A DNA stretch of 64,000 nucleotides. It comes from Candidatus Dormiibacterota bacterium. Lineage in GTDB: Bacteria; Chloroflexota; Dormibacteria; CF-121. A model generated the notes under the pieces. It had not been told where the DNA came from. It did no database searches and saw nothing but the letters and a program-made list of their open reading frames with translations. A program made the translations under genes and the position numbers. Of the stretch, positions 1-64,000 are shown in pieces. The first letter of the stretch is position 1, and each line of letters starts with the position of its first letter. The stretch covers positions 582 through 64,581 of the forward strand of contig DASWBA010000067.1 of NCBI GenBank assembly GCA_036390825.1, written 5' to 3'.

Positions 1-244
1 CGGCGTCTACAACCTAACGCACCCGGAGATTGCCGAAGAGGCGCTGGCCTGGAAGGTGCGCAACATCGTGGAATCCGGTGCCCAGCTGATCGCCTCCGCC
101 AACCCCGGATGCATCTTGCAGATCTCGATGGGCCTGCAGCGCGCCGGCCACGACCTTCCGCTGATACACGTAATGGACCTGCTTGGCTGGGCGTATGGGG
201 ACGATGACCAGCGTCCAGAAGTCGTCCGCCGGGCGATGGCGTGA
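1..244 (+). CDS. (Fe-S)-binding CCG-domain protein, GlcF/heterodisulfide-reductase-like; C-terminal fragment with the 5' end outside the window
   Basis: The frame is open from the window edge. Sequence ...ESGAQLIASANPGCILQISMGLQRAG... is typical of the second CCG domain of GlcF-like proteins. Stop TGA at 242-244. Confidence 0.55.
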   Translation, partial: GVYNLTHPEIAEEALAWKVRNIVESGAQLIASANPGCILQISMGLQRAGHDLPLIHVMDLLGWAYGDDDQRPEVVRRAMA

Positions 245-1293
245 CGGAGGCGGCGGTCGACCGGCGACCCACCTTCGACGACCCCTGGCTCGATGAACTT
301 TCCGCCGGCATCTGGTCGAAACCCGAGTTCTCGATGGTGCCCATCGATGTCGAGGCGGTGCCCACCGAACCGTACGCGGGTCCGCGACTCGACGAGCGGG
401 GGCTCCGGGTGGTGTTCTGCGGCATCCCGTCGGATTACGGCACGGCGTTCCTGCTGTACTTGATCGAACGGCGGGTCAACCTGGTGGCCGCCGTCTGCAG
501 TACGCGCTGGCAACGCACCCATCCAAAGCCCGACCTCGTGGCCCGCATCGCCGGGCATCTCGGTCGCCCGGTCGAGGTGACCGCCAACGCCAACGCGGAG
601 CCCTTCGTTCGCTCGCTCCGCGCCTACGGGCCGGATGTCGTCGTGATGGCGAGCTTCGATCAAATTCTGGCGGCGGAAACACTGGCCGTGCCCACCCGGG
701 GATGGCTCAACCTCCATCCTTCTCTGTTGCCACGGCATCGCGGACCGGAGCCGATCTACTGGACGATCGTCAACGGCGATCCCGAAGCGGGCATCACGAT
801 CCACCAGACGGTGCCGCGGATCGACGCCGGGCCGATCCTGGCGCAGCGTCGGGTAGCCGTGTCCCGTGACGATAATGCCGGCACCCTGAGCAAGCGGTTG
901 GTGGCGACTGGCCTTCCCGCGCTGGGCGAAACGCTGGCCCGGTTGGAGGCCGGCAACGTCCAGGTCATCCAGCCGGACCTCGAGCAGGGAAGCTACGAAC
1001 CGCCGGTTCGGCAGACCGAGCTCGATTGGGATCAACCGCTCGAGCACATCGATCGGCTGGTGCGAGCCGGGCATCCCGACCAGCCGCCCTACTTCACCTT
1101 TCGGGGCCGGCGGCGCTACGTCTACGCGATCCGGCGTGTCGGGCCTCGCGCCGGAGAACGCCCCGGGGTGATCGGACCTGGGCGGGATGGGGAGATGCCG
1201 GCCGCCGTGCGGGATGCCGTGGTGGGGGTGCGCTGGCGGCCAGTGGGTCACACGCACGCGGTCCGCCCGCTGGCCAAGCAGCAGTTTCCGTAG
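241..1293 (+). CDS. Formyltransferase family protein (Fmt-like N- and C-terminal domains)
   Basis: Contains NLHPSLLPRHRGPEPIYWTIVNG and ITIHQTVPRIDAGPILAQ, the formyl-transferase core motifs. The GTG start overlaps the upstream stop (GTGA). An alternative ATG lies at 334. Confidence 0.75.
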   Translation: MTEAAVDRRPTFDDPWLDELSAGIWSKPEFSMVPIDVEAVPTEPYAGPRLDERGLRVVFCGIPSDYGTAFLLYLIERRVNLVAAVCSTRWQRTHPKPDLVARIAGHLGRPVEVTANANAEPFVRSLRAYGPDVVVMASFDQILAAETLAVPTRGWLNLHPSLLPRHRGPEPIYWTIVNGDPEAGITIHQTVPRIDAGPILAQRRVAVSRDDNAGTLSKRLVATGLPALGETLARLEAGNVQVIQPDLEQGSYEPPVRQTELDWDQPLEHIDRLVRAGHPDQPPYFTFRGRRRYVYAIRRVGPRAGERPGVIGPGRDGEMPAAVRDAVVGVRWRPVGHTHAVRPLAKQQFP

Positions 1294-1340
1294 CGGGCCT
1301 GTTACAACTCGAAGCTGGCTCCCTCCTCGAGATCAGGCCG

Positions 1341-1346
1341 TATAAT
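1341..1346 (+). promoter_or_regulatory. Perfect -10 box TATAAT, 9 nt upstream of the iscA-like ATG (near-leaderless)
   Basis: tataat at 1341-1346. There is no Shine-Dalgarno between it and ATG 1356. Confidence 0.35.
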
Positions 1347-1355
1347 GACTCTCAC

Positions 1356-1772
1356 ATGGCTCAAGAAATGATCGATCACGAATACAACACGCAGATCGCG
1401 GACGATACCCAGCTGATCAGCATCACCGACTCGGCGCTCGGCCAGTTGCGTGACCTCCTCCAGAAGCAGGGACGCCCCGAGATGGGTCTCCGTGTCTTCG
1501 TCCAGCCTGGCGGCTGCTCCGGCATGTCGTACGGCATGGGCTTCGAGGACCGGCCGGAAGAGGGCGACGCCGTCAGCGAAGTCGGGGGCGTTCGGTTGTT
1601 CGTCGATTCGGTGAGTGCGCGCTACATCAAGGGCGCCGAAATCGATTTCGTCGACAGCTTGATGGGGGGCGGCTTCACGGTGCACAACCCCAATGCGGTC
1701 TCGAGCTGCTCATGCGGTAGCTCGTTCGACACCGGCGGCGACGCGGGCACGGCCCACGGCTGCAGTCACTAG
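1356..1772 (+). CDS. Iron-sulfur cluster insertion/assembly accessory protein (IscA/HesB/ErpA family)
   Basis: GLRVFVQPGGCSGMSYGMGF ... FTVHNPNAVSSCSCGSSF carries the HesB Cys signature. The track ORF 1026-1772 has a spurious Arg/Ala-rich N-extension; ATG 1356 is in frame. Confidence 0.85.
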   Translation: MAQEMIDHEYNTQIADDTQLISITDSALGQLRDLLQKQGRPEMGLRVFVQPGGCSGMSYGMGFEDRPEEGDAVSEVGGVRLFVDSVSARYIKGAEIDFVDSLMGGGFTVHNPNAVSSCSCGSSFDTGGDAGTAHGCSH

Positions 1773-1873
1773 CACGTAGCGTCCAATAACGTCGCTAAGT
1801 CCGTCGTTTTTCGCGTGTGCCCGCGTAGAGAAACGTGAGTCGGCTGCGGGTGGATTTGTCCCAGACGAGAGGC

Positions 1874-1902
1874 TTGACCGCGTCATCGGGCGGGATTACG
1901 CT
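1874..1902 (+). promoter_or_regulatory. Candidate sigma70-type promoter: TTGACC, 17-nt spacer, TACGCT
   Basis: -35 at 1874-1879 and -10 at 1897-1902. SD-like GAGGGAG lies just before ATG 1923. Confidence 0.3.
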
Positions 1903-1922
1903 CAGGTCCCCTGAGGGAGACT

Positions 1923-2363
1923 ATGGCAGCCCAACCCCGCGTCCTGATGGTCGAAGATCATCCGGATATTGCGGATCTCTTTCAGCTCAAGCTACAGCTT
2001 GAGGGTTACCGTGTTGCAGTGGCGGCCGACGGCGTTTCCGGGTTGCAGATGGCGCGCACGCTGAAGCCGGACGTCACCCTGCTCGACGTCCACCTGCCGT
2101 ACCTGGACGGTCTGCAACTACTGGCCACCCTCCGCGAGGACGAAGCGACGCGGGACCTGCTGGTGGTGGTGTTTAGCGAGGACGACAGTCCGAAGCTGAT
2201 CGAAGAGGCCCGTCGCCTCAGCGCCGCCGCCTACCTGGTCAAGGCCCACCTCTTACCTCGGGGCCTCAGCGACACCGTCGGCGACGTGCTGCGCAAGCGC
2301 GCGCACGGCAAAGGCAACGGCAACGGCAACGGCAACGGGCACAGCGCCCAGCAAGCATCCTAG
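1923..2363 (+). CDS. Single-domain response regulator (CheY-like receiver) with a C-terminal (Gly-Asn)n tail
   Basis: VLMVEDHPDIADL...PDVTLLDVHLPYLDGLQLL...AYLVKA. The tail reads GKGNGNGNGNGH. Confidence 0.85.
   Translation: MAAQPRVLMVEDHPDIADLFQLKLQLEGYRVAVAADGVSGLQMARTLKPDVTLLDVHLPYLDGLQLLATLREDEATRDLLVVVFSEDDSPKLIEEARRLSAAAYLVKAHLLPRGLSDTVGDVLRKRAHGKGNGNGNGNGHSAQQAS
2313..2336 (+). repeat. Hexanucleotide tandem repeat (GGCAAC)x4 inside the receiver gene
   Basis: ggcaacggcaacggcaacggcaac, flanked by imperfect units ggcaaa and gggcac. Confidence 0.9.
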
Positions 2364-2426
2364 GGACACCCAAACTCTTAGCGCGGTCTTAGCTTCCCGT
2401 CATCTATCCATAAGGATGCCGCGCGC

Positions 2427-3308
2427 ATGATGAGGGACATGGTCACAGGCCCGCTGCCCTACGAGCCGCTGGAACCCCCGGCGCCGGCAGCCGATCCGGC
2501 GCCGTCGCCTCCCGGCGACCCTCGCCAGCCGGGGCCCCGAACGGCGGTCCTCGCGGGTGCGCTCTTCGTGATCGGAGGCATCGCCGGCGGAGCGCTCGGC
2601 GCCCAGGCGATCCTGAGCCGAACCCCGGCCCCGACGCCCGCCGCCGTCGCCAGGTCGACCTCTACCTCCAGCGTCACCCAGCCACAGACGCCCACCTCCG
2701 CTTCGGCGATCTACCAGCAGGCGGCACCGGGCGTGGTCACGATCACGACGGAGGTCGCCGCCCGCTTCGGCCGCGGCGGGGAAGGCACCGGCTCGGGGAT
2801 CGTGCTCGACACCAGCGGCAACATCCTGACCAACGCACACGTCGTCGCCGGAGCCAACCAGATCCAGGTCACCTTCAACGACGGCCGGACGCTGGCGGCG
2901 ACGCTGGTCAGCTCGAATACCGGCGCCGACCTTGCTGTCATTCGGGTGTCCGCAGCCGCGTCGACGCTGCACCCGTTGACCCTCGGTAACTCCGACAACG
3001 TGCAGGTCGGCGACCAGGTCTACGCGATCGGCTCGCCCTTTGGACTCCAGGAATCGATGACCGCCGGCATCGTCTCCGGACTCAACCGGCACAACTCGGC
3101 ATCCGGACTCTCAGGCCTGATCCAGACTGACGCGCCGATCAACCCGGGCAACTCGGGCGGTGCGCTGCTCAACACCCAGGGCCAGGTCATCGGCATCAAC
3201 GACTCGATCGAAAGCCCGATCCCAGGCAACGTGGGCGTCGGGTTCGCCATCCCGGTCAACGTGGTCAAGCAGATGCTCGGCTCACTCGAGGGCGGCGCCA
3301 ACCAGTAG
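2427..3308 (+). CDS. Membrane-anchored trypsin-like serine protease (S1C/HtrA-like, no PDZ domain)
   Basis: Catalytic triad context TNAHVV, DLAVIRV and GNSGGALLN. N-terminal Pro-rich segment followed by a TM helix. Confidence 0.85.
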   Translation: MMRDMVTGPLPYEPLEPPAPAADPAPSPPGDPRQPGPRTAVLAGALFVIGGIAGGALGAQAILSRTPAPTPAAVARSTSTSSVTQPQTPTSASAIYQQAAPGVVTITTEVAARFGRGGEGTGSGIVLDTSGNILTNAHVVAGANQIQVTFNDGRTLAATLVSSNTGADLAVIRVSAAASTLHPLTLGNSDNVQVGDQVYAIGSPFGLQESMTAGIVSGLNRHNSASGLSGLIQTDAPINPGNSGGALLNTQGQVIGINDSIESPIPGNVGVGFAIPVNVVKQMLGSLEGGANQ

Positions 3309-3335
3309 GGCGCCCGCTCCGAGGACCCAGCGGGA

Positions 3336-4805
3336 TCAGCCGGCGAGAAACGTGGACAATTCCGGGCTGAGCACGGCGCCGCCGACGCCGCGATGCAGGA
3401 CCACCGTCGTTCCTCGCGAACAGGCGACGCCGTAGCCGTTGGCCAGGGCTTGCGAGATGATGGTCCGGATCTGCGCCTGCTCACCGGGAAAGAACTGGCC
3501 GAGGTAAGTGTCCAGATCGATGGCGACGTAGTCGGCGTCAGCCTTCAGGGTCAAGAGATAAATCTCGCGCCGGTGACTCAAATGCGGCAGCAACTTGTTC
3601 GATGCGGAGACACTCGCGTCGGGCGGGATCACATCCAGGCAGGACTGGATCGCAGAGGCCTGGGTGCCGGACACGTAGGTTCCCAGTTCGTCCAGGGGGC
3701 GGACCACGCCGAAGGTCAGCCAGAGTCCAGCCGCGAGGACGATGGCAGACGCGACGCTGGCAGCGACCCGATGCAGGTTCGCTGGAAGCACGCGCTGAAT
3801 GCGCGTCAGCCCATCGATGCTGGCAAAGGCCAGGATCGGTGCGATGACCAGGGAGTAATGGAAGCTGGCGCTCCAGAGCGCGGGGTTCGACGACCAGAGA
3901 CGCTCCAACACGGTGGGGATCGCCACGAGGGCGATGGGCGAGAGCAAGGGCAGCAACAGCCATGCTCCGAGCAGGCCACCCCAGAGTTTGCGCTTGACGG
4001 GATTGTCGATGAGGAGCTGCAACGAGGAGATTGGATGACGGACGATATGCAGCAACGCGCTTCCGGGGCCGCTGCCGAGCGCGTCGTAGGTCCAGTGGCC
4101 ATACGCCGTGCCAGCGATCGCCGGCATCACGACCTCGATCAACGCGGCGAACCAGGCGGCGCAGAGCGCGATAACAGCGACGCCGAGCCGCCAGCGGTGC
4201 TGCACCAGGGCGATGTACACGCCGATGGCGGCGAAGGTGAGCGCAATGTTTTCTCTGGTCAGCAGTCCGACGACCAGCATCGCCCAGAACAACCGGTTGC
4301 GAGTCGTCAGGACCGCGTAGAGCCCGAATGAAATTGCAGGAACGGCAAACGCGATGTGGTGGAAATCGTAGATGACCCCGGACAGGATGCCCCAGAAGGT
4401 CAGAAAGGCGGCCTCGAAGGCGATCGCCGGGATGAGCCCGAGCCGCTGCCGGGCCCACCAGAAGATCGGGATTCCGGCGGCGGCCAGCAGCACCGCCTGG
4501 ACCACGAGCAGAACGCGAACGTCATCCCAGATCCAGTAGAGCGGCGCGATCGCCATCAGGATGGGATGAAAGTGGTCACCGAGCAGGTTGCGGATCATCT
4601 CCACCGTGTTGGGGATCATTTGCAGCCGGCTGTATCCCCAAATGGTCTGGTCCTGGACGCCGAGATCGAAGGCGTTACTGGCGAAACGGTCGTGCCGGTA
4701 GATGCTGACGGCGGCATAGGCGACGGCGGCAAGCAGCGCCAGCGCCACTGGCACCAGCGCGATCAGCCGCGGCCGTGAGCCCGCGACGGTGCGCTTGTGT
4801 CTCAT
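3336..4805 (-). CDS. DUF2079-family polytopic membrane protein (putative GT-C-like glycosyltransferase)
   Basis: YRHDRFASNAFDLGVQDQTIWGYS...GDHFHPILMAIAPLYW is a DUF2079 signature, with many TM helices. Start chosen at ATG 4805 (MRHKRTV...). In-frame alternatives are 4832 (ATG) and 4847 (GTG). Confidence 0.75.
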   Translation of the reverse strand: MRHKRTVAGSRPRLIALVPVALALLAAVAYAAVSIYRHDRFASNAFDLGVQDQTIWGYSRLQMIPNTVEMIRNLLGDHFHPILMAIAPLYWIWDDVRVLLVVQAVLLAAAGIPIFWWARQRLGLIPAIAFEAAFLTFWGILSGVIYDFHHIAFAVPAISFGLYAVLTTRNRLFWAMLVVGLLTRENIALTFAAIGVYIALVQHRWRLGVAVIALCAAWFAALIEVVMPAIAGTAYGHWTYDALGSGPGSALLHIVRHPISSLQLLIDNPVKRKLWGGLLGAWLLLPLLSPIALVAIPTVLERLWSSNPALWSASFHYSLVIAPILAFASIDGLTRIQRVLPANLHRVAASVASAIVLAAGLWLTFGVVRPLDELGTYVSGTQASAIQSCLDVIPPDASVSASNKLLPHLSHRREIYLLTLKADADYVAIDLDTYLGQFFPGEQAQIRTIISQALANGYGVACSRGTTVVLHRGVGGAVLSPELSTFLAG

Positions 4806-4866
4806 CGTCTTCTCATGCGGCGCTGCTTTCATTACCAGCCGTGCCACTTAGTCGTAGCCTGTTCCC

Positions 4867-5610
4867 ATGCTCGATCGCCCGCTAAGCCTCGTCATCCCGG
4901 CGCACAACGAGGCACCCAATATGACGAAGGTCATCGGCAACAGCATCGCGGTCCTCGATCGACTGGCGCCGGACTGGGAGATCGTGCTCGTCGACGACGG
5001 CAGCACCGACGACACCGTGGCGGTGGTCCGCGCCGTTATGGGTCCAGCCGCCGCGCGCTTGCGGGTCATCACGCATAGCGCCAAGCGCGGATACGGCATC
5101 ACGGTCGGCGATGGACTGCGGGCCGCGCGGATGGATTATGTCGCGTTCATGGACGGTGACGGACAGTTCGACCCGGCGGATCTCAATACGCTGGCCACGC
5201 TGATCCCCACCGCCGACCTGGCGGCGGGCTGGCGGCGTCGACGAGCAGATCCGGGCTACCGGCTGCTCATTGCCGGCGTCTTCAACATCCTGGTGCGCAC
5301 CCTCTACGGCGTTCGCGTCCGGGACATCGACTGCGGTCTCAAGTTGATGCGACGCGAGGTGCTGGACGCGGCATCGCCGCTGCTGGCTCGCTCGGCGTTG
5401 CTGAACACCGAGCTCTACTTCAAGTGCCAGCGCAGTGGGCTTCGCGTTCGGCAGGTCGCGGTGAATCATTACCCGCGGGTCGCCGGGGTACGGTCGGGCG
5501 CCCGCCTCATCCCGATCCTGCGGGCGATCCGCGACCTGGTCTGGCTTCGGCTCCGCCTGGCAAGGCACTGGCGCGCGCGGTCGCTCGCGCCCGTTCGCGA
5601 AAGCTCGTAA
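4867..5610 (+). CDS. Family 2 glycosyltransferase, polyprenyl-phosphate sugar synthase-like (DPM1/GtrB/ArnC-like)
   Basis: LSLVIPAHNEAPN...EIVLVDDGSTDDT...FMDGDGQFDP...DIDCGLKLMRREV. Confidence 0.85.
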   Translation: MLDRPLSLVIPAHNEAPNMTKVIGNSIAVLDRLAPDWEIVLVDDGSTDDTVAVVRAVMGPAAARLRVITHSAKRGYGITVGDGLRAARMDYVAFMDGDGQFDPADLNTLATLIPTADLAAGWRRRRADPGYRLLIAGVFNILVRTLYGVRVRDIDCGLKLMRREVLDAASPLLARSALLNTELYFKCQRSGLRVRQVAVNHYPRVAGVRSGARLIPILRAIRDLVWLRLRLARHWRARSLAPVRESS

Positions 5611-6517
5611 AGGTTTGACGCAAGCCATCGCGCAGCTGGGTGGGGGCCCGCCACTCCAGGAGCTTCTGCGCGCGCCGTGTGTCCAGTGCGGTGTCGCGCA
5701 CCTCGCCCGGGCGCCCCTCGACCAGATCGATCGGACCCTGGTAGGCTGCGGCAGCGACCAGCTCGTCGACGACGGTCCGGACGCTGCTGGCAACGCCGGT
5801 GCCGATATTAATCGCGCCGGTGACGCGCGAAGCCAGCGCCCGCAGGTTGGCGTCGGCGACGTCCGCGACGAAGACGAAGTCTCGCGTCTGCTGCCCGTCG
5901 CCACGGATCTCCGGAGCGCGGCCGGACAAGAGGCGCTCGCAGGTGATGGCGACGACGCCCGCCTCACCAGTCCCGTCCTGGAACGGCCCGTAGACATTCG
6001 AGTAGCGGAGTGCCAGGGTGCGGAGTCCGAAGGTCCGACCGAACATTCCGAGGTAGCCCTCAGCCGCCAGCTTCGCCGCCCCGTAGGGCGACAGCGGTTT
6101 GGGCATCGTGCGCTCTGGGGTTGGCAGTCGTGGAGCACGTCCGTAGATCGCCCCGCCAGACGAGGCGAAGATGAAGCGACGGCAGCCGGTATCGGCGCTT
6201 GCCTTGAGCATCGAGACCGTCCCCAACACGTTGATCACCGCGTCGCCAGCCGGATCGCGAACCGATCGGGAGACACCACCCTGGGCGGCCAGGTGAAGGA
6301 TCGCATCCGGCCGGAATCGGGCGATCGCCTGTGCCGCGGGCGGGCTGTTGAGGTCGGCCACCACCAGCTCGACATTGGGAGGCAGCGGCTCGCCGCACGC
6401 ATGGCGCAGGTCGTCGAGTACGAGCACGGTGAAGCCCTCGCCGACCAGCTGGCGCACGGTGTGCAGGCCGATGAAGCCGGCGCCACCGGTCACCAGGATG
6501 CGATTCCTGGTGCTCAT
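5507..6517 (-). CDS. NAD-dependent epimerase/dehydratase (UDP-glucose 4-epimerase-like)
   Basis: ILVTGGAGFIGLH Rossmann motif and YGAAKLAAE (YxxxK). The low-complexity C-terminal tail overlaps the convergent GT2 gene. Confidence 0.85.
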   Translation of the reverse strand: MSTRNRILVTGGAGFIGLHTVRQLVGEGFTVLVLDDLRHACGEPLPPNVELVVADLNSPPAAQAIARFRPDAILHLAAQGGVSRSVRDPAGDAVINVLGTVSMLKASADTGCRRFIFASSGGAIYGRAPRLPTPERTMPKPLSPYGAAKLAAEGYLGMFGRTFGLRTLALRYSNVYGPFQDGTGEAGVVAITCERLLSGRAPEIRGDGQQTRDFVFVADVADANLRALASRVTGAINIGTGVASSVRTVVDELVAAAAYQGPIDLVEGRPGEVRDTALDTRRAQKLLEWRAPTQLRDGLRQTFTSFRERARATARASALPGGAEARPGRGSPAGSG

Positions 6518-6520
6518 GGC

Positions 6521-6551
6521 CCCCACCCTGCCCTCCCCCGGAGGGGGAGGG
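6521..6551 (+). repeat. REP-like palindromic element, copy A1
   Basis: ccccaccctgccctccccc-gga-gggggaggg. It sits in the divergent intergenic region between the epimerase and the flippase-like gene. Confidence 0.85.
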
Positions 6552-6561
6552 AACTGTCAGG

Positions 6562-6580
6562 CCTCGCCCGGAGGGGGAGG
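6562..6580 (+). repeat. REP-like hairpin, degenerate half copy A2
   Basis: cctcgccc-gga-gggggagg, 10 nt after A1. Confidence 0.6.
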
Positions 6581-6585
6581 AAATC

Positions 6586-7569
6586 GTGAGGCAGCGATGG
6601 CTGCGGGTGGCGGTGGCCGCGGTCGTGACGTTGGCGCTTCTCTTCCTGGTGCTGCGTGCCGTTCGGCCGGCGGAGCTGGTGGAAACGCTGTCCGAAGTCT
6701 CGCCGGGACTTGCGTTGCTGGGCGCGCTGTCGGCCTTCGCCTTCATCTCGGTGCGCGCCTGGCGATACCGGTTGCTCCTGGGCAATGGCCAGCCGCGGCG
6801 GCTCCGAACTATCCTCGGCGTGACGCTCAGTAGCTGGGGCGCCAGCCTCCTCCTCCCCGGACCCAGCGGCGATGCGGCCTTTGTGGTCCTGGCGCGGACG
6901 CGCCTCGGCGCCCCGGTCGCGGTCGGCGTCGGGGCTGCCCTGTTGAGCCGCCTGCTCGACGTCGCCAGCCTGTTGCTGATTGCACTGGTTATGGCGCCGC
7001 TGGCCGGCGTCGCCCTGCCCGGCCCGCTGTTGGGTGGCGGGGTCGGGCTGGCGGTGTTGATCGCCGCCGGGTTGACCGCCTTGTTCTGGCGCCGCTCGCG
7101 TCGCACGCTCGTCGGTTGGCTCGAGCGCCTCTCGCTGCCGCCCCGGATTCACGAGCGGTTGCATGTCGCCATCGAGGAGCTTGGCTCCGGAAGCCGTCCC
7201 CTGCTCCTGGTGGCGGCCACGCTGGCGGCGCGGGTCGCGACCGGGTTCCAGTACTTCTTCCTCTTCGCCGCCCTCGACCATCACCTCTCCCTGGTCCAGG
7301 TCTGGTTTGCGCTCAGCATCCGGACCCTGTTGCTGGCGGTACCGATCCAGGGCCTGGTCGGCCTGGGAACGATGCAACTCTGGTGGACGGCGGCGCTGAC
7401 GCTGTTGGGCTGGCCGGCCGATGAGGCACTCGCCGCCAGCGTGACGGTCCATCTTCTCGATCTCGGGATCTCGCTGCCGCAGGCCGCCGGAGGTTGGGTC
7501 TACCTGATCTGGCCGCGGTCCACGGCGACGGCCCCGGTACCCGCGGCCGTCGAATCTCAGCGGCGCTGA
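6586..7569 (+). CDS. Flippase-like / lysylphosphatidylglycerol-synthase TM-region family membrane protein (UPF0104)
   Basis: About eight TM helices. The N-terminus RVAVAAVVTLALLFLVLRAV...ISVRAWRYRLLL is typical of the family. Confidence 0.7.
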   Translation: MRQRWLRVAVAAVVTLALLFLVLRAVRPAELVETLSEVSPGLALLGALSAFAFISVRAWRYRLLLGNGQPRRLRTILGVTLSSWGASLLLPGPSGDAAFVVLARTRLGAPVAVGVGAALLSRLLDVASLLLIALVMAPLAGVALPGPLLGGGVGLAVLIAAGLTALFWRRSRRTLVGWLERLSLPPRIHERLHVAIEELGSGSRPLLLVAATLAARVATGFQYFFLFAALDHHLSLVQVWFALSIRTLLLAVPIQGLVGLGTMQLWWTAALTLLGWPADEALAASVTVHLLDLGISLPQAAGGWVYLIWPRSTATAPVPAAVESQRR

Positions 7570-8867
7570 GCCAACCGCGTCGGAACCGCCGCGGGAGACG
7601 GCCGGCGTGGCTTCGAGTTGGGGCTCATCACTGCCACGGGTCGTGGCTGGCTGTCCGCCGGTTTGCGCCATCCCGCCGTGCCGCCGCGTCGCCAGTCAAC
7701 ATTTGGCTGCTCGAGCTCGACCGGGTCGACCCGCGCCGCGTGTTGCTCCACCACCTCGATCACGGATTCGATCAGGGTGTCGCCGAGGTAGTGCGGCCGT
7801 AGGCCCAGGTCGAGGAGCTTCTGGTGCTTGGCGTTGTAGTAATGCTCCTCGCGCTCCACCCGGGGGTTGGCCAGATGCACGATCTTGGTCTTGAGCCCAT
7901 GGGCCGCACGCGCATCGCGGACCTTCTCGGCGAGCGCCTTGACGGAGAACTGCTCGGTGAACTGATTGAAGACGCGATACTCGCCGTCGGCGGCCGGATG
8001 CTCCAGCGCCAGTCGCACGCAGGCTACGGTATCGCGGATATCGAGGAAGCCGCGCGTCTGTCCGCCCTTCCCGTACACCGTCAGCGGAAGCCCGAGCGCG
8101 CCCTGGATGCAAAACCGGTTGAGCACGGTGCCCCAGATCGCGTCGTAGTCGAAGCGGGTGGCGAGCCCAGGGTGCAGCGCCACCTCGTCGGTGTGATTTC
8201 CATAGACCACGCCCTGGTGCAGGTCGGTGGCGCGCAGGCCCCAGATCCGGCAGGCGAACTGGATGTTGTGACTGTCGTGCAACTTCGACAGGTGGTAGAA
8301 GCTGCCCGGCTGCATCGGGAAGGGCAGGCGATCCTGCCGGCCGTTGTGGGTGATGGTCAGGAAGCCTTCTTCGATGTCGATATTGGGGGTCCCGTATTCC
8401 CCCATGGTGCCCAGCTTGATCAGGTGCGCTCGCGGCGCGTAATCGCGGAGAGCAAAAAGGAGATTCAGCGTGCCGATCAGGTTGTTGGTCTGGGTGAGCG
8501 CCGCATGCTCGAGGTCGATCATCGAGTACGGTGCGCTTCGCTGCTCCGCGAAGTGGATCAGGGCATCAGGCTGGATGTCGCGCACCAAGTCAACGACGGC
8601 GCGGGCATTGCGAAGGTCCATCCGCCGCCATCTGATCGTCCGACCGGTGAGTCGCTCCCAGAGGCGGACCCGCTGCGCCATGGGTTTGATCGGGATCAGG
8701 CTCTGGGTGCCGCATTCGCGATCCCAGCGCCGCCGGACCAGACTGTCGATCCCAACGACATCGTGTCCGGCCTGCGAGAGGTGAAGTGCCGTCGCCCAGC
8801 CGAGGTAGCCATCCACCCCCAGCACAATGACCGTCTTCCTAACCAAGCTCCAGGTCTCTCTCCCCAA
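7557..8867 (-). CDS. sqdB: UDP-sulfoquinovose synthase (SQD1/SqdB)
   Basis: Near-colinear match to the SQD1 signature: VLGVDGYLGWATALHLS, FAEQRSAPYSMID, KLGTMGEYGTPNIDIEEG, SFYHLSKLHDSHNI, GKGGQTRGFLDIRDTV, NPRVEREEHYYNAKH. Confidence 0.93.
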   Translation of the reverse strand: MGRETWSLVRKTVIVLGVDGYLGWATALHLSQAGHDVVGIDSLVRRRWDRECGTQSLIPIKPMAQRVRLWERLTGRTIRWRRMDLRNARAVVDLVRDIQPDALIHFAEQRSAPYSMIDLEHAALTQTNNLIGTLNLLFALRDYAPRAHLIKLGTMGEYGTPNIDIEEGFLTITHNGRQDRLPFPMQPGSFYHLSKLHDSHNIQFACRIWGLRATDLHQGVVYGNHTDEVALHPGLATRFDYDAIWGTVLNRFCIQGALGLPLTVYGKGGQTRGFLDIRDTVACVRLALEHPAADGEYRVFNQFTEQFSVKALAEKVRDARAAHGLKTKIVHLANPRVEREEHYYNAKHQKLLDLGLRPHYLGDTLIESVIEVVEQHAARVDPVELEQPNVDWRRGGTAGWRKPADSQPRPVAVMSPNSKPRRPSPAAVPTRLAQRR

Positions 8868-8939
8868 GTGTGATCGCCGGTTCAGGCGTTGTCCAGTCGG
8901 GGATGCTAGCCGCCAGAGATGAGAGCGCCATGAGAGCGA

Positions 8940-9464
8940 TCAGGGCTCGAGCACGTGGACGGCGGTGAGGTTGCGATACAACTCGTCGTAGTCGAGGCCG
9001 TAACCGACGACGAACTCGTTGGGGATGTCAAACCCGTTGTAGGCGATCGGCACCGGCGTCACCCGCCGCTCTTCCTTGTTGAGCAGGACGCACAACTTCA
9101 GGGAGGCGGGCCCGTGGCGCCGGACGTGCTCGAAGAGGAAGGAGGTGGTCAGCCCGGTATCGATGATGTCCTCGACCATCAGGACGTCGCGGCCGGCGAC
9201 GTCCATGGTGAGGTCCTTGAGCAACTGGACGTGACCAGTTGACTCGGTCCCTGAGCCGTAGCTGCTGACCGCGACGTAATCGAAGTTGACCGGCACCGTC
9301 AGGCTCCGGCTCAAGTCGGTCGCAAAGCAGACCGAGCCCTTCAACACCGGAAGCAGGATGAGCGGCTGCGGGGTCGACGCGTAGTCACGCGAGATGTCGG
9401 CGGCCAGCTCGCGCACGCGCTGCTGGATGGCATCGGCGCTGATCAGCTCGCGGCCTAGTTTCAA
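8940..9464 (-). CDS. hpt: Hypoxanthine phosphoribosyltransferase
   Basis: VLKGSVCFATDL and the PRPP loop VLMVEDIIDTGLT. TTG start. Confidence 0.9.
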   Translation of the reverse strand: MKLGRELISADAIQQRVRELAADISRDYASTPQPLILLPVLKGSVCFATDLSRSLTVPVNFDYVAVSSYGSGTESTGHVQLLKDLTMDVAGRDVLMVEDIIDTGLTTSFLFEHVRRHGPASLKLCVLLNKEERRVTPVPIAYNGFDIPNEFVVGYGLDYDELYRNLTAVHVLEP

Positions 9465-9492
9465 TTCGGTGCGCAGAATGACATCGTCAACT

Positions 9493-10008
9493 CTACTCGG
9501 TCGGCGCGATCAGGAAGATCCAGATGTCCCAGCTGATGTGACTGACGATCATGGGGGCCATGCGTGGCTCGCGCGCGTAGAGGACGCCCCAGAACAGGCC
9601 GGCGGTGCCCGCCGCCCCGGTGAGGGTGAGATTCGCCGAAACCAGGTGAATGCCGCCATAGATGGAGGAGGCGAGCAGGGTCCCGCGGAGCCGGCCGAAG
9701 CGACGCATCAAGCCGCGCTGGACGAGCCCCCGCCAGAAGAGTTCCTCACCTGGGCCAATCACCAGCGCGAGGGCGGCGGCGATCGCTTCGGGTGGGGCGG
9801 CGTTCCGCAGCTCGTAGATCCGGGCAATCTCGCGCTCGCCCGCCGGCATGACCCGGCGGGCCATCCGGTCGCCGACCTGGAAGATCGCGTAGAGCCCGGC
9901 GGCCGATCCGAGCCCCTTGACGACATCCCGGGGCCGGAGGCGTTCGCGCCGCAACGCGGGCTCGGCAGCCAGCGCATAGGCGCCCAGGCCGCCGACCCCA
10001 AGCGTCAT
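9493..10008 (-). CDS. CPBP-family intramembrane glutamic endopeptidase (CAAX protease-like)
   Basis: EELFWRG motif, YGGIHL and a C-terminal SHISWD. The start is uncertain. ATG 10008 was chosen because the longer track ORF runs antisense into menA. Confidence 0.65.
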   Translation of the reverse strand: MTLGVGGLGAYALAAEPALRRERLRPRDVVKGLGSAAGLYAIFQVGDRMARRVMPAGEREIARIYELRNAAPPEAIAAALALVIGPGEELFWRGLVQRGLMRRFGRLRGTLLASSIYGGIHLVSANLTLTGAAGTAGLFWGVLYAREPRMAPMIVSHISWDIWIFLIAPTE

Positions 10009-10091
10009 GCGCAGCCAGAATTGCGAGCGCGGTCCGCGAAAGGCCGCCGTCCACACGACCGCGGCCAGGCCGAGGCCGGCAAGGACGCGCT

Positions 10092-12041
10092 TCAGCGGAC
10101 TGCCGATCCCGCGACCAGCCCAACCAGGAGCAGCACTCCGAACGCGCCGTGCAGGCGGGCGGTCATGAGGTCGATCATCGCGATCGCGCGCAGGTGGCCC
10201 TCGGCCCCGCGCTCGGCGTCCCGCAAGATCCAGGCGACGAGCGGCAGGCTGAAAAGGGTCAGCAAGGCGAGCGTGGGCAGTGCCCCCACCATCACCGCCA
10301 GGCCGACGGCGACGTAAGCGCCCAGGATGAGCATCACGTACACCCAGTGGGCGGCGTCCTGGCCGACCTGGGCGGAGAAGGTGGTGAAGCCGTGCCGCGT
10401 ATCCTCGGCGACGTCGCGCCACTCATTCCCGTGCAGGATGGCGGTGACGAGCAGGCCCACCGGCAAGGAGACCACCAGCAGGTTCGCGTCGAAGCTGCCG
10501 GTGACGGCGTAGTAGGAGCCGATCACCATCAGGGGCCCCATCAAGACGAAAACCAGTGGAAGCCCGAGTGCCCGGTACTTGTACTGAAAGGGCGGTGCGG
10601 TATAGAAGTAGCCGCCGATGAAACCGATCACCCCGAGCAGCACGATCGGCCAGCCCCGCTGGAGCAGGAGGAAGATGCCCATCAGCAGTGCCAGGATGAA
10701 GCCCGACCAGGCGACGACAAAGGCATCACGCTCGCTGATCCGGCCCTTGAGAATTGCCATCGACATCCGCGGCGACGTGATCGCATCGATCCCATGCCGG
10801 ACGTCGTAGATCTCGTTGGTCACGTTGGTCCCGATGTGGAGGCCGAGTGCGCCGAGCAGCGCTGCAAGGAAGAGCGCCCAATGCATGCGGCCCTGGCTGA
10901 GCGCGATGGCGCCGCCGACTGCAACCGGTAGCAGCGATGCGGTGAAGCTGAACGGCCGCACCACCTCCCAGGCGCCGGCGAGGCGGCGGCCCAAGCCCGG
11001 CCCGACCTGCGTACGTTCCCCTCCCCCGCGTGCGGGGGAGGGCAGGGTGGAGGCCGTTGCGGCGCGTGATGCATAGGCGACGGCCGCGTCGAAGACGGCG
11101 TTCACCTGGGCTTCTTCCTGCAAGATCGGCTGCAGCAGCGGCACGTCCATGCCGGCCTCGTGGTAGTCGGCGGCGCGGGCCGCGACCTGGTCGACGGTGC
11201 CGCACAGGATGAAGGCGTCGAGCAATTCATCCGGGATCAGCTCGCCGGCGCGGTGGTAGTCCTCGGCACGCCAGGCGGTCGCGATCTGGCTGCGCAGCCC
11301 CGGGTCGAATCCGGCGCGCTTCATCGAGATGTCGCTGAGGACCGACATCATGTAGATCACGAACGGCTCGCGCTTGGCCCGATTCAATGCTTCCTGCCGG
11401 CTGCTGTCGAAGAGGCAGAGGAGGTAACCACGGAAGTCGATGTCACCGGCGGACCGTCCATGCGAAGCGGCGCTCTCGAGCACCCGGGTGCGCATTTTCT
11501 GAAAGGCAGGTAGCGACTCGGCGGGACGCGCCAGGTAACCGTCGGCCTTTTCGCCGCAGAGGTCGAGGAAGGGGGTGCGGTAGGCGGCAATGTAGATCGG
11601 GATCCGGTGGGGCGGCTGGAACATCGGTTGGAGAGGAGGAACTTTGTCGTTGAGCTTCAGCGGTTGGCCCGTCCAGAGCCGGCGAATCTGGTCGATCGAT
11701 TCCGAGACACGAGCCACCGTGTCGTCGTAGGGGATCGCCATCTGGGAAAGGCGCAGGGGCAAGCCGCTCCCCAGCGCCAGTGTCACGCGGCGCGGCGCCA
11801 GGTCATCGAGGGCCGACATCGTCATCGCCACCACCACCGGATGGCGCGTGTAGGGGTTGAGGGCGCCGGCGCCGAGCCCGATGCGGCGGGTCTCCATCCC
11901 CATCGCCGTCAGGTAGGTGATCGGGTCTCGCTCGAAATAGCTGTCATGGACCCAGACCGAATCGAGGCCGAGGTCCTCGGCCCGTCGAGCCCACTCGGCG
12001 GTGTCGGTGACGCTACCCCGGGCGGCGAGTCCCAAACCCAC
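10092..12041 (-). CDS. menA: LLM-class (luciferase-like) flavin/F420-dependent oxidoreductase fused in frame to a UbiA-family prenyltransferase (MenA-like)
   Basis: N-terminal half: VGLGLAARGS...LGLDSVWVHDSYFERDPITYL...GSGLPL (LLM). C-terminal half: about eight TM helices with NEIYDVRHGID (the UbiA NxxxDxxxD motif). There is no stop between them. An internal TTG at 10994 could give a separate 300-aa MenA. GTG 12041 was chosen as the start. Confidence 0.7.
   Translation of the reverse strand: MGLGLAARGSVTDTAEWARRAEDLGLDSVWVHDSYFERDPITYLTAMGMETRRIGLGAGALNPYTRHPVVVAMTMSALDDLAPRRVTLALGSGLPLRLSQMAIPYDDTVARVSESIDQIRRLWTGQPLKLNDKVPPLQPMFQPPHRIPIYIAAYRTPFLDLCGEKADGYLARPAESLPAFQKMRTRVLESAASHGRSAGDIDFRGYLLCLFDSSRQEALNRAKREPFVIYMMSVLSDISMKRAGFDPGLRSQIATAWRAEDYHRAGELIPDELLDAFILCGTVDQVAARAADYHEAGMDVPLLQPILQEEAQVNAVFDAAVAYASRAATASTLPSPARGGGERTQVGPGLGRRLAGAWEVVRPFSFTASLLPVAVGGAIALSQGRMHWALFLAALLGALGLHIGTNVTNEIYDVRHGIDAITSPRMSMAILKGRISERDAFVVAWSGFILALLMGIFLLLQRGWPIVLLGVIGFIGGYFYTAPPFQYKYRALGLPLVFVLMGPLMVIGSYYAVTGSFDANLLVVSLPVGLLVTAILHGNEWRDVAEDTRHGFTTFSAQVGQDAAHWVYVMLILGAYVAVGLAVMVGALPTLALLTLFSLPLVAWILRDAERGAEGHLRAIAMIDLMTARLHGAFGVLLLVGLVAGSAVR
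11019..11050 (-). repeat. REP-like palindromic element, copy B (opposite orientation, inside an ORF)
   Basis: Plus strand: ccctccccc-gcgtgc-gggggaggg-cagggtgg. It encodes the linker STLPSPARGGGE of the fusion. Confidence 0.85.
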
Positions 12042-12119
12042 CCGGCGCGCGAGCTCTGCCACGTGATCAGCATAATCGTGAGCGTGGGGCAAGAAACGCG
12101 GGCCGATGGGATCCGGGCG

Positions 12120-12776
12120 ATGTTCGACCAGATCGCGCCCCGCTACGACACCGCCAACAGCGTCTTCAGTCTTGATCGTGATCGGGCCTGGCGGCGACGG
12201 GCCGCCCGACTCACCCGGTTGCAGCCCGGGCAGACGGCGCTCGATCTCTGCACCGGCACGGGGAAGCTTGCCCACGAGCTCGTGCCGCTGGTCCGCCCCG
12301 GCGGCCGCGTCATCGGGATCGATTTCTCGCCCGGAATGCTGGCCCTGGCGCGCGCCCGTGAACCTGATATCGAGTTCCGGCAGGGAGACATCACCAGGCT
12401 CGCGGAGGCCGAGGCGAGCGTCGACGCGGTGACCATCGGCTTTGGACTGCGCAATCTCGTCGACCGAGACGCCGCGCTGCGCGAGATGCGACGCGTGTTG
12501 CGACCGGGGGGACGCCTGGTGATCCTCGAGTTTGCTCCGCCCACCGGGCCGCTCATGGCCGCCTATCGTTTCTACCTCGGCCGCGTCATGCCCGCGGTCG
12601 TTCGAATTTCGAGCGCAAGCGAGGCGAACGCGTACCGCTACCTCGCGGAAACCGTGTCGGGCTTCCCGCCGCCGGCCGTGCTCGCCCGCGACATGGAGGC
12701 GATTGGGTTCGAGGTCGCGGTGCAGCGGATGACGATTGGCATCGTAGCCTTCCACGTCGGGGTCCGAAGGGACTGA
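12120..12776 (+). CDS. ubiE: Demethylmenaquinone/ubiquinone C-methyltransferase (UbiE/MenG)
   Basis: MFDQIAPRYDTANSVFSL, SAM motif LDLCTGTG, and VTIGFGLRNL. An alternative GTG start lies at 12084. Confidence 0.88.
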   Translation: MFDQIAPRYDTANSVFSLDRDRAWRRRAARLTRLQPGQTALDLCTGTGKLAHELVPLVRPGGRVIGIDFSPGMLALARAREPDIEFRQGDITRLAEAEASVDAVTIGFGLRNLVDRDAALREMRRVLRPGGRLVILEFAPPTGPLMAAYRFYLGRVMPAVVRISSASEANAYRYLAETVSGFPPPAVLARDMEAIGFEVAVQRMTIGIVAFHVGVRRD

Positions 12777-12782
12777 GACCCG

Positions 12783-13421
12783 ATGCCTTCCCTCTGGGCG
12801 CTGCCCAATCTGCTCAGCTTCTCGCGGATTGTGGCCGCACCCATCCTGTACGTGCTGGTGGTATCAGGCGGTCGCTACGGATTTCTTGCCGCGGCCGTGC
12901 TCTTCGTCGCGGCGTCGCTCACCGATACGCTGGATGGCCTGATCGCCCGGCGCCGCCACCTCGTTTCTCCCCTTGGGATCTACCTGGACACCACCTCGGA
13001 CAAGATCCTGATCGCGGTGCTGCTGATCGCGATCGCGGTAGCCCATCTCGGCCCCGGCTGGATGGCAGCGGTCATCATCGCCCGCGAGTTCCTGGTCACC
13101 GGGCTTCGCAGCTACGCTGCCGCGCTCGGCATCGTCATCCCGGCAGGCGGTTGGGGAAAAGCGAAAGCGCTGATCACTATCATCGCGCTCTTCCTCGTGC
13201 TGCTCGAAGGCGACGCGCGACAGGGTGGTTTGCTCAACAGCCACACGCTCCCCGGCAGCGTGCTGGTGAGCAGCATCGGTCCGTTCACGGTGGCCGTCTG
13301 GGCCCTATTGGTCGCCGTCATCTGGACCCTCGGTTCGGGCGCGGAGTACATCCGCGAGGCCATCCCGTTGCTCACCCGCTCCCGGCCGGTCGTGATCAGT
13401 GGATCGGCCGGCGACCCGTAG
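12783..13421 (+). CDS. pgsA: CDP-alcohol phosphatidyltransferase (PgsA-like)
   Basis: DTLDGLIARRRHLVSPLGIYLDTTSDK is the DG(x2)AR(x8)G(x3)D(x3)D motif. Confidence 0.85.
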   Translation: MPSLWALPNLLSFSRIVAAPILYVLVVSGGRYGFLAAAVLFVAASLTDTLDGLIARRRHLVSPLGIYLDTTSDKILIAVLLIAIAVAHLGPGWMAAVIIAREFLVTGLRSYAAALGIVIPAGGWGKAKALITIIALFLVLLEGDARQGGLLNSHTLPGSVLVSSIGPFTVAVWALLVAVIWTLGSGAEYIREAIPLLTRSRPVVISGSAGDP

Positions 13422-13429
13422 GGGTTCGA

Positions 13430-15073
13430 CTAAACGCCGATATCCTTGCGGACGAAACGCACCGCACCGAGACCCAGCGCCACCGCAGCCACGGCGATCA
13501 CGCCCAGGATGGATGCGAGCTGAAGTCCGTTGAGGAGCGGCGAGCCGTAGTAGTAAAAGGGCGACAGCCGGAGCGTCACGTCCGGCAGCTTGAGCTCAGG
13601 TCCAATGAAACTGACGAAGAACCAGAACGCCAGGAGAAAGCTCAAGAGGCCTGTGTCCGCGGCCGAGCGCAACCAGCCCGAGGCCAGGTAGCCGATGCCG
13701 GCGACCAGCAGGCCGAGCGGGATCATGCCCAGGATGGCCGCCGCGAGATTGCCGGCGTTCAGCTGCAATCCTGAGGCCGCCGCAGACCCGGCGCACACGA
13801 GCAAGGTGATGACGCTGATGGCGATCGTGGCGGATGCCAGCGCGGCGAACCGGCCGAGGAGTACCGAGAGCCGCGGCTGCGGCGTCGCCAGCACCAGCTC
13901 GAGGCGGCCGTCCTGCTCGTCAGCAGACCAACCATTCACCTGGGTGACCGCGAAGGCCATCAAGAACAGCGGCAGGAAGACGAACATCGCACTCAAGAAG
14001 CCGGCGTTGAGGCTGGCGTCGCCTCCGCCGATGTTCTTGATCAGTTGCGTGAAGCCGGCATTCCCGGATAGCAAGATGGACAGCTTCGTTTCCAGCAACT
14101 GGACGGCGTAGACCATCCACCCGGCGAAGCCCGCGATGCCGAGCGTCCACCAGAAGGTGGGCATCGCAATCGTGCGAAGGCTGCGCGCATAAACCGACCG
14201 CAGCGACCAATCTCCGACCGGCAACACCCGGCTCGCCTGACGTTCGGGCAGCCGGAGCCATCGCGGCAGTGGCACCGTCCCCCCGACGTCGCGCCCGATA
14301 AAGAGCCACACCGCAATCCCGCCGAGTCCGATAGCAAGCACGGCCAGCAACACCATCGCACCGGCATTCACGCCATAGCTCGGGATCAGGCCCTTGCTCA
14401 GGTTGTAGTAGTAGATGGGCGAGAGGCGCGAGATCCACTCGCTGTTGGGGGCGATGCGGTGAACCATGTCGAGGACGATGAAGATGAGGAGCAAGCCGGC
14501 GGTTGCGCCGGCGGCCGGTCCTCGCTCCTGCGTGAACTGTGAGATCAGTAATGAGAGGCCACCAAAGACGGCGCAGATAAGCGCCAGATCCAGCCCGAAG
14601 AGAAGCGCATCGCCAAGGCCGAAGTCGGCACCGAACGTCCGGCCGCCTGCGAACGCGACGAGGCCAATCAGCAGACCCATCGCGAGCAACGCCGTCCACA
14701 TCGCCGCCAGCTTCTCGAGCGCGACACGCAATCTCGGGCGGGGCACGGAGAGTAGCACGTCGAGCGATCCGCGCTCCTCTTCGCCGCGCAGCGTGCGGCT
14801 GCCGGCCAGGATCGGCCAGACGACGATCAGGAAGATGAAGATGCCGATTTTGAAAGTCGCGTAGCCCCCGATCGTGGTGACGGCTACGGCGTCGGCGTTC
14901 CAAGCGAAGCTGGCCGCAATGCCGGCCAGTTGCTGGCGTGCCGCCGGGGTCGTGACCAGCGCCGCTACGCTCGCCATCGGCGAAACCACCACCAATCCCA
15001 TGCCGATGCCCCAGCCAAGGATGGCGATCCGGTAGTCGCGAAGAGTCTTCAAAAAGACGCTGCTAAGCCACAT
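13430..15073 (-). CDS. ABC-2 type transporter permease (duplicated 6-TM modules)
   Basis: Polytopic. ATG 15073 overlaps the stop of the upstream ATPase gene. Confidence 0.8.
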   Translation of the reverse strand: MWLSSVFLKTLRDYRIAILGWGIGMGLVVVSPMASVAALVTTPAARQQLAGIAASFAWNADAVAVTTIGGYATFKIGIFIFLIVVWPILAGSRTLRGEEERGSLDVLLSVPRPRLRVALEKLAAMWTALLAMGLLIGLVAFAGGRTFGADFGLGDALLFGLDLALICAVFGGLSLLISQFTQERGPAAGATAGLLLIFIVLDMVHRIAPNSEWISRLSPIYYYNLSKGLIPSYGVNAGAMVLLAVLAIGLGGIAVWLFIGRDVGGTVPLPRWLRLPERQASRVLPVGDWSLRSVYARSLRTIAMPTFWWTLGIAGFAGWMVYAVQLLETKLSILLSGNAGFTQLIKNIGGGDASLNAGFLSAMFVFLPLFLMAFAVTQVNGWSADEQDGRLELVLATPQPRLSVLLGRFAALASATIAISVITLLVCAGSAAASGLQLNAGNLAAAILGMIPLGLLVAGIGYLASGWLRSAADTGLLSFLLAFWFFVSFIGPELKLPDVTLRLSPFYYYGSPLLNGLQLASILGVIAVAAVALGLGAVRFVRKDIGV

Positions 15074-15980
15074 GATGGTCTGCCCGGGGAGGCGCGTTGT
15101 CACCTTCGTAATAGCGCAGGAAGATGTCCTCGAGGCTCGGCTCATAACTGGCGAGCGAGACGACGGGGTATCGCGCTGCGGCCTTGATCACGGCGTCGGC
15201 AGGTCCCTGCATCGTGAGGCGCACGGCATGTCCGTGGTTGAGGGCCTCCACCTCGAGCACGCTATCAAGCGTCTTAAAGCTTTCGGCCGGAACGGCACTG
15301 GCGAAGGTGATGGTGATCTCGTAGCGTTTGATCGCCTTGACCTCGGCCACGTCGCCGATGCGCACCAGGCTTCCATCGCGGATGATGCCGACCCTGGTGC
15401 AGGTCTTTTCGACTTCGCTGAGCACGTGCGACGACAGGAAAACAGTGCGACCTTCATTGCGGGCGTCGAGCACCATGTGGTCGAATTCTTGCTGGTTCAG
15501 CGGATCGAGCCCGCTCGTTGGCTCGTCGAGGATCAGCAGACGCGGGCGGTGCATAAAGGCCTGGATCAGCACGACCTTGCGCTTGTTGCCGGTCGAGTAC
15601 TGACGGAACTTGCGACTCGTGTCCAGCTCGAAACGCTCGACCAGCTGCTTCAGGTAGGCCTGGTCCACGCCTCCCCGCAGGTGCGCGAAGTACTCGAGGA
15701 TCTGCCCTCCGGTCAGATTGGGATCGAGGGCAGGCTCGCCCGGTATGTAGCCGATCAGTCGCTTTATCTCGACGGATTTCTCCCAGCAGTCAAGCCCAGC
15801 GATCTGCGCTGAGCCCGCGTCGGCCTTGAGTAAGCCCATCAAGAGCCGGATGGTGGTCGTCTTCCCCGCGCCGTTGGGGCCGAGGAAGCCGAACACGTCG
15901 CCCTCTTCGACCTGGAAGGCAACGTCGGTGATGCCGACTTTGCTCCCGTAGCTCTTGCTCAGACCTTGTACTTCAATCAT
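15063..15980 (-). CDS. ABC transporter ATP-binding protein
   Basis: Walker A GPNGAGKTT, signature YSTGNKRK, Walker B LLILDEPTSGLD. An alternative TTG start lies at 16010. Confidence 0.9.
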   Translation of the reverse strand: MIEVQGLSKSYGSKVGITDVAFQVEEGDVFGFLGPNGAGKTTTIRLLMGLLKADAGSAQIAGLDCWEKSVEIKRLIGYIPGEPALDPNLTGGQILEYFAHLRGGVDQAYLKQLVERFELDTSRKFRQYSTGNKRKVVLIQAFMHRPRLLILDEPTSGLDPLNQQEFDHMVLDARNEGRTVFLSSHVLSEVEKTCTRVGIIRDGSLVRIGDVAEVKAIKRYEITITFASAVPAESFKTLDSVLEVEALNHGHAVRLTMQGPADAVIKAAARYPVVSLASYEPSLEDIFLRYYEGDNAPPRADHHVA

Positions 15981-16002
15981 GGCTGCCACTGTTATCCCCC
16001 TC

Positions 16003-16686
16003 TTACCCAAACCAGAAATGCAGGGTCGCCCGATCCGTGAGCGCCAACGACCCCTTCGGAATCCCGAGGATTCGCTCGTACGCCGCCGTGAAGCCCGCGA
16101 CCGTTCGCTCCACCACCTCGAAGGGGATGGTGTTGGCCTGGCGGGCGATGTAGAGATGCATGGCCTGCTCCTGAAAGCCCTGCATCAGCGCAAGGAGGAC
16201 GGTCGCGGTTTCTTCTGGAGCAGCGACGCTGAAAACGCCTTCGTCAACGCCCTGACTGACCACCTTGGAAAGCAGCGGTTCCATGAGACGAACCGTCATC
16301 CGGCGGAGCTTCTCCCGGACGATCGCGTTGCTATCCGAACTCCAGACCTCGATGATGGCGAGGACAAATTCCTTCCGCTCGGCCTTCCATCCGGCGATGC
16401 CGGCGAACACCCGCTCGAGCTTCTCGAGAGCCGCCAGCTGCGGATCACTCAGGATGGGCGCCATGGTCGCCATCGCCCCGTCGGCGAACCGTTCGACGAC
16501 CGCCTCGAGGAGGGCCTGCTTGGAGTCGAAGTAGTGGTAGAAGGCCCCCTTGGAGGCTTCCAGGGCGTCGAGCACATCCTGGATGCTCATCGCCTCGTAG
16601 CCTTTGGTCTCGACGAGCCGTTGGGCCACGTCCAGGAAGGCGTCTCGCCGAACCGTATGGAGGGTCGCGTTGATCGTCCGAGCCAT
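16003..16686 (-). CDS. TetR/AcrR family transcriptional regulator
   Basis: The HTH region ETKGYEAMSIQDVLDALEASKGAFYHYFDSKQALL. Confidence 0.88.
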   Translation of the reverse strand: MARTINATLHTVRRDAFLDVAQRLVETKGYEAMSIQDVLDALEASKGAFYHYFDSKQALLEAVVERFADGAMATMAPILSDPQLAALEKLERVFAGIAGWKAERKEFVLAIIEVWSSDSNAIVREKLRRMTVRLMEPLLSKVVSQGVDEGVFSVAAPEETATVLLALMQGFQEQAMHLYIARQANTIPFEVVERTVAGFTAAYERILGIPKGSLALTDRATLHFWFG

Positions 16687-16692
16687 GCAAGC

Positions 16693-16715
16693 AATATAAC
16701 ATACCGCCGGTCGGT
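16693..16715 (-). promoter_or_regulatory. Candidate leaderless promoter (-10 TATATT, 6 nt before the ATG) plus an imperfect palindrome ACCGACCGGCGGT (possible TetR operator)
   Basis: The minus strand reads ttaataaACCGACCGGCGGTatgtTATATTgcttgcATG. Confidence 0.3.
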
Positions 16716-16726
16716 TTATTAACTTT

Positions 16727-17998
16727 TTACCGGAGGAAGTCGACGCCCTCCTCCCGGTCTTTCCATGTCACGAAGTGCTGGGCCGGCTCGGTGCGGGCGA
16801 CGACCTTGCCACCGCGAATCACGAGCCGCCTGGGGGCCATCAGCCGGACGGCGTCGCTTTCGCTCGGCGCCTCGAACAGCACGAGGTCGGCTCGGCAACC
16901 AGGCTCCAATCCGTAGTCGGCCAGCCCGAGCGTCCGGGCGCCGTTGACCGTGATCATGTCGACCAGTGTCCGGATCTCCTCGTAGCCCGACATCTGGCCG
17001 TAATGAACCAGCACGAAGGCGGCCTGAAGCGGATCCGCTTTCCCGAGCGGATACCAGGGGTCCATCACCGAGTCGTGGCCCAGACAGACGTTGACCCCAG
17101 CAGCCAGCAGCTCCTTGACGCGGGTATGGCCTCGACGGATGGGGTAGTGGTCGAAGCGACCCTGCAGCGTGGCATTGTCGAGCGGGTTGGTGACCATGTG
17201 CAGGCCGGCGCGTTTGACGTTGACGATCAGCCGGCCCGCATAGGCGTTGTTGTAGGAGTGCATCGCCGTCGTGTGGCTGGCGGTCACGCGTCCCTGCATG
17301 TTGAGGCGGATGGTCTCGGCAGCCAGCACCTCGAGGAAGCGCGAGTGTTCGTCGTCGGTCTCGTCGCAGTGGACGTCGACCTGCTTGCCGAACTCGTGCG
17401 CGAGCGCCACCGCAAATTTCACCGACTGCTCGCCATACTCGCGGGTCAGCTCGAAGTGCGGGATCCCTCCCACGACGTCGGCGCCCAACTCCACCGCCTG
17501 TCGCATCAATTGCTCGCCATCGGGAAACGACTGGATGCCCTGCTGCGGAAAAGCCACCAGCTGGAGCGTGATCTGATCCGCGAATTCCTGCTTCAACTCC
17601 AGCAGCGCCCGCAGGGCCGTCAGCTTCGGATCGCAGACATCGACGTGACTGCGGACGAAGAGGACGCCGTTCGCGACCTGCCAGCGCAACACCCGCGAGA
17701 CGCGACGCTTGACGTCCTCGAGGGTCAGATCCTTGACGCGCTCGCCCCAGATCGCGATCCCCTCGAACAGTGACCCGCTGAGATTCTGGCGGGGCTGCCC
17801 CACGGTGAGCACGGCGTCGAGGTGGATGTGCGGTTCGACCAGCGCCGGCGTGAGCAGGTTGCCGCGGGCGTCGATCACCTGGCCGGCGGATGGCTGCGCG
17901 CCGGTGGGTGAAGCGACAATCCTGTCACCCTGGATGGCCACGCTCGCCAGGGCGGCCGCGCGAGGCAGGCGGGCGTTGGTGATCAGCAGATCGAGCAC
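16727..17998 (-). CDS. codA: Cytosine deaminase (amidohydrolase superfamily)
   Basis: EPHIHLD metal site, HVDVCDP, VDVHCDETDD, TASHTTAM, LGHDSVMDPWYPLG. These are colinear with CodA. Confidence 0.88.
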   Translation of the reverse strand: MLDLLITNARLPRAAALASVAIQGDRIVASPTGAQPSAGQVIDARGNLLTPALVEPHIHLDAVLTVGQPRQNLSGSLFEGIAIWGERVKDLTLEDVKRRVSRVLRWQVANGVLFVRSHVDVCDPKLTALRALLELKQEFADQITLQLVAFPQQGIQSFPDGEQLMRQAVELGADVVGGIPHFELTREYGEQSVKFAVALAHEFGKQVDVHCDETDDEHSRFLEVLAAETIRLNMQGRVTASHTTAMHSYNNAYAGRLIVNVKRAGLHMVTNPLDNATLQGRFDHYPIRRGHTRVKELLAAGVNVCLGHDSVMDPWYPLGKADPLQAAFVLVHYGQMSGYEEIRTLVDMITVNGARTLGLADYGLEPGCRADLVLFEAPSESDAVRLMAPRRLVIRGGKVVARTEPAQHFVTWKDREEGVDFLR

Positions 17999-18098
17999 CG
18001 TCGAAGTCTAAATCGTCGCGCTGGACAGAGCGTGGAGGACACCCTAAAATTCAGCCCGAAGCTGGCAACCGCGCAATCGTGGGGAATGGGGAGAGACT

Positions 18099-19565
18099 GT
18101 GGCCACAACCACTGACATCGACTCGCAGGTACCCGTTCGGGAGGGGGAATACGGCTCGAAAGTCGCCGCCGTCGAGCCGGGAGGCATCGAATACATCGCG
18201 GACCGTGAGCGGCACGGAAGTCCGATTCAGCTGTTCTGGACCTGGATGTCGCCGAATATGGAATTCGCTACCGTCTTCGTTGGCGTGCTTCCGATCGCGG
18301 TCTTCGGCGGCGGGTTCTGGCCGACCGTCTTTGGTGTCATTCTGGGGAGTCTGCTTGGCTCCATTACGCATGCCATCCTCTCGTCGATGGGCCCGCGCTT
18401 CGGCGTGCCCCAGATGGTCGAAGGCCGCGCTGCCTTCGGCTTCTTTGGGAACTTCCTGCCGGCCGGCCTCAGCTGGCTGACGGCAAGCTTCGGCTGGTTC
18501 ATCGTCAATAGCGTCAGCGGCACGTTTGCCCTCGTCACCCTAACGTCCGTACTGAGCAACAAAGGCACCGTCATCGATTTCCGGATCGCGTTCGTAATCG
18601 TCGTCGTCGCCCAGGTCATCGTCGCCTTCATCGGCCACAACATGATTCACTCGTTCGAGCGGATCATTTTCCCTTACCTCACGATCGTGTTCGGTCTGGC
18701 GACCATCGTTGTCCTGGCCCAATCGCACCCCGGGGTTGGATTCAATGCCAGTGCGCCGGTCGCCTTCGGCGGGCCGTCCGGGGCCTTCATCCTGGCGGTC
18801 TTCATCTCCTTCGGCTACGCCATCGGCTGGAATCCGTTCGCCTCCGACTACAGCCGCTATCTGCCACGCAACTCGAACTCCTTGAGGGTTGGCCTGGCGG
18901 CCGGGCTCGGTGTCTTCGTCTCCTGCGCTGTCCTGGAAATCGCCGGCGCCGCCGCTGCGACGATTTCGAAGTTGGGCGCCAACCCGACCGAGCAATTCAC
19001 CAATCCGCTTCCGACCTGGCTCCAGATCCTGGTCCTGCTCGGGATTGCGATCGGCGCCGTCGCGGCCAACGTTTTGAACATCTACTCCGGCTCGATGGCC
19101 TTCCTGACCCTGGGCATCAGGCTGCCGCTCGAGAAGCGGCGCGCGATTTCTGCCCTGGTCTTTGGGGCAATCGGCTTGGTCATCGGATTGGCGCTGCAGG
19201 CCAACGTGGGACCGGGAACGAAGTACGAGAACTTCCTGCTCCTCATCACCTACTGGATTACTCCGTGGTTGGCGGTGATCATCACCGACTTCGTGCTGCA
19301 TCGCGGCCAGTACCCGGAGCCGGTCTTCTACGACATGGGCTGGGCAAACTGGAAGGGCTTTGTCGCCATGCTGGCCGGGATTGTCGCGACGATTCCGTTC
19401 TGGGACCAGGGCGATCCCATCCCGCTGGGCATCGTGCCAAAGAATTACCCGCAGTTCGGCGACCTTAGCTTCTTTGCGGGCGCGATCGTGGCGACCGTCG
19501 TCTACCTCGTGCTCTACCAGGTGACCAAACAGTCATCCCAGGCGCCGGCACGAGCCAGAGTCTGA
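18099..19565 (+). CDS. Purine-cytosine permease (NCS1 family)
   Basis: Twelve TM helices. The N-terminus IEYIADRERHGSPIQLFWTWMSPNMEF is typical of CodB/FCY2-like permeases. Divergent from codA. Confidence 0.85.
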   Translation: MATTTDIDSQVPVREGEYGSKVAAVEPGGIEYIADRERHGSPIQLFWTWMSPNMEFATVFVGVLPIAVFGGGFWPTVFGVILGSLLGSITHAILSSMGPRFGVPQMVEGRAAFGFFGNFLPAGLSWLTASFGWFIVNSVSGTFALVTLTSVLSNKGTVIDFRIAFVIVVVAQVIVAFIGHNMIHSFERIIFPYLTIVFGLATIVVLAQSHPGVGFNASAPVAFGGPSGAFILAVFISFGYAIGWNPFASDYSRYLPRNSNSLRVGLAAGLGVFVSCAVLEIAGAAAATISKLGANPTEQFTNPLPTWLQILVLLGIAIGAVAANVLNIYSGSMAFLTLGIRLPLEKRRAISALVFGAIGLVIGLALQANVGPGTKYENFLLLITYWITPWLAVIITDFVLHRGQYPEPVFYDMGWANWKGFVAMLAGIVATIPFWDQGDPIPLGIVPKNYPQFGDLSFFAGAIVATVVYLVLYQVTKQSSQAPARARV

Positions 19566-19595
19566 CCTAAGAGGACGACCAGGAGCGGCTGAAGG

Positions 19596-20666
19596 CTAAA
19601 GCCGGACCGCGGTCCGAAGCAAGGCCTTCAGCCGGTCTGGCTGGCGGCGGTAGCGTTCCCACTCCGCCGGGACCTTGGTCGATTTCTCGAGGATCGCCCA
19701 GAGTACGGAGTTGACCGGCGTCGGCACGTCGACGCGACGGCCGGCGTCGACCACGGCGCCATTCAGGTAGGCCGCTTCCGTCCTCGACTTGCCCCGGCTG
19801 AGGTCCCACCACAAGGAGGGCATCTTGGTGCCCCGCGCGCCGCCCAACCGCGGCTCGAGCATCATCTGAGCCAGCAGCGATGGAAGACCCATCGCCCAGC
19901 GGAGCGTGGGCGCTGGTAGGCCGGGAAGGGCGACCACCTTGATGTGCATGCGGTCCATGACCGCAACCGCCTCGCGGAACGCGGCCCGCTCGTAGCGGAA
20001 GAGCTCGCTGTCGGCGAAGACGTGGCTTGGCGGCAAATCGAGGATCGCGCTCTGCGCGTTACCGAGGATGTTGAAAAGGAGTTTGGACCATTTCATCGCG
20101 CGAAAGTCCGTGTAGCGACGCGCCTTGAATCCGGCAGCTCCCAACTTGCGCACCAGCGGTGCGACATTGACCTCAGGCGAAACCGGTGCGAGCCCCACCC
20201 CGCCTCGGCGCGAATGCAGCTGGATAGTACCAGGCTCGTCGAGGCTGACCGGCACCATGAGACTGCCGGCCAGCAGCGCCTGTTCCGGTAGGGCGGCGGC
20301 GATCGTTTCTTCGTTGCCGACGCCGTTTTGAAAACTGCCGAGGATGGTGCCGGGGCGCAGCACGGGTTGCAGTTGCTCGATCGCGTCCATCGTGTCATAG
20401 CCCTTGACGGTGAGGAAGACGTAGTCGAAGGGGCCACCGGCCTCGGCGACGGTGGGTCGCGCCGCCCGCACCGATTGGTTGCTGACCTTTCCGGCCGTTA
20501 CCATTCGGACGCCATCGCGGGTAACCGCCTCGACGTGCGGCTGACGTCCCACCAGGGTGACCTCGCTGCCGGCCTGAGCGAGGCGCGCGCCCAGCAGTGA
20601 GCCGACCGCGCCCGCGCCGAAGAAGAGGAACCGCAAGGGCGGCGGGGCTGGGGGTCGTTCCGGCAT
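19596..20666 (-). CDS. panE: 2-dehydropantoate 2-reductase family (ketopantoate reductase/ApbA)
   Basis: FFGAGAVGSLLGARLAQAG Rossmann motif. C-terminal domain with KWSKLLFN ... TEAAYLNGAVV. Confidence 0.7.
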   Translation of the reverse strand: MPERPPAPPPLRFLFFGAGAVGSLLGARLAQAGSEVTLVGRQPHVEAVTRDGVRMVTAGKVSNQSVRAARPTVAEAGGPFDYVFLTVKGYDTMDAIEQLQPVLRPGTILGSFQNGVGNEETIAAALPEQALLAGSLMVPVSLDEPGTIQLHSRRGGVGLAPVSPEVNVAPLVRKLGAAGFKARRYTDFRAMKWSKLLFNILGNAQSAILDLPPSHVFADSELFRYERAAFREAVAVMDRMHIKVVALPGLPAPTLRWAMGLPSLLAQMMLEPRLGGARGTKMPSLWWDLSRGKSRTEAAYLNGAVVDAGRRVDVPTPVNSVLWAILEKSTKVPAEWERYRRQPDRLKALLRTAVRL

Positions 20667-21289
20667 CAGTGCGCCGTGATCTTCAGTTCTCTACCCGTGG
20701 CGAGCCGCTCGATGTTGATCCGGTGCCGGTAGAGGATCAAGGCCGCGAGCGCGATTCCGAGCACGACCACGGACCATCCCACCGGACGCCAGGCTTGCCA
20801 GCCGATGAGGTGGAGGACGATGAGACTGACGAAGCCGACCGCGACCGCGCTCAAGGAGGCGACCGAGGCCACTTTGGTGATGCGGATGACCAGGAACCAG
20901 GTCAGGCCGGCGAGTACGACGGCGACGGGGGCCAGCGCCAGCAGCACGCCGCCCGAGGTGGCGACTCCCTTGCCGCCGTGAAAGCCAAGGTACAGCGGCC
21001 AGGTATGGCCGGCGACGGCGGCCAGTCCGATCGCTCCCAGGGCGAGCTCGTTGCCGCCAACGCCAAACGCGATGCCCAACATGACCGGGATGAAGCCCTT
21101 GAGTCCGTCGGCAATGAGGGTAAGGGCGAAGGCCCCGGCACCGCCGGCGCGGAACACGTTGGCCGCGCCAATGTTGCCGCTGCCCAGCTTCCGCAGGTCC
21201 TGGTTTCGGTACACCTTCATCACCAGCCAGCCAGAAGGGACAGAGCCGAGTAAATAGCCGAAGGCCACTAGCAGCAGGACGTTCAGCAT
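20666..21289 (-). CDS. plsY: Glycerol-3-phosphate acyltransferase PlsY
   Basis: YLLGSVPSGWLV...GSGNIGAANVFRAGG...KGFIPV...GHTWPLYLGFHGGKGVAT. Confidence 0.92.
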   Translation of the reverse strand: MLNVLLLVAFGYLLGSVPSGWLVMKVYRNQDLRKLGSGNIGAANVFRAGGAGAFALTLIADGLKGFIPVMLGIAFGVGGNELALGAIGLAAVAGHTWPLYLGFHGGKGVATSGGVLLALAPVAVVLAGLTWFLVIRITKVASVASLSAVAVGFVSLIVLHLIGWQAWRPVGWSVVVLGIALAALILYRHRINIERLATGRELKITAH

Positions 21290-21353
21290 GGGGGTGTCCT
21301 CGAGACGCCTACATCATACCGCTGGATTTGCCGATCTCAGCGCACTTTCGGTA

Positions 21354-22520
21354 TCACATTCTGGGCAGTTCGAAGCGGAATTCGCTGCCGACCCCCGGCC
21401 GGCTGTCCACCAGCACCCGGCCGCCATGGGCCCGGGCGACCTCCTGAACGAGGTAGAGGCCGATCCCCATGCCAACCAGGTGACGGTTTTCCTCGGTTTC
21501 GATGCGGGCGAACCGCTTGAAGAGCAGCCCCTGCGCCTGCGGGTGGACACCGAACCCATCGTCGAGGACGCCAATGCTCCAGTCGGAGCCCGCCTCCACC
21601 AGGGTGACGTCGATCCGGCCGGTCGGGCCGGGACGGAAGCGGATCGCGTTGTCGAGCAGTTCTCGGATCGCCAGTTGCAGCCAGTACGGGTTGCCTCGAA
21701 CTGGCGCGGCCAGCACGTCGAGGCGCAAATCGATCGCCAGGTCGGGGAAACGCCGGCGCTGGTCTTTGATCATTGGCTCGACCAGCTCCACCAGATCGAC
21801 GGTCTCGGTCGCGATCGATGGTCCCAGTTCGTCGAAGCGGCCGACCAGGCTCATGTCCATGATCAGGCGGCTGAGCTGCCGGGTCTTCTCGAAGATCCGC
21901 AATCCGGCAAGCTTCTGGTGCTCGGGGCCGAGCCCGCCCTGGGCGAGCATCGACGAGTAGCCGAGGATCACACTCAGCGGGGTTCGCAACTCGTGCGCCG
22001 CGAGGTTCAGGAACTCGGTCTTGGCCGCATTCGCCTCGCGCAGTCGTATGACGTCCGTCTCGAGTGGAGCGGCCGGCTGCGCCACCAGCCCGGTGAGGAG
22101 GTACTCGATCGACGACTCCCCCTTGAGTGGCTCGATGAACCATTCCCAGGTCTGACCGTCGACCACGATGGTGCTGGCGACCGGCGTGCCGCTCGTCGCC
22201 ACCGCGCGGTAGGGCCTCGGGTCAGAGAGGGGATGGGCGGGCGGCAGCATAGCCGAAATCGTGAGCCCGGCGGCATCGGCCCGGTGCAAAAACCGGGCCA
22301 TCAACTGGTTGACCGCCAGTGCCCTTAGGTCCGCGGCGTGGACCACGGCGACTGGGATCGGCATCGCCTGGATCAGTTCGTTGGCGGGCATCGCAAACTG
22401 CTCCGAGAGCGCGGCTTCGAGCAGTTGCGCGAGCGCCTCAGACCGTCGGTCCAAGATCGGGCTCCCTCCAGAACGGCTGATAAACTGGTCGGCGGCCGTG
22501 CAAGACCCCGACAAGCTCAA
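21354..22520 (-). CDS. Cytoplasmic sensor histidine kinase (PAS-like, HisKA, HATPase_c)
   Basis: H-box FLNLAAHELRTPLSVI, N-box LLDNAIRF, G-boxes DDGFGV and GMGIGL. The TTG start is uncertain because it overlaps the divergent thioesterase start. Confidence 0.85.
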   Translation of the reverse strand: MSLSGSCTAADQFISRSGGSPILDRRSEALAQLLEAALSEQFAMPANELIQAMPIPVAVVHAADLRALAVNQLMARFLHRADAAGLTISAMLPPAHPLSDPRPYRAVATSGTPVASTIVVDGQTWEWFIEPLKGESSIEYLLTGLVAQPAAPLETDVIRLREANAAKTEFLNLAAHELRTPLSVILGYSSMLAQGGLGPEHQKLAGLRIFEKTRQLSRLIMDMSLVGRFDELGPSIATETVDLVELVEPMIKDQRRRFPDLAIDLRLDVLAAPVRGNPYWLQLAIRELLDNAIRFRPGPTGRIDVTLVEAGSDWSIGVLDDGFGVHPQAQGLLFKRFARIETEENRHLVGMGIGLYLVQEVARAHGGRVLVDSRPGVGSEFRFELPRM

Positions 22521-22971
22521 TGATGAAACAACATACCAGCGCTGCTTCGCCTGCGGCCATCACAACGAGCACGGACTCCAACTGACGTTTCATCGCGAGG
22601 GGGATCGCATCGTCGCCGAGTATCAGCCCGCGGAACGCTACCAGGGGTTTCCGGGCGTGCTCCACGGCGGCATTCTCGCCACCATGCTCGATGAGACCAT
22701 GGGACGCACCGGCGCCCTGCGGCGCGAATGGTTGATGACGGGCAAGCTCGACATCCGGTATCGTCGACCGGCGCCGCTGGATCAGAAATTACGGGTCTGG
22801 GGCGAGATTGCCCGCGAGCGGGATGGCGCCATCGACGCCATCGGCGCGGTGGAATTGATGGACGGCACGGTGCTGGCCGATGCCCGGGGCATGTTCGTGC
22901 GACTCCCGGAGGCGCTGGCCACGGCGACCGCCTCCGATTATCCGGAGTTCATCAACTACTGGCAAACGTAA
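22498..22971 (+). CDS. PaaI-family hotdog-fold thioesterase
   Basis: CFACGHHNEHGLQL...GVLHGGILATMLDETMG. GTG 22498 is the first in-frame start that does not run antisense through the kinase gene. Confidence 0.75.
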   Translation: MQDPDKLNDETTYQRCFACGHHNEHGLQLTFHREGDRIVAEYQPAERYQGFPGVLHGGILATMLDETMGRTGALRREWLMTGKLDIRYRRPAPLDQKLRVWGEIARERDGAIDAIGAVELMDGTVLADARGMFVRLPEALATATASDYPEFINYWQT

Positions 22972-22973
22972 GC

Positions 22974-24122
22974 GTGCCGCGCTCGCACCTCTTTGGGCCC
23001 GAGCATGAAGAGTTTCGGGGCACCGTCCGCCGATTTATCGATAAGGAGATTCGCCCTCACGTCGATGAGTGGGAGGAAGCGCAACAGTTTCCTCGAGAGC
23101 TGTTCAAGCGTTTTGCTGCGCTCGACCTGCTGGGTCTCAAGTATCCGGAGCAATACGGCGGCACCAACGCCGGCCTGATCTACGAGGCCATCCTCTTCGA
23201 GGAGCTCGCACGGTGCGGGTCGGGAGGAGTGGCAGCCGGCATCGGTGCCCACGTCGCGATTGCCACACCCCCGATCAATGACAACGGCACCGATGCACAG
23301 CGGCAGCGCTGGCTGGCGCCCGCGATCAAGGGAGAGAAGATCGTCGCCCTCGGCGTCACCGAGCCGTCGGGCGGCTCGGACATCGCCCATGTCCAATCGA
23401 TTGCGCGCCGCGACGGGGATACCTACATCGTCAACGGGACCAAGATGTTCATCACCAATGGGGTCACGGCGGACGTGGTCGTCATCCTCGTCCGGACCAG
23501 GCCGGAGGGCGGCCATCAGGGTCTGTCCGTGCTGGTGGTGGAGCGCGGAACGCCCGGCTATACCGTTGGGCGCAAGCTCAACAAACTCGGGTGGCGAGCA
23601 TCCGACACCGCGGAGCTGGTCTTCCAGGATTGCCAGGTTCCGGTCGAAAACCGGCTCGGCGAAGAGAACAACGGGTTCTACCTGGCGGTCGGGAATTTTC
23701 AGTGGGAGCGGCTGTGGATCGCGATTGGCGCGGTGGCGTCGGCCCAGCGAAGTCTCGAGCTAGCGGTCGAGTACGCGGCCAACCGTACGCAGTTCGGCAA
23801 GACGCTGACTTCGATGCAGGTGATCCGGCACGAGATCGCCGACATGGCGCTGCAAATCGAGCAGGCGCGCCAGCTGACCTACTACGCGCTGTGGCTCCAT
23901 TCGCAGAAGCTGCCCTGCACCAAGGAGGTCTCGATGGCGAAGATCGCGGCCACCGAGGCGGACGTCAGAGTCGCCGACCGAGCGCTCCAGATCCACGGCG
24001 GCTACGGCTACATGATGGAGTACCCGATTCAACGGGCATGGCGCGACGCGCGGCTCGGCCCGATCGGCGCCGGGACCAACGAAATCATGCGCGAGATCAT
24101 CGCCAAAGAGCTCGACCTCTAG
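22974..24122 (+). CDS. Acyl-CoA dehydrogenase
   Basis: ALGVTEPSGGSDIA, FITNG, QIHGGYGYMMEYPIQRAWRDARLGPIGAGTNEIM. The GTG start is 2 nt after the thioesterase stop. Confidence 0.9.
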   Translation: MPRSHLFGPEHEEFRGTVRRFIDKEIRPHVDEWEEAQQFPRELFKRFAALDLLGLKYPEQYGGTNAGLIYEAILFEELARCGSGGVAAGIGAHVAIATPPINDNGTDAQRQRWLAPAIKGEKIVALGVTEPSGGSDIAHVQSIARRDGDTYIVNGTKMFITNGVTADVVVILVRTRPEGGHQGLSVLVVERGTPGYTVGRKLNKLGWRASDTAELVFQDCQVPVENRLGEENNGFYLAVGNFQWERLWIAIGAVASAQRSLELAVEYAANRTQFGKTLTSMQVIRHEIADMALQIEQARQLTYYALWLHSQKLPCTKEVSMAKIAATEADVRVADRALQIHGGYGYMMEYPIQRAWRDARLGPIGAGTNEIMREIIAKELDL

Positions 24123-24237
24123 ATCGTTGCGCCTCCGGCCTGTAGGCCTTGGCGTGACGAGCAGGTGACGGCCCAGCTGCACTCCGGCGTCAACCGCTGG
24201 CTTGGCAAAGCGATCAAAGTCCGGCTGGGTTGCGCCT

Positions 24238-25410
24238 ATGGTGGACACGAGCCCGCGTCGTTGGATGCGGGTGGGGCGGTCCGCGGCGCGGGATGCCCGG
24301 GCGGCCGGCGAGGAAGCGGCCGGCCTGGCCCTGGGTAAGGACATGGCGAGTCTCCTGGTGGTCTTCTCCTCTGACGCCTACGACCTCGAGCAATTGGTCC
24401 GAACCATAAGCGAACGGTCGGGCGGCGCGCCGCTCATCGGATGCTCCACGGCGGGTGAAATCGGTGCCTCCGGCCCCGAAGATGCCAGCGTGGTGGTGAC
24501 GGCGTTAGGCGGCGAGGGCTTTTCGATCGCCACGGCGCTGGCGACCGGCGCCTCCGGGCGACTCCGTTTGGCGAGTGCCGAGGTCGCGGCCTCGGTCTCC
24601 CGGGTGGCCGACCGCCCGCATAAGGTCTTGATGCTCCTGAGCGATGGCCTGTCCGGCGACCAGCAGGAAGTCGTGCGGGGCGCTTACTCCGTGGTTGGCG
24701 CCGCCGTCCCCCTGGTTGGGGGTTGTGCCGGCGACGATCTCAAGATGAAACGAACGTACCAGTTCCACGGCACCCAGGTAGTGACCGATGCGGTCGTGGG
24801 GGCCGCGATCGGCTCGGATTCCCCGATGGGCATTGGCGTGCGCCACGGCTGGCGGCGGGTCGGCGAACCGATGCTGGTCACCGGCAGTGCCGACAACCGG
24901 GTCTTTACCCTTGACGACAAGCCGGCGCTCGACATTTACCTGGACCGGCTCCAAGCGCCATCTGGCGCTCGAACGGACGCCGGGGCTTTCACCCGGTTTG
25001 CGATCACGCACCCCCTGGGCCTCAGCCGGCGTAGCGGTGAGGAGGTGCGCTTCGTTGGTGAAGCGAACTTCGAGGATCGGTCACTCGTCTGCATCGCCGG
25101 CGTCCCCCAAGGTGGCCTGGCCTGGTTCATGGAGGGTGATGACTCGTCGGTGCTCGAGGCCACCGACGCGGCGTGCTCGGATGCACTCGCCTCCCTCGCT
25201 GGGCAGCGCCCGGTCGGGTTCCTCGCCTTCGACTGCATCGCCCGGCGCGGCGTCCTCGGCGACCAGGGGATCCGCCGCGAGGTCGAGCGCATCAGCCTTC
25301 ACGCGGGCGGAGCACCGATCGCTGGCTTCTATACCTACGGTGAGATCGCGCGAACCAATGGCGTCAGTGGTTTTCACAATCAGACGTTGGTCATCCTCGC
25401 CCTGAGCTGA
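24238..25410 (+). CDS. FIST (N+C) domain sensory protein
   Basis: LLVVFSSDAYD...LIGCSTAGEI...GGCAGDD...GFYTYGEI, typical of FIST_N/FIST_C. Confidence 0.8.
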   Translation: MVDTSPRRWMRVGRSAARDARAAGEEAAGLALGKDMASLLVVFSSDAYDLEQLVRTISERSGGAPLIGCSTAGEIGASGPEDASVVVTALGGEGFSIATALATGASGRLRLASAEVAASVSRVADRPHKVLMLLSDGLSGDQQEVVRGAYSVVGAAVPLVGGCAGDDLKMKRTYQFHGTQVVTDAVVGAAIGSDSPMGIGVRHGWRRVGEPMLVTGSADNRVFTLDDKPALDIYLDRLQAPSGARTDAGAFTRFAITHPLGLSRRSGEEVRFVGEANFEDRSLVCIAGVPQGGLAWFMEGDDSSVLEATDAACSDALASLAGQRPVGFLAFDCIARRGVLGDQGIRREVERISLHAGGAPIAGFYTYGEIARTNGVSGFHNQTLVILALS

Positions 25411-25412
25411 AG

Positions 25413-27740
25413 GTGTCGACCTACTCCGGTGGTTGGTCGACTCAGCAGCTCGCCGAGTTCCTGACCGCCATCGCGTCCTACTCGGACCGGCCCGCCGCGC
25501 TCAAAGGGGCCGTCGAGCGGGTCGCCGAGGCGTTGGAAGCGGAGGTTGCGGCCGTCGTCCAGGGCAATGATGTTCTGGCCTCAGTCGGGTTTCCAGCCGA
25601 CGACGTCCCCACCGCGGTGCTCTGCGCGGCGACCGCGCAAGACGCTGCAACCATCGACCTGCCGTCCCTTGGGGTTTGCCGCATTTCGATCGTGGCACTG
25701 GAGACGCCGAAAGATGCGCGCCTTCTGGTCGCACGAACCGGAGATTCCGAATTCGTCCGCGAAGAGGTGGTTCTCTTGCGGGCCCTGGGGCGCGGCCTGG
25801 CGCTAACGATCCGCTCGCTCGCGGCGCTCGAGGAAGAGCGACACCTGCGTGTCCGGACCGAGGCGCAAAGCCGAGAGAACGTTCGGCTGGTGCGTCAATT
25901 GCAGGAACGTCAGACGCTGCTCGAACGGCTGGCCAAGATCGGCCAATCGATCTCGCACCGTGCTCCGTTCACCGAGGTGCTCGACGCGATCGTCCGTGGT
26001 GCCAGCGAGCTCGTCAATGCGGAGATCGCCAGCTTCCGCTTGCGCGACCCGGCCAAGCCGGACGCGTTGGTGATTCTCGCGCACGTCGGCCTCGCACCGG
26101 AGGTTCTGGCCGAGATGGCCCGGGAGCCTGCCTATCGGGGTGCCAGCAGTCGTGCTGTGGCGGACGACGAGCTGGTGGTCATACCGGATTACCCACGGTT
26201 CGAGGGAGGGGTCGTCGCCCTGGTTCGCGATGGCGTCCAGGTCGCGATGGCCGCGCCTGTACGGGAAACGGGGCGGATCGTCGGGAGTCTCACGGTGGCC
26301 TCGCGCGAGGCCGGGCGCGTGTTCACGCCGGCGGAACAGGACACCCTGGTCGCCTTTGCCGAACACGCCAGCCTCGCGCTCACGGACTCCAAGATGGCGG
26401 CCGCCATGCAACACCAGGTCCTTCACGATGCGCTCACCGACCTGCCCAACCGCACCCTCTTTCTTGATCGCCTCGAACACGCGCTCGCCGGTGCGCGGCG
26501 GGAGGTGGGGTCGATCACGGCGGTCTTCTTCATCGATCTCGATCGCTTCAAGAATGTCAACGACAGCCTGGGGCATGAGGCAGGCGACCAGTTGTTGATT
26601 CAGTTGGGGCGCCGTCTGCGTGGCTCGATTCGCGAGGTGGACACGCCGGCCAGGCTTGGCGGCGACGAGTTTGCCGTCCTCGTGGAAGGGGTGGCGGACC
26701 TCAACGAGGTGATCATCGTCGCCCAGCGAATCCGCGACAACTTGCGCCAGCCGGTGACGATCGGCGGCAACGAGGTCTTCAGCAACCCCAGCATTGGTGT
26801 GGCCACCAGCAGCGATGGGCGAGAGGCCGCGTCCGAGCTGCTCCGCAATGCGGACACGGCCATGTATCGCGCCAAGGAGACGGGCACCAGGCCCTGTGTC
26901 GTCTTCGAGCCGACGATGCATGCGGCGGTGATGCGCCGCCTCGAACTGGATGCCGACCTGGCGCGCGCGGTGGAGCGCAACGAATTCGAGCTGCATTATC
27001 AGCCGGTGGTTCGACTCGATGGGGAGGCGATCGATGGTGCCGAGGCGCTGGTCCGCTGGCGCCATCCGGTTAAAGGGCTCATCCCTCCGGCAGAATTCAT
27101 CGGAGTCGCCGAGGAAAACGGACAGATCGTGCCGCTGGGCCGCTGGGTCTTGCAGGAGGCGATCCGCCAGGCGGTCGAGTGGGAGGCGACCCTGCCGGAT
27201 CGCGGGCCCTTCAGCCTGAGTGTCAACGTGTCCGCGCGGCAGCTGCAGGATCCCGACCTGGTTGGGCAGCTCACGCGCATGCTGTTCGAAGCCGCGTTCA
27301 ACCCGGCTCACCTGGTGCTCGAAATCACAGAGTCCGTGCTGATGCAGGACAAGGGGGGAATGGTGGCAAGGCTGCGGGAGCTGAAGCAGCTGGGTCTACG
27401 ACTGGCCATCGACGACTTTGGGACGGGGTATTCCTCACTCGGATACCTGCGGCATTTTCCGGTCGACGTCCTCAAGATCGACAAGGCGTTCGTCGATGAC
27501 ATCGTCGGAGGGACTGAGCAGTCGGCCGTGGCTCGAGCCATCATCGGCCTCAGCGATGCCCTGCACCTGACCACTGTCGCGGAAGGCATCGAAACGGCGG
27601 GCCAACTTGGCCTACTCCGGTCGCTGGGTTGCGAGCTGGGACAGGGATACTATTTCTCGCCGCCGCTGCCAGCGATGGCCTTCGAAGCAATGTTGCGGCA
27701 TGGCCTTGGCTGGAAACCGGGCGTTTCAGCCGCTGCCTGA
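25413..27740 (+). CDS. GAF-GGDEF-EAL c-di-GMP turnover protein
   Basis: GGDEF (ARLGGDEFAVLV) with RxxD I-site REVD. EAL (GAEALVRWRHP), EITES, DDFGTGYSSL. Start is 2 nt after the FIST stop. Confidence 0.9.
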   Translation: MSTYSGGWSTQQLAEFLTAIASYSDRPAALKGAVERVAEALEAEVAAVVQGNDVLASVGFPADDVPTAVLCAATAQDAATIDLPSLGVCRISIVALETPKDARLLVARTGDSEFVREEVVLLRALGRGLALTIRSLAALEEERHLRVRTEAQSRENVRLVRQLQERQTLLERLAKIGQSISHRAPFTEVLDAIVRGASELVNAEIASFRLRDPAKPDALVILAHVGLAPEVLAEMAREPAYRGASSRAVADDELVVIPDYPRFEGGVVALVRDGVQVAMAAPVRETGRIVGSLTVASREAGRVFTPAEQDTLVAFAEHASLALTDSKMAAAMQHQVLHDALTDLPNRTLFLDRLEHALAGARREVGSITAVFFIDLDRFKNVNDSLGHEAGDQLLIQLGRRLRGSIREVDTPARLGGDEFAVLVEGVADLNEVIIVAQRIRDNLRQPVTIGGNEVFSNPSIGVATSSDGREAASELLRNADTAMYRAKETGTRPCVVFEPTMHAAVMRRLELDADLARAVERNEFELHYQPVVRLDGEAIDGAEALVRWRHPVKGLIPPAEFIGVAEENGQIVPLGRWVLQEAIRQAVEWEATLPDRGPFSLSVNVSARQLQDPDLVGQLTRMLFEAAFNPAHLVLEITESVLMQDKGGMVARLRELKQLGLRLAIDDFGTGYSSLGYLRHFPVDVLKIDKAFVDDIVGGTEQSAVARAIIGLSDALHLTTVAEGIETAGQLGLLRSLGCELGQGYYFSPPLPAMAFEAMLRHGLGWKPGVSAAA

Positions 27741-27819
27741 ACGCAAATTGTTCAACGTGCGCCAGCCTAACCACACAGCCCCCTGACGTTTTTGGATGGC
27801 GAGGTCTGGCTAGACTCTG

Positions 27820-29912
<2,093 letters not shown>

Positions 29913-29913
<1 letters not shown>

Positions 29914-30938
29914 TGGAACGGTTTGTTTATCCCTTTAGCGCCATCGTGGGCCAGGACAAGATGAAGCTCGCGCTCATCTTGAACGCCATCCATCCCGCCA
30001 TTGGCGGGGTGCTGATCCGTGGCGAAAAGGGGACCGGCAAGTCGACCGCCGTCCGCGCGCTGGCGCGCTTGCTCCCCGAGCTCACGGTGGTGGCGGATTG
30101 TCCGTACCACTGCGACCCGGACGCGACCGAGTCCCTCTGCTCCGACTGCCAGGATCGGTTGGCCCGCGGCGAAACGTTGCCCCGGGCTCGTCGACGGATG
30201 CGGGTGGTCGAACTGCCCATCAATGCCTCGGAGGACCGCGTGGTCGGCGCGATCGACATCGAGGCCGCGATCAAGAGTGGCGAACGACGCTTCGAGCCGG
30301 GCGTGCTGGCCGAAGCGAACCGCAACATTCTTTATGTCGACGAGGTGAACTTGCTGGACGATCACCTGGTCGACGTGCTGCTCGATGCGGCCGCCATGGG
30401 CGTCAACGTGGTGGAACGTGAGGGGATTTCGATCTGGCACCCGGCACGCTTCATTCTGGTCGGCACTATGAATCCGGAAGAGGGCGACCTCCGGCCGCAG
30501 TTGCTTGATCGCTTCGGTCTCACGGTCGACGTCGAGGGGATCAAGGACATCGGCCAGCGGGTGGAGATTGTCGAGCGCCGGGAGGAATGGGAGTCCGACC
30601 CGGCAGGGTTCAGCCAGCGATTTGCCGACCAGGACACGGAGATTGGCAATCATATCGGCGAAGCGATCGTTCGCTTCCCGGGGGTGTCGATGCCCGTGGG
30701 CATCCTCCGCGCGCTCGCAGAACTCAACGTCAGCCTCCAGGTAGACGGACACCGCGCCGACCTCGTCGGCCGCAAGGCGGCCCAGGCGCTGGCGGCGTAT
30801 CGCGGCATTCCCGAGGTCGGGGTCGCTGAGGTCAACGAAGTCGCTGACATGGTGCTTGCCCACCGGGTCAAGGCCGGAGGCCGCCATGAGCTTGGGATCG
30901 CCCAGAGCCATCCAGCCTCCAGGGCGTCGCGCAGCTAG
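29913..30938 (+). CDS. ChlI/BchI-like AAA+ chelatase ATPase subunit
   Basis: [21 protein letters not shown]...[43 protein letters not shown]. The start overlaps the upstream stop (TGATG). Confidence 0.9.
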
Positions 30939-30941
30939 CAG

Positions 30942-30972
30942 CCCCACCCTGCCCTCTCCGGGAGGGGGAGGG
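30942..30972 (+). repeat. REP-like palindromic element, copy C
   Basis: ccccaccctgccctctccg-gga-gggggaggg, 3 nt after the chlI-like stop. Confidence 0.8.
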
Positions 30973-31001
30973 ATCTGGAAGCACACTGCGTTGATCTCGC
31001 C

Positions 31002-32219
31002 GTGAGGCGGTTGGTGTGTGTGCTGAGTCTCGTCCTCGTTACCGCCTGTTCGGCCGCGCCCACCGGCGTGCGGACGAGTCCGACTCCGACCGCAAGCGTG
31101 ACTGCGCCGGGATCCCCCTATCCGTCGCGCGTCCTCTTCGCCGTTCTCGAGACCAAACGAGCAGGTGCGCAGGAGTCGGAGTATGCCGGCAGCCACGACA
31201 CGATCGCGATCGCGGGCAGCGATGGCTTCGCCGTTGCTCGGGCGACCTTCGTTCCGCGGCACATTCCCGTGATCCCGATGGCGGGTGCGGTTCTGTACCC
31301 CGAGGCGTACCCGGCAGCCGGCGGCGTCTACTTTATCGACGGTGCCGGGGTCGTTCGCCGGCTCGATCCATCGGGATCAACGCGCAAGGTCACCACATTT
31401 CCCATCACCTCCCCGCAACAGGGTGTTAGCTTCGCGGTCAGCCCAGATGGCAAACAGCTGATCGCTGCAGTGCTCACCTATCCGAGCGTGGCGCCAGCGC
31501 CGTCACCGTCGGCGGGCGAGGCGCCGGGCCCGCCCTTCATCACGACGGGATCGTGGATGCTCGATCTGGAGGTTGCCACTGACGGCGGTTCCGCCGCGGT
31601 AGTGCACCACTGGCAGAGCGGCGCCAACGATTATCCCGGGAGCAGCAGCGGCTTTCGGAACCTCGCGATCGTCGGTTGGGACGCAACCGGTCCGATTGGC
31701 ATGATTGACGGCTATAACGGGGTGCAGCAGACCCTCTTCGAAGGCCAGCGCTGGGCCGGTGGCCACCTCATCCGGTTGGGGCTCGACGGCACCCTTGGCG
31801 CACCCACCCTGTCGGCTGACTGCACGCCGGTAGCCCTCGGCGATGGGGGTCGCGTCGCTTGCCTTTTGCCCGGAGCCGGCGCCCACACCGACCTGCTCCA
31901 GGTAGCCCGCCTGGATGGCACGGTTCTCTGGACAGCCATCCAACCCACGCAGCACATTCAGACAGCGCAATACGGCGGCTTCACGCTCTCCCCCGACGGG
32001 ACCCTGGTCGCGATGGATGGCGTGCTGGTCCCGCAACACGGCGTTGATGTCCCCCTGCCGGAGAGCTTCATGACCCGGGGATGGCTCAGCCGCGACACCT
32101 TGATCGGCCTTACCCAGGGGACCGAGCCAATGAAGATCGGGATTCTCCGCCTCAATGCGGCCACATCGATCGAGAACTGGGGGTTCAGTGGCCAATTCGT
32201 GGGGGTGCTTCGGCCCTAG
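31002..32219 (+). CDS. Hypothetical lipoprotein, probable beta-propeller (TolB/WD40-like repeats)
   Basis: Signal peptide with lipobox LVLVTAC|S. Repeated ...SPDGKQLIAAV / ...SPDGTLVAMDG motifs. Confidence 0.65.
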   Translation: MRRLVCVLSLVLVTACSAAPTGVRTSPTPTASVTAPGSPYPSRVLFAVLETKRAGAQESEYAGSHDTIAIAGSDGFAVARATFVPRHIPVIPMAGAVLYPEAYPAAGGVYFIDGAGVVRRLDPSGSTRKVTTFPITSPQQGVSFAVSPDGKQLIAAVLTYPSVAPAPSPSAGEAPGPPFITTGSWMLDLEVATDGGSAAVVHHWQSGANDYPGSSSGFRNLAIVGWDATGPIGMIDGYNGVQQTLFEGQRWAGGHLIRLGLDGTLGAPTLSADCTPVALGDGGRVACLLPGAGAHTDLLQVARLDGTVLWTAIQPTQHIQTAQYGGFTLSPDGTLVAMDGVLVPQHGVDVPLPESFMTRGWLSRDTLIGLTQGTEPMKIGILRLNAATSIENWGFSGQFVGVLRP

Positions 32220-32243
32220 CCGACTGACCGATAAACTCGGTCG

Positions 32244-34046
32244 GTGTCCACGCCGACGCACCTGACCCGAGCGATCTCCGTGATTGCGCACGTCGACCAT
32301 GGCAAGACCACGCTCTCTGACCGCCTGCTCGAGTTCACGGGCACGGTGGCGCCCCGCGACATGGTGGAGCAGGTGCTGGATCAGCTCGATCTCGAACGCG
32401 AGCGTGGGATCACGATCAAGGCGCAGGCGGTCCGGATGCTCTACAAGGCCGACGACGGCAACACCTACCAGATCAACCTGATCGACACCCCGGGTCACGT
32501 CGACTTTTCGTACGAAGTCTCGCGCGCGCTGGCCGCCTGCGACGGGGCCATCCTCGTGGTCGATGCCTCGCAGGGCATCGAGGCGCAGACGCTGGCGAAC
32601 GTGCACCAGGCGCTCGACCACCACCTGAAGATCATCCCCGTTGTCAACAAGATCGACCTGCCGCAAGCCGACCCCGAACTGGTTCGCGAAGAGATCGAAA
32701 AAGTCATCGGCCTCCCCGCCGAGTCCGTCATCTTCGCCAGCGCGCGCCAGGGCATCGGCACCAAGGAGATCCTCGAGGCGGTCGTGCACGAGGTTCCGCC
32801 GCCGACCGGCGACTCGAACGCGCCGCTGCAGGCCCTGATCTTCGACGCCAAGTTCGACGCCTACCGAGGGGTTGTCACCTATATTCGCGTGCTGGAAGGG
32901 ACGCTGCGCCCGAGGATGCGCATTCAGATGATGCAGACCGGCAAAGCGTTCGAAGTCGACGAGGTCGGGATCTTCCGCCCTGAGCGCACGCCGGTCGACG
33001 ACCTGTCCGCCGGCGAGGTCGGCTACCTGATCGCCAACATCCGCAACGTGCGAGACTCCCGGGTGGGCGACACGGTGACCGACGAGGCCCGTCCGGCGGC
33101 CGCACCCTTGCCCGGCTACCGGCACGTCACACCGATGGTCTTCGCCGGACTATTCCCGACCGACACCGAGCAGTATCAGCAGCTCAAGGAGGCGCTCGAG
33201 AAACTCCAGCTCAACGACGCCGCGCTGGTCTATGAACCGGAGACGTCCGCAGCGCTTGGATTTGGGTTCCGCTGCGGCTTTCTCGGGCTGCTTCACATGG
33301 AGATCGTCCAGGAGCGCCTCGAGCGCGAGTTCAACCTCACGCTGCTGGGCACGGCACCCACAGTCGAGTATCGCGTGAAGCTGCGCAACGGCCAGGAAAT
33401 CCCGGTCGACAACCCGGACAAACTGCCCGATCCTGCCGAGATTGAAGCCATCAGCGAGCCGATGGTGATCGCCACCATCGTGGTGCCGAGCACCTACGTC
33501 GGCAACATGATGGAGCTCAGCCAGGAGCGGCGTGGTCAGTTCCTCAACATGCAATACGAGCCGGGCGACCGGGTGGTCATCACCTACCGCATGCCGCTCG
33601 CAGAGATCATCCACGACTACTACGACCAGCTGAAGTCGCGGAGCAAGGGCTATGCGTCCCTCGACTACGAATTGGTGGGCTTCGAAGAGGCCAACCTGGT
33701 CAAACTCGATGTACTGGTCGCCGGGTCACCGATCGATGCACTCTCGATGATCGTCGACCGCAGCAAGGCGCAACAGCAGGGCCGCCGCCTGGCAGAAAAA
33801 CTGAAGACCTTGATTCCGCGTCAGCTCTTCGAGGTCCCCATCCAGGCCGCCATCGGTGGCAAGATCGTCGCCCGCGAGACCGTGCCGGCGATGCGCAAGG
33901 ACGTCACGGCCAAGTGCTATGGCGGCGACGTAACCCGCAAGCGGAAGCTGCTCGAGAAGCAGAAGGAAGGTAAGAAGCGACTGAAGCGCGTGGGCAATGT
34001 CGAGATTCCACAGGAAGCCTTCATGGCAGTGCTGAGCCTGGATTGA
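32244..34046 (+). CDS. lepA: Translation elongation factor 4 (LepA)
   Basis: [29 protein letters not shown], and the C-terminal LepA domain ...[25 protein letters not shown]. Confidence 0.95.
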
Positions 34047-35164
34047 TGGAACGCATTCACAGCCTCTACCTGCACGTGCCCTTCTGCACCTGGGTGTGCA
34101 AGTACTGCGATTTCAACGCTTATGCCGTACTCGATGGCCTGATCCCTCCCTACGTCGATGCCCTCGCTCGGGAGATCGATATGGCCGGTGGCGCGTTGCC
34201 GATCGGGCCGATCGAGACGGTCTTCATCGGTGGTGGCACGCCCAGCCTGCTCACGATCGATCAGTTGCGCCTTCTGATGGATCGCGTGCGGTCCATCGGG
34301 CTTGCGGCCGACGCCGAGGTCACGCTGGAAGCGAACCCGAGCAACGTGACCGGCGAGCAGGTGGATGGCTGGCTCGCGGCGGGTGTCAACCGGCTCAGTA
34401 TTGGCGTGCAGAGTCTGCAGCCTGACGCGTTGCGCTTCCTGGAACGCCTCCACTCCGGCCCGGAGGCGATCACGGCCATCCGCACCGCACACGACGCCGG
34501 CTTCGCGAATGTCAACGCCGATCTGCTGTACGGAGTGCCCGGCGTGGACCTCGAGGGCTGGCTCGAGACGCTCGACGCGGTGCTGGCCGAGGGCGTTGAG
34601 CATCTGTCGGCCTATGAGCTGACGGTGGAGTCCCAAACCCGGCTGGGCCAGGAGGTGCGGACCGGCCTGGTCCAGATGCCCGACGCCGACGACCAGCTAG
34701 AGCAGTACTGGGCCGCGGTGGCCCGGTTGGAGGCCGCCGGCTATGCCCATTACGAAATCTCGAACTGGGCCCGTCCTCAATTTGCTTGCCGGCACAACCT
34801 GGACGCCTGGCACTACCAGCCGTACCTGGGGTGCGGGGCAGGCGCGCATTCGATGTTTCGCGAAGGTGATGGCAGCACGGAGCGGCGGTGGAACGTGAAG
34901 GGCCCGCACGCCTATATCAGGCAGGCCGCCGCCTCAGGGCACGCGGTCGCCGGCCGCGAGACCCTGTCACCGGAGCGCGCGAGTGGAGAGGCCGCCATGG
35001 TCGGCGTCCGCTTATTGGATGGCACCACCGCGGCGCGCGATTTCCCCGCCCAGCGGACCCAGCTGGTCGAGGCCGGGTTGCTGGCCGAACAGGATGGTGG
35101 CGTCAAGCTCACACGACGGGGCATCGAGCTCGCGAACCAGGTTGGCGCCGCCTTCCTGGCTTAG
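34043..35164 (+). CDS. hemW: Radical SAM heme chaperone HemW (HemN-like, oxygen-independent coproporphyrinogen oxidase family)
   Basis: [17 protein letters not shown] (CxxxCxxC), GGGTPS. Classic lepA-hemW synteny. Confidence 0.88.
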
Positions 35165-35188
35165 GCCTGCGATGTTCGCGATCTACCA

Positions 35189-35542
35189 GTGGGCGTGAAC
35201 GGGCCGGTTGTTCTCACCACGGTCGCTTTTCTTCTTGCCGGGGCCGCGCTAGGCTACGCCTCGCTCGCAGCCGGGCCGCTTCCAGCCGCCACGGGGGTCA
35301 TCTTCCTGGTGCTGTTGCTGGCCAGGTTCCGAAGCCGACCGGAGCAGCCCGGTGGCTACATGCTCGGCGGGGGATTGGCCGGGGCGGTGATTCTGTTCAA
35401 GGTGATGGCCGACTGTTCGCCGCCGTCATGCACGTTCAAGCTCATCACGCCAATCGTCGGGGTCCTGTTTATCGCCGTCGCCGTTGCTGGAGCCGGGCTG
35501 CTGGTGCGCGCCGTCATGGAGCACCGCTTCTCGTCACGCTGA
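35189..35542 (+). CDS. Hypothetical small membrane protein (3-4 TM helices)
   Basis: A hydrophobic ORF with high third-position GC. No recognisable family. Confidence 0.45.
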   Translation: MGVNGPVVLTTVAFLLAGAALGYASLAAGPLPAATGVIFLVLLLARFRSRPEQPGGYMLGGGLAGAVILFKVMADCSPPSCTFKLITPIVGVLFIAVAVAGAGLLVRAVMEHRFSSR

Positions 35543-36157
35543 TTCGGCGTTGCGCTTGGGTACGCCCAGCTTGGCCATGACCCGCTCGAACAGGTCATAC
35601 GGTTGGGCGCCCATCACCAGGTAGCGGTCGGCGATGACATGGGCGGGGATGCCGTTGATGCCCAACTCCTCGGCCTCGGCGCGACGGGCATCGAGATAAT
35701 CGCCGAATCGGTCGGTTGCGATCGCCGCCTCCATCCCCGGCACGTCGACGCCGGCCTTCGAGGCGACCTCGCAGAGGACGGCGATGTCCGACACGTCTTT
35801 CCCTTCGTCCCAATAGGCCCTGAGCAGCTCGTGGTGCATCGCGTCGAAATGACCCTGCTCGCGGGCGAATTCGGCGGCCTGCAGGGCGGGACGGGAATTG
35901 ATCAGGCGTTCATGCTGTGCGAGACGGAGGCCGACGGCAGCCCCCATTCGACTTACCCCCTCCTGGGCCCTCGCCATGTAGGCGGCCGGTAGGACCTCCT
36001 CGCGAGGCCGGCCTTCGGGCGGGATCTCAGGGTGCAGCTCGAAGGGCACCCATTCGATCTCAACCTCGTATTCCCGCGCCAGCCGCTCGACTCCGACCGA
36101 GTCGATATAGCAGAAGGGTCAGACGTAGTCTGAGTAGATCCGCACGGAAGTCGGCAT
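35534..36157 (-). CDS. DsbA/FrnE-like thiol:disulfide oxidoreductase with in-frame TGA (candidate selenocysteine, U-P-F-C active site); alternatively a nonsense pseudogene
   Basis: ATG 36157. Reads MPTSVRIYSDYV-TGA(36121-36119)-PFCYIDSVGVERLAREYEVEIEWVPFELHPE..., and the frame is continuous with track ORF 35534-36049. A SECIS-like hairpin lies downstream. Confidence 0.6.
36087..36105 (-). other. bSECIS-like stem-loop: (U)CGACUC-GGUCG-GAGUCG(A)
   Basis: Perfect 6-bp stem (7 bp with the flanking U-A pair). The loop contains GGUC and begins 20 nt after the UGA. Confidence 0.5.
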
Positions 36158-36185
36158 GCCCCGAGGATAGCCGGTACAATTCAAG

Positions 36186-36212
36186 TTAGCACTCGCGGAT
36201 CGAGACTGCCAA
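36186..36212 (+). promoter_or_regulatory. CIRCE operator (HrcA binding site): TTAGCACTC-N9-GACTGCCAA
   Basis: The left arm is a perfect consensus and the right arm matches 7/9 of GAGTGCTAA. It ends 4 nt before the hrcA ATG. A TACAAT -10 box lies at 36175-36180. Confidence 0.8.
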
Positions 36213-36216
36213 TACC

Positions 36217-37254
36217 ATGGAAGCAACTCCCCTCGACGAGCGCAAGCAGCAGATCCTGAAAGCCGTGGTCTCGGACTACACCGTGACCGGGGTCCCGGTC
36301 GGCTCGCAGGTGCTGGCGGCCAAGTACTTCATCGCGCTGTCCTCGGCGACGATCCGCAACGAGCTGGCCGACCTGGTCGGCACCGGCTACCTGCAACAGC
36401 CGCACACCTCGGCGGGCCGGGTCCCGACGGACCGGGGCTACCGCTACTTCGTCGATTTCCTCATGGACCCCGAGGCCGCCTCGCCGACCGTCCGGCGGAC
36501 CGTCAAGCAGGCTTTTGAAACGGCGCCGCATAGCGTCGAGGGGATCCTGGAGAAGGCGGCGATGGTGCTCGCCCAGATCACCGAGAATGTCTCGCTGGTC
36601 ACCGCGCCTGAGACCAGCGAGGCGCGCATCAAACACATCGACCTGGTCTCACTGGAGTCGCAGTCCGTCCTGATCATCCTGGTGCTCGAGGGCAACCTCA
36701 TCAAGCAGACGGTGATTCGTCTCGAGCGGGCGACGTCTCAGGATGACCTCAGCCGGATGGCCGCCATGCTGAACCGCAAGGTCAAGGGGCAAACCGCCGA
36801 AGAGCTCCTGTCCCGGTTGCAGCAGCTCGGTCCCGATCGCGATGAGCAGCGCCAGATCCTCGAACGTGTCATCGATTCGATCAGCACCCACCAGGCGCAA
36901 CGGCAGTCGGTGGTCCTGCATGACGGCGTGCGCAACCTGCTGCGCCATCCGGAGTTCGTGGAGGTCAACCGGCTCGAAGAGTTGCTGGAATTACTGGAGC
37001 AGGGCGCCCAGCTGGCCGGCATCTTGCAGCAGGTGGCCTTCGACAAGGACGTCGAGATCATCATCGGTCGCGAGAATACGAGCAGCGGCTTGCGCGAGTG
37101 CAGCCTGGTGCTGACCACCTACAAGATGGACGAGCGGGTGCGAGGCACGATCGGCGTTATCGGGCCGACCCGAATGCATTACGGGCAAGTCGTGGCCCGG
37201 GTCCGGCTGGTCAGCCAGGCGACCTCCGAGCTCCTTGGCCCGCTCGGGAACTGA
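36217..37254 (+). CDS. hrcA: Heat-inducible transcription repressor HrcA
   Basis: ERKQQILKAVVSDYTVTGVPVGSQVLA...SSATIRNELADL...GYLQQPHTSAGRVPTDRGYRYFVD. Confidence 0.93.
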   Translation: MEATPLDERKQQILKAVVSDYTVTGVPVGSQVLAAKYFIALSSATIRNELADLVGTGYLQQPHTSAGRVPTDRGYRYFVDFLMDPEAASPTVRRTVKQAFETAPHSVEGILEKAAMVLAQITENVSLVTAPETSEARIKHIDLVSLESQSVLIILVLEGNLIKQTVIRLERATSQDDLSRMAAMLNRKVKGQTAEELLSRLQQLGPDRDEQRQILERVIDSISTHQAQRQSVVLHDGVRNLLRHPEFVEVNRLEELLELLEQGAQLAGILQQVAFDKDVEIIIGRENTSSGLRECSLVLTTYKMDERVRGTIGVIGPTRMHYGQVVARVRLVSQATSELLGPLGN

Positions 37255-37270
37255 TTCGGCCGGCAGGGCA

Positions 37271-37879
37271 ATGGGTAAAAAGCCAAGCATGTCATCGAAG
37301 CATCAGCCCCCCGATCCAATGGCACCGGGCGGCGGACAGAGCCGTCCGAGCGTGACCGACACCAGGGCCAGCTCGGCGACGGAGGGTGAGCCAGCCCAGC
37401 CCCAACCGCCGAGCGATCCCGAACTGCAGGCGGCCCGCGATGAAGCGCAGGCGACCTTTGCTCGCTACCAGCGGCTCGCCGCCGACTTCGAAAACTACAA
37501 GCGGCGTACCCGCCAGGACCTGACCGATCGCACCCAGTTCGCAAACGAGGAGCTGCTCCGTAAGCTGCTGCCGCTCCGGGACAATCTCCAGCGCGCGCTC
37601 GAGCACGCCCCCGAGGGCGTCGACCGCAACTGGTTCGATGGCATCAAGCTGGTGGTCCGACAGTTCGACGATGTCCTGCAATCCCAAGGCCTCTCGACCA
37701 TCCCGTCGGTCGGCGAGAAGTTCGACCCCGCCCAACATGAGGCGATTGCCAGCGAGGAGACCGATGAGCACGAGGAAGGCACCATCGTCGAGGAGATGCA
37801 GCCCGGGTACCGGCTCCACAACCGTGTGCTCAGGCCCACCCTGGTGAAGGTTGCCCATCCCCGCGCGTTAAAGTCCTAA
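37271..37879 (+). CDS. grpE: Nucleotide exchange factor GrpE
   Basis: RLAADFENYKRRT...LLPLRDNLQRAL...FDPAQHEAI...GYRLHNRVLRPTLVKV. Confidence 0.9.
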   Translation: MGKKPSMSSKHQPPDPMAPGGGQSRPSVTDTRASSATEGEPAQPQPPSDPELQAARDEAQATFARYQRLAADFENYKRRTRQDLTDRTQFANEELLRKLLPLRDNLQRALEHAPEGVDRNWFDGIKLVVRQFDDVLQSQGLSTIPSVGEKFDPAQHEAIASEETDEHEEGTIVEEMQPGYRLHNRVLRPTLVKVAHPRALKS

Positions 37880-37888
37880 CACACCTTT

Positions 37889-39007
37889 ATGGCGATCAAG
37901 CGGGACTACTACGAGGTGCTCGGCGTGAGCAAGGGCGCGAGCGCCGAGGAACTGAAGCGAGCCTATCGCAAGCTCGCGCTGCAATTTCATCCCGATCGCA
38001 ACCCCAACGACCCGCAGGCCGAGTCACGCTTCAAGGAGATCAACGAAGCCTACGAGGTCCTGAGCGACCAATCGAAGCGTCAGCGCTATGACACCTTCGG
38101 CCATTCCGCGCAGGGAATGCCGGGCTTCGACTTCGGGGGAGCCGGCTTCGGCGGGATCAACGACATCTTCGACATGTTCTTCGGCGCGGCGACTGCCGGC
38201 CGGGGACGCACCGCCCCTCGTCGTGGGGCGGATCTCCGCCTCGACCTTCGGCTCAGCTTCGAAGAGGCGGTCTTTGGCGTCGAACGCGAGCTGACCATTC
38301 CCCGGGCCGAGGCCTGTCAGGCCTGCCAGGGCAGCGGCGCCGAGTCGGGCACCTCGCCACAGACCTGCCCACAGTGTCGCGGCAGCGGCCAGGTCCGGCG
38401 CGCCACGCAGTCGATCTTCGGCCAGATCGTCAACGTCGCCAGCTGCCCGCGGTGCAACGGCGAGGGTAAGGTCATCGAGCGACCCTGCAAGACCTGCGGC
38501 GGCAGCGGTCACCGACCGGGCGAGAAGAAGGTTCGCGTCAACATTCCCGCCGGCGTCGACAGTGGATCGCAGATCCGCCTCACAGGTGAGGGTGAGGTCG
38601 GCCCCCGCAATGGCGCACCGGGCGACCTGTACATCGTGATCCAGGTGAAGCCGCATCCGGTGTTGAAACGCCAGGGCACCGACGTGATCTATGAGCTGCC
38701 CCTGAGCGTGGCGCAGGCCGCGCTGGGTGACACGGTCGAGATCCCGACCGTCGATGGGCCGGAGAAGATCGAGATTGCGCCCGGCACCCAGTACGGCAAG
38801 ACCATCCGCATCAGCGGCCGCGGCGTGCCGCATGTGCGGTCCGGCCGTCGCGGCGACCAACTCGTCTATGTACGGGTCGTGATTCCCACCAACCTCACCG
38901 AAGAACAGAAGCAGGTGTTGCGGCAACTGGGTGGCACCAGCGGCAAACCGCAGCATATCGAGAAGGGCTTTTTCGACAAGTTCAAACACGTCATCGGCCT
39001 CGAGTAA
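37889..39007 (+). CDS. dnaJ: Molecular chaperone DnaJ (type I: J domain, G/F region, four CxxCxGxG zinc motifs)
   Basis: [13 protein letters not shown]...HPDRN; [32 protein letters not shown]. Confidence 0.95.
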
Positions 39008-39039
39008 GCGCGCGCTCGAGGTATGTCTAGACTAGGCCG

Positions 39040-39240
39040 GTGTCGACGGCGATTCGTCTCGGTCTGCTGATTGCGGCGGTCGCCGTCGTCCTCGCCGTCT
39101 TGCTCGGTCCCGCCTGGCGAGGCAATTTCTATCGGAGCTGGCTGCGGCCGCGCCTGGTCGTGTTCGGCGTGATCGTCGTGCTGTTTGCGGCCGGCGAGTA
39201 CCTGTTCCGCGTCATCAATGCGATCAAGAGTCATTCGTGA
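39040..39240 (+). CDS. Hypothetical small 2-TM membrane protein
   Basis: The 66-aa ORF is translationally coupled (GTGA) to the downstream ferredoxin. Confidence 0.45.
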   Translation: MSTAIRLGLLIAAVAVVLAVLLGPAWRGNFYRSWLRPRLVVFGVIVVLFAAGEYLFRVINAIKSHS

Positions 39241-39503
39241 CGCGCTCCTTCCAGGTGACGTTCGTCAGAAGCGGCACGACGCTGGCCGTCGACGAGACCG
39301 AGGGAATCCTCAACGCCGGGCTCAAAGCCGGCTTAGCCTTGGCTTACGACTGCCGCAAGGGCCGGTGCAAGACCTGCATGGTGAAGGTCGACGGCATCAT
39401 CGACCAATCCGAAGCCTGGCTGATCAGTAACGAAGAGCTGGCCGACGGCTACGCCCTGATCTGCGTGGGGAAGCCGCGGAGCAACCTTCGAGTGCACGCG
39501 TGA
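39237..39503 (+). CDS. Plant-type [2Fe-2S] ferredoxin
   Basis: C-x4-C-x2-C...C pattern: CRKGRCKTC ... LIC. Confidence 0.8.
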   Translation: MTRSFQVTFVRSGTTLAVDETEGILNAGLKAGLALAYDCRKGRCKTCMVKVDGIIDQSEAWLISNEELADGYALICVGKPRSNLRVHA

Positions 39504-40684
39504 CGCGCTTCACGCTCGTCGACCTCGTCATCCTGATCGCCATCGTTTTCGCCGTCAGCGGTGGATACCGACGCGGCTTCTGGCTCTCGCTGGCCCAGTA
39601 CGCCGGTCTCCTGCTCGGCGTCGTGATCGGAGCTGCCCTGGCGCCGGTGCTGATGGACTTCGTCAACATCACCAGCTCGAGCATCCGGTCGCTGGGCGCG
39701 GTGCTGATCCTGATCGTCCTGGGCGCCGTCGGGAGCAGCGCCGGCTACTGGGTGGGCGAGCCGATCCGGCTGCGGCTGCTGGCGCACCCACAGAGCGGCC
39801 GCATCGATAGTGTGGCCGGCGGGATCTTCTCCGCGCTCGCGGTGCTCTCGGTCTCCTGGTTCCTCGGACTGAGCCTGGCCCAAATGCCCAGCCCGCAACT
39901 CTCGAGCGCGATCCAGCGCTCCGCCGTGTTGCGCGCGCTGGACGCGATTGCACCGCGGCCGCCGAGTTTCCTGGCTCGGGTCGAAGCCATCATCGCTGGC
40001 GTCAACTTCGCGCCGGTCTTCTCCGGCCTGGAACCGCTGGGTCCGTCCCCCCAACCGTTGCCCGCCTCGATTGACACCGCCGGCGTCCGGAACGCCGAGT
40101 CCGAAACGCTGAAGATCCAGGGCTACGGCTGCGGCGGCATCGTCTTCGGCAGCGGCTTCCCGGTCGGGCCCGGGTTGGTGCTCACCAACGCCCACGTGGT
40201 GGCCGGGACCCAGGGTACGACGGTGCGGAGTCCATCGATGCGGAGTGGCCTCCCTGCCCGGGTGGTCCTCTTCGACTCGGAGCGCGATGTCGCCATCCTC
40301 TATGTGCCGCGTCTGGCGCTGGCGCCCCTGAGCGAAGCGGGCGCGGGCCCGGGCACCCAGGGGGCCGCGATCGGCTACCCCGGCGGCGGCGGGGAACAGG
40401 CCGCGGCCGCGGTCGTCAACGGCGAGGTCAGGGCTGAAGGTCGCGACATCTATGGCCAGCAACTCGTCGTGCGCAGCATCTGGATCATCCAGGCGAAGGT
40501 CGTGCCAGGAAACTCAGGCGGACCGTTGGTCGACCTGGATGGCAACGTCATTGGTGTCATCTTCGCGGCCTCCACCAGTTCGCCGGGCAACGCCTACGCG
40601 CTGACCGACGCCGAGGTGCAACCCGACATCGATAACGCTGAGGGGCGCACCTCGTCGGTGCCAGTGGGCCCATGCGCGATGTAG
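39500..40684 (+). CDS. CvpA-domain membrane protein fused to a trypsin-like serine protease (MarP-like)
   Basis: Four N-terminal TM helices (CvpA). Protease triad context LTNAHVV, DVAILYV, GNSGGPLV. Confidence 0.82.
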   Translation: MTRFTLVDLVILIAIVFAVSGGYRRGFWLSLAQYAGLLLGVVIGAALAPVLMDFVNITSSSIRSLGAVLILIVLGAVGSSAGYWVGEPIRLRLLAHPQSGRIDSVAGGIFSALAVLSVSWFLGLSLAQMPSPQLSSAIQRSAVLRALDAIAPRPPSFLARVEAIIAGVNFAPVFSGLEPLGPSPQPLPASIDTAGVRNAESETLKIQGYGCGGIVFGSGFPVGPGLVLTNAHVVAGTQGTTVRSPSMRSGLPARVVLFDSERDVAILYVPRLALAPLSEAGAGPGTQGAAIGYPGGGGEQAAAAVVNGEVRAEGRDIYGQQLVVRSIWIIQAKVVPGNSGGPLVDLDGNVIGVIFAASTSSPGNAYALTDAEVQPDIDNAEGRTSSVPVGPCAM

Positions 40685-40686
40685 CG

Positions 40687-40717
40687 CCCCAGCCTACCCT
40701 CCCCCAGAGGGGGAGGG
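40687..40717 (+). repeat. REP-like palindromic element, copy D
   Basis: ccccagcctaccctccccc-aga-gggggaggg, 2 nt after the protease stop. Confidence 0.85.
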
Positions 40718-40792
40718 AGAAACCGTGGGCTGGATATTCTGCTGGCCCTGGATCGTCATCTCGACGGAAATCAGGAACGGCGCCCGGCTAGG

Positions 40793-41710
40793 TCATCGCA
40801 AAATGCCCCAGGTCGCGCTCGTGGACTGGCCGGGCTGGAGCACGATCAGGCCGTCGCCGCTGCGGAAGGCGTTCGGCGCGCAGGTCATGGGTTCGATCGC
40901 AAGACTGCGCCGCCGGCGGGATGTCTCGGAGATCGTGTCGGGCGTATAGACCATCAGGAACCGGTAGGCGGGTTCCATCCAGAGGATCACGCGCGGGTCG
41001 CCGCCAGGAGCCTGGAAATGAACTCGGATCACGCCGTCGCTGTCCGGCACCAGGCTGGCGAAGGCGGTGTCCATTCGCAACGAGCCGATCGGCCGCAACT
41101 CGAGAAAGTCGAAGGCAGTCCCTTTGGTGGCCATCAGTCGACCGGTGGGGATCAGCCGGTCATTGGTCTCGAGCCGCATCAAAGCGGGTAGTTTCAGGAG
41201 GGCCTGATCGATCAAGCTGTCGACGGTGAGGTACGGATGGTGGCCGGCGCCGTAGGGCGCAGCCTGCGCCCCCAGGTTGGTCGCCGTCGTCCGGACCGTC
41301 AGGCCAGTATTCGATAAGCGGTACTCGGCTTGCAGATGGAGGGCAAAAGGGTAGCCCTCCTGGGGATGAAGCACCAGCGACATCACGACACCGTCCGCAG
41401 CGTGCTCGACAGCACTCCAGTTGACCCAGCGGGTCAGCCCGTGGAGCGCATTGTGCCGGGCCGGCTCGGTGATCGGCGTTTGATACAGGTTGCCGTCGAA
41501 TTCGTATCGGCCGTCTTCGATCCGGTTCGGCCATGGCAGCAACAGCTGGCCGCGGCCGATGGTGCACATCTCGTCTTCCCCGTAGCCGTCGATGACGTCG
41601 TGGCCGGCCATGGTGTAGGTGCGCAGCCCGGCGCCGACTTCCGTCACGACCGCGCGCTGGTCGCCGAACGTCAACACGAACTGCTGCCCGGAGGGTGGGC
41701 TGGGGGACAT
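40793..41710 (-). CDS. Aldose 1-epimerase family protein (galactose mutarotase-like)
   Basis: GRGQLLLPWPNRIEDGRY...HNALHGL...HPYL. ATG 41710 chosen; the upstream part of the track ORF is Arg-rich shadow. Confidence 0.8.
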   Translation of the reverse strand: MSPSPPSGQQFVLTFGDQRAVVTEVGAGLRTYTMAGHDVIDGYGEDEMCTIGRGQLLLPWPNRIEDGRYEFDGNLYQTPITEPARHNALHGLTRWVNWSAVEHAADGVVMSLVLHPQEGYPFALHLQAEYRLSNTGLTVRTTATNLGAQAAPYGAGHHPYLTVDSLIDQALLKLPALMRLETNDRLIPTGRLMATKGTAFDFLELRPIGSLRMDTAFASLVPDSDGVIRVHFQAPGGDPRVILWMEPAYRFLMVYTPDTISETSRRRRSLAIEPMTCAPNAFRSGDGLIVLQPGQSTSATWGILR

Positions 41711-41755
41711 CGCAACCGGATAATAGAAGGGTGGCACGGCTGAAGCTGAGCCTCT

Positions 41756-42082
41756 TTGGATGGCGAGGTCCCCGAATGGATCGACCGCCTTTACGAGAGT
41801 TACGGCACGACCGCCGACACAGCGCCGGCCAGCGCATCCGTGCTGGCGCTGGGCGAATCCCTCGGGTATCGACTGCGCAAGCTCTCGGTGCTTCTGAAGA
41901 AGATGGGAGCGCTCGGTTGGTCGATCAAGCCTCTGCGCTGGGACCTCCTCGCCAGCACCGAGCTCGATGAAGTCGACGCTCAGGCGCAGCTGGAAGCGGC
42001 GGGCGTTTGGGTGATCGCCCGGCAGCACGCGCCGCAAGACAAGGCAGGCAACGTGGCCTGGTCGCACGGGTTGCTTCCATAA
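41756..42082 (+). CDS. Hypothetical protein (108 aa)
   Basis: TTG start. Strong G/C third-position bias and a balanced amino-acid composition. Its 3' end overlaps the longest pdxH reading. Confidence 0.4.
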   Translation: MDGEVPEWIDRLYESYGTTADTAPASASVLALGESLGYRLRKLSVLLKKMGALGWSIKPLRWDLLASTELDEVDAQAQLEAAGVWVIARQHAPQDKAGNVAWSHGLLP

Positions 42083-42693
42083 GCGAGACAACGCGCCTTG
42101 ACGAAGATAGCGTCGATGTCGACCCGCTGAAGCAATTCGCCGCCTGGTTCAAGGATGCGATGGAGACCGGCGAGATCCTTCCCGAGGCGATGACCGTCGC
42201 CACCGGGACTCCGTCCGGCGAGCCATCGGCGCGGATGGTACTACTGCGTGGCTTCGACGAGCGGGGCTTCGGATTCTTCACCAACTACGAAAGCCACAAG
42301 GGGCGGGAGCTGGCCGAGAACCCGAGGGCGGCGCTGGTCATCTACTGGCCAAAGCTCGGACGCCAGGTGCGGATCAGCGGCGATGTGGTCAAGCAGTCGG
42401 CCAAGGAATCGACGGCGTATTTTCACGGCAGGCCACTCGCCAGCCAAATCAGCGCCCTGGCCTCGCCGCAGAGCCAGGTGATCCCGAGCCGCGCCAAACT
42501 CGAAGAGACCGTTTCAGCCCTGGCGAAGAAGTACGAAGGTGGAATCGTCCCGCTCCCGGATAACTGGGGTGGCTATCGGGTGATCCCCAAGACGATCGAG
42601 TTCTGGATGCACCGCGACAACCGACTCCACGACCGAATCCTCTATACGCGACAAGCTACGGGTGGTTGGCACATCGAGCGGCTGGCGCCGTAA
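42007..42693 (+). CDS. pdxH: Pyridoxamine 5'-phosphate oxidase
   Basis: DPLKQFAAWF...MTVATG...RMVLLRGFDERGFGFFTNYESHKG...IEFWMHRDNRLHDRILY...WHIERLAP. The start is uncertain: TTG 42007 is the only canonical in-frame start upstream of the conserved region. Confidence 0.85.
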   Translation: MGDRPAARAARQGRQRGLVARVASISETTRLDEDSVDVDPLKQFAAWFKDAMETGEILPEAMTVATGTPSGEPSARMVLLRGFDERGFGFFTNYESHKGRELAENPRAALVIYWPKLGRQVRISGDVVKQSAKESTAYFHGRPLASQISALASPQSQVIPSRAKLEETVSALAKKYEGGIVPLPDNWGGYRVIPKTIEFWMHRDNRLHDRILYTRQATGGWHIERLAP

Positions 42694-42695
42694 GG

Positions 42696-42725
42696 CCCGC
42701 ACCCTGCCCTCCTCGCAAAGAGGGG
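42696..42725 (+). repeat. REP-like element, degenerate copy E1
   Basis: cccgcaccctgccctcctcgcaaagagggg, directly after the pdxH stop. Confidence 0.6.
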
Positions 42726-42734
42726 AAATAAAAA

Positions 42735-42755
42735 CCCTCCCCGAGGTGGGGAGGG
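42735..42755 (+). repeat. REP-like hairpin, copy E2
   Basis: ccctcccc-gaggt-ggggaggg, between convergent genes. It could act as a bidirectional terminator. Confidence 0.7.
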
Positions 42756-42779
42756 AAAGTAGGGGCTTGAGAGATGAGT

Positions 42780-43376
42780 CTACTTGTTGCGATAGGCGAC
42801 GAGTGCGGCGTCGAAGTTGTGGCTCGTGTCGTAGCTGCCAGCGGCGATCAGGCGCATCCCGGCGTGAATGTCGCTGAGCTTCCCGGCCTGACGCTGATGC
42901 TTGCCGGTGATCTCGACGTACTTCGTGGTGCTGTTGACGGTCAGGCGAACGTCCTTGCCATCTCGGGTCCGAATCGTGATCACGTTGCCGTTGACGCTCT
43001 CGACTTTGCCGGCGACGTGCGGGCGGCCGATGTGGACGCGCTTCGCGTAGAGCTTGCCGTCCCGTGTCTCGTAGCGAACCATGACGTGGCTGTTGATTTC
43101 GATCTCCGACCAGCTTGCCTTCTCGTTGCGACCCTTAACCACCACGGTGGCGTCGGTCTTAAGGAAAGTCTTGCTGCCCGCCTTCGCGTTCTTGACGGTC
43201 ACCTGCGTCGCCGTGATCGCGGTGACAGTTCCACCGAACACATCCTTCGCCGCCGGACGCTGCGCCTTCGCCGGGCTTGCCGCTGTCGTGGCCGCCGGTG
43301 CCGCCATGGCGCCGGTGGCGAGCACGCCCGCGATCACTCCCGCCGTCGCGATTCCTGCCAGTGCCTTGCCGATCAT
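42780..43376 (-). CDS. Secreted repeat protein (DUF5666-like beta domains)
   Basis: Signal peptide MIGKALAGIATAGVIAGVLATGAMA. Two similar modules: GTVTAITATQVTVKNAKAGSKTF and GKVESVNGNVITIRTRDGKDVRL. GGAGG RBS. Confidence 0.7.
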   Translation of the reverse strand: MIGKALAGIATAGVIAGVLATGAMAAPAATTAASPAKAQRPAAKDVFGGTVTAITATQVTVKNAKAGSKTFLKTDATVVVKGRNEKASWSEIEINSHVMVRYETRDGKLYAKRVHIGRPHVAGKVESVNGNVITIRTRDGKDVRLTVNSTTKYVEITGKHQRQAGKLSDIHAGMRLIAAGSYDTSHNFDAALVAYRNK

Positions 43377-43757
43377 GTTGTTTACGACCTCCAGTGTTTT
43401 CCGACGATTTCGACAGGCCCAGTGTCGCGCCCGCGGCTGAAGCTTCCGGCGGAGAAGCCTTAGAGGTGGCTGAGAGCGCCTGGCTGTGGGGCTGGTGGGT
43501 CAGGGGAGTCTTTACAGCCGCATACAAGCCCGACCTGGCGAACAAGCCGCGGTGATGTATCGCGTTGCACGACGCCCCGCCGGATGCGACATCGACCCGT
43601 ATAGCGGGCGTACACATCGTTAACGGCTCCTTGTCCGGTCCGATACGCGCCGACACGCCCTCGGAGGCCGGTGCTACCTAGGCACTGTTGAAAGGACTAT
43701 GTGACGGTGGGTTTTGTCTTACGTGTGCCGTAAGCTTGCGGCCGTATTCTCGGGCCC

Positions 43758-44957
43758 GTGGGATCGACCGTTACGTTGCACCTCGCGGAGCTCGACTCTA
43801 CTGCCGAGCCACCCGAGTCCGCCGCCCAGGCGCTGGACCGGTCGCTGGAAGGTCACGACTACGGTCCCCTGACGCCACTGTTGCTGGACGACACCATCAG
43901 CGAGGTGATGGTCAACGGGCCAAACCAGGTCTACATCGAGCGCAAGGGACAGCTCACCCTGGCCGACGTGAGATTTGCCAGCGACGCCGAGCTGGTCCGG
44001 GTGATTCGTGATATTGCGGCTTTCGTCGGGCGGCGCATCGACGATGACTCACCAATGGTCGACTGCCGGCTGCCGGACGGCTCGCGCGTCAATGCCGTGA
44101 TCGCGCCGCTGGCCCTCGACGGCGCCTCCCTCACGATCCGGAAGTTCGCGCGGGATCCGTATACCGTCGAGGACCTGATCAAATTCGGAACGCTCTCGGC
44201 GGAGGCCGCCGCCTTCCTGGAAGCCTGCGTCAAAGCGCACTTCAACATCCTGGTCGCCGGCGGCACGGGATCCGGCAAGACCACCACGCTGAACGTCCTG
44301 TCCTCCTTCATTCCCGACAACGAGCGGGTCGTCACCATCGAAGACGCGGCCGAGCTGCAGCTCCGCCAGCCGCACAAAGTCCGGCTCGAGTCGAGGCCGG
44401 CCCGAATCGACGGCACCGGCCGGATCAGCATTCGCGAGCTGGTCGTAAACGCACTTCGGATGCGACCCGATCGCATCGTTATCGGCGAGTGCCGCAGCGG
44501 TGAGGCGCTCGACATGCTGCAGGCGATGAACACCGGCCACGATGGATCGCTGACCACCATCCACGCCAACACGCCACGCGACACGCTGTCCCGCCTCGAG
44601 ACGTTGGTGCTGATGTCCGGTGTCGACCTGCCGCAGCGTGCCATCCGCGAGCAGATCGCCTCCGCCATCCACCTGATCGTGCAACAGTCCCGGCTGCGTG
44701 ACGGTTCACGCCGGATGACGAATATCACCGAAGTCATCGGCCGCGAAGGCGACACGATCACGCTTCAAGACGTCTTCCTCTTCGAGGAAACGGGCATCGA
44801 CGGCAACGGCCGCATCCAGGGCAAGCTGAGTCCCACCGGGATCCGGCCACAGGCGATGGCGAAGATTTACTCAAAGAAGGTGGCGATCTCGCCGGCGCTC
44901 GCCGCCCTCTATCCCGACCGCAAGGCGCCGGACTTTACCTTGGGGGTGCGCCGATGA
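43758..44957 (+). CDS. cpaF: CpaF/TadA-family secretion ATPase (type II/IV secretion NTPase)
   Basis: EVMVNGPNQVYIERKG, Walker A GGTGSGKTT, TIEDAAEL, RMRPDRIVIGECRSGEA, TGHDGSLTTIHAN. Confidence 0.9.
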   Translation: MGSTVTLHLAELDSTAEPPESAAQALDRSLEGHDYGPLTPLLLDDTISEVMVNGPNQVYIERKGQLTLADVRFASDAELVRVIRDIAAFVGRRIDDDSPMVDCRLPDGSRVNAVIAPLALDGASLTIRKFARDPYTVEDLIKFGTLSAEAAAFLEACVKAHFNILVAGGTGSGKTTTLNVLSSFIPDNERVVTIEDAAELQLRQPHKVRLESRPARIDGTGRISIRELVVNALRMRPDRIVIGECRSGEALDMLQAMNTGHDGSLTTIHANTPRDTLSRLETLVLMSGVDLPQRAIREQIASAIHLIVQQSRLRDGSRRMTNITEVIGREGDTITLQDVFLFEETGIDGNGRIQGKLSPTGIRPQAMAKIYSKKVAISPALAALYPDRKAPDFTLGVRR

Positions 44958-45253
44958 CCGTCGAACAGCCGGAGCGCATCGACATGGAGATCCTGCGCGA
45001 CATCGCCGCCGACATGCGCGGAGAGCTCGACCGGGTCCAGGAACAAATGGCCGAGCTCAGCCGCGAACACAAGCGGGCGACGGTGCTCAAGCAGATCTTT
45101 GGCGTCGATCCGCTCACCCGCGATCGCTTCAACCTTCTGCATGCCAACATCGACCAGTACCCTGGCAAGATGGCGGAGTTGCAGGAGGAAGAACGCCTCT
45201 TGACGCGCTGGCTCGACCGCTGCCGGGATCTGCTCGAACTCAAAGCTGCCTGA
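44954..45253 (+). CDS. Hypothetical coiled-coil protein (99 aa)
   Basis: The ATG overlaps the cpaF stop (ATGA). Heptad-like Glu/Leu/Arg-rich sequence. Confidence 0.55.
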   Translation: MTVEQPERIDMEILRDIAADMRGELDRVQEQMAELSREHKRATVLKQIFGVDPLTRDRFNLLHANIDQYPGKMAELQEEERLLTRWLDRCRDLLELKAA

Positions 45254-45263
45254 TAATGGCGGC

Positions 45264-45818
45264 GTGACATCAGAGTCGGATCTCGAGCACTTCTTCCGCG
45301 CGGCCGAGGGCCTGCTGGCTGTTCAAGGGCCGGGCCCCGATACGTTTCTCCGCATCGGCACGTTGCTGCGTTCTCTCGCCGAGGATCCGGATCTCGTCGA
45401 TCCTTCGCGACTTGCCGCCCTTCACAACTCCAGCGCCGGCTTCACCATTCTCGGGCACGGCACGGGTGGCTCAACGCTGATGCTGGGCCGGTTTCGCCCG
45501 GATGCCCCGACGCCGGTCCACAACCACAATTCGTGGGGCGTCATTTGCGTCATCCGCGGCCGCGACCGTCACATTCTCTGGGCTCGCGAGGACGATGCCT
45601 CCGAGCCGGGACGGGCGCGGCTACGCCTCGTCGAGAGTCAGGAGCTGGCGCCTGGCGACATCGCATGGTTTCCCGACGTACCCGACGATATCCATAGTCA
45701 GCAGGGGATCGGCGGCGATGCCTGGGAACTGGTTTATTTCGCGCGCGATCCCACCACGCGATCGCGCCTGTACTTCGATCCAGACCGCGAGCGGGTCGAA
45801 GAGCGCGCGCCGGTTTAG
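45264..45818 (+). CDS. Cupin-fold protein (cysteine dioxygenase type I-like)
   Basis: PVHNHNSWGVICVIRG ... DIHS provides His ligands in a cupin arrangement. Confidence 0.6.
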   Translation: MTSESDLEHFFRAAEGLLAVQGPGPDTFLRIGTLLRSLAEDPDLVDPSRLAALHNSSAGFTILGHGTGGSTLMLGRFRPDAPTPVHNHNSWGVICVIRGRDRHILWAREDDASEPGRARLRLVESQELAPGDIAWFPDVPDDIHSQQGIGGDAWELVYFARDPTTRSRLYFDPDRERVEERAPV

Positions 45819-45825
45819 AACCAGG

Positions 45826-46533
45826 TTAGATCTCGAGCGCGCGGACGATAAAGTCCCGGCTGCCGTCCCAGGTCCAGCAGGTCTGCAACGTCAACGAGGA
45901 GGCCGGCGTGGCGCCCAGTGGCCACATCTGCGTGTTGCTGACGATCGTGGTGTAGCTCACCCGGTAGGTATGGACCCGACCCGACGGGTCGCCGTACTTG
46001 ACGATATCGCCAGCCCGCAGGCCGAGGATGGGGGTAAAGGTCCCGGGGTTGTGCGCCATGACATAGATGTTGTTGCTCCCCGCGCAGCTCCACCGCCAGG
46101 CGCCCCAGTGCGGCACGGCAGCCCGACCGGAGCAGTCGCCATACCAGCCCACCGGTTGAACCAGCCCGAGCCGCGGGATCACGATGGTGTTGGCGCGGAC
46201 CGCCACGGGCGCCGCCACGGGGCGAGCGGCTGGGGTGGCGGGCTGGACCGTCGTCGCCGCGGGGGCGGCGGCCACCGCTGCCTGGCTCGCAGCCACGGCC
46301 TGGGCCTCTGCGGCGGCCCGTGCGGCGGCGGCCTGGGCGGCGACCATTCGGTCCCGCTCCACCTGCCTGACCAGCCGGTGATCAGCCGCATCCTCTTTGG
46401 CAATCGCAACGCCCGCGGCATAGACCGGTTGGCTGGCGGCAGCCGGGTGCCACACGAGGAGGGGGAAGCTCAGGAGCCAGATCGCGACGCCGCCCAGGAG
46501 CGGCCCACGCCAACGGCGAAGAAGGTTGGCCAT
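45826..46533 (-). CDS. Sortase-family transpeptidase (membrane anchored, Ala-rich linker)
   Basis: Catalytic His context YVMAHN, TLxTC motif LTLQTC, and a downstream Arg (FIVRA). N-terminal TM helix. Confidence 0.75.
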   Translation of the reverse strand: MANLLRRWRGPLLGGVAIWLLSFPLLVWHPAAASQPVYAAGVAIAKEDAADHRLVRQVERDRMVAAQAAAARAAAEAQAVAASQAAVAAAPAATTVQPATPAARPVAAPVAVRANTIVIPRLGLVQPVGWYGDCSGRAAVPHWGAWRWSCAGSNNIYVMAHNPGTFTPILGLRAGDIVKYGDPSGRVHTYRVSYTTIVSNTQMWPLGATPASSLTLQTCWTWDGSRDFIVRALEI

Positions 46534-46626
46534 GGGTCGCGTAACGCGCGCGCGGCGCCAGGGTATGCGCGGTTTACACGATCGTCACGTCTTTACGATT
46601 CTTGACATCGCCAGACGTACGGCTTC

Positions 46627-47019
46627 TCAGGCCACCTTGGCCTTGCGCTGCGCCGGGCCGATGTAGCGCTCGACCACCGCGATCAACTCCTCGAGCTCAT
46701 ATGGCTTGGTCACGCATTCGGCGCAACCTGCCGCGATCGCGGTCTCCCGGTCCCCGACCATCGCGTGGGCGGTGACGGCGACCACCGGAATGGCGGCCAG
46801 CGCCGGGTCCGCCTTGAGCGCTCGGGTCGCCTCCCAGCCATTCATCTCCGGTAAGGACAGGTCCATCAGGATCAAGCCGGGGTGGAGGGCTCCCGCCTTT
46901 GCCAGCGCCTCGCGGCCGGTGACGGCAAGCTCGCAGCTGAAGCCGCGGGAGCGCAGGATCTTGAGCGCCATCTTTTGCATAATCGCGTCGTCTTCGACCA
47001 CGAGAATCAGTTGGTTCAT
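46627..47019 (-). CDS. Single-domain response regulator (CheY-like)
   Basis: ILVVEDD...LILMDLSLPEMNGWE...VTAHA...KP. The start overlaps the kinase stop. Confidence 0.88.
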   Translation of the reverse strand: MNQLILVVEDDAIMQKMALKILRSRGFSCELAVTGREALAKAGALHPGLILMDLSLPEMNGWEATRALKADPALAAIPVVAVTAHAMVGDRETAIAAGCAECVTKPYELEELIAVVERYIGPAQRKAKVA

Positions 47020-49691
47020 GCGGCGGCTCCTTGCGTTTTACTCTGACCGAGCAGCTGGCGAACCGCGTTGGTCAGGCCTTCCGGTTCGATCGATCCCTTC
47101 GTCACAAATCGCTGGACGTGTCCATTCAGAGTGAGGATGTCTTCCGCCGTCAGCTGCTTGGCGCTGACGATCATGATCGGGATGGTCGCCCCACGAGGCT
47201 GGGCGCGCAGCCGCGCCACCATCTCGAAGCCGCTCATGCCGGGCATCATCAGGTCGAGCAGGATGAGATCGGGCGGTGAAGCCGCGATCAGGGCCATCGC
47301 CTCGTCGCCGCTGGCGGCCCCTACCACCTCGGCGTGCTCTTCCTTGAGAATCTTGGCGATCATCGACCGGGCGTTCGCCTCGTCATCAACGACCAGGACG
47401 CGCTTACCCTCGAGGGTGGGTAGCAGACGGCGGATCTTCGCGATCAGGGCGCCCTTGTCATAGGGCTTGCCGAGGTAGTCCGAGGCACCGAGTGCGAACA
47501 CCAACCGCTGATCCTCGACGATGGTGACCACGAGGACCGGGATGCCAGCGGTCTGCGGATCTTCCTTCAGCTTTTCGAGCACCCACCATCCGGAGGCATC
47601 CGGCATCATGATGTCGAGCGTGATCAGCATCGGGCGCGCCTCGCGCGCCAGCTGAAGCGCGTCGGCCGCGTTCGACGCCTGCACTGTCTTCCAGCCTTCC
47701 TGCTCCAGGTGCCTCGAGATCAGTTGACGGACGCTGGGGTCGTCGTCGACTACCAGGATGGCCGTCCCGGGGAGTCCCTGGTTGGGTCGGCGCAACGGTC
47801 GCTGCTGGATGGGAGCGACGCCCGCCTGACCCGCCGCCCAGGCGGTGATGGTGAAGGTGAAGGTGCTCCCCAGGCCGGGCTCGCTGACCACGGTGATGGC
47901 GCCGCCGTGCATCTCTACCAGGCGGCGCACGATGCTCAGGCCGAGGCCCGTCCCGCCGTGGCGCCGGGTGCTGCTGCCGTCGCCCTGGACAAACTCATCG
48001 AAGATCACCTTCTGCGCTTCCGGGGAGATGCCGGTGCCGGTGTCCTTGACCGCGATGCGCACCATACGGCCCGATGGTTGCGCGCTCACTTCGATGTGAC
48101 CGCGTTCGGTGAACTTGACGGCGTTGGAGAGCAGGTTGATCAGGATTTGCTTGAGGCGCACCGGATCGGCTTCGACCGCGGGGAGGGAGGGAGCGAAGCG
48201 GGTGTCGATCCGCAGCCCCTTCTCCTGCGCCAGGGGGCTGATGCTCTCCAGCACCGAGCTGATCAGTGTCGCAAGCTCGACGCGTTCCAGCGATAGCTCC
48301 ATCTTTCCCGCCTCGATCTTGCTGAGGTCGAGGATCTGGTTGATCAACCCCAGCAGTGACTGGCCGCTCTTGTTGACCTGCTGGATATCCTGCTGCTGCT
48401 CCTCGTTGATCGGACCATCGATGCCGTCGAGCAGAATCTGCGAGAAGCCGATGATGGCGGAGAGCGGGGTGCGCAGTTCGTGCGACACGTTGGCCAGGAA
48501 TTCTGATTTCAACTTGTTGGCCCGGGCCATCTCCTGGTTGGCCGCCTGCAGTTCCGACGTCCGCTGCGAGACCTTCTCCTCCAGCGTCTGGTAGGCGCCG
48601 CTGAGCTGGCTCGTCATCTGGTTGAAGGTGGTTGCCAGAGCCTGCAGCTCGCGCGCCGCGTAGCGTTCACGCACCCTGACCGGGGTGACGAAGTCGCCGC
48701 GGGCGATCCGCGCGGCGGCGCCGGTCAACTCGTCGACTGGGCGCGTGATCCAGGCCGCCCCGAGGAATCCGAGCACCAGCGCGAGCACGATGGCGATCAG
48801 CAGCCATTCGATCGTGCTCACGATCAAGGGCGTCAGCTCGGACCGGAGATCAGCGACCGGCTGGGACACCCATACCTTCCAGCCGACTTCGGGAACGGTT
48901 GCGAAGCCGGCAGCTCGCGGCACGTTGCCGTCGAGGTCGGTGTACCAGCTGACGCCGGTCTCCTGCCCAAGCGCCTGCTGGAAGATGCCGGACGAGGATA
49001 GGTCGGTGGCGGCCAGCCGCCAGTCTTCGCGCGGGTGGGCAATGACCCGTCCGCGACGGTCGACGACCACCGCCTGCCCGTTCTGACCGATCCGGCTGTA
49101 GTTAGACAGGCGCTGGACCTCGGAAAGGTCGACGGTCCCGGCGAGGAAGCCCACGAGCGAACGTCGCGCGTCGAGGATGGGAACCGCGATCACGACCGCG
49201 GCCACGCTGGCATCACCGCGAGACCGCACCACGTCCGAGTACTTCGGACCGATCCGTCGAGGATTGAGGACTTCCTGGACGTAATTCCAGACGCTGTAGT
49301 CGACGCCGACGCCGGCGGGCGGAGCGGCGGCCACGGCCCGACCGGCCAGGTTGCCGACGTAAAGCTGCAGCAGCGCCGGTTGGGCCGAGTGGGCGGCAGC
49401 CAGCTCCATGTTCAGGTGGTCAGGATTGAAGCTGGCGTCGTTGAGCCGGGCGATGCTGGTGTCATTGTCCGACTCGATCTGGGATGCGGTGCTCTTCAAC
49501 GCCGCCGTCTGGTCCAGCAGGTACCCATAGATGGCTTGCGCCAGGCTCTCGGCCATTGGCTCGTGCTTTTGCTGGATGCTCGCGTTCTGGGTCGCGAACA
49601 GCTCCGAGATGCGCTGGGCGCCGAAGAAGATGAGCGGAACCACGCCGACCATCAGGAAGCCGACGCTGATGTACCAGCGAAGGCTGTGCAT
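47016..49691 (-). CDS. Hybrid sensor histidine kinase (extracytoplasmic Cache-like domain, HAMP, HisKA, HATPase_c, two receiver domains)
   Basis: H-box FLANVSHELRTPLSAI, N-box LLSNAVKFT, GTGLGLSIV, and two receivers (ILVVDDDPSV..., VLVVDDEANA...). ATG 49691 chosen; GTG 49730 is possible. Confidence 0.88.
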   Translation of the reverse strand: MHSLRWYISVGFLMVGVVPLIFFGAQRISELFATQNASIQQKHEPMAESLAQAIYGYLLDQTAALKSTASQIESDNDTSIARLNDASFNPDHLNMELAAAHSAQPALLQLYVGNLAGRAVAAAPPAGVGVDYSVWNYVQEVLNPRRIGPKYSDVVRSRGDASVAAVVIAVPILDARRSLVGFLAGTVDLSEVQRLSNYSRIGQNGQAVVVDRRGRVIAHPREDWRLAATDLSSSGIFQQALGQETGVSWYTDLDGNVPRAAGFATVPEVGWKVWVSQPVADLRSELTPLIVSTIEWLLIAIVLALVLGFLGAAWITRPVDELTGAAARIARGDFVTPVRVRERYAARELQALATTFNQMTSQLSGAYQTLEEKVSQRTSELQAANQEMARANKLKSEFLANVSHELRTPLSAIIGFSQILLDGIDGPINEEQQQDIQQVNKSGQSLLGLINQILDLSKIEAGKMELSLERVELATLISSVLESISPLAQEKGLRIDTRFAPSLPAVEADPVRLKQILINLLSNAVKFTERGHIEVSAQPSGRMVRIAVKDTGTGISPEAQKVIFDEFVQGDGSSTRRHGGTGLGLSIVRRLVEMHGGAITVVSEPGLGSTFTFTITAWAAGQAGVAPIQQRPLRRPNQGLPGTAILVVDDDPSVRQLISRHLEQEGWKTVQASNAADALQLAREARPMLITLDIMMPDASGWWVLEKLKEDPQTAGIPVLVVTIVEDQRLVFALGASDYLGKPYDKGALIAKIRRLLPTLEGKRVLVVDDEANARSMIAKILKEEHAEVVGAASGDEAMALIAASPPDLILLDLMMPGMSGFEMVARLRAQPRGATIPIMIVSAKQLTAEDILTLNGHVQRFVTKGSIEPEGLTNAVRQLLGQSKTQGAAA

Positions 49692-49821
49692 CGAGGCCCG
49701 ACGGGCGTCGGCGGAGGGTGCTGCGCCCACATCGAGGTAACGGGTCGTTCAACTCAACTTTGCGCGCTTGACCTCCCCGTGTGGTTACGCGCGCGTTACG
49801 AGGGCGACTAGGCTTTAGCCG

Positions 49822-50508
49822 ATGGCAGGACTGCGTGCCCGGGACCGTGCCCTGCTCGCTGTCGAGCGGCTCAAGCCGGTCTACCCCGCGGTCTCAGAAC
49901 TCGACCACGTCAACCCCTTCCAGATGCTGATTGCGACCATCCTGTCGGCGCAGACGACCGACCGGTCGGTCAACTCCGTGACGCCAGCCTTATTTGCCCG
50001 CTATCCGGATGCGGCCGCGTTGGCGCATGCCGAACCGCGGCAGGTCGAAGCGATGATCAAGCCCACCGGCTTCTTCCACGTCAAGGCAAAGACGATCATC
50101 GCGACCAGCGCGGCGCTGGTCGATCGATTCGGTGGCCAGGTCCCGGGCCGCATCGAAGACCTTGTCACCTTGCCGGGCGTCGGACGAAAGACCGCCAATG
50201 TCGTGCTGGGCGTCGCCTTTGGCGTTCCCGGCTTCGCCGTCGACACGCACGTCAAGCGGCTCACGCGGCGCCTGGGCCTGACCAAGAGCACCGACCCGGT
50301 CAAGATCGAAGCCGACGTCACGAAGCTGATTCCGCCGGAGGAGTGGACCGGCTTCAGCCTGCGGTTGATCCTGCACGGCCGCCGGATCTGCGTGGCGCGG
50401 GCCCCGCGGTGCCCGGAGTGCGTGATGAACGACTTCTGCCCCTCCTCCACGGTGCGGGTGAAGGCTCGGCGGCGGCCCTTGACACCCGCGCGCCGCCGGG
50501 TAAGGTAG
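49822..50508 (+). CDS. nth: Endonuclease III
   Basis: LIATILSAQTTD, HhH LPGVGRKTANVVL, catalytic D in FAVDTHV, and the 4Fe-4S cluster C-x6-C-x2-C-x5-C. Confidence 0.93.
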   Translation: MAGLRARDRALLAVERLKPVYPAVSELDHVNPFQMLIATILSAQTTDRSVNSVTPALFARYPDAAALAHAEPRQVEAMIKPTGFFHVKAKTIIATSAALVDRFGGQVPGRIEDLVTLPGVGRKTANVVLGVAFGVPGFAVDTHVKRLTRRLGLTKSTDPVKIEADVTKLIPPEEWTGFSLRLILHGRRICVARAPRCPECVMNDFCPSSTVRVKARRRPLTPARRRVR

Positions 50509-50512
50509 GCCC

Positions 50513-51079
50513 ATGGCCGATAGCGACGCGCCTCGCTGGTCGCGGCGTCCCTCGATGGTGCTGGGCGGATTGCTCGTCCTCGTCGGGGCACTGTTGTTAC
50601 TTGGACAATTCGTCAACGTCGACGTCGGCCACTACGGTTGGCCCTTCTTCGTGATCGCCCCCGGCGTCGCCATCCTCGTCGTCGCACTGATGGGCCGAGG
50701 TGCGGTCGGCGAGGGTCTCGCGATCCTCGGCAGCATCATCACCGTCACCGGGCTCATCCTGCTCTACCAGAACGCGACCGACCACTTCGAGAGTTGGGCC
50801 TATGCGTGGGCGCTGATTTTTCCGGGTGCGGTCGGGGCAGGAATGGTGCTCTACGGCCTTGCCGCCGGTCGGCCGGGTAACGTGCGGGCGGGCACCCGTC
50901 TGATCGGCATCGGCGTCGTCCTGTTCTTGCTGGGCGTTGCCTTTTTCGAAGGCATCATCGGCATTGGCGGCTATCAATTCGGGCGCACCGGGGGCGTGGC
51001 GGTCGGCGCGCTCATCGTCGTGTTGGGCGCGTTGTTGCTGATCCTCAATCTGACTTCTAGCCGCCGGCGTTCCAGGTAG
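50513..51079 (+). CDS. Hypothetical polytopic membrane protein
   Basis: Five to six TM helices, with a basic C-terminus. Confidence 0.55.
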   Translation: MADSDAPRWSRRPSMVLGGLLVLVGALLLLGQFVNVDVGHYGWPFFVIAPGVAILVVALMGRGAVGEGLAILGSIITVTGLILLYQNATDHFESWAYAWALIFPGAVGAGMVLYGLAAGRPGNVRAGTRLIGIGVVLFLLGVAFFEGIIGIGGYQFGRTGGVAVGALIVVLGALLLILNLTSSRRRSR

Positions 51080-51099
51080 GCCGGGCTACACTAGGCGTC

Positions 51100-52143
51100 G
51101 TGCGCATCGGCGTCCTCACTGGCGGTGGCGACGCCCCCGGACTCAACGCCGCCATCCGTGGCGTAGCTCGCCGCGCGTTTCAGCGCGGTTTCGAGGTCAG
51201 CGGCATCAAGAATGGCTGGGCCGGGTTACTTGGTGATGGCGACCTCGAGGACCTGACGATGGCATCGGTCCGTGGCATCCTTCCGCTGGGCGGCACCATT
51301 CTGGGCACGTCGCGGACGAATCCACTCAAAGAAAAAGGCGGGATCGAGAAGGTGGTCAGCCTGCTGCGCGCCTCTGGCATCGACGGCCTCGTGGCGATCG
51401 GCGGCGACGACACGCTCTCGGTCGCGGCGGCGATGAGCGACGCCGGCTATCCCGTGGTCGGCGTGCCCAAAACGATCGACAACGACCTGTCGGTCACCGA
51501 GTTCTGCATCGGCTTCGATACGGCGGTGGGGGTCGTCGTCGAGGCGCTCGATCGGCTGCACACAACCGCGTCCGCGCACCACCGCGTGATGGTGGTCGAA
51601 GTGATGGGCCGCGATACCGGCTGGGTCGCGATGGTGGGCGGTCTGGCGGGCGGCGCCGATATGATCATCATTCCGGAGTTTCCGGCCGAGCTCGATGCGG
51701 TGGTGAACCATCTGCATCACCGTCGCGGTGAAGGCAAGGACTTCAGCATCATCGTCGTCGCCGAGGGCGTCAAGATGCGCGCCCTCGAACCGGCCGTCCC
51801 TATCGCCGCCGGTGCGGAGAAGCGCGACGCCTTCGGCCACGTGCAGCTCGCCAAGCAGGGTGTCGGCGATGCACTCAGCACCCGGATCGAGGAAGCTACT
51901 GGCTTCGAGACACGCGTCACCGTGCTCGGTCACCTGCAGCGTGGTGGTTCGCCCTCGCCAGTCGACCGGATCTGGGCCACCCGCCTCGGCGTGGCGGCTA
52001 CTGACCTGCTGGCCGATCGCAAGGCCGGCTTGATTCCAATCCGTCGCGACGGCCAGGTTGCGATCGTGCCCCTGCGCGATGTCGTCGCGGAAACTCGCCG
52101 CGTACCGCGCGAGCTCTACGACCTCCAGCTCGTCTTCGGCTAG
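51100..52143 (+). CDS. pfkA: 6-phosphofructokinase (ATP- or PPi-dependent; specificity not assignable)
   Basis: RIGVLTGGGDAPGLNAAIR, IGGDDT, PKTIDNDL, MGRDTGW, LGHLQRGG. Confidence 0.9.
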   Translation: MRIGVLTGGGDAPGLNAAIRGVARRAFQRGFEVSGIKNGWAGLLGDGDLEDLTMASVRGILPLGGTILGTSRTNPLKEKGGIEKVVSLLRASGIDGLVAIGGDDTLSVAAAMSDAGYPVVGVPKTIDNDLSVTEFCIGFDTAVGVVVEALDRLHTTASAHHRVMVVEVMGRDTGWVAMVGGLAGGADMIIIPEFPAELDAVVNHLHHRRGEGKDFSIIVVAEGVKMRALEPAVPIAAGAEKRDAFGHVQLAKQGVGDALSTRIEEATGFETRVTVLGHLQRGGSPSPVDRIWATRLGVAATDLLADRKAGLIPIRRDGQVAIVPLRDVVAETRRVPRELYDLQLVFG

Positions 52144-54617
52144 CTGGCCCGGCGTTTTTGCCGATAGAGGGTGGCATCGGCCGCAGCGAGTAGGTCCTCG
52201 GCGGTGGTGCCATCTTGCGGGAAGGTCGCCACTCCGAGGCTGACTCCAGGGATCTGGAGCAAATCGCGGCCGGCCATGAAACGGTGCCGGGCGATGCCAT
52301 CGGAGATGCGCTGGGCTACGACCGCGGCCGCTGCGGCTCCAGTCGCCGGGAGCAACACGACGAACTCATCGCCGCCGTAGCGCGCCACCACATCCTCGCC
52401 TCGGACCGCATCCGTCAGGGCGTTCGAGACCTCCCGGAGGAGTGCGTCGCCGGCGAGGTGGCCATAGGTGTCGTTGATTCGCTTCAGCCCATCGACGTCA
52501 AGGAAGACGATGGAGAAGCTGTCGCCCGCGGCTACCGCTCGATCCACGGTTTGCTGAATGCGCTCGAGGAAGAGCCGGCGGTTGTTGAGCCGTGTCAAGG
52601 GGTCGTGGCTCGCCTCGCGCTTGAGACTGTCGTGGAGTTGGGCAACCTCGAGCGATGAGGCCAGCTGCGATCCCACCGCCGACATCAGCGCGACGTCGGC
52701 CTCGGAGAAGGCATCGGGTTGCAGGCTCTCCGCGTTCAAGACACCTACGACGCGGCCTCGACTGATCAGCGGAAAGGCGAGCTCCGACCGAACCTGGTCG
52801 TCGACCCCGATGTAGCGGGGTTCGGCTCTGGCATCCGGAACGATTTTGGCGACACCATGGGTGAACACCCAGCCGGTGATGCCCTCGTCGCCCGAAATCG
52901 TGAGCCCGGTGATATCGACGTTGTAGCCGCTCTGCGCCCCGACTCGGAGCTCATCGGGTCTTGGTCCGGGCAGGAGGATGGCGACCATGGAGTAGCCCAT
53001 GACCTCGCGAATGATGGTCACGATGCGGCTGAGAAGGGTGTCAAGGTCGAGCACCGCGGTGGTTTCCTGTGCGACACGGTAAATGATGCGGAGCTCGCGC
53101 GAGTCAGCCACGGACAATATGTCCCGGAGAGCGGCCGGCGCCGGGGGCTGGGGACTGTTCATCGCTTCCAGCATCTGTGTGAACCACGGCGCCTGGCTCG
53201 ACTCGGCCTGGCGGCACATGCGGATGAAGGCATCCGTTATGGCGGGGTCCAGGTTGATGCCCCGAAAACGCGCCAGCTCCTCAAGACCCTCTGCGACCGT
53301 GGTTGCACTCTTGACCGGAACGTCGAAGGTGACGTTGAAGAATGCGGTGACCACTGAGATGACGCGGGTCTCGATCGGGATCGCTTCGCCTTCAAGGCCG
53401 TCGGGATACCCCTCGCCGTTGAACCACTCGTGGTGCGATCGGACTAGCGGTGCCAGGTCGGACAACGGTTTGAACCGCCCAAGCAGGTCGGCGGCGACAA
53501 CCGGGTGGGTCATGATCAACGCCCGCTCTTCGGCACTCAACCGGCCGCGTTGCTTGAGGATGCTTTCCGGGACGTTGAGCTTCCCCAGATCCTGGAGCAG
53601 CGCCGCATATCGGATTCGCCGCCGCCGTGGCGCGTCGAACCCGAGATATTCGGCTAAGCGCTCAGCCAGCTCGGCATGCTCTCTCGCCCGACTGTGCATC
53701 GCCTGACGGAGCTCGATCGCCCCGGCGAGGGTGAGCACGGCGGCCTCCTCCACCTGGCGCGACTCGTCGAGAAGGCGGGCTGTCTGCAAGGCGGCCGCCG
53801 TCTGGTTCGCAAAGGCCATCACGGCCGGCACGTCGGTCTCTTTCAGCCCGGGGCCCAGCACGGTGATGGCTCCGATGGCCTTGCCCTCGAGCACCAGCGG
53901 GGCAGAGATCAGCGTGTGCAGATGGAGCAGCTCGCTCAGCTTGCGGGCGTTTCCGACGCTGCTGGGCGGCAGGACCATTGCCACCCGGCCAACCAGCTCA
54001 TCGGGATCGCCGACGTAGTGGGCTCGCAGGGTGGTGCAGACGTCGTGGAGGACGGGGATGCGGTCGAACGGCAGGAAGTTGCCAACCTCCTGGCGGCCGA
54101 TTAACTTGCCGACGTCGGCGGGCGCTTCCTGCGTTTGCCGAAACGCCACCACCAGCCCCTTGCCGTCCGGCGCCAGGTCGAAGAGGTAGGTGGACAGGCC
54201 GGCCTGCGCGAGCCGGCTGCCGACCGCGGTAAAGATCGCCTCGCGGTTCAGGTGCTGCAACGCCTGGAGGCCGGCATCGGCGAGAGCGCTGAACAGTGCC
54301 CCGGGGGTCCGGGATTCGCCGGCCCGGTCGGGGGCCATCTGCGGCAGAAACTGGGAGAACCCTGCCTCTGCCAGTCGCTCCGGGCGGAAGAACCAGACTC
54401 GGCCGATCTTTTCCGCGGGCAGCCGGCCGTCGCGCGCCTGTCGCCGAACCACCTCCGGATGCCGATGGATGGCGACCGCGACCTGCTCGACCGACAGCAG
54501 GTTCGGCAGCTTCAGCGCCAGGGAAACCGACGGTTGTGTGACGCGACGCTTCACTGCTCCCTGCAACGAAGGAAGGTCCGCCTTCCTACGTCTTATTGCC
54601 AGTGGAAGCCTTCCCAT
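52140..54617 (-). CDS. HTH(excisionase-type)-GAF-degenerate HD-GYP-GAF-GGDEF multidomain c-di-GMP protein
   Basis: LLSVEQVAVAI...GRLPAEKIGRVWFF (HTH_17-like). HD-GYP region with QDLGK instead of HDIGK, and HHEWFNGEGYP. GGDEF RYGGDEFVVLL with I-site RGED. An alternative GTG start lies at 54554. Confidence 0.85.
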   Translation of the reverse strand: MGRLPLAIRRRKADLPSLQGAVKRRVTQPSVSLALKLPNLLSVEQVAVAIHRHPEVVRRQARDGRLPAEKIGRVWFFRPERLAEAGFSQFLPQMAPDRAGESRTPGALFSALADAGLQALQHLNREAIFTAVGSRLAQAGLSTYLFDLAPDGKGLVVAFRQTQEAPADVGKLIGRQEVGNFLPFDRIPVLHDVCTTLRAHYVGDPDELVGRVAMVLPPSSVGNARKLSELLHLHTLISAPLVLEGKAIGAITVLGPGLKETDVPAVMAFANQTAAALQTARLLDESRQVEEAAVLTLAGAIELRQAMHSRAREHAELAERLAEYLGFDAPRRRRIRYAALLQDLGKLNVPESILKQRGRLSAEERALIMTHPVVAADLLGRFKPLSDLAPLVRSHHEWFNGEGYPDGLEGEAIPIETRVISVVTAFFNVTFDVPVKSATTVAEGLEELARFRGINLDPAITDAFIRMCRQAESSQAPWFTQMLEAMNSPQPPAPAALRDILSVADSRELRIIYRVAQETTAVLDLDTLLSRIVTIIREVMGYSMVAILLPGPRPDELRVGAQSGYNVDITGLTISGDEGITGWVFTHGVAKIVPDARAEPRYIGVDDQVRSELAFPLISRGRVVGVLNAESLQPDAFSEADVALMSAVGSQLASSLEVAQLHDSLKREASHDPLTRLNNRRLFLERIQQTVDRAVAAGDSFSIVFLDVDGLKRINDTYGHLAGDALLREVSNALTDAVRGEDVVARYGGDEFVVLLPATGAAAAAVVAQRISDGIARHRFMAGRDLLQIPGVSLGVATFPQDGTTAEDLLAAADATLYRQKRRAS

Positions 54618-54625
54618 CCGGGCCG

Positions 54626-55615
54626 ATGCCCGAACGCCGGACCATCCTGGTCACGGACGACAGTAGCGCCAATCGCGATCTGCTTTGCGGACAGCTTTCC
54701 ACCCTGGGTTTCTGGACGGAAGCCGCGACCAATGGCGAGGAGGCCGTCCGCGCCGCCCGGCGGCTCAAGCCGGACCTGATCCTGATGGACATCGAGATGC
54801 CGGTGATGAACGGGCACCAGGCCTGCAAGCAATTGAAATCGGACCCGGAAACGGCCGAGATCCCGGTCTTGATGATGACCGGCTTCGACCCCCGGCCGGA
54901 GCGCGCCAAGATGGTGGAAGCCGGTGGCGACGACCTGATCGTCAAGCCGATCCCGATGCGCGACCTCCAGGTTCGCGTACGGGCGCTGCTCCGCCTCAAG
55001 GAACTGCGGCGCGACCTCCGCAGCACCCAGGAAAGCCTGCGTGAGCTGGTCAAGAAGGAAGACCCGACCGAGTCGAAGGAGCCCTTCGACGACCGGGTCG
55101 CCATGACGGCCCAGGCGCTGGCGCGGTTGATCGGCCTCGACGCGGAGGACCAGGAGGTCGCCTTCCATGCCGGCCTACTGCATGACATCGGGCAGATCGG
55201 CCTCCCGGAAGAACTGCTGAACAAGCAGGGGAGCTACACCGCAGAAGAGTTCGCCCAGATCCAGAAACACACGATCCTGGGCGCCGAGCTCGCCGGTCCC
55301 TTTCGACCGGCGACCGTCCTGGCGCCGGCCATCCGGCATCACCACGAACGATGGGATGGAAGCGGCTATCCCGACAAGCTGCAGGGCGCAGCGATTCCGA
55401 TGATGGCCCGCATCGTCGCCGTTGCCGACGCCTTCCACGCCATGATCACGGACCGACCCTACCGGCCGCGGCACTCGGTTGCCAGGGCCCTGGAGATCCT
55501 TGCCGCCGGATCCGGTACCCAGTGGGATCCCCGCCTGACCGCCGCCTTCGCGACCTCGTCCCTGCCCCAGCGCATCGCGGGCGTGGTCGAGGGCGACGCA
55601 GCCAAGATCGCCTAG
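54626..55615 (+). CDS. Response regulator with HD-GYP phosphodiesterase output (RpfG-like)
   Basis: ILVTDDSSANR...LILMDIEMPVMNG; LLHDIGQI, HHERWDGSGYPD, AVADAFHAM. Confidence 0.88.
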   Translation: MPERRTILVTDDSSANRDLLCGQLSTLGFWTEAATNGEEAVRAARRLKPDLILMDIEMPVMNGHQACKQLKSDPETAEIPVLMMTGFDPRPERAKMVEAGGDDLIVKPIPMRDLQVRVRALLRLKELRRDLRSTQESLRELVKKEDPTESKEPFDDRVAMTAQALARLIGLDAEDQEVAFHAGLLHDIGQIGLPEELLNKQGSYTAEEFAQIQKHTILGAELAGPFRPATVLAPAIRHHHERWDGSGYPDKLQGAAIPMMARIVAVADAFHAMITDRPYRPRHSVARALEILAAGSGTQWDPRLTAAFATSSLPQRIAGVVEGDAAKIA

Positions 55616-55627
55616 TCCAGAAAATAG

Positions 55628-55653
55628 TTCGGCCGGCCCGAAGGCCGGCCGAA
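55628..55653. terminator. Bidirectional intrinsic terminator hairpin between convergent genes
   Basis: ttcggccggcc-cgaa-ggccggccgaa, a perfect 11-bp stem. It is flanked by aaaatag on the left (U-tract for the minus-strand pilin transcript) and tctt on the right. Confidence 0.75.
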
Positions 55654-55679
55654 TCTTGATGCTTATTCCGCTTGGTCGC

Positions 55680-56147
55680 TTAGTTGTAGACGCAGGCGTT
55701 GCCCTGAATCGCGCCGTGAACAGTGCCCTGGGGCGGTGAGGCCTTGTAGGTAAAGATCTCGGTACCGGCCGGCGGCGGCGCTGCGGTATTCCAGCCGTTG
55801 GTCGCGCTGTGAAGCAGGTTGGCCATCAGGAGTTCCTGCTCGTTGACGTAGGCACCGGCTGCCGGAGTGGCCACATCGTTAACACCCGGGATGGTCGCCG
55901 GGCTGTTCTGTCCGACCGGGTAGACGCCGTAGGTGTTCCAGTACAGGTCGGCGGCGCCCTGGAGGGTCGCGCCGTCGGTCTTCATGCCGTTGCACGCCGC
56001 ACTGGCGTTGACACCCGAGATGTTGAAGAGGACGATGGCCGCGAGCACACCAAGGATGGCGATGACGACGAGCAATTCGACGAGGGTGAATCCACCCTGG
56101 TGGCGATGCGAGCGTTTGCGCGCATCGTTGAGTATTGCGAGAAGCAT
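55680..56147 (-). CDS. Major type IV pilin (prepilin-type N-terminal cleavage/methylation domain)
   Basis: Leader MLLAILNDARKRSHRHQGG, then FTLVELLVVIAILGVLAAIVL (Glu at +5). GGAGG RBS 9 nt upstream of ATG 56147. Confidence 0.88.
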   Translation of the reverse strand: MLLAILNDARKRSHRHQGGFTLVELLVVIAILGVLAAIVLFNISGVNASAACNGMKTDGATLQGAADLYWNTYGVYPVGQNSPATIPGVNDVATPAAGAYVNEQELLMANLLHSATNGWNTAAPPPAGTEIFTYKASPPQGTVHGAIQGNACVYN

Positions 56148-56216
56148 TTTGTCGTTTACCTCCTTAGACTCAGTCGAGCGTAGGGCCGCAATCTTGCGAG
56201 ATCTGTAAAGGTTCAC

Positions 56217-56366
56217 TCAGCGCAGTAGCAATTGCGTCACGGCGACCGTCATCGCGCCCAGCGCCAGCGCGACCAGCGCCAGGGCCAGCAGCGGCTGCCG
56301 GACCCGGTTCGGCCGCCGAGGCGGGGCGAAATCGACGCCGACCTGGGCGTATTCAGGCCGCGACAC
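56217..56366 (-). CDS. Unannotated 49-aa single-TM protein in the PilN position (mini-PilN candidate)
   Basis: GTG 56366 is preceded by GGAGG and overlaps the pilM 3' end by 14 nt. Product: MSRPEYAQVGVDFAPPRRPNRVRQPLLALALVALALGAMTVAVTQLLLR. It is below the ORF-track length cutoff. Confidence 0.5.
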   Translation of the reverse strand: MSRPEYAQVGVDFAPPRRPNRVRQPLLALALVALALGAMTVAVTQLLLR

Positions 56367-57264
56367 GGCTGTCACCTCCCTGTGTTGGGGTAAGGCGGTC
56401 GTACCAGCGCGCCTGCATCAGCAGGCCCAGCCCGGCAAGGTGCGCCTGCCAGGGAAAGCCCGGGGCCGAGGTGAAGCGCGTGGTCGGGACGGTGATCGTG
56501 AAATCGAAACGTTGCTCGGCCCGCTGGATGCCGTCGGGAAGGAACGCGAACCGCCCACCGAGCGCCAGTGTCGTTGTCGGGCTGATCGCGACATCGGACG
56601 CGGTGCCCCGCATGAATTTCACCAGCGCGTTCAGGGCGTGGGTCAACTCCTCGAGCTGCGCCTCGGGATCGTCGGATGAGGCGTCGAGGACGAACGTCCG
56701 GAAAAACCGAGGGCGGCCTTTGACCATCAGTACCAGCGTCGCCTCGGCGGCCGCCCACTCGAGGAGCAACCCATCCGAGACCCCCATGCCACGGGCCAGG
56801 GCCAGCGGCTTGAGGTCAATGCGCTCGACCTGGAGGCCGGCCGAGCTGACCGCCGCCACGATGGCGTCGATCATGTCGCGCCGAGCGGCTACGAGGTAGA
56901 CGGCGTAGCCGGTCTTGTCGCGGATCGCGTGCCACGCGAAATGGACGTCGGCCGCCTCCATCGGAACCTGGCGGCGACCTTCGAACTCCACCGCACGACG
57001 GAGCTCGCCGGCGGGCAACCGTGGTAACCGAAAATCCCGAAAGGCGGTGCCGGTCTCCGCGATGGCGAGGCGGGCCCGGGTCGCGGTGAAACCCCCGGCC
57101 TCGAGCGCGCTACGGAATGCCGTGGTCAGCAGCGGCGTCGGCATCCCGTCCACCAGCGCGCCGTCAGGGAGCAGGATCTCGGAATGTCGTGTCAGCTTCC
57201 GACCGCTGACCTCCAGGATCTTGAGCTCATGGGCCCCCAGGTCGAGGGCGAGGCGCGCGGTCAT
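56353..57264 (-). CDS. pilM: Type IV pilus assembly protein PilM (actin-like ATPase fold)
   Basis: LALDLGAHELKILEV...LRRAVEFEGRRQVPM...VYLVAARRDMIDAIV. ATG 57264 has a GGAGG RBS and an ATGA overlap with the upstream gene. Confidence 0.85.
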   Translation of the reverse strand: MTARLALDLGAHELKILEVSGRKLTRHSEILLPDGALVDGMPTPLLTTAFRSALEAGGFTATRARLAIAETGTAFRDFRLPRLPAGELRRAVEFEGRRQVPMEAADVHFAWHAIRDKTGYAVYLVAARRDMIDAIVAAVSSAGLQVERIDLKPLALARGMGVSDGLLLEWAAAEATLVLMVKGRPRFFRTFVLDASSDDPEAQLEELTHALNALVKFMRGTASDVAISPTTTLALGGRFAFLPDGIQRAEQRFDFTITVPTTRFTSAPGFPWQAHLAGLGLLMQARWYDRLTPTQGGDSRVAA

Positions 57265-57734
57265 TGATACGCCTCCCAGTTGATCGTCCACGACGCCTTC
57301 TTACCCGCGTTGGATGAGGCGATCTGGGCATTCAGCTGGCGGTTGGTCCCTGTGGCCGCCACGTTGATGTTGTAGGTCGGCTTCCCTGGCTTGCACCCCG
57401 GCGCGGCTGTGATGGTGACGCTGACCGTCATCGTGCCCGAGCTATAAGCGAGCGGGAAGTTTCCAGCGTTGTTGATGCAACCGGCGCCCTTGGCGGCCGA
57501 GTCGTTGATCTCGATCGCGTAGGCCAGACCGGAATCGAGGGCATAGGTAGTCCGCGTATCGGCGCGGACGCTCCCCTGGCCGAGGAATGCTCCGCTCGCC
57601 AGCGTGAGCGCCGCCCACACGACCAGTAGGAGAGCGGCGACGAACCCAAGCACGACGAGCAAGGCCTGGCCACGCTGGCGCGCGAGGCCCCCACCCTGCC
57701 CTCCCCCAGAGGGGGAGGGCCGATGGAGGCGCAT
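57261..57734 (-). CDS. PilX-N-like pilus assembly protein (membrane anchored, no prepilin cleavage motif)
   Basis: ARQRGQALLVVLGFVAALLLVVWAAL resembles the PilX_N/TadG-type anchor. The only available start (ATG 57734, TGATG overlap) puts a REP element into codons 5-16. Confidence 0.6.
   Translation of the reverse strand: MRLHRPSPSGGGQGGGLARQRGQALLVVLGFVAALLLVVWAALTLASGAFLGQGSVRADTRTTYALDSGLAYAIEINDSAAKGAGCINNAGNFPLAYSSGTMTVSVTITAAPGCKPGKPTYNINVAATGTNRQLNAQIASSNAGKKASWTINWEAYQ
57689..57719 (+). repeat. REP-like palindromic element, copy F (inside the 5' end of the PilX-like ORF)
   Basis: ccccaccctgccctccccc-aga-gggggaggg. Translated on the minus strand as PSPSGGGQGGG. Confidence 0.85.
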
Positions 57735-58201
57735 CAGAAGCAGCCTCCGGGTCGATTGCTCACGTTGAGGGTCGAGGCGGTTGACCCAACCGCTGACGGC
57801 TGGATGGTGACCGTCGCATAGCAACCGGCGACGGCGATGGTCACGCTGGTGATGCCGCGGGCGGCGACCTGGGCGGTTCCGTTGACGGTCCGGATCAAGT
57901 TGCGGTTGGCGTCGATGCTGTAGACGACCGTAATCACGGGCGATCCATGGGTCAGGGTCAGCGGCGTGGCCGAATTGATGGTCCCCGCCGTAACCGCGAC
58001 CGCGCTGCTCAGGTCCCGGACGAGCGACAGGCTGGCATCGCTGGTGGCGTTGTCGGCGGCGATGACGCGCGCCTCATTGCTGATCGCCCGAATGCCGACC
58101 AGGAAGGTACTGGCCATCACCAGGGTGACGATGCTCAGTATCGTGATCCCGATCAACGCCTCGACGATGGTGTATCCCCGCTGTCCGGTGGTCCGCGTCA
58201 T
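57734..58201 (-). CDS. Minor (pseudo)pilin with prepilin-type N-terminal domain
   Basis: MTRTTGQRG|YTIVEALIGITILSIV (Gly at -1, Glu at +5). Confidence 0.8.
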   Translation of the reverse strand: MTRTTGQRGYTIVEALIGITILSIVTLVMASTFLVGIRAISNEARVIAADNATSDASLSLVRDLSSAVAVTAGTINSATPLTLTHGSPVITVVYSIDANRNLIRTVNGTAQVAARGITSVTIAVAGCYATVTIQPSAVGSTASTLNVSNRPGGCF

Positions 58202-58575
58202 GGCTCCGCCTTCAGGAAGATCAGCGTTTCCCGTGCTCCATTCGGGCCATTGACGGTCAGAACCAGCTGTTGCAATCCAAGGTCCGGGTTGCCGGCAGCA
58301 AACCCCAGGACCGGGTCCCAGTAGGAGACCTGATAGGAGAAGGCAAAGCCGCCCGCCACCAGGTTGGTGTAGACGGCCGGACTTGGCGAGTAGGCCTGGC
58401 TCTTGATGTATTCCGCATCCGAGCGGGTCAGCAGATCGAGCGTGGTCTGCTGCCTGTGTCGCGCGGCGGCGATCGTGATGGCGGAGAAGGCGCTCAGGAT
58501 GCTGACGACGATGATCGCCAGCAGGGCGATGGCGACCATCGTCTCGATCAGGCTGACCCCGCGCTTTCGCGTCAT
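58198..58575 (-). CDS. Minor (pseudo)pilin with prepilin-type N-terminal domain
   Basis: MTRKRG|VSLIETMVAIALLAIIV (Gly at -1, Glu at +5). Confidence 0.8.
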   Translation of the reverse strand: MTRKRGVSLIETMVAIALLAIIVVSILSAFSAITIAAARHRQQTTLDLLTRSDAEYIKSQAYSPSPAVYTNLVAGGFAFSYQVSYWDPVLGFAAGNPDLGLQQLVLTVNGPNGARETLIFLKAEP

Positions 58576-59801
58576 TTCAGCGCCCCGACCAGGCCGTACA
58601 TGGCGGAGATGAGCGACACCGCGATGAATCCGACAACGATGCCGACGGCAACCGTCATCACCGGCTCGATCAAGGAGGTCATGGCGCGGATCCTGTAGTC
58701 GAGCTCCTCTTCGTAGAAATCCGCGGCCTGCTCGAGGTAGGTGTCGAGCGTTCCGGTCTCCTCGCCGACCCGCACCATCTGGGTCAGCATCGGCGGAAAC
58801 AGGTGGGTGCGGAGGAGTGGGCCGGCAAACCCCTCGCCGCCGGTCATCTGCTCTTTGACCGTCGCCAGCCCGCGTTGAAAAACCTTGTTGCCGGTGCCGG
58901 CGATCACAGCGTCGAAGGTCTGCCCAAGAGGGACGCCGGCTTTCAGGACCATGGCGAGCGTGCGGGAAAAGCGATTGAGCACCGCCGAGAGGACGATCGG
59001 TCCTATGACCGGGAGCTTTAGCGAGATCTGGTCTTTGGCATACTGGCCGCGCAGCGTCCGCAGCGCGATCACGATGGCGCCGACGATCGATGCGATGACA
59101 GCGCCCATCAGGAGGCCCCAGGCTCGGGTGAAGGCGACGATCCCGATCAGAATTCGGGTCGATAGCGGCAGCTTTACGCGAAATTCGGCGAAGATCTTGA
59201 CGAAGGCCGGGAGGGCGAAGAAGACGAGGATGATGACCACGGCCGTGGCGACGACGAGGATGACGGCCGGATAGATCATGGCGGTCCGGACACGACGCAC
59301 CGTGTTCAGGTCACGCCGCAAATAGCCGGCGAGCTCTTTGAGCGTCGCTTCGAGGTTACCGGTGAGCTCGGCGACCCGGATCAGGTCGACGTACAGGCTG
59401 GGGAAGACTTTCGGGTGTTTGACCAGCGAATCGGAGAGATTCTGTCCTCGCTCCAGGTCGTCGAGGACCGTGAGGATGACCCGCTTGAACAGCGGCGACG
59501 CCGTCTCTTCCGCGATGACCGTCAGCGCCCGGGTCATCGGGACGCCGGCGCCGACAAAGGTCGCGAGCTGACGGGTGAAGAGGATGAGGTCTTGTCCCGA
59601 GATCTGGTAGAGGGATGGAAAGTAGTCCGCCATCGTCTTTTTCGGCGGCGCAGGGTTGAGCTGGACGATCTTGAGACCCTCGAGCCAGAGCGCCTGCTCG
59701 GCGTCTGAGGTACCGGCGGCCTCGATCCGACCTTCGCGTTTCTGCCCACGTTCGTTGTAGGCCTTGTAGGCGAAGCTAGGCACTGTTCCCCTCGCTGACA
59801 T
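58572..59801 (-). CDS. pilC: Type IV pilus platform protein PilC (GspF family)
   Basis: Two T2SSF repeats, three TM segments, and a typical C-terminus ...VGFIAVSLISAMYGL. Confidence 0.9.
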   Translation of the reverse strand: MSARGTVPSFAYKAYNERGQKREGRIEAAGTSDAEQALWLEGLKIVQLNPAPPKKTMADYFPSLYQISGQDLILFTRQLATFVGAGVPMTRALTVIAEETASPLFKRVILTVLDDLERGQNLSDSLVKHPKVFPSLYVDLIRVAELTGNLEATLKELAGYLRRDLNTVRRVRTAMIYPAVILVVATAVVIILVFFALPAFVKIFAEFRVKLPLSTRILIGIVAFTRAWGLLMGAVIASIVGAIVIALRTLRGQYAKDQISLKLPVIGPIVLSAVLNRFSRTLAMVLKAGVPLGQTFDAVIAGTGNKVFQRGLATVKEQMTGGEGFAGPLLRTHLFPPMLTQMVRVGEETGTLDTYLEQAADFYEEELDYRIRAMTSLIEPVMTVAVGIVVGFIAVSLISAMYGLVGALK

Positions 59802-61503
59802 GCACCGATCGGATGATTTCGGCGATGGTGGTCACGCCTTCGTCGATCCGGGCCACACCCGCCGAACGAAGCGTCGTCATGCCTTCGCGGATCGCCTGTT
59901 CGCGGAGTTCCTCGTGGGGAGCTTCGCGGACCAGGAGCCGCTTGATCCCGTCGGTCATGGGCAACACCTCGAAGACGCCGATGCGGCCGCGGAACCCGGT
60001 GTGGACGCAGTTGGCACATCCGGAACCGCGATGAAAGATGAGGCCCTTGCCACCAACCGCCCGGTAGAACTCGAGCTCTTCCGCCGACGGCTCGTAGACC
60101 GAGGTACAGTCCGGGCAGTTGCGGCGGACGAGCCGCTGGGCGAGCACGCCAATCACGGCCGACGTGACCATGAACGACTCGATGCCCATCTCGAGGAAGC
60201 GGTAGATGGCACCGACGGCGTCGGTCGCATGCAACGACGAGAGCACCAGGTGCCCGGTGAGCGCGGATTGCACCGAGATCTCGGCGGTCTCCTTGTCGCG
60301 GATCTCGCCGACCAGGATGGCGTCGGGATCCTGGCGCAGGATGCCGCGCAGTCCGTTGGCAAAGGTAATACCTGCCAGGCGGTTGATCTGGATCTGGTTG
60401 ACGTCCTCGAAGGTGTATTCGACCGGGTCTTCGATCGTCATCACGTTCTTCTCGACGCGGTTGATCTCGTTCAAGGCGGCATAGAGCGTTGTCGTCTTGC
60501 CGCTTCCGGTGGGGCCGGTGACGAGGATCATCCCGTAGGGCGACTGGACCAGCCCGCGGAACAGCTTGAGCGTGACCGGCGAAAAACCCAGGGTGTCAAG
60601 TCGAAGGATGGAGCGCGACCGCTCCAACAGACGAAGCACGGCCTTCTCGCCCCAGATGGTTTCGATGGTGCCCACGCGGATGTCCAGGGGTCGTCCGTCG
60701 ACCGTCGTCTGGATCTGTCCATCCTGGCTGTGCCGCCGATCGACGATGTCGAGGTTGGCCAGCAGTTTGACCCTGGAGATGATGGGCGCCGCCAGGGTAG
60801 CCGGGAGCCTGGTGGCGTCGTGCAGCACACCGTCGATCCGGAAGCGGATCCGCAGGTGGTCCTGTTGCGGCTCGATGTGAATGTCCGAAGCGCGTTCTTC
60901 GGCGCCCTGGGCGATGATCAGGTCGACGATTTGGACGACCGGAGCGTCCTGCTTAACCTCTGCCAACCGGCGGTTCGCCAGCGTGGGCCGGTAGGTCTCC
61001 TCGAAAGAGCGCACGTGCCGATCGACACCGGTGCGCAGCTTGTAGGCCTGGGTGATCGCGAGGTCGATCTGCGACTTGACCCCGAGCACCGGCTTGATCC
61101 GCTTGCGCGTCAGTACCTTGAGTTCGGCGAACAGGGCCAGGTCGCCGGGGTCGACGGTGGCGACTTCGAGCTCATCCTTGTCGAGCCGGATCGGCAGGAT
61201 TGTGTGCTCGCGCGCGTACGACTCGGAGATCAGCGCCAGCGCTTCCTTTTCGACCCGGGCACGGGCGAAGTCGATCTGGGGCACGCCGAAGTGCAGGCTC
61301 AGGACTCGAGCGAGCGCCTTCTCATCGACCAGGCCCTGGGCGAGCAGCACCTGACCGAGCGGTCGTCGCTCCCGCCGCTGGACGGACAGTGCGGTCTCCA
61401 GCTGTTCAGGGGTCAGCAACCCGTTTTCGAGGAGCAACTCGCCCAGCCGCTTCTCCGGGCGCATGCCGAGGCGTCCGCCGGGCTGCCGCTCGACCGCGCT
61501 CAC
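59776..61503 (-). CDS. pilB: Type IV pilus extension ATPase PilB (GspE family) with an N-terminal MshEN-type domain
   Basis: Walker A GPTGSGKTT, Asp box TIEDPVEY, Walker B PDAILVGEIRD, His box SLHATDA, and a tetracysteine CPDC...CANC. GTG 61503 forms a GTGA overlap with the HTH gene. An alternative ATG lies at 61464. Confidence 0.92.
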   Translation of the reverse strand: MSAVERQPGGRLGMRPEKRLGELLLENGLLTPEQLETALSVQRRERRPLGQVLLAQGLVDEKALARVLSLHFGVPQIDFARARVEKEALALISESYAREHTILPIRLDKDELEVATVDPGDLALFAELKVLTRKRIKPVLGVKSQIDLAITQAYKLRTGVDRHVRSFEETYRPTLANRRLAEVKQDAPVVQIVDLIIAQGAEERASDIHIEPQQDHLRIRFRIDGVLHDATRLPATLAAPIISRVKLLANLDIVDRRHSQDGQIQTTVDGRPLDIRVGTIETIWGEKAVLRLLERSRSILRLDTLGFSPVTLKLFRGLVQSPYGMILVTGPTGSGKTTTLYAALNEINRVEKNVMTIEDPVEYTFEDVNQIQINRLAGITFANGLRGILRQDPDAILVGEIRDKETAEISVQSALTGHLVLSSLHATDAVGAIYRFLEMGIESFMVTSAVIGVLAQRLVRRNCPDCTSVYEPSAEELEFYRAVGGKGLIFHRGSGCANCVHTGFRGRIGVFEVLPMTDGIKRLLVREAPHEELREQAIREGMTTLRSAGVARIDEGVTTIAEIIRSVHVSEGNSA

Positions 61504-61691
61504 ACGGCCTCCCTCACCGGCGCTTCCAGCTGGCGCCGGATGTCCCGCAGGGAATCGAGGGTGAAACGAAGGTGCCGTCCGGGTGTGCGGAAAGCCGGCT
61601 GGATATCGCCCCGGTTCACCGCGCGGATCAGGGTCGACTTACTGATCCCAAGCCAGCGCGCCGCCTCGCTCGTGGAAAGCGCCGGCTTCAT
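61500..61691 (-). CDS. Small excisionase-family (HTH_17/MerR-like) DNA-binding protein
   Basis: LSTSEAARWLGISKSTLIRAVNRGDIQPAFRTPGRHLRF. First gene of the pilB operon. Confidence 0.75.
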   Translation of the reverse strand: MKPALSTSEAARWLGISKSTLIRAVNRGDIQPAFRTPGRHLRFTLDSLRDIRRQLEAPVREAV

Positions 61692-61759
61692 CTATTTCCC
61701 TCTAACCGGAGCAAACGCGTCAAGCGGCGCAAACCTGCGCTCGGGAGGGCCGAGGCGGG

Positions 61760-62848
61760 CTAAGCGGCGAGGCGGCGCAGTTCCTCGAGGTGCTGGGTGC
61801 GCGCCGCGGCGATGTTGAAGTCGACGAGGCCCGCCTTGACCAGCTCGCCGAGGCTTCGATCCATGGTGTTCATACCTTCCTTGCTGCCGGTCTCCAGCAC
61901 ATTGCGGAGCTGCCGCGTCTTGCCTTCCTTGATCAGGTTCTGGACCGCGATCGTGTTGAGCAAGATCTCGAAGGCCGCGACCCGGCCCGGCCCATCCCGG
62001 CGCGGCAGCAGCTGTTGATAGATGATGGCCGCCAGCGTGTTGGAGAGCTGCACCCGGACCTGCTGCTGTTGCTCGGCGGGAAAGACGTCGACGATCCGGT
62101 CGACCGCCTGCGTGGTGTCGTTGGTATGAAGAGTGGCCAGCACCAGGTGGCCGGTCTCCGCGATGGTGATCGCCGCGGAGATCGTCTCCAGGTCCCGCAT
62201 CTCGCCAATCAGGAGCACGTCCGGCGTCTGCCGCAACGCCGCCCGCAAGCCATCGGCGAAGGAGGCCACATCCGCGCCGACCTCGCGTTGCTCGACAATA
62301 CTGCGCTGGTGGCGGTATACGTACTCGATCGGATCCTCGATGGTGATGACATGGCAGGGGCGGGTCACGACGATGTCGTTCAGCATCGCGGCCAGGGTCG
62401 ACGATTTGCCAGAGCCGGTCGGGCCGGTCACGAGGATCAGGCCCTGGGGCAGCCGCGTCAGGCCCCGCACCACCATCGGCACGCCCAGCTCGTCGTAATT
62501 GGGGATCTGGTAGGGAATCAGTCGCAGGGCCATCGCCACCGACCCGCGCTGCTTGAAGGCGTTGATCCGAAAGCGCGCCTGGCCTTTCCAGTTGAAGGAG
62601 AAGTCGAGGTCGCCCCGCGCCTGGAAGCTGGCCCAGCGCTCGGGCGAGAGCAGCTCGCGGGCCATCTGCTCGACCTGCTCGGGACGAAGCGGATCGGGCG
62701 CGATCGGAACCAGGGCGCCGTCTTTGCGCATATTGGGCGGTGCGCCGGCGGTCAGGATCAGGTCGGACGCCACCTGCTCGAGCAAGACCTGGAGGTAGGC
62801 GTCGATGATCAGGGGATGAGGCTCAGCACGCTGGCCAGGAGCTGCCAT
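61760..62848 (-). CDS. pilT: Twitching-motility retraction ATPase PilT
   Basis: ASDLILTAGAPP, Walker A GPTGSGKSST, TIEDPIEY, PDVLLIGEMRD, TLHTNDT. Confidence 0.92.
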   Translation of the reverse strand: MAAPGQRAEPHPLIIDAYLQVLLEQVASDLILTAGAPPNMRKDGALVPIAPDPLRPEQVEQMARELLSPERWASFQARGDLDFSFNWKGQARFRINAFKQRGSVAMALRLIPYQIPNYDELGVPMVVRGLTRLPQGLILVTGPTGSGKSSTLAAMLNDIVVTRPCHVITIEDPIEYVYRHQRSIVEQREVGADVASFADGLRAALRQTPDVLLIGEMRDLETISAAITIAETGHLVLATLHTNDTTQAVDRIVDVFPAEQQQQVRVQLSNTLAAIIYQQLLPRRDGPGRVAAFEILLNTIAVQNLIKEGKTRQLRNVLETGSKEGMNTMDRSLGELVKAGLVDFNIAAARTQHLEELRRLAA

Positions 62849-62850
62849 TG

Positions 62851-63261
62851 ATGGACATCATGTGCAACCTGCTCGGCGCAGCCTTCTTGCTTCCGCTGGG
62901 GGCGGCGTTGGGCAGCTTCTTCGAAGTCGTGCTCGATCGCGTTCCACGCGGGGAGTCGCTGCTGTGGCCGCCGTCGCACTGCCGCACCTGCCGGCGGCGC
63001 CTGACCGTGGACGAGCTGGTGCCGGTGATCAGCTACCTCGCCCAGCGCGGCCGCTGCCGCGGCTGCGATACACCGATCGGCCGCGGCGTTCCGATCCGGG
63101 AGGCGCTCAGTGGTCTTGCCCTGGCCTTGCCCTGGGCGGTTGGCGGCTGTGGCCAACCGATCGCGGCGCTCATCGCCGGACTCGTGGTGCTGGTCGCGAT
63201 CTGGATCACCCAGGGCGTCCGCCAGGCACGCCGCTCGCCAGACGGTTCCGCCCGCAATTAA
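62851..63261 (+). CDS. Prepilin peptidase N-terminal (DiS-P-DiS, 2x CxxC) domain only; the A24 aspartyl-protease domain is absent
   Basis: GSFFEVVLDRVPRGESLLWPPSHCRTCRRRL...SYLAQRGRCRGCDTPI. The ORF ends after one further TM helix. TTG 62848 is also possible. Confidence 0.65.
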   Translation: MDIMCNLLGAAFLLPLGAALGSFFEVVLDRVPRGESLLWPPSHCRTCRRRLTVDELVPVISYLAQRGRCRGCDTPIGRGVPIREALSGLALALPWAVGGCGQPIAALIAGLVVLVAIWITQGVRQARRSPDGSARN

Positions 63262-63299
63262 GGCCGGGCTGGGTTCGTTATCCATGCTGCGGTGGCGGC

Positions 63300-64000
63300 A
63301 TGAATCTCTCACGGCCCCTGCTCCGCAGCGGGATCGGCGTGCGCCGCATCGTTGCGCTCGCCATGTTGTTGGCGGCGGTGGCGGCGGTCGCCTACCTCGA
63401 GCGACGGATCGGCGGGGAGCTGGACCTCCGCCTGCTCTACTTCCTGATCGTCCTCAGCGGCGCCATCTTGCTGCCGCGCCTGCTGGCCCTGTCGATTGCG
63501 GCCGCCGTCACGGTGGTCAGCGTCGGCATCAGTGGGGCCCAGGGTGTCAGCCTCATCGTCAACGGGCTCACCCACCTGCTGATGTATGGCTATGCGGCCC
63601 TGCTCACCAACAACTGGGAGTACGAGCGCCGGCGACTGATGCGGATGAGCCGGGTCGACGAGCTGACCGGGCTGCCCAACCTCCGAGCCCTCCAGGAGCA
63701 GCTCCCGTCCCGGCTCGGTCCCGCGGCGCGAACCGGGCGTCGGATGGCGGTGATGATGATGGACGTCGATGGCTTCAAGGCGGTCAACGACCGCCTGGGG
63801 CACGGCGTGGGGAACGAGCTCTTGAAGGAAGTCGCTAACCTGCTCCGCTTCGCGGTCCGGGTCGGCGACGAGCCATTCCGATTCGGCGGTGATGAGTTCG
63901 TCCTCCTGCTCTCCGATGCCGACGGCAGCGGGGCGAAGGTCGTCGCCTCGCGCATCCAGGAGATCTACAACTCGATGGGGCAGACCCTGCGCGGCACCGA
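63300..64000 (+). CDS. Membrane-anchored diguanylate cyclase (GGDEF), 3' end outside the window
   Basis: ATG 63300 is open to the window end, so the gene is absent from the ORF track. Three to four TM helices, then DELTGLPNLRAL...MDVDGFKAVNDRLGH...FRFGGDEFVLLL with I-site RVGD. Confidence 0.85.
   Translation, partial: MNLSRPLLRSGIGVRRIVALAMLLAAVAAVAYLERRIGGELDLRLLYFLIVLSGAILLPRLLALSIAAAVTVVSVGISGAQGVSLIVNGLTHLLMYGYAALLTNNWEYERRRLMRMSRVDELTGLPNLRALQEQLPSRLGPAARTGRRMAVMMMDVDGFKAVNDRLGHGVGNELLKEVANLLRFAVRVGDEPFRFGGDEFVLLLSDADGSGAKVVASRIQEIYNSMGQTLRGT

Follow-up and report, generated by a model that had tools for sequence, protein, structure and literature searches.

A probably selfish three-block repeat of the BoxC/triplex-motif kind in Dormibacterota, with DUF559 nuclease cassettes as candidate partners

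The six loci of a GC-rich palindrome in 64,000 nt of a Dormibacterota MAG (contig DASWBA010000067.1, positions 582 to 64,581; this whole stretch of DNA is called the window) are probably copies of a short, nonautonomous selfish repeat of the BoxC or "triplex-motif" kind, with a DUF559 cassette likely involved. The family is a variant of the known BoxC/PIT/TMECO class, set apart from its published members by translated copies, the coherent orientation of copies along contigs, and a candidate link to DUF559 genes.

RESULTS

A genus-wide repeat family

An earlier note on this DNA had described a "REP-like" family with copies at 6521-6551 (and a half copy at 6562-6580), 11019-11050 (inverted), 30942-30972, 40687-40717, 42696-42725 together with 42735-42755, and 57689-57719, all of which are present; the full units and their host genes are listed in Table 1. 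The pattern CCCTCCCCC-N3-GGGGGAGGG, with up to 2 mismatches, had 5 matches in the window and none in 100 dinucleotide-preserving shuffles. The suspected genome-wide enrichment was found as well: nhmmer (E<=0.1) detected 110 copies in the 3.23 Mb of the MAG from which the window comes, and a 19-mer with at most 1 mismatch occurred 55 times across that genome, compared with 0 times for a reversed control pattern. The genome has a G+C content of 65.5% and about one element per 30 kb, with copies mostly single rather than in doublets. The element was present in all 24 same-genus genomes sampled, at about 10 to 120 copies per genome, and gave 0 to 2 matches in other families of the class, while near-identical units were found in replicons of Variovorax, Enterobacter, and Rhizobium. 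The window's own assembly is 81.5% complete, and the genus MAGs are fragmented and 66 to 95% complete. An Rfam scan of the window at the gathering threshold produced no match, and the exact element sequence had no match in the literature searched. The contig with four copies, C146, carries a formate dehydrogenase operon and no transposase.

Table 1. Positions of repeat copies and of the genes that contain them
Feature	Position in window	Strand	Description
Copy A1	6519..6554	+	Full unit: GC-CCCCACCCTG (third block plus TG loop), CCCTCCCCC, GGA, GGGGGAGGG, AAC
Copy A2	6562..6584	+	Degenerate tail-less hairpin GCCTCGCCC-GGA-GGGGGAGG-AAAT
Copy B	11016..11054	-	Long-loop type …CCCTCCCCC-GCACGC-GGGGGAGGG…; translated as TASTLPSPARGGGE
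Copy B host gene	10092..12083	-	LLM-oxidoreductase/UbiA fusion, 663 aa
Copy C	30940..30975	+	Two stem mismatches; 3 nt after TAG stop of AAA/Mg-chelatase-like gene
Copy D	40685..40720	+	2 nt after TAG stop of CvpA/trypsin-like protease gene; between convergent genes
Copy E1	42694..42728	+	Degenerate full unit 2 nt after TAA stop of pdxH
Copy E2	42735..42758	+	Tail-less hairpin CCCTCCCC-GAGGT-GGGGAGGG; between convergent genes
Copy F	57687..57719	+	Precise 33-nt insertion; minus-strand codons 6-16 = PSPSGGGQGGG
Copy F host gene	57261..57734	-	157 aa, MRLHR-[insert]-LARQRGQALLVVLGF…; PilX-like small membrane protein

The positional claims of the earlier note were confirmed on measurement. Copies C, D, and E, said to begin at most 3 nt past a stop codon, begin 3, 2, and 2 nt past it, and locus A lies between the divergent starts of an epimerase gene (ATG 6517, minus strand) and an LPG_synthase_TM gene (GTG 6586, plus strand), with a GGAGG-like G arm in copy A2 that ends 6 nt upstream of the GTG. 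Copies B and F are within reading frames, those of the LLM-UbiA fusion and of the PilX-like gene, the latter in a type IV pilus cluster. Copies A1 and F, described as differing only in the loop, are a single loop base apart (GGA versus AGA), and 6 of the 7 units in the window are in plus-strand orientation. No transposase was found among the 20 genes, of about 63 in the window, that were checked by Pfam, in agreement with the note.

Three-block architecture

The unit consists of three 9-nt G/C blocks arranged as C5AC3-TG-C3TC5-loop-G5AG3, which on the G-rich strand gives the order CCCTCCCCC, loop 1 (N3/6), GGGGGAGGG, CA, GGGTGGGGG, and it is 33 nt long with a 3-nt loop and 36 nt long with a 6-nt loop. 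The boundary of the unit is set by the clean empty/filled pair at copy F, in which exactly 33 nt are inserted, and the true unit starts 2 nt (GC) further 5' than the consensus previously proposed. The first two blocks make up a hairpin of 9 to 10 bp, and the third block is a mirror image of the G arm, with T opposite A. As judged from its sequence, the conserved 5' tail of the palindrome (GCCCCCACCCTG) is the third, mirror-image block of a triplex motif of the BoxC/PIT/TMECO type.

Per-position identity is 0.88 to 0.99 across all three blocks, figures that are somewhat inflated by a parsing pattern that capped substitutions at 2 per block, and both loops vary in sequence and length (AGA, GGA, and GCRAGC in loop 1; TG, TA, and TGA in loop 2). 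At least eight of nine valid third-strand contacts are kept in 70 of the 93 parsed copies. The mirror relation also covaries between cassette lineages, in which the G arm and third block are GGGGGAGGG and GGGTGGGGG, GGGGAGAGGG and GGGGAGAGGGG, GGGGGGAGG and GGAGGGGGG, or GTGGGGAGG and GGAGGGG. A single strand of the element is predicted to be able to fold as a hairpin plus a third strand, that is, a purine-motif intrastrand triplex; for TMECO, Holder et al. (2015, PMC4666352) detected no stable triplex in vivo. Hairpin energies calculated with ViennaRNA range from -10.8 kcal/mol (the value for the DNA hairpin of copy A1) to -13.2 kcal/mol, and fold z-scores are only -1 to -3, which makes the hairpin unexceptional for sequence of this composition. 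A G-quadruplex is possible in 61 of 105 copies of the genome's own variant but is ruled out as the conserved feature, since other cassette lineages keep the mirror relation without four G-tracts.

Gain and loss at orthologous sites

A comparison of orthologous loci, which the earlier note had suggested, found sites that are filled in some species and empty in others at loci A and C through F, as well as at window positions 1293, ~3770, and ~35540. Copies A1 and A2 are both missing from the orthologous site in the same-genus genome G002, where the interval is about 4 nt instead of about 66 nt. Copy C adjoins a 1.3-kb segment that is missing from G001 and G002, the site of copy D holds two tandem copies in G002 and none in G005, and the position of copy E1 is occupied in G005 by an unrelated GC hairpin of its own. 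The site of copy F contains the additional 33 nt in G000 and G009 and is without an insert in G002, G021, G011, and G007; an alignment with five genus orthologues shows the ATG of the host gene, which overlaps the upstream TGA, kept in most of them and no target duplication. Target-site duplication was absent at both clean empty/filled pairs (window position 1293 and copy F, each against G002).

In ArgG, the empty form is 397 aa long and the filled form adds PSPSGGGQGGG, with three tandem copies in one species; at least three gains or losses at this site are required on well-supported branches. The LLM-UbiA fusion gene has an uninterrupted open frame in 27 of the 30 genus genomes. The element is present in its linker in the sense frame, present in the antisense frame, or absent; here, as in ArgG, the same site has been struck repeatedly. 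A fixed target trinucleotide was considered and rejected: T-N-A occurs 5' of the tail in only 14 of 101 copies, and the nearness of copies to stop codons thus does not reflect a strict target site.

Translated copies and their position in genes

The earlier note had attributed the recurrent PSPSGGGQGGG-type peptides to spurious open reading frames, which does not hold for many of them, as these are inserts in genuine proteins. In approximately one-third of cases, a real gene continues in frame through the copy; examples are the genes for ArgG, ArgH, PyrR, Ddl, CysS (CysRS), and GcvT. Among about 100 copies, 23 are internal, the open frame that contains them having coding potential both before and after the copy, and about 16 to 20 are read through at gene ends. 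The unit has no stop codon in any of its six frames and a length divisible by three, and a coding copy therefore simply adds a loop rich in Pro, Ser, and Gly. The favored frames encode PSPSGGGQGGG or APTLPSPRGGG, and one phase predominates in both antisense (14 of 18; P = 1.4e-4) and sense (11 of 17; P = 0.008) copies. From the open frames, the frame bias, and the conserved start codons, we infer that the insert-bearing genes are translated.

In an AlphaFold model of ArgG (mean pLDDT of 88), pLDDT falls below 50 in only one segment, which is part of the insert and belongs to a strand-helix loop; an expected junction peptide is …LTGESFPSPSGGGQGGSADLV…. The insert of copy B, at residues ~342-356, occupies the interdomain linker of a fusion of a luciferase-like monooxygenase (Pfam Bac_luciferase, residues 19-313) with a UbiA prenyltransferase (residues 384-619). 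Many elements begin 0 to 5 nt past a stop codon or are 6 to 27 nt away from one on the other strand. With respect to the upstream gene, either orientation is found about as often as the other, and copies are also present in divergent promoter regions.

Orientation along contigs

The shared orientation noted earlier in the window extends to coherence along whole contigs. Neighboring copies agree in orientation in 40 cases versus 11 in G000 (P = 6e-5) and in 57 versus 15 in G002 (P = 6.5e-7). On contigs G002:C120, G005:C29, and G000:C84, copies on the left side of dnaA are "+" and those on its right side are "-", and the orientation of the element appears to flip near dnaA. GC skew was discarded as a guide to replication direction, being flat per copy and per contig in G000 and in 380 kb of G002; replication direction was therefore taken from the position of dnaA alone. 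Gene-strand bias, used as another guide, gave a nonsignificant trend only.

DUF559 cassettes bracketed by the element

In three genus genomes, G007, G011, and G019 (loci L151, L152, and L153), a DUF559 gene is bracketed by exact family members scoring 32 to 36 bits, with their tails pointing inward and the open reading frame extending into the 3' copy. Both DUF559 genes of the window's own genome (on contigs C6 and C152) are bracketed by variant three-block ends, as are nearly all of 16 small DUF559 genes from other genera of the class, whereas long or divergent DUF559 proteins are not bracketed. In Escherichia coli, a TMECO element lies 170 nt downstream of the DUF559 gene ycjD. A link between DUF559 and these repeats was not described in the papers searched.

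Only 5 of the 30 genus genomes searched yielded small DUF559 cassettes, 23 of the 30 showed no DUF559 gene at all, and no DUF559 cassette was detected in G012, which has 107 element matches. The two cassettes of the window's own genome carry a different end variant with only about 2 further copies there, which leaves some 110 copies in this 81.5%-complete assembly with no cognate cassette. Missing cassettes are to be expected, since MAG assemblies break at repeats. The association of DUF559 genes with the element does not by itself show causation, as the cassette might ride along as a passenger or serve as a preferred target.

DISCUSSION

Relation to known repeats

The closest relatives of the family are the BoxC, PIT (potential intrastrand triplex), and TMECO elements described from E. 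coli and other Proteobacteria (Bachellier; Hoyne & Maher 2000; Holder et al. 2015, PMC4666352). Both are built of a C-rich and a G-rich arm of 9 nt each, separated by a loop of 3 to 6 nt, and of a mirror G-rich block, also of 9 nt, that follows a short second loop. Stems are more conserved than loops, and in both groups there are tens to about 100 copies per genome, the number and the loci differ between close relatives, and no transposase or target-site duplication is known. The identity is 89.5% over 38 nt with an Enterobacter copy and 97% over 34 nt with one from Variovorax. The blocks themselves differ, being C5AC3/C3TC5/G5AG3 here and CCCTCNCCC/GGGNGAGGG in TMECO, and the second loop is usually 2 nt long in this family. 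In its strict published form, the pattern CCCTCNCCC-N3-6-GGGNGAGGG-N3-GGGNGAGGG has 0 matches in the window; relaxed to a second loop of 2 to 3 nt and a third block of GGGNGNGGG, it has 2 (A1 and F), compared with 0 in shuffles. TMECO has also been reported to be always intergenic and free of strand bias, in contrast to the translated third of the copies and the coherent orientation found here.

Other families resemble the repeat in part. Like the Rickettsia palindromic elements (RPE; Ogata et al. 2000, 2002), it is a palindromic selfish repeat that is inserted in frame in unrelated housekeeping genes, encodes a recurrent peptide, and is tolerated at surface loops. RPE, however, are about 100 to 150 bp long, unrelated in sequence, and known from an obligate intracellular alphaproteobacterium, whereas the present unit is 33 to 36 nt long, has a three-block mirror design, belongs to free-living soil bacteria, and is also common just outside genes. 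MITEs such as Correia, ERIC, and Nezha are comparable in being nonautonomous derivatives of the ends of a gene-carrying element and in occasionally forming in-frame fusions with host open reading frames, but they have terminal inverted repeats and DDE-transposase target-site duplications and usually exceed 80 bp; the present unit consists of one 33-nt end and shows no duplication. In REPIN-RAYT systems, the partner gene is bracketed by inverted copies in a manner that resembles the DUF559 cassettes, although that partner is an HUH transposase and the candidate here is a PD-(D/E)XK (Vsr-like) nuclease.

Alternative explanations

Mobilization of classical REP or REPIN elements by a RAYT (an IS200/IS605-type Y1 HUH transposase) is very unlikely. 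The label "REP-like" stands insofar as the elements are GC-rich hairpins that carry a conserved 5' flank and form a dispersed family found throughout the genus, and the unit size, the many copies, their nearness to stop codons, the lack of target duplication, and an orientation coherence compatible with single-strand transposition would all suit REP/BIME elements. The strict sense of the label fails: the RAYT gene that the earlier note proposed to look for (Y1_Tnp, PF01797) has no match in the window's own genome or in 30 genus genomes (among which 7 have a completeness of 90% or more), although control genomes respond, the GTAG tag is absent, copies are mostly singlets rather than inverted doublets, and about one-third are within coding frames and hence not extragenic. 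Even less credible, to the point of being negligible, is the notion of chance G/C-rich palindromes or of a selected Pro/Gly linker motif at the protein level that mimics a DNA repeat. The high G+C content and the linker-like peptides would be in keeping with it, but it is refuted by the absence of matches in shuffles and reversed-pattern controls and by the occurrence of the same DNA between genes, in both orientations and in several frames, with conservation at the DNA level that includes synonymous positions.

It is also improbable that the copies are primarily host-beneficial signals under selection, such as factor-independent terminators, stabilizers of mRNA 3' ends, or translational attenuators near stops, rather than selfish mobile DNA. 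Their stable hairpins and frequent closeness to stops are what such a role would call for, as is the location of D and E between convergent genes, with E in the place of the GC hairpin of G005. Against this, no U/T run follows the hairpin on either strand, neither orientation to the upstream gene prevails, copies occur in divergent promoter regions and inside coding sequences, and sites are gained and lost between close species; PIT had no promoter or terminator activity in E. coli (Holder et al., PMC4666352), and a terminator role leaves the conserved third block unexplained. A somewhat stronger contender, though still an unlikely one, is that a selfish three-block repeat spreads without DUF559, by another, unrecognized enzyme or by replication- or repair-linked copying and gene conversion triggered by non-B structure, with DUF559 cassettes as frequent neighbors or carriers of the same ends. 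The many genus genomes that show no DUF559 gene and copy numbers that do not track its presence speak for such a route, Holder et al. (PMC4666352) tie motifs of this kind to local genomic instability with no enzyme, and recombination between alleles could lie behind the repeated events in ArgG and in the linker of the LLM-UbiA fusion. Bracketing by inverted elements whose ends covary with the cassette lineage nevertheless recurs in many genera and is hard to explain by chance at an element density of only about one per 30 kb, and the breaking of MAG assemblies at repeats weakens the argument from missing cassettes.

A possible cassette-end mechanism

DUF559 is a plausible candidate for the mobilizer of the repeat. 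The copies would be solo ends of a small DUF559 (Vsr-like PD-(D/E)XK) nuclease cassette, or would be acted on in trans by it, the cassette itself putatively carrying the same element as inverted ends with tails inward. The nuclease probably recognizes the folded single strand exposed at the replication fork, and recognition of this kind would account for the coherent orientation and its apparent flip at dnaA as well as for the lack of target-site duplications. The family has spread within one genus, and its copies persist where harm is least, namely, behind or just before stop codons, between convergent genes, and inside coding sequences, where only the mildest frames survive. Generalized, BoxC/PIT/TMECO-type repeats would serve in cis as the ends of a minimal cassette and also occur as its solo derivatives; the sole gene of this cassette would encode a DUF559 nuclease recognizing a folded strand (hairpin plus mirror third strand) on one fork template, and the stop-free 33/36-nt design would let coding sequences of free-living bacteria be colonized unbroken. 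This general form is put forward tentatively, with confidence that falls somewhat short of even.

Implications

The repeats create spurious open reading frames and variable loops that confuse the annotation and alignment of Dormibacterota MAGs, and they probably break assemblies too. Protein-coding palindromes, which had been described as peculiar to Rickettsia, occur frequently here in an uncultured phylum of free-living soil bacteria, and core enzymes are among the proteins affected (ArgG, ArgH, PyrR, Ddl, CysRS, and GcvT). BoxC/TMECO is a class with no known origin or function that has gone unexplained for about 30 years, and DUF559, which includes YcjD of E. coli, is a concrete candidate for its partner, to which the orientation of copies adds an apparent link to replication. 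If DUF559 is that partner, this would be a second partnership of the REPIN-RAYT type, resting on another enzyme fold and on a DNA signal in the form of a triple helix.

Features of the repeat family in the window

The copies described in the earlier note were all recovered at their coordinates, and the stem pattern CCCTCCCCC-N3-GGGGGAGGG with ≤2 mismatches had 5 matches in the window, versus 0 in 100 dinucleotide-preserving shuffles. The other details were also borne out: a single loop base separates A1 from F; copies C, D, and E start 3, 2, and 2 nt after a stop codon; copy A is flanked by divergent starts; open frames contain B and F; and every copy except B is on the plus strand. The unit is 2 nt longer on the 5′ side (GC) than the proposed consensus.

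Copies and sites of the three-block repeat in the window (G000 is the window's own genome; other G numbers are same-genus genomes)
Feature	Position	Strand	Context	Syntenic sites
A1	6519-6554	+		G002 empty
A2	6562-6584	+		G002 empty
B	11016-11054	-	linker between Bac_luciferase (residues 19-313) and UbiA (384-619), by Pfam domains; host gene 10092-12083 (-)	
C	30940-30975	+	adjoins 1.3-kb indel	
D	40685-40720	+		G002 two copies; G005 none
E1	42694-42728	+		G005: own unrelated hairpin in place
E2	42735-42758	+		G005: own unrelated hairpin in place
F	57687-57719	+	codons 6-16 of PilX-like protein, type IV pilus cluster	
Site 1293	1293		window empty	G002 copy abuts TAG stop
Site ~3770	~3770		window empty	G002 copy within DUF2079 membrane-protein gene
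Site ~35540	~35540		window empty	G002 copy present

Parsed copies have the order CCCCCACCC - TG/TA/TGA - CCCTCCCCC - loop - GGGGGAGGG, where the loop is AGA/GGA or GCRAGC, the latter lengthening the stem. The three 9-nt blocks are about equally conserved, and variation falls in both loops. When the unit is read on its G-rich strand, the third block (GGGTGGGGG) mirrors the G arm (GGGGGAGGG), with T facing A; judged from sequence, this is exactly what a purine-motif intrastrand triplex would require. Of 93 parsed copies, 70 retain 8 or more of the 9 third-strand contacts in valid form. Folded as DNA, the hairpin by itself has an energy of -10.8 kcal/mol with the 3-nt loop, reaching -13 kcal/mol in the long-loop form. 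This three-block plan is common to the BoxC/PIT/TMECO repeat of Escherichia coli (CCCTCNCCC-N3-6-GGGNGAGGG-N3-GGGNGAGGG), for which triplex folding has been demonstrated in vitro (Holder et al. 2015, PMC4666352). The strict TMECO pattern had 0 matches in the window, and the pattern with a second loop of 2 to 3 nt matched A1 and F.

Family size and distribution

The window lies on contig C67 of a 3.23-Mb MAG (206 contigs, 65.5% G+C, 81.5% completeness), which relatives of its ArgG identify as Candidatus Dormibacterota from soil. An nhmmer profile made from 70 seed copies detected 110 copies in this MAG at E ≤ 0.1, of which 88 passed E ≤ 1e-3. The 19-mer CCCCACCCTGCCCTCCCCC, with ≤1 mismatch, occurred 55 times in this genome, 10 to 107 times per genome in 24 same-genus genomes, and 0 to 2 times per genome in 16 genomes from other families of the class, and its reversed control pattern had 0 matches in every genome searched, so the family is clearly enriched beyond composition. 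Near-identical three-block units are found on Variovorax, Enterobacter, Rhizobium, and Thermus replicons, and 22 viral contigs of 41 to 72% G+C have the exact 19-mer followed by longer loops; the element is thus a lineage-specific member of a cross-phylum class. In viral contigs of ~57% G+C (IMG/VR contigs 3300048800_000081 and 3300037222_000065), the identical 20-mer CCCCCACCCTGCCCTCCCCC is part of a longer repeat that occurs 5 to 6 times, all on one strand; in further viral contigs, this core carries long loop insertions. Rfam contains no family for the element.

The earlier note had labeled the element REP-like, with a RAYT transposase to be sought. A REP/RAYT system was rejected: Pfam Y1_Tnp (PF01797) had no match in the window's genome or in any of 30 genus genomes (7 of them ≥90% complete), while control genomes responded; the element has no GTAG tag; and copies are mostly single.

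Filled and empty sites among relatives

Occupancy differs among relatives at orthologous loci, in argG and at window sites A, D, F, 1293, ~3770, and ~35540, and the family is a genus-wide, mobile three-block hairpin repeat of the BoxC/TMECO class that has been both gained and lost. The empty form of ArgG has 397 aa (…LD-GRxLxxVxLV…), and the insert is present in eleven species; three copies stand in tandem in one species, and in another the native residues are retained alongside the insert. In a tree of ArgG with the insert masked, the filled state requires at least 3 changes on well-supported branches. Relative to solved ArgG structures, the insert adds 8 residues, and in an AlphaFold model (mean pLDDT, 88.4), where it lies in the loop from strand 226-232 to helix 245-259, the sole segment below 50 is residues 238-242, inside the insert. 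The tandem copies (L004, VBIS01000072.1) have a 36-nt period with internal copies truncated in the tail, which suggests local slippage after insertion. The site of copy F is exactly 33 nt longer in G000 and G009, the element is absent from G002, G021, G011, and G007, and the alignment of filled and empty orthologues revealed no target duplication.

The 1.3-kb segment beside copy C (30976-32243) holds one 402-aa open reading frame (31011-32219) with no Pfam match; in G001 and G002, the syntenic contigs lack this segment. A 3.7-kb segment at 24123-27805, which encodes a FIST-domain protein and a GAF-GGDEF-EAL protein, is likewise missing from the syntenic contigs of both genomes, and no element copies were found at its borders. 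At 6562-6588, the G arm of A2 (GGAGGGGGAGGAAAT) stops 6 nt short of the GTG that starts the LPG_synthase_TM gene and, by its position, could act as the Shine-Dalgarno sequence of that gene. With no element at site A, the divergent genes of G002 are just ~4 nt apart.

Copies within genes

Genes were called with a self-trained codon-usage caller (3,076 genes, 89.6% of the genome), followed by frame scoring flank by flank. By this measure, 23 of ~103 copies have coding potential on both flanks in one shared open frame, and their hosts are recognizable housekeeping proteins (ArgG, ArgH, PyrR, Ddl, CysS, GcvT, AroE, PobA, S9 peptidase, GH31, sarcosine oxidase, and FdhE). Another 16 to 20 copies are read through at the extreme gene end, 7 of them with a stop codon immediately after the tail (…GGGGGC-TGA). 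The consensus unit has 0 stop codons over six frames, and its length (33 or 36 nt) is divisible by three. In-frame coding copies are frequent, and frame use is non-random: antisense copies use the PSPSGGGQGGG frame in 14 of 18 cases (p = 1.4e-4), sense copies use the APTLPSPRGGG frame in 11 of 17 (p = 0.008), and frames containing Trp or Cys are rare or absent, indicating frame selection. The inserts are presumably translated.

The host of copy B encodes a luciferase-like (F420/flavin-type) monooxygenase fused to a UbiA prenyltransferase, a fusion read as one open frame in 27 of the 30 genomes of the genus. Depending on the species, its linker contains a sense-frame element (APTLPSPARGGGE, in one case doubled), an element in an antisense frame (PPPLxGEGRVG), or none recognizable, making the linker a landing site used repeatedly. 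The PilX-like host of copy F has an ATG overlapping the upstream stop, an arrangement kept in most aligned orthologues; it belongs to a type IV pilus/T2SS-like cluster (56353-61503, minus strand) that also encodes a PilM-like protein, two N_methyl pseudopilins, and PilC (T2SSF), with a 575-aa gene upstream. Outside the window, a formate dehydrogenase operon (contig C146:1355-6300) carries four copies in 5 kb, two within an FdhE-like gene and one forming the C-terminal tail (…SPSPSGGGQGGG*) of an FdnH-like subunit; the frame of its FdnG-like gene is broken by an in-frame TGA at ~2087-2100, which may encode selenocysteine.

Position and orientation

In genes reading toward the tail that stop before the unit, the spacing is 0 to 2 nt in about half (9 of 17), versus 6 to 27 nt on the other side of the unit. 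Co-option as terminator-like hairpins is possible for some intergenic copies, D and E in particular, a role that cannot account for the whole family. Neither a fixed flanking trinucleotide nor an orientation preference relative to the neighboring gene was found.

Orientation is strongly coherent along contigs: neighboring copies have the same versus opposite orientation in 40 versus 11 cases in the window's genome (p = 6e-5), 57 versus 15 in G002 (p = 6.5e-7), and 21 versus 10 in G005. On G002 contig C119, orientation changes from minus to plus at ~150 to 200 kb, and around dnaA, plus copies lie to the left and minus copies to the right (G002:C120, G005:C29, and G000:C84). If the origin lies beside dnaA, the G-rich structure-forming strand would be on the lagging-strand template; dnaA is the sole marker of replication direction here. 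Across 380 kb of G002:C120 and G002:C119, the dnaA region included, the GC skew is essentially flat, so that standard skew-based origin finding fails in this lineage and cannot confirm the assignment.

Association with DUF559 nuclease cassettes

The element also forms the inverted ends of cassettes carrying a small gene for DUF559 (PF04480), a Vsr-like nuclease. In G007, G011, and G019, exact family members (32 to 36 bits) bracket this gene: an antisense copy, or two of them, precedes it by ~40 nt, and a sense copy lies at its 3′ end. Their tails face inward, and the open reading frame continues into the 3′ copy (…GPHPALPRERGRE…). The same bracketing is seen in G024 and at a second G007 locus, with one side observable, and no bracketing was found for three divergent or long DUF559 proteins of the genus. 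Of the small DUF559 genes in the other genera of the class, 16 were examined, and nearly all are bracketed likewise. The block sequences vary by lineage with the mirror relation retained (G arm GGGGAGAGGG with third block GGGGAGAGGGG, GGGGGGAGG with GGAGGGGGG, and GGGGAGGG with GGGGTGGGG). Several of these variants are unable to form a G-quadruplex, so the conserved feature is the mirror (triplex) relation and not the G-quadruplex. In E. coli K-12, the DUF559 gene ycjD has a full TMECO/BoxC unit 170 nt downstream (L177, NC_000913.3 1351040-1351840); ycjD itself terminates in a degenerate CCCTCTCCC…GAGGGGG hairpin, after which 23 nt of its 3′ coding end are repeated. A literature search found no paper linking DUF559 to three-block repeats.

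Two points weaken a role for the nuclease in the family at large: cassettes were found in only 5 of 30 genus MAGs, which are fragmented assemblies, and the window's genome, at 81.5% completeness, has no cassette with cognate ends, its two small DUF559 genes (C6:650-961 and C152:21740-22048) having variant brackets (CCTCCCCAC…GTGGGGAGG, a mini-hairpin, and GGAGGGG). We infer that the DUF559 nuclease mobilizes or maintains the solo copies and that it would do so by acting on folded single-stranded DNA at the replication fork.

Follow-up and report, generated by a model that had tools for sequence, protein, structure and literature searches.

The gene that lies divergently beside hrcA raises the question of whether an in-frame UGA near its 5′ end is a stop codon or encodes the catalytic residue of the enzyme. 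The gene was analyzed within a window of 64,000 nucleotides, i.e., the whole stretch of DNA under study, and the coordinates of its features are collected in Table 1. In the mechanical list of open reading frames (ORFs) the gene starts at GTG 36049, as the initial annotation had said, and its product is 171 residues long. The initial annotation had proposed that the same minus-strand frame be read from ATG 36157 and through a TGA at 36121-36119, at the first Cys of a CxxC motif. Translation bore this out, giving MPTSVRIYSDYV-TGA-PFCYIDSVGVERLAREYEVEIEWVPFELHPE... with the motif U-P-F-C.

Table 1. Features of the selenoprotein locus and of the divergent hrcA operon (window positions).
Feature	Position	Strand	Basis or remark
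Full coding sequence, 207-aa FrnE/DsbA-like candidate selenoprotein	35534..36157	-	Translation; ATG 36157, Sec-UGA at codon 13, terminating TGA 35536-35534
In-frame TGA, U13, nucleophilic first Cys position of CxxC (U-P-F-C)	36119..36121	-	Orthologue and FrnE alignments
TGC codon, Cys16, resolving Cys of UxxC	36110..36112	-	Read from the sequence; C16 invariant in the alignment
171-aa ORF with GTG start and without active site	35534..36049	-	ORF list; version of the gene callers
Putative SECIS, upper hairpin: 7-bp stem (36105-36099 with 36093-36087), pentaloop GGUCG (36098-36094)	36087..36105	-	Covariation, RNAalifold
Possible full SECIS: 3-bp lower helix (36111-36109 with 36084-36082) and internal loop	36082..36111	-	Weaker support than the upper helix
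CIRCE-like HrcA operator, TTGGCAGTC-N9-GAGTGCTAA on the minus strand	36186..36212		Within the 59-nt spacer separating the divergent hrcA and selenoprotein genes
-10-like hexamer TATCCT, 6 nt upstream of the ATG	36164..36169	-	TANNNT kept at equal distance in relatives
Promoter-like site for hrcA, TCGGCA-18-TACAAT	36151..36180	+	Overlaps the start codon of the selenoprotein gene
hrcA, first gene of the divergent hrcA-grpE-dnaJ operon	36217..37254	+	Pfam HrcA, 5.5e-58

With Cys substituted for the stop, residues 5-193 of the product matched the Pfam DSBA domain (PF01323) with 112.8 bits (E=2.3e-32; the cutoff is 25.6 bits), and residues 5-188 matched the FrnE protein of Deinococcus radiodurans (PDB 5CNW; E=3e-23). 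In the latter alignment the CPWC motif of FrnE falls on U-P-F-C, with U13 opposite Cys22, and the window protein also has the conserved cis-Pro region (G-I-P171). No NCBIfam model reaches its cutoff for this protein. These matches establish the fold and place the UGA at the position of the attacking residue. The only further Cys besides Cys16 is C129, and the protein ends in ...KLGVPKRNAESA at residue 207. Because the fold starts at residue 5 and leaves no space for a signal peptide, the protein is predicted to be cytoplasmic. Elsewhere in the window TGA is an ordinary stop: lepA ends at a TGA exactly where the LepA_C profile ends, and hrcA and the selenoprotein gene likewise terminate in TGA. 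As to a second selenoprotein in the window, the same-frame ORF pairs split by TGA were only antisense frames or consecutive genes.

The in-frame TGA is strictly conserved. It is found in 67/67 stop-bearing orthologues, i.e., the window gene, 21 species-representative genomes and 45 metagenome contigs, and is never replaced by TAA or TAG; it is kept both in the genome loci (22/22, with several phylum-level labels) and in the metagenome loci (45/45). The other 93 relatives that were fetched all carry TGC or TGT at the same codon, SDYV-TGA-PFC in the window standing against SDYV-TGC/TGT-PFC in these homologues. In the phylogeny, the window sequence falls inside a 51-tip clade in which all tips are Sec forms.

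The initial annotation had further described a perfect hairpin, CGACUC-GGUCG-GAGUCG, at 36104-36088 with a flanking U-A pair (36105/36087), its stem beginning 14 nt and its loop 20 nt past the TGA; both the pairing and the distances were recovered from the sequence. For this single sequence alone the hairpin is only suggestive, with 4.4% of the TGA triplets in the window preceding a perfect 6-bp hairpin at a SECIS-like distance with an early loop G, and 1.3% preceding the 7-bp version. It is the comparative data, not single-sequence statistics, that place the hairpin far above chance. Across 63 distinct sequences the stem positions pair in 94.3% of cells, compared to 23-53% when the register is slid, and RNAalifold recovers the same helix. 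Compensatory two-sided changes occur in four of the seven stem pairs (U-A to C-G, C-G to U-A and A-U to G-C), a covariation that none of 500 shuffles reached. The loop reads GGUC in 48/64 sequences; taken singly, its first position is G in 60/64, its second G in 63/64 and its third U in 54/64. Approximately 8 of the 67 Sec forms (Dehalococcoidia-type, L020) are off register, apparently with a differently placed hairpin. Below the upper stem, a first candidate for a lower helix (alignment columns 21-24 with 48-51) was paired in 76% of cells and was replaced by columns 23-25/50-52; these pair in 88% of cells, which is still weak, and the changes are mostly one-sided (U-G/U-A).

The hairpin had been likened to the E. 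coli fdhF SECIS, and the comparison was verified on the real E. coli sequence, where the UGA occupies codon 140 and is followed, at a distance of 18 nt, by the start of the GGUC loop. Both elements lie within the coding region immediately 3′ of the UGA, and both have an apical loop that opens with GGUC, here at +20 nt rather than +18 nt, with G and U as the conserved loop positions. They differ in that fdhF has a tetraloop and the present element a pentaloop, and in that the lower helix here is weakly supported and an E. coli-type bulged U is not evident, the 7-bp stem being perfect and unbulged. A bulged U in the upper stem (U17) is a feature of the E. coli element and is not universal. Searches of Rfam gave zero matches over the whole window at gathering thresholds and, in permissive E-value mode over 36000-36220, a chance miRNA match only and no SECIS family. 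Bacterial SECIS elements are poorly covered in Rfam.

Could the UGA be read through with insertion of a standard residue? With read-through stimulated by the hairpin, a near-cognate tRNA might insert Trp or Cys, or the Sec machinery might insert Cys, and the result would be a conventional thiol enzyme or a protein without activity. This reading draws on the fact that selA, selB, selD and tRNA-Sec were found neither in the 64-kb window nor in the fetched loci that were probed: ARAGORN detected no tRNA at all, and hence no tRNA-Sec, in the window and 21 Sec-form loci; Pfam annotation of the 40 larger ORFs of the window contained no SelA, SelB or SelD; and the only tblastn match of E. coli SelA, SelB and SelD to the window and loci was the GTPase domain of LepA. 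An exact-match look-up of contigs returned a single 2.8-kb contig of soil reads, with no information on the machinery. These negative results count against the Sec reading, in which Sec decoding by the host is presumed. The literature search turned up nothing linking Dormibacterota (Dormibacter*) with selenocysteine; in Chloroflexi, Sec decoding is documented (PMC1794560, PMC5389517). A tRNA-Sec of the 8/4 form has also been described for Chloroflexi. Read-through as such is well supported, while the identity of the residue is deduced from sequence. Against a standard residue stands the codon itself: TGC or TGT is one mutation away and is used by 93 relatives, yet TGA was kept in every stop-bearing orthologue, which is hard to explain unless the UGA delivers something that Cys codons cannot. 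In loop sequence (GGUC) and in spacing the hairpin also matches the SelB-binding fdhF element, and the family is an established Sec/Cys family. We thus consider insertion of a standard residue improbable; the inserted residue would be Sec, with SelB as its likely reader.

A second reading accepts the UGA and questions the RNA, in that the hairpin could be a by-product of the amino acid sequence I-D-S-V-G-V-E. Its arms do lie within conserved codons, the fold energy is unremarkable (the stability of the 66-nt fold does not exceed that of shuffled sequences; z=0.16) and a few Cys forms share the pairing. Synonymous diversity at the codons of the two arms is, however, near-frozen in the Sec forms (0.04/0.02/0.01/0.10), with the loop codon variable at 0.71, whereas at the same codons the Cys forms are free to vary (0.5-0.7). 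Where the amino acids do change, from D-S to G-L and from G to R/E, compensatory changes in the RNA accompany them. Pairing is complete (7/7) in 50/67 Sec forms and in 5/93 Cys forms; as these five Cys forms pair fully at the same register, the hairpin is not wholly confined to Sec forms. The alignments therefore make a by-product very unlikely and demonstrate RNA-level selection on the hairpin and its loop. The initial annotation had proposed alignment with orthologues and with Cys-containing homologues as a check, and both came out in favor of its reading: TGA and hairpin are conserved together, with covariation and frozen synonymous sites, and the Cys homologues have TGC/TGT at that codon and mostly no hairpin.

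A third reading takes the 171-aa ORF from GTG 36049 as the true protein, a DsbA fold without CxxC, and the part upstream of it as an untranslated remnant. This is the version that ORF finders and public annotation give; the identical 171-aa product is called on a public contig, and close homologues in the databases are almost all 167-193 aa long. The substitution pattern points the other way. Differences at codon positions 1/2/3 number 73/18/192 in codons 1-12 and 99/124/268 in codons 14-36, and codons 37-200 are third-position-dominated too, indicating that the codons on either side of the TGA are translated and that the frame is under purifying selection. Amino acids of the upstream part are conserved, including the motif S-D-x-x-U-P-x-C, which is invariant among orthologues, and an ATG/GTG start 12 codons before the TGA is conserved in the clade of the window. 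The short product would, moreover, lose strand β1 and the active-site helix of the fold. We regard the short protein as hardly credible. A pseudogene, nonsense mutation or sequencing error at 36119-36121 can be dismissed as next to impossible and is already refuted by the comparative data, for although TGA is one base from TGC/TGT, it recurs at this codon in 66 other, independent assemblies (30-89% protein identity), with no further frame lesion in the gene or its orthologues in the comparative alignment and with purifying selection on both flanks of the TGA and throughout.

These results suggest that the gene very probably encodes a 207-aa cytoplasmic thiol-disulfide oxidoreductase of the FrnE type (DsbA fold), in which the attacking residue is selenocysteine (U13-P-F-C16). 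Every check that could be run favored the initial reading of a Sec-containing FrnE/DsbA-like oxidoreductase with an fdhF-like SECIS. In the mechanism that we propose, the UGA at codon 13 would not be read as a stop during translation; the mRNA just after it would fold into the 7-bp hairpin with its GGUC-containing apical loop; and, by analogy with the E. coli fdhF SECIS, this loop would recruit SelB·GTP·Sec-tRNA(Sec) to the ribosomal A site. The product would then make a selenenylsulfide with Cys16 and reduce or isomerize disulfides of client proteins, a redox role that is taken from D. radiodurans FrnE.

The window gene is a fresh member of an already published family. DsbA-like selenoproteins (PF01323/COG2761, UxxC; ‘DsbA-like protein form 1’) were published in 2005 by Zhang, Fomenko and Gladyshev (PMC1088965) and have been reported from Anaeromyxobacter, Desulfovibrio, Desulfotomaculum, marine metagenomes and Asgard archaea (PMC1088965, PMC1794560, PMC5029168, PMC13188914), so that the initial statement that DsbA-like proteins are a recognized Sec/Cys family holds; a 2016 survey counted 45 such genes in 41 organisms. 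The window gene shares with form 1 the Pfam domain, the Sec in first position of the CxxC redox motif aligned with Cys in widespread homologues, the conserved flanks and a small SECIS-like stem-loop with an apical-loop G directly after the UGA. It differs in its source: the soil lineages of the present branch carry the labels Dormibacterota, Chloroflexi, Limnocylindria and Eisenbacteria. Among solved structures the best match is FrnE of D. radiodurans (DR_0659), a cytoplasmic disulfide reductase/isomerase of the DsbA subfamily cd03024. The two proteins have approximately 30% identity and share the features of that subfamily, i.e., a CP(W/F)C-type motif in the same place and no N-terminal extension or signal peptide, together with the cis-Pro region; in the window protein Sec replaces the first Cys, and the C-terminal CxxxxC tail that regenerates D. 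radiodurans FrnE is absent, with no C-terminal Cys pair. This tail does not define the FrnE subfamily, because FrnE of D. maricopensis and of S. roseofulvus also lack it. FrnE is induced by stress, i.e., cadmium, radiation and desiccation (PMC8945050), which may be set beside the position of the present gene next to a heat-shock operator.

That operator belongs to the divergent operon, in which Pfam identified HrcA (5.5e-58), GrpE (1.2e-45) and DnaJ. hrcA lies divergently upstream of the selenoprotein gene in 25 related loci. The CIRCE consensus in Bacillus and other bacteria is TTAGCACTC-N9-GAGTGCTAA. The element in the window is likewise a 9-N9-9 inverted repeat, matches the consensus perfectly in its right arm and stands just upstream of hrcA-grpE-dnaJ, 4 nt from the hrcA ATG; it departs from the consensus by two mismatches in the left arm (TTGGCAGTC) and by its place in a divergent spacer. 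In 26 loci of the clade of the window the CIRCE arms are kept, with variation in the spacer. CIRCE is absent from every other Sec and Cys form that was compared. Given the shared 59-nt spacer, CIRCE may also control the selenoprotein gene. The promoter-like site of hrcA was the sole match in 35400-36350, with 0.1 expected from shuffles; the consensus promoter scan did not call the TATCCT hexamer. TANNNT is nevertheless kept at an equal distance from the start codon in loci L001-L008, L090-L096 and L099, and suggests a leaderless or near-leaderless mRNA for the selenoprotein gene. Tentatively, and with more doubt than confidence, we propose for the soil clade that the selenoprotein belongs to the HrcA/CIRCE heat-shock regulon, with a promoter that overlaps the shared CIRCE and a leaderless mRNA, and that it is the first documented use of Sec in Dormibacterota-like bacteria. 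If this were true, a Sec-dependent disulfide isomerase/reductase would be a co-regulated partner of the folding chaperones; if the mRNA is leaderless, the distance from its 5′ end would be only 36 nt for the Sec-UGA and about 50-75 nt for the SECIS.

The understanding of Sec decoding, and of the DsbA-like selenoprotein family known since 2005, is unchanged by this gene. The 64-sequence alignment provides a clean natural case of SECIS constraint in a coding region and could help to train bacterial SECIS predictors. Hundreds of proteins from soil metagenomes and metagenome-assembled genomes are recorded in public databases as ‘DsbA family’ fragments of 167-193 aa without an active site, which no NCBIfam model recovers, and reading the UGA as Sec would restore a complete 207-aa redox enzyme. 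For the organisms, it follows that uncultured but abundant lineages of soil, under the labels Dormibacterota and Chloroflexi, would rely on selenium for one or more cytoplasmic thiol-disulfide enzymes, and the fixed position beside the hrcA operator suggests that the present enzyme may have a role in protein-folding stress.

Read from ATG 36157, the minus-strand gene takes the form MPTSVRIYSDYV-TGA-PFCYIDSVGVERLAREYEVEIEWVPFELHPE... and is otherwise uninterrupted up to the TGA at 35536-35534; the mechanical ORF list starts it only at GTG 36049, giving 171 aa. With the internal stop set to Cys, the 207-aa product matched the Pfam family DSBA (PF01323) end to end (residues 5-193, E=2.3e-32), and its best solved relative is FrnE of Deinococcus radiodurans (drFrnE), a cytoplasmic oxidoreductase (5CNW, E=3e-23). 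The active-site CPWC of FrnE aligned exactly on U-P-F-C of the window protein, so that the TGA falls at the first Cys of CxxC, as the initial annotation had claimed, and the cis-Pro loop (G-I-P171) is invariant in the alignment of orthologues. Since the fold begins at residue 5, a signal peptide would not fit in front of it, and the product is predicted to be cytoplasmic. The window protein has no counterpart of the C-terminal CxxxxC tail that regenerates drFrnE. The close orthologues at loci L001 and L002 end in ...IPEC and ...TAEC, whereas the window protein ends in ...NAESA, without such a Cys; this single C-terminal Cys might serve L001 and L002 as a resolving or recycling thiol in place of the FrnE tail.

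Hundreds of relatives at >75% identity emerged from the protein search and, among the matches listed, almost all were 167-193 aa long with a query coverage of 80-92%, the pattern left by gene callers that restart behind a stop. At the equivalent codon, 21 species-representative genome loci carry an in-frame stop, which is TGA in 21/21 (labels: Chloroflexi MAGs, Dormibacterota, Limnocylindria, Eisenbacteria, Thermomicrobiales, Dehalococcoidia, Chloroflexia and Archangium), and 59 more distant relatives from such genomes carry TGC or TGT. A metagenome scan added 45 Sec forms (in-frame stop at codon 13), all TGA, and 34 Cys forms (TGC or TGT there), bringing TGA to 67/67 Sec forms with the window included. 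Among the ten closest sequences, differences at codon positions 1/2/3 numbered 73/18/192 upstream of the TGA and 99/124/268 between the TGA and the annotated GTG; their mainly third-position character on both stretches indicates that both are translated in the frame of the gene. Elsewhere in the window TGA is a normal stop: lepA ends at TGA exactly where the LepA_C profile ends, and TGA is also the terminal codon of hrcA and of the selenoprotein gene itself. Thus, the recoding is local. In a rough NJ tree the window lies within a 51-tip all-Sec clade, with at least six Sec/Cys switches overall, which fits the published dynamic Sec/Cys exchange. Nearly all close homologues among the listed hits P0001-P0120 are 167-193-aa fragments without the active site, named 'DsbA family protein' or 'hypothetical protein'. 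One listed match (89% identity) carries the label Candidatus Angelobacter (Acidobacteriota), out of keeping with the others; faulty binning or labelling may account for this.

The initial annotation had also described an fdhF-like hairpin behind the TGA. Its distances agreed on re-measurement, and in the real E. coli fdhF sequence the UGA is codon 140 with the GGUC loop 18 nt after it. Of the window's TGA triplets, 4.4% have behind them a perfect 6-bp hairpin whose distance is SECIS-like and whose loop carries an early G; for a 7-bp version the share is 1.3%. The stability of the 66-nt fold showed no excess over shuffles (z=0.16). Judged from the window sequence alone, the hairpin would exceed chance only weakly; it is the related sequences that carry the case. 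Across 63 distinct Sec-form sequences, 94.3% of the cells of the 7-bp helix are standard pairs, and sliding the 3' arm reduced this to 23-53%. Two-sided changes occur at 4/7 pairs (A-U to G-C, C-G to U-A/A-U, U-A to C-G/G-C); this covariation, seen earlier on 22 sequences, was reached by 0/500 shuffles, and RNAalifold, run independently, predicted the identical helix. All seven positions are paired in 50/67 Sec forms (minimum four) versus 5/93 Cys forms. Synonymous diversity, a measure independent of the protein, is 0.04, 0.02, 0.01 and 0.10 at arm codons +5, +6, +7 and +10 of the Sec forms, 0.71 in their loop codon, and 0.5-0.7 at the equivalent codons of the Cys forms. The loop reads GGUC-N in 48/64, with G at the second position in 63/64 and U at the third in 54/64. 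A lower 3-bp helix (36111-36109 with 36084-36082; 88% paired, mostly one-sided changes) is possible, though weakly supported.

The five Cys forms with 7/7 pairing at the SECIS register are all metagenomic (L138, L143, L147, L155 and L157; for example, CGGCC-UGGGU-CGGGCCG in L155/L157), and may be recent Sec-to-Cys conversions with a relic hairpin, or coincidence. The Dehalococcoidia-type Sec forms (L015-L018, L021, L056, L158, L161), and also L020, keep the TGA and not the hairpin register of the window clade; single-sequence folds gave a different, G+C-rich hairpin, and these forms appear to use this one, placed further downstream. This suggests SECIS turnover inside one protein family.

Neither a tRNA gene nor SelA, SelB or SelD occurs in the window, and no tRNA was found in the 21 genome-derived Sec-form loci; E. 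coli SelA/B/D probes against the window and the loci examined then matched only the GTPase domain of LepA. Our literature search yielded no paper that connects Dormibacterota and selenocysteine. For Chloroflexi, both Sec decoding and a special 8/4 tRNA-Sec are on record (PMC1794560, PMC5389517). From the conservation, the Cys/TGA pairing and the fdhF-like loop we infer that the UGA very probably encodes Sec, the doubt left coming from a view of the Sec machinery that extends as far as the window and the examined loci. The sequence statements of the initial annotation (frame, TGA, GTG start, hairpin and fdhF spacing) were all correct, and its reading of a Sec-UGA is borne out by the invariant TGA, the hairpin covariation and the frozen arm codons. 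In the proposed mechanism, a ribosome arriving at the UGA of codon 13 would meet the hairpin 14-32 nt downstream, which would offer its GGU-containing loop to SelB.GTP.Sec-tRNA(Sec); Sec would be inserted and translation would go on. The resulting enzyme would be an oxidoreductase of the FrnE type, built around a U13-x-x-C16 centre and keeping the usual cis-Pro loop. drFrnE acts as a disulfide isomerase and insulin reductase; cadmium, radiation and desiccation induce it, and the mutant shows sensitivity to cadmium and diamide (PMC8945050). By analogy, the window protein may reduce disulfides or isomerise them when the cell is stressed.

The selenoprotein gene is flanked on one side by a HemW-like radical-SAM gene, which is situated downstream of lepA, and on the other by the divergent hrcA-grpE-dnaJ operon, with which it shares a CIRCE-like operator. 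All 26 window-clade loci that include upstream sequence conserve the CIRCE arms around a variable spacer; neither the remaining Sec forms nor the Cys forms have a CIRCE-type operator. In 25 loci, hrcA is the divergent upstream neighbour. Co-regulation of the selenoprotein gene by HrcA is plausible. The only consensus promoter of the region is directed towards hrcA. The conserved TANNNT position suggests a leaderless selenoprotein transcript, in which case just 36 nt would separate the Sec-UGA from the 5' end of the mRNA. At its 3' end, the selenoprotein gene meets a converging 117-aa ORF for which no Pfam family is recorded; this ORF is conserved (69-87% identity) at the equivalent place in 10 related loci.

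Features of the selenoprotein locus and other parts of the window
Feature	Position	Strand	Remark
Hairpin CGACUC-GGUCG-GAGUCG plus closing U-A pair	36105-36087	-	starts 14 nt after the TGA, loop 20 nt after
CIRCE-type HrcA operator TTGGCAGTC-N9-GAGTGCTAA	36186-36212		in the 59-nt spacer between 36157 and 36217
Promoter-like site TCGGCA-18-TACAAT	36151-36180	+	towards hrcA; overlaps selenoprotein start codon
-10-like TANNNT hexamer	36164-36169	-	fixed 6 nt upstream of ATG; equivalents at loci L001-L008, L090-L096, L099
117-aa ORF	35189-35542	+	9-nt overlap with selenoprotein stop
887-aa ORF	10095-12755	-	luciferase-like monooxygenase (243-537) and UbiA prenyltransferase (608-843) domains
Type IV pilus/type II secretion genes	43758-44954, 56356-62848		PilT-like and PilB-like T2SSE ATPases, T2SSF, PilM
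c-di-GMP signalling proteins	25413-27737, 52143-55612		GGDEF/EAL/HD-GYP-like

Elsewhere in the window, the 887-aa two-domain ORF may reflect an unusual gene fusion or an error of greedy ORF calling, and the pilus/secretion genes adjoin several c-di-GMP signalling proteins.

As the initial annotation recognised, DsbA-like proteins are an established Sec/Cys family: the "DsbA-like protein" (COG2761, UxxC) dates as a selenoprotein family from the Sargasso Sea work of 2005 (PMC1088965), was reported from Anaeromyxobacter, Desulfovibrio and Desulfotomaculum in 2006, counted at 45 genes in 41 organisms by a 2016 survey, and entered as "DsbA-like form 1, PF01323, UxxC" in a 2026 review (PMC1088965, PMC1794560, PMC5029168, PMC13188914). 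No NCBIfam model matched the window protein at its cutoff. The window gene has every sequence-level characteristic of this family, and is thus another member of it. Its novelty is modest and consists of three points: the lineage (a large soil clade with the labels Dormibacterota, Chloroflexi and Limnocylindria), the systematic truncation of these genes in public annotation, and the genomic setting. The finding is useful for annotation, and a link to the heat-shock regulon is proposed.
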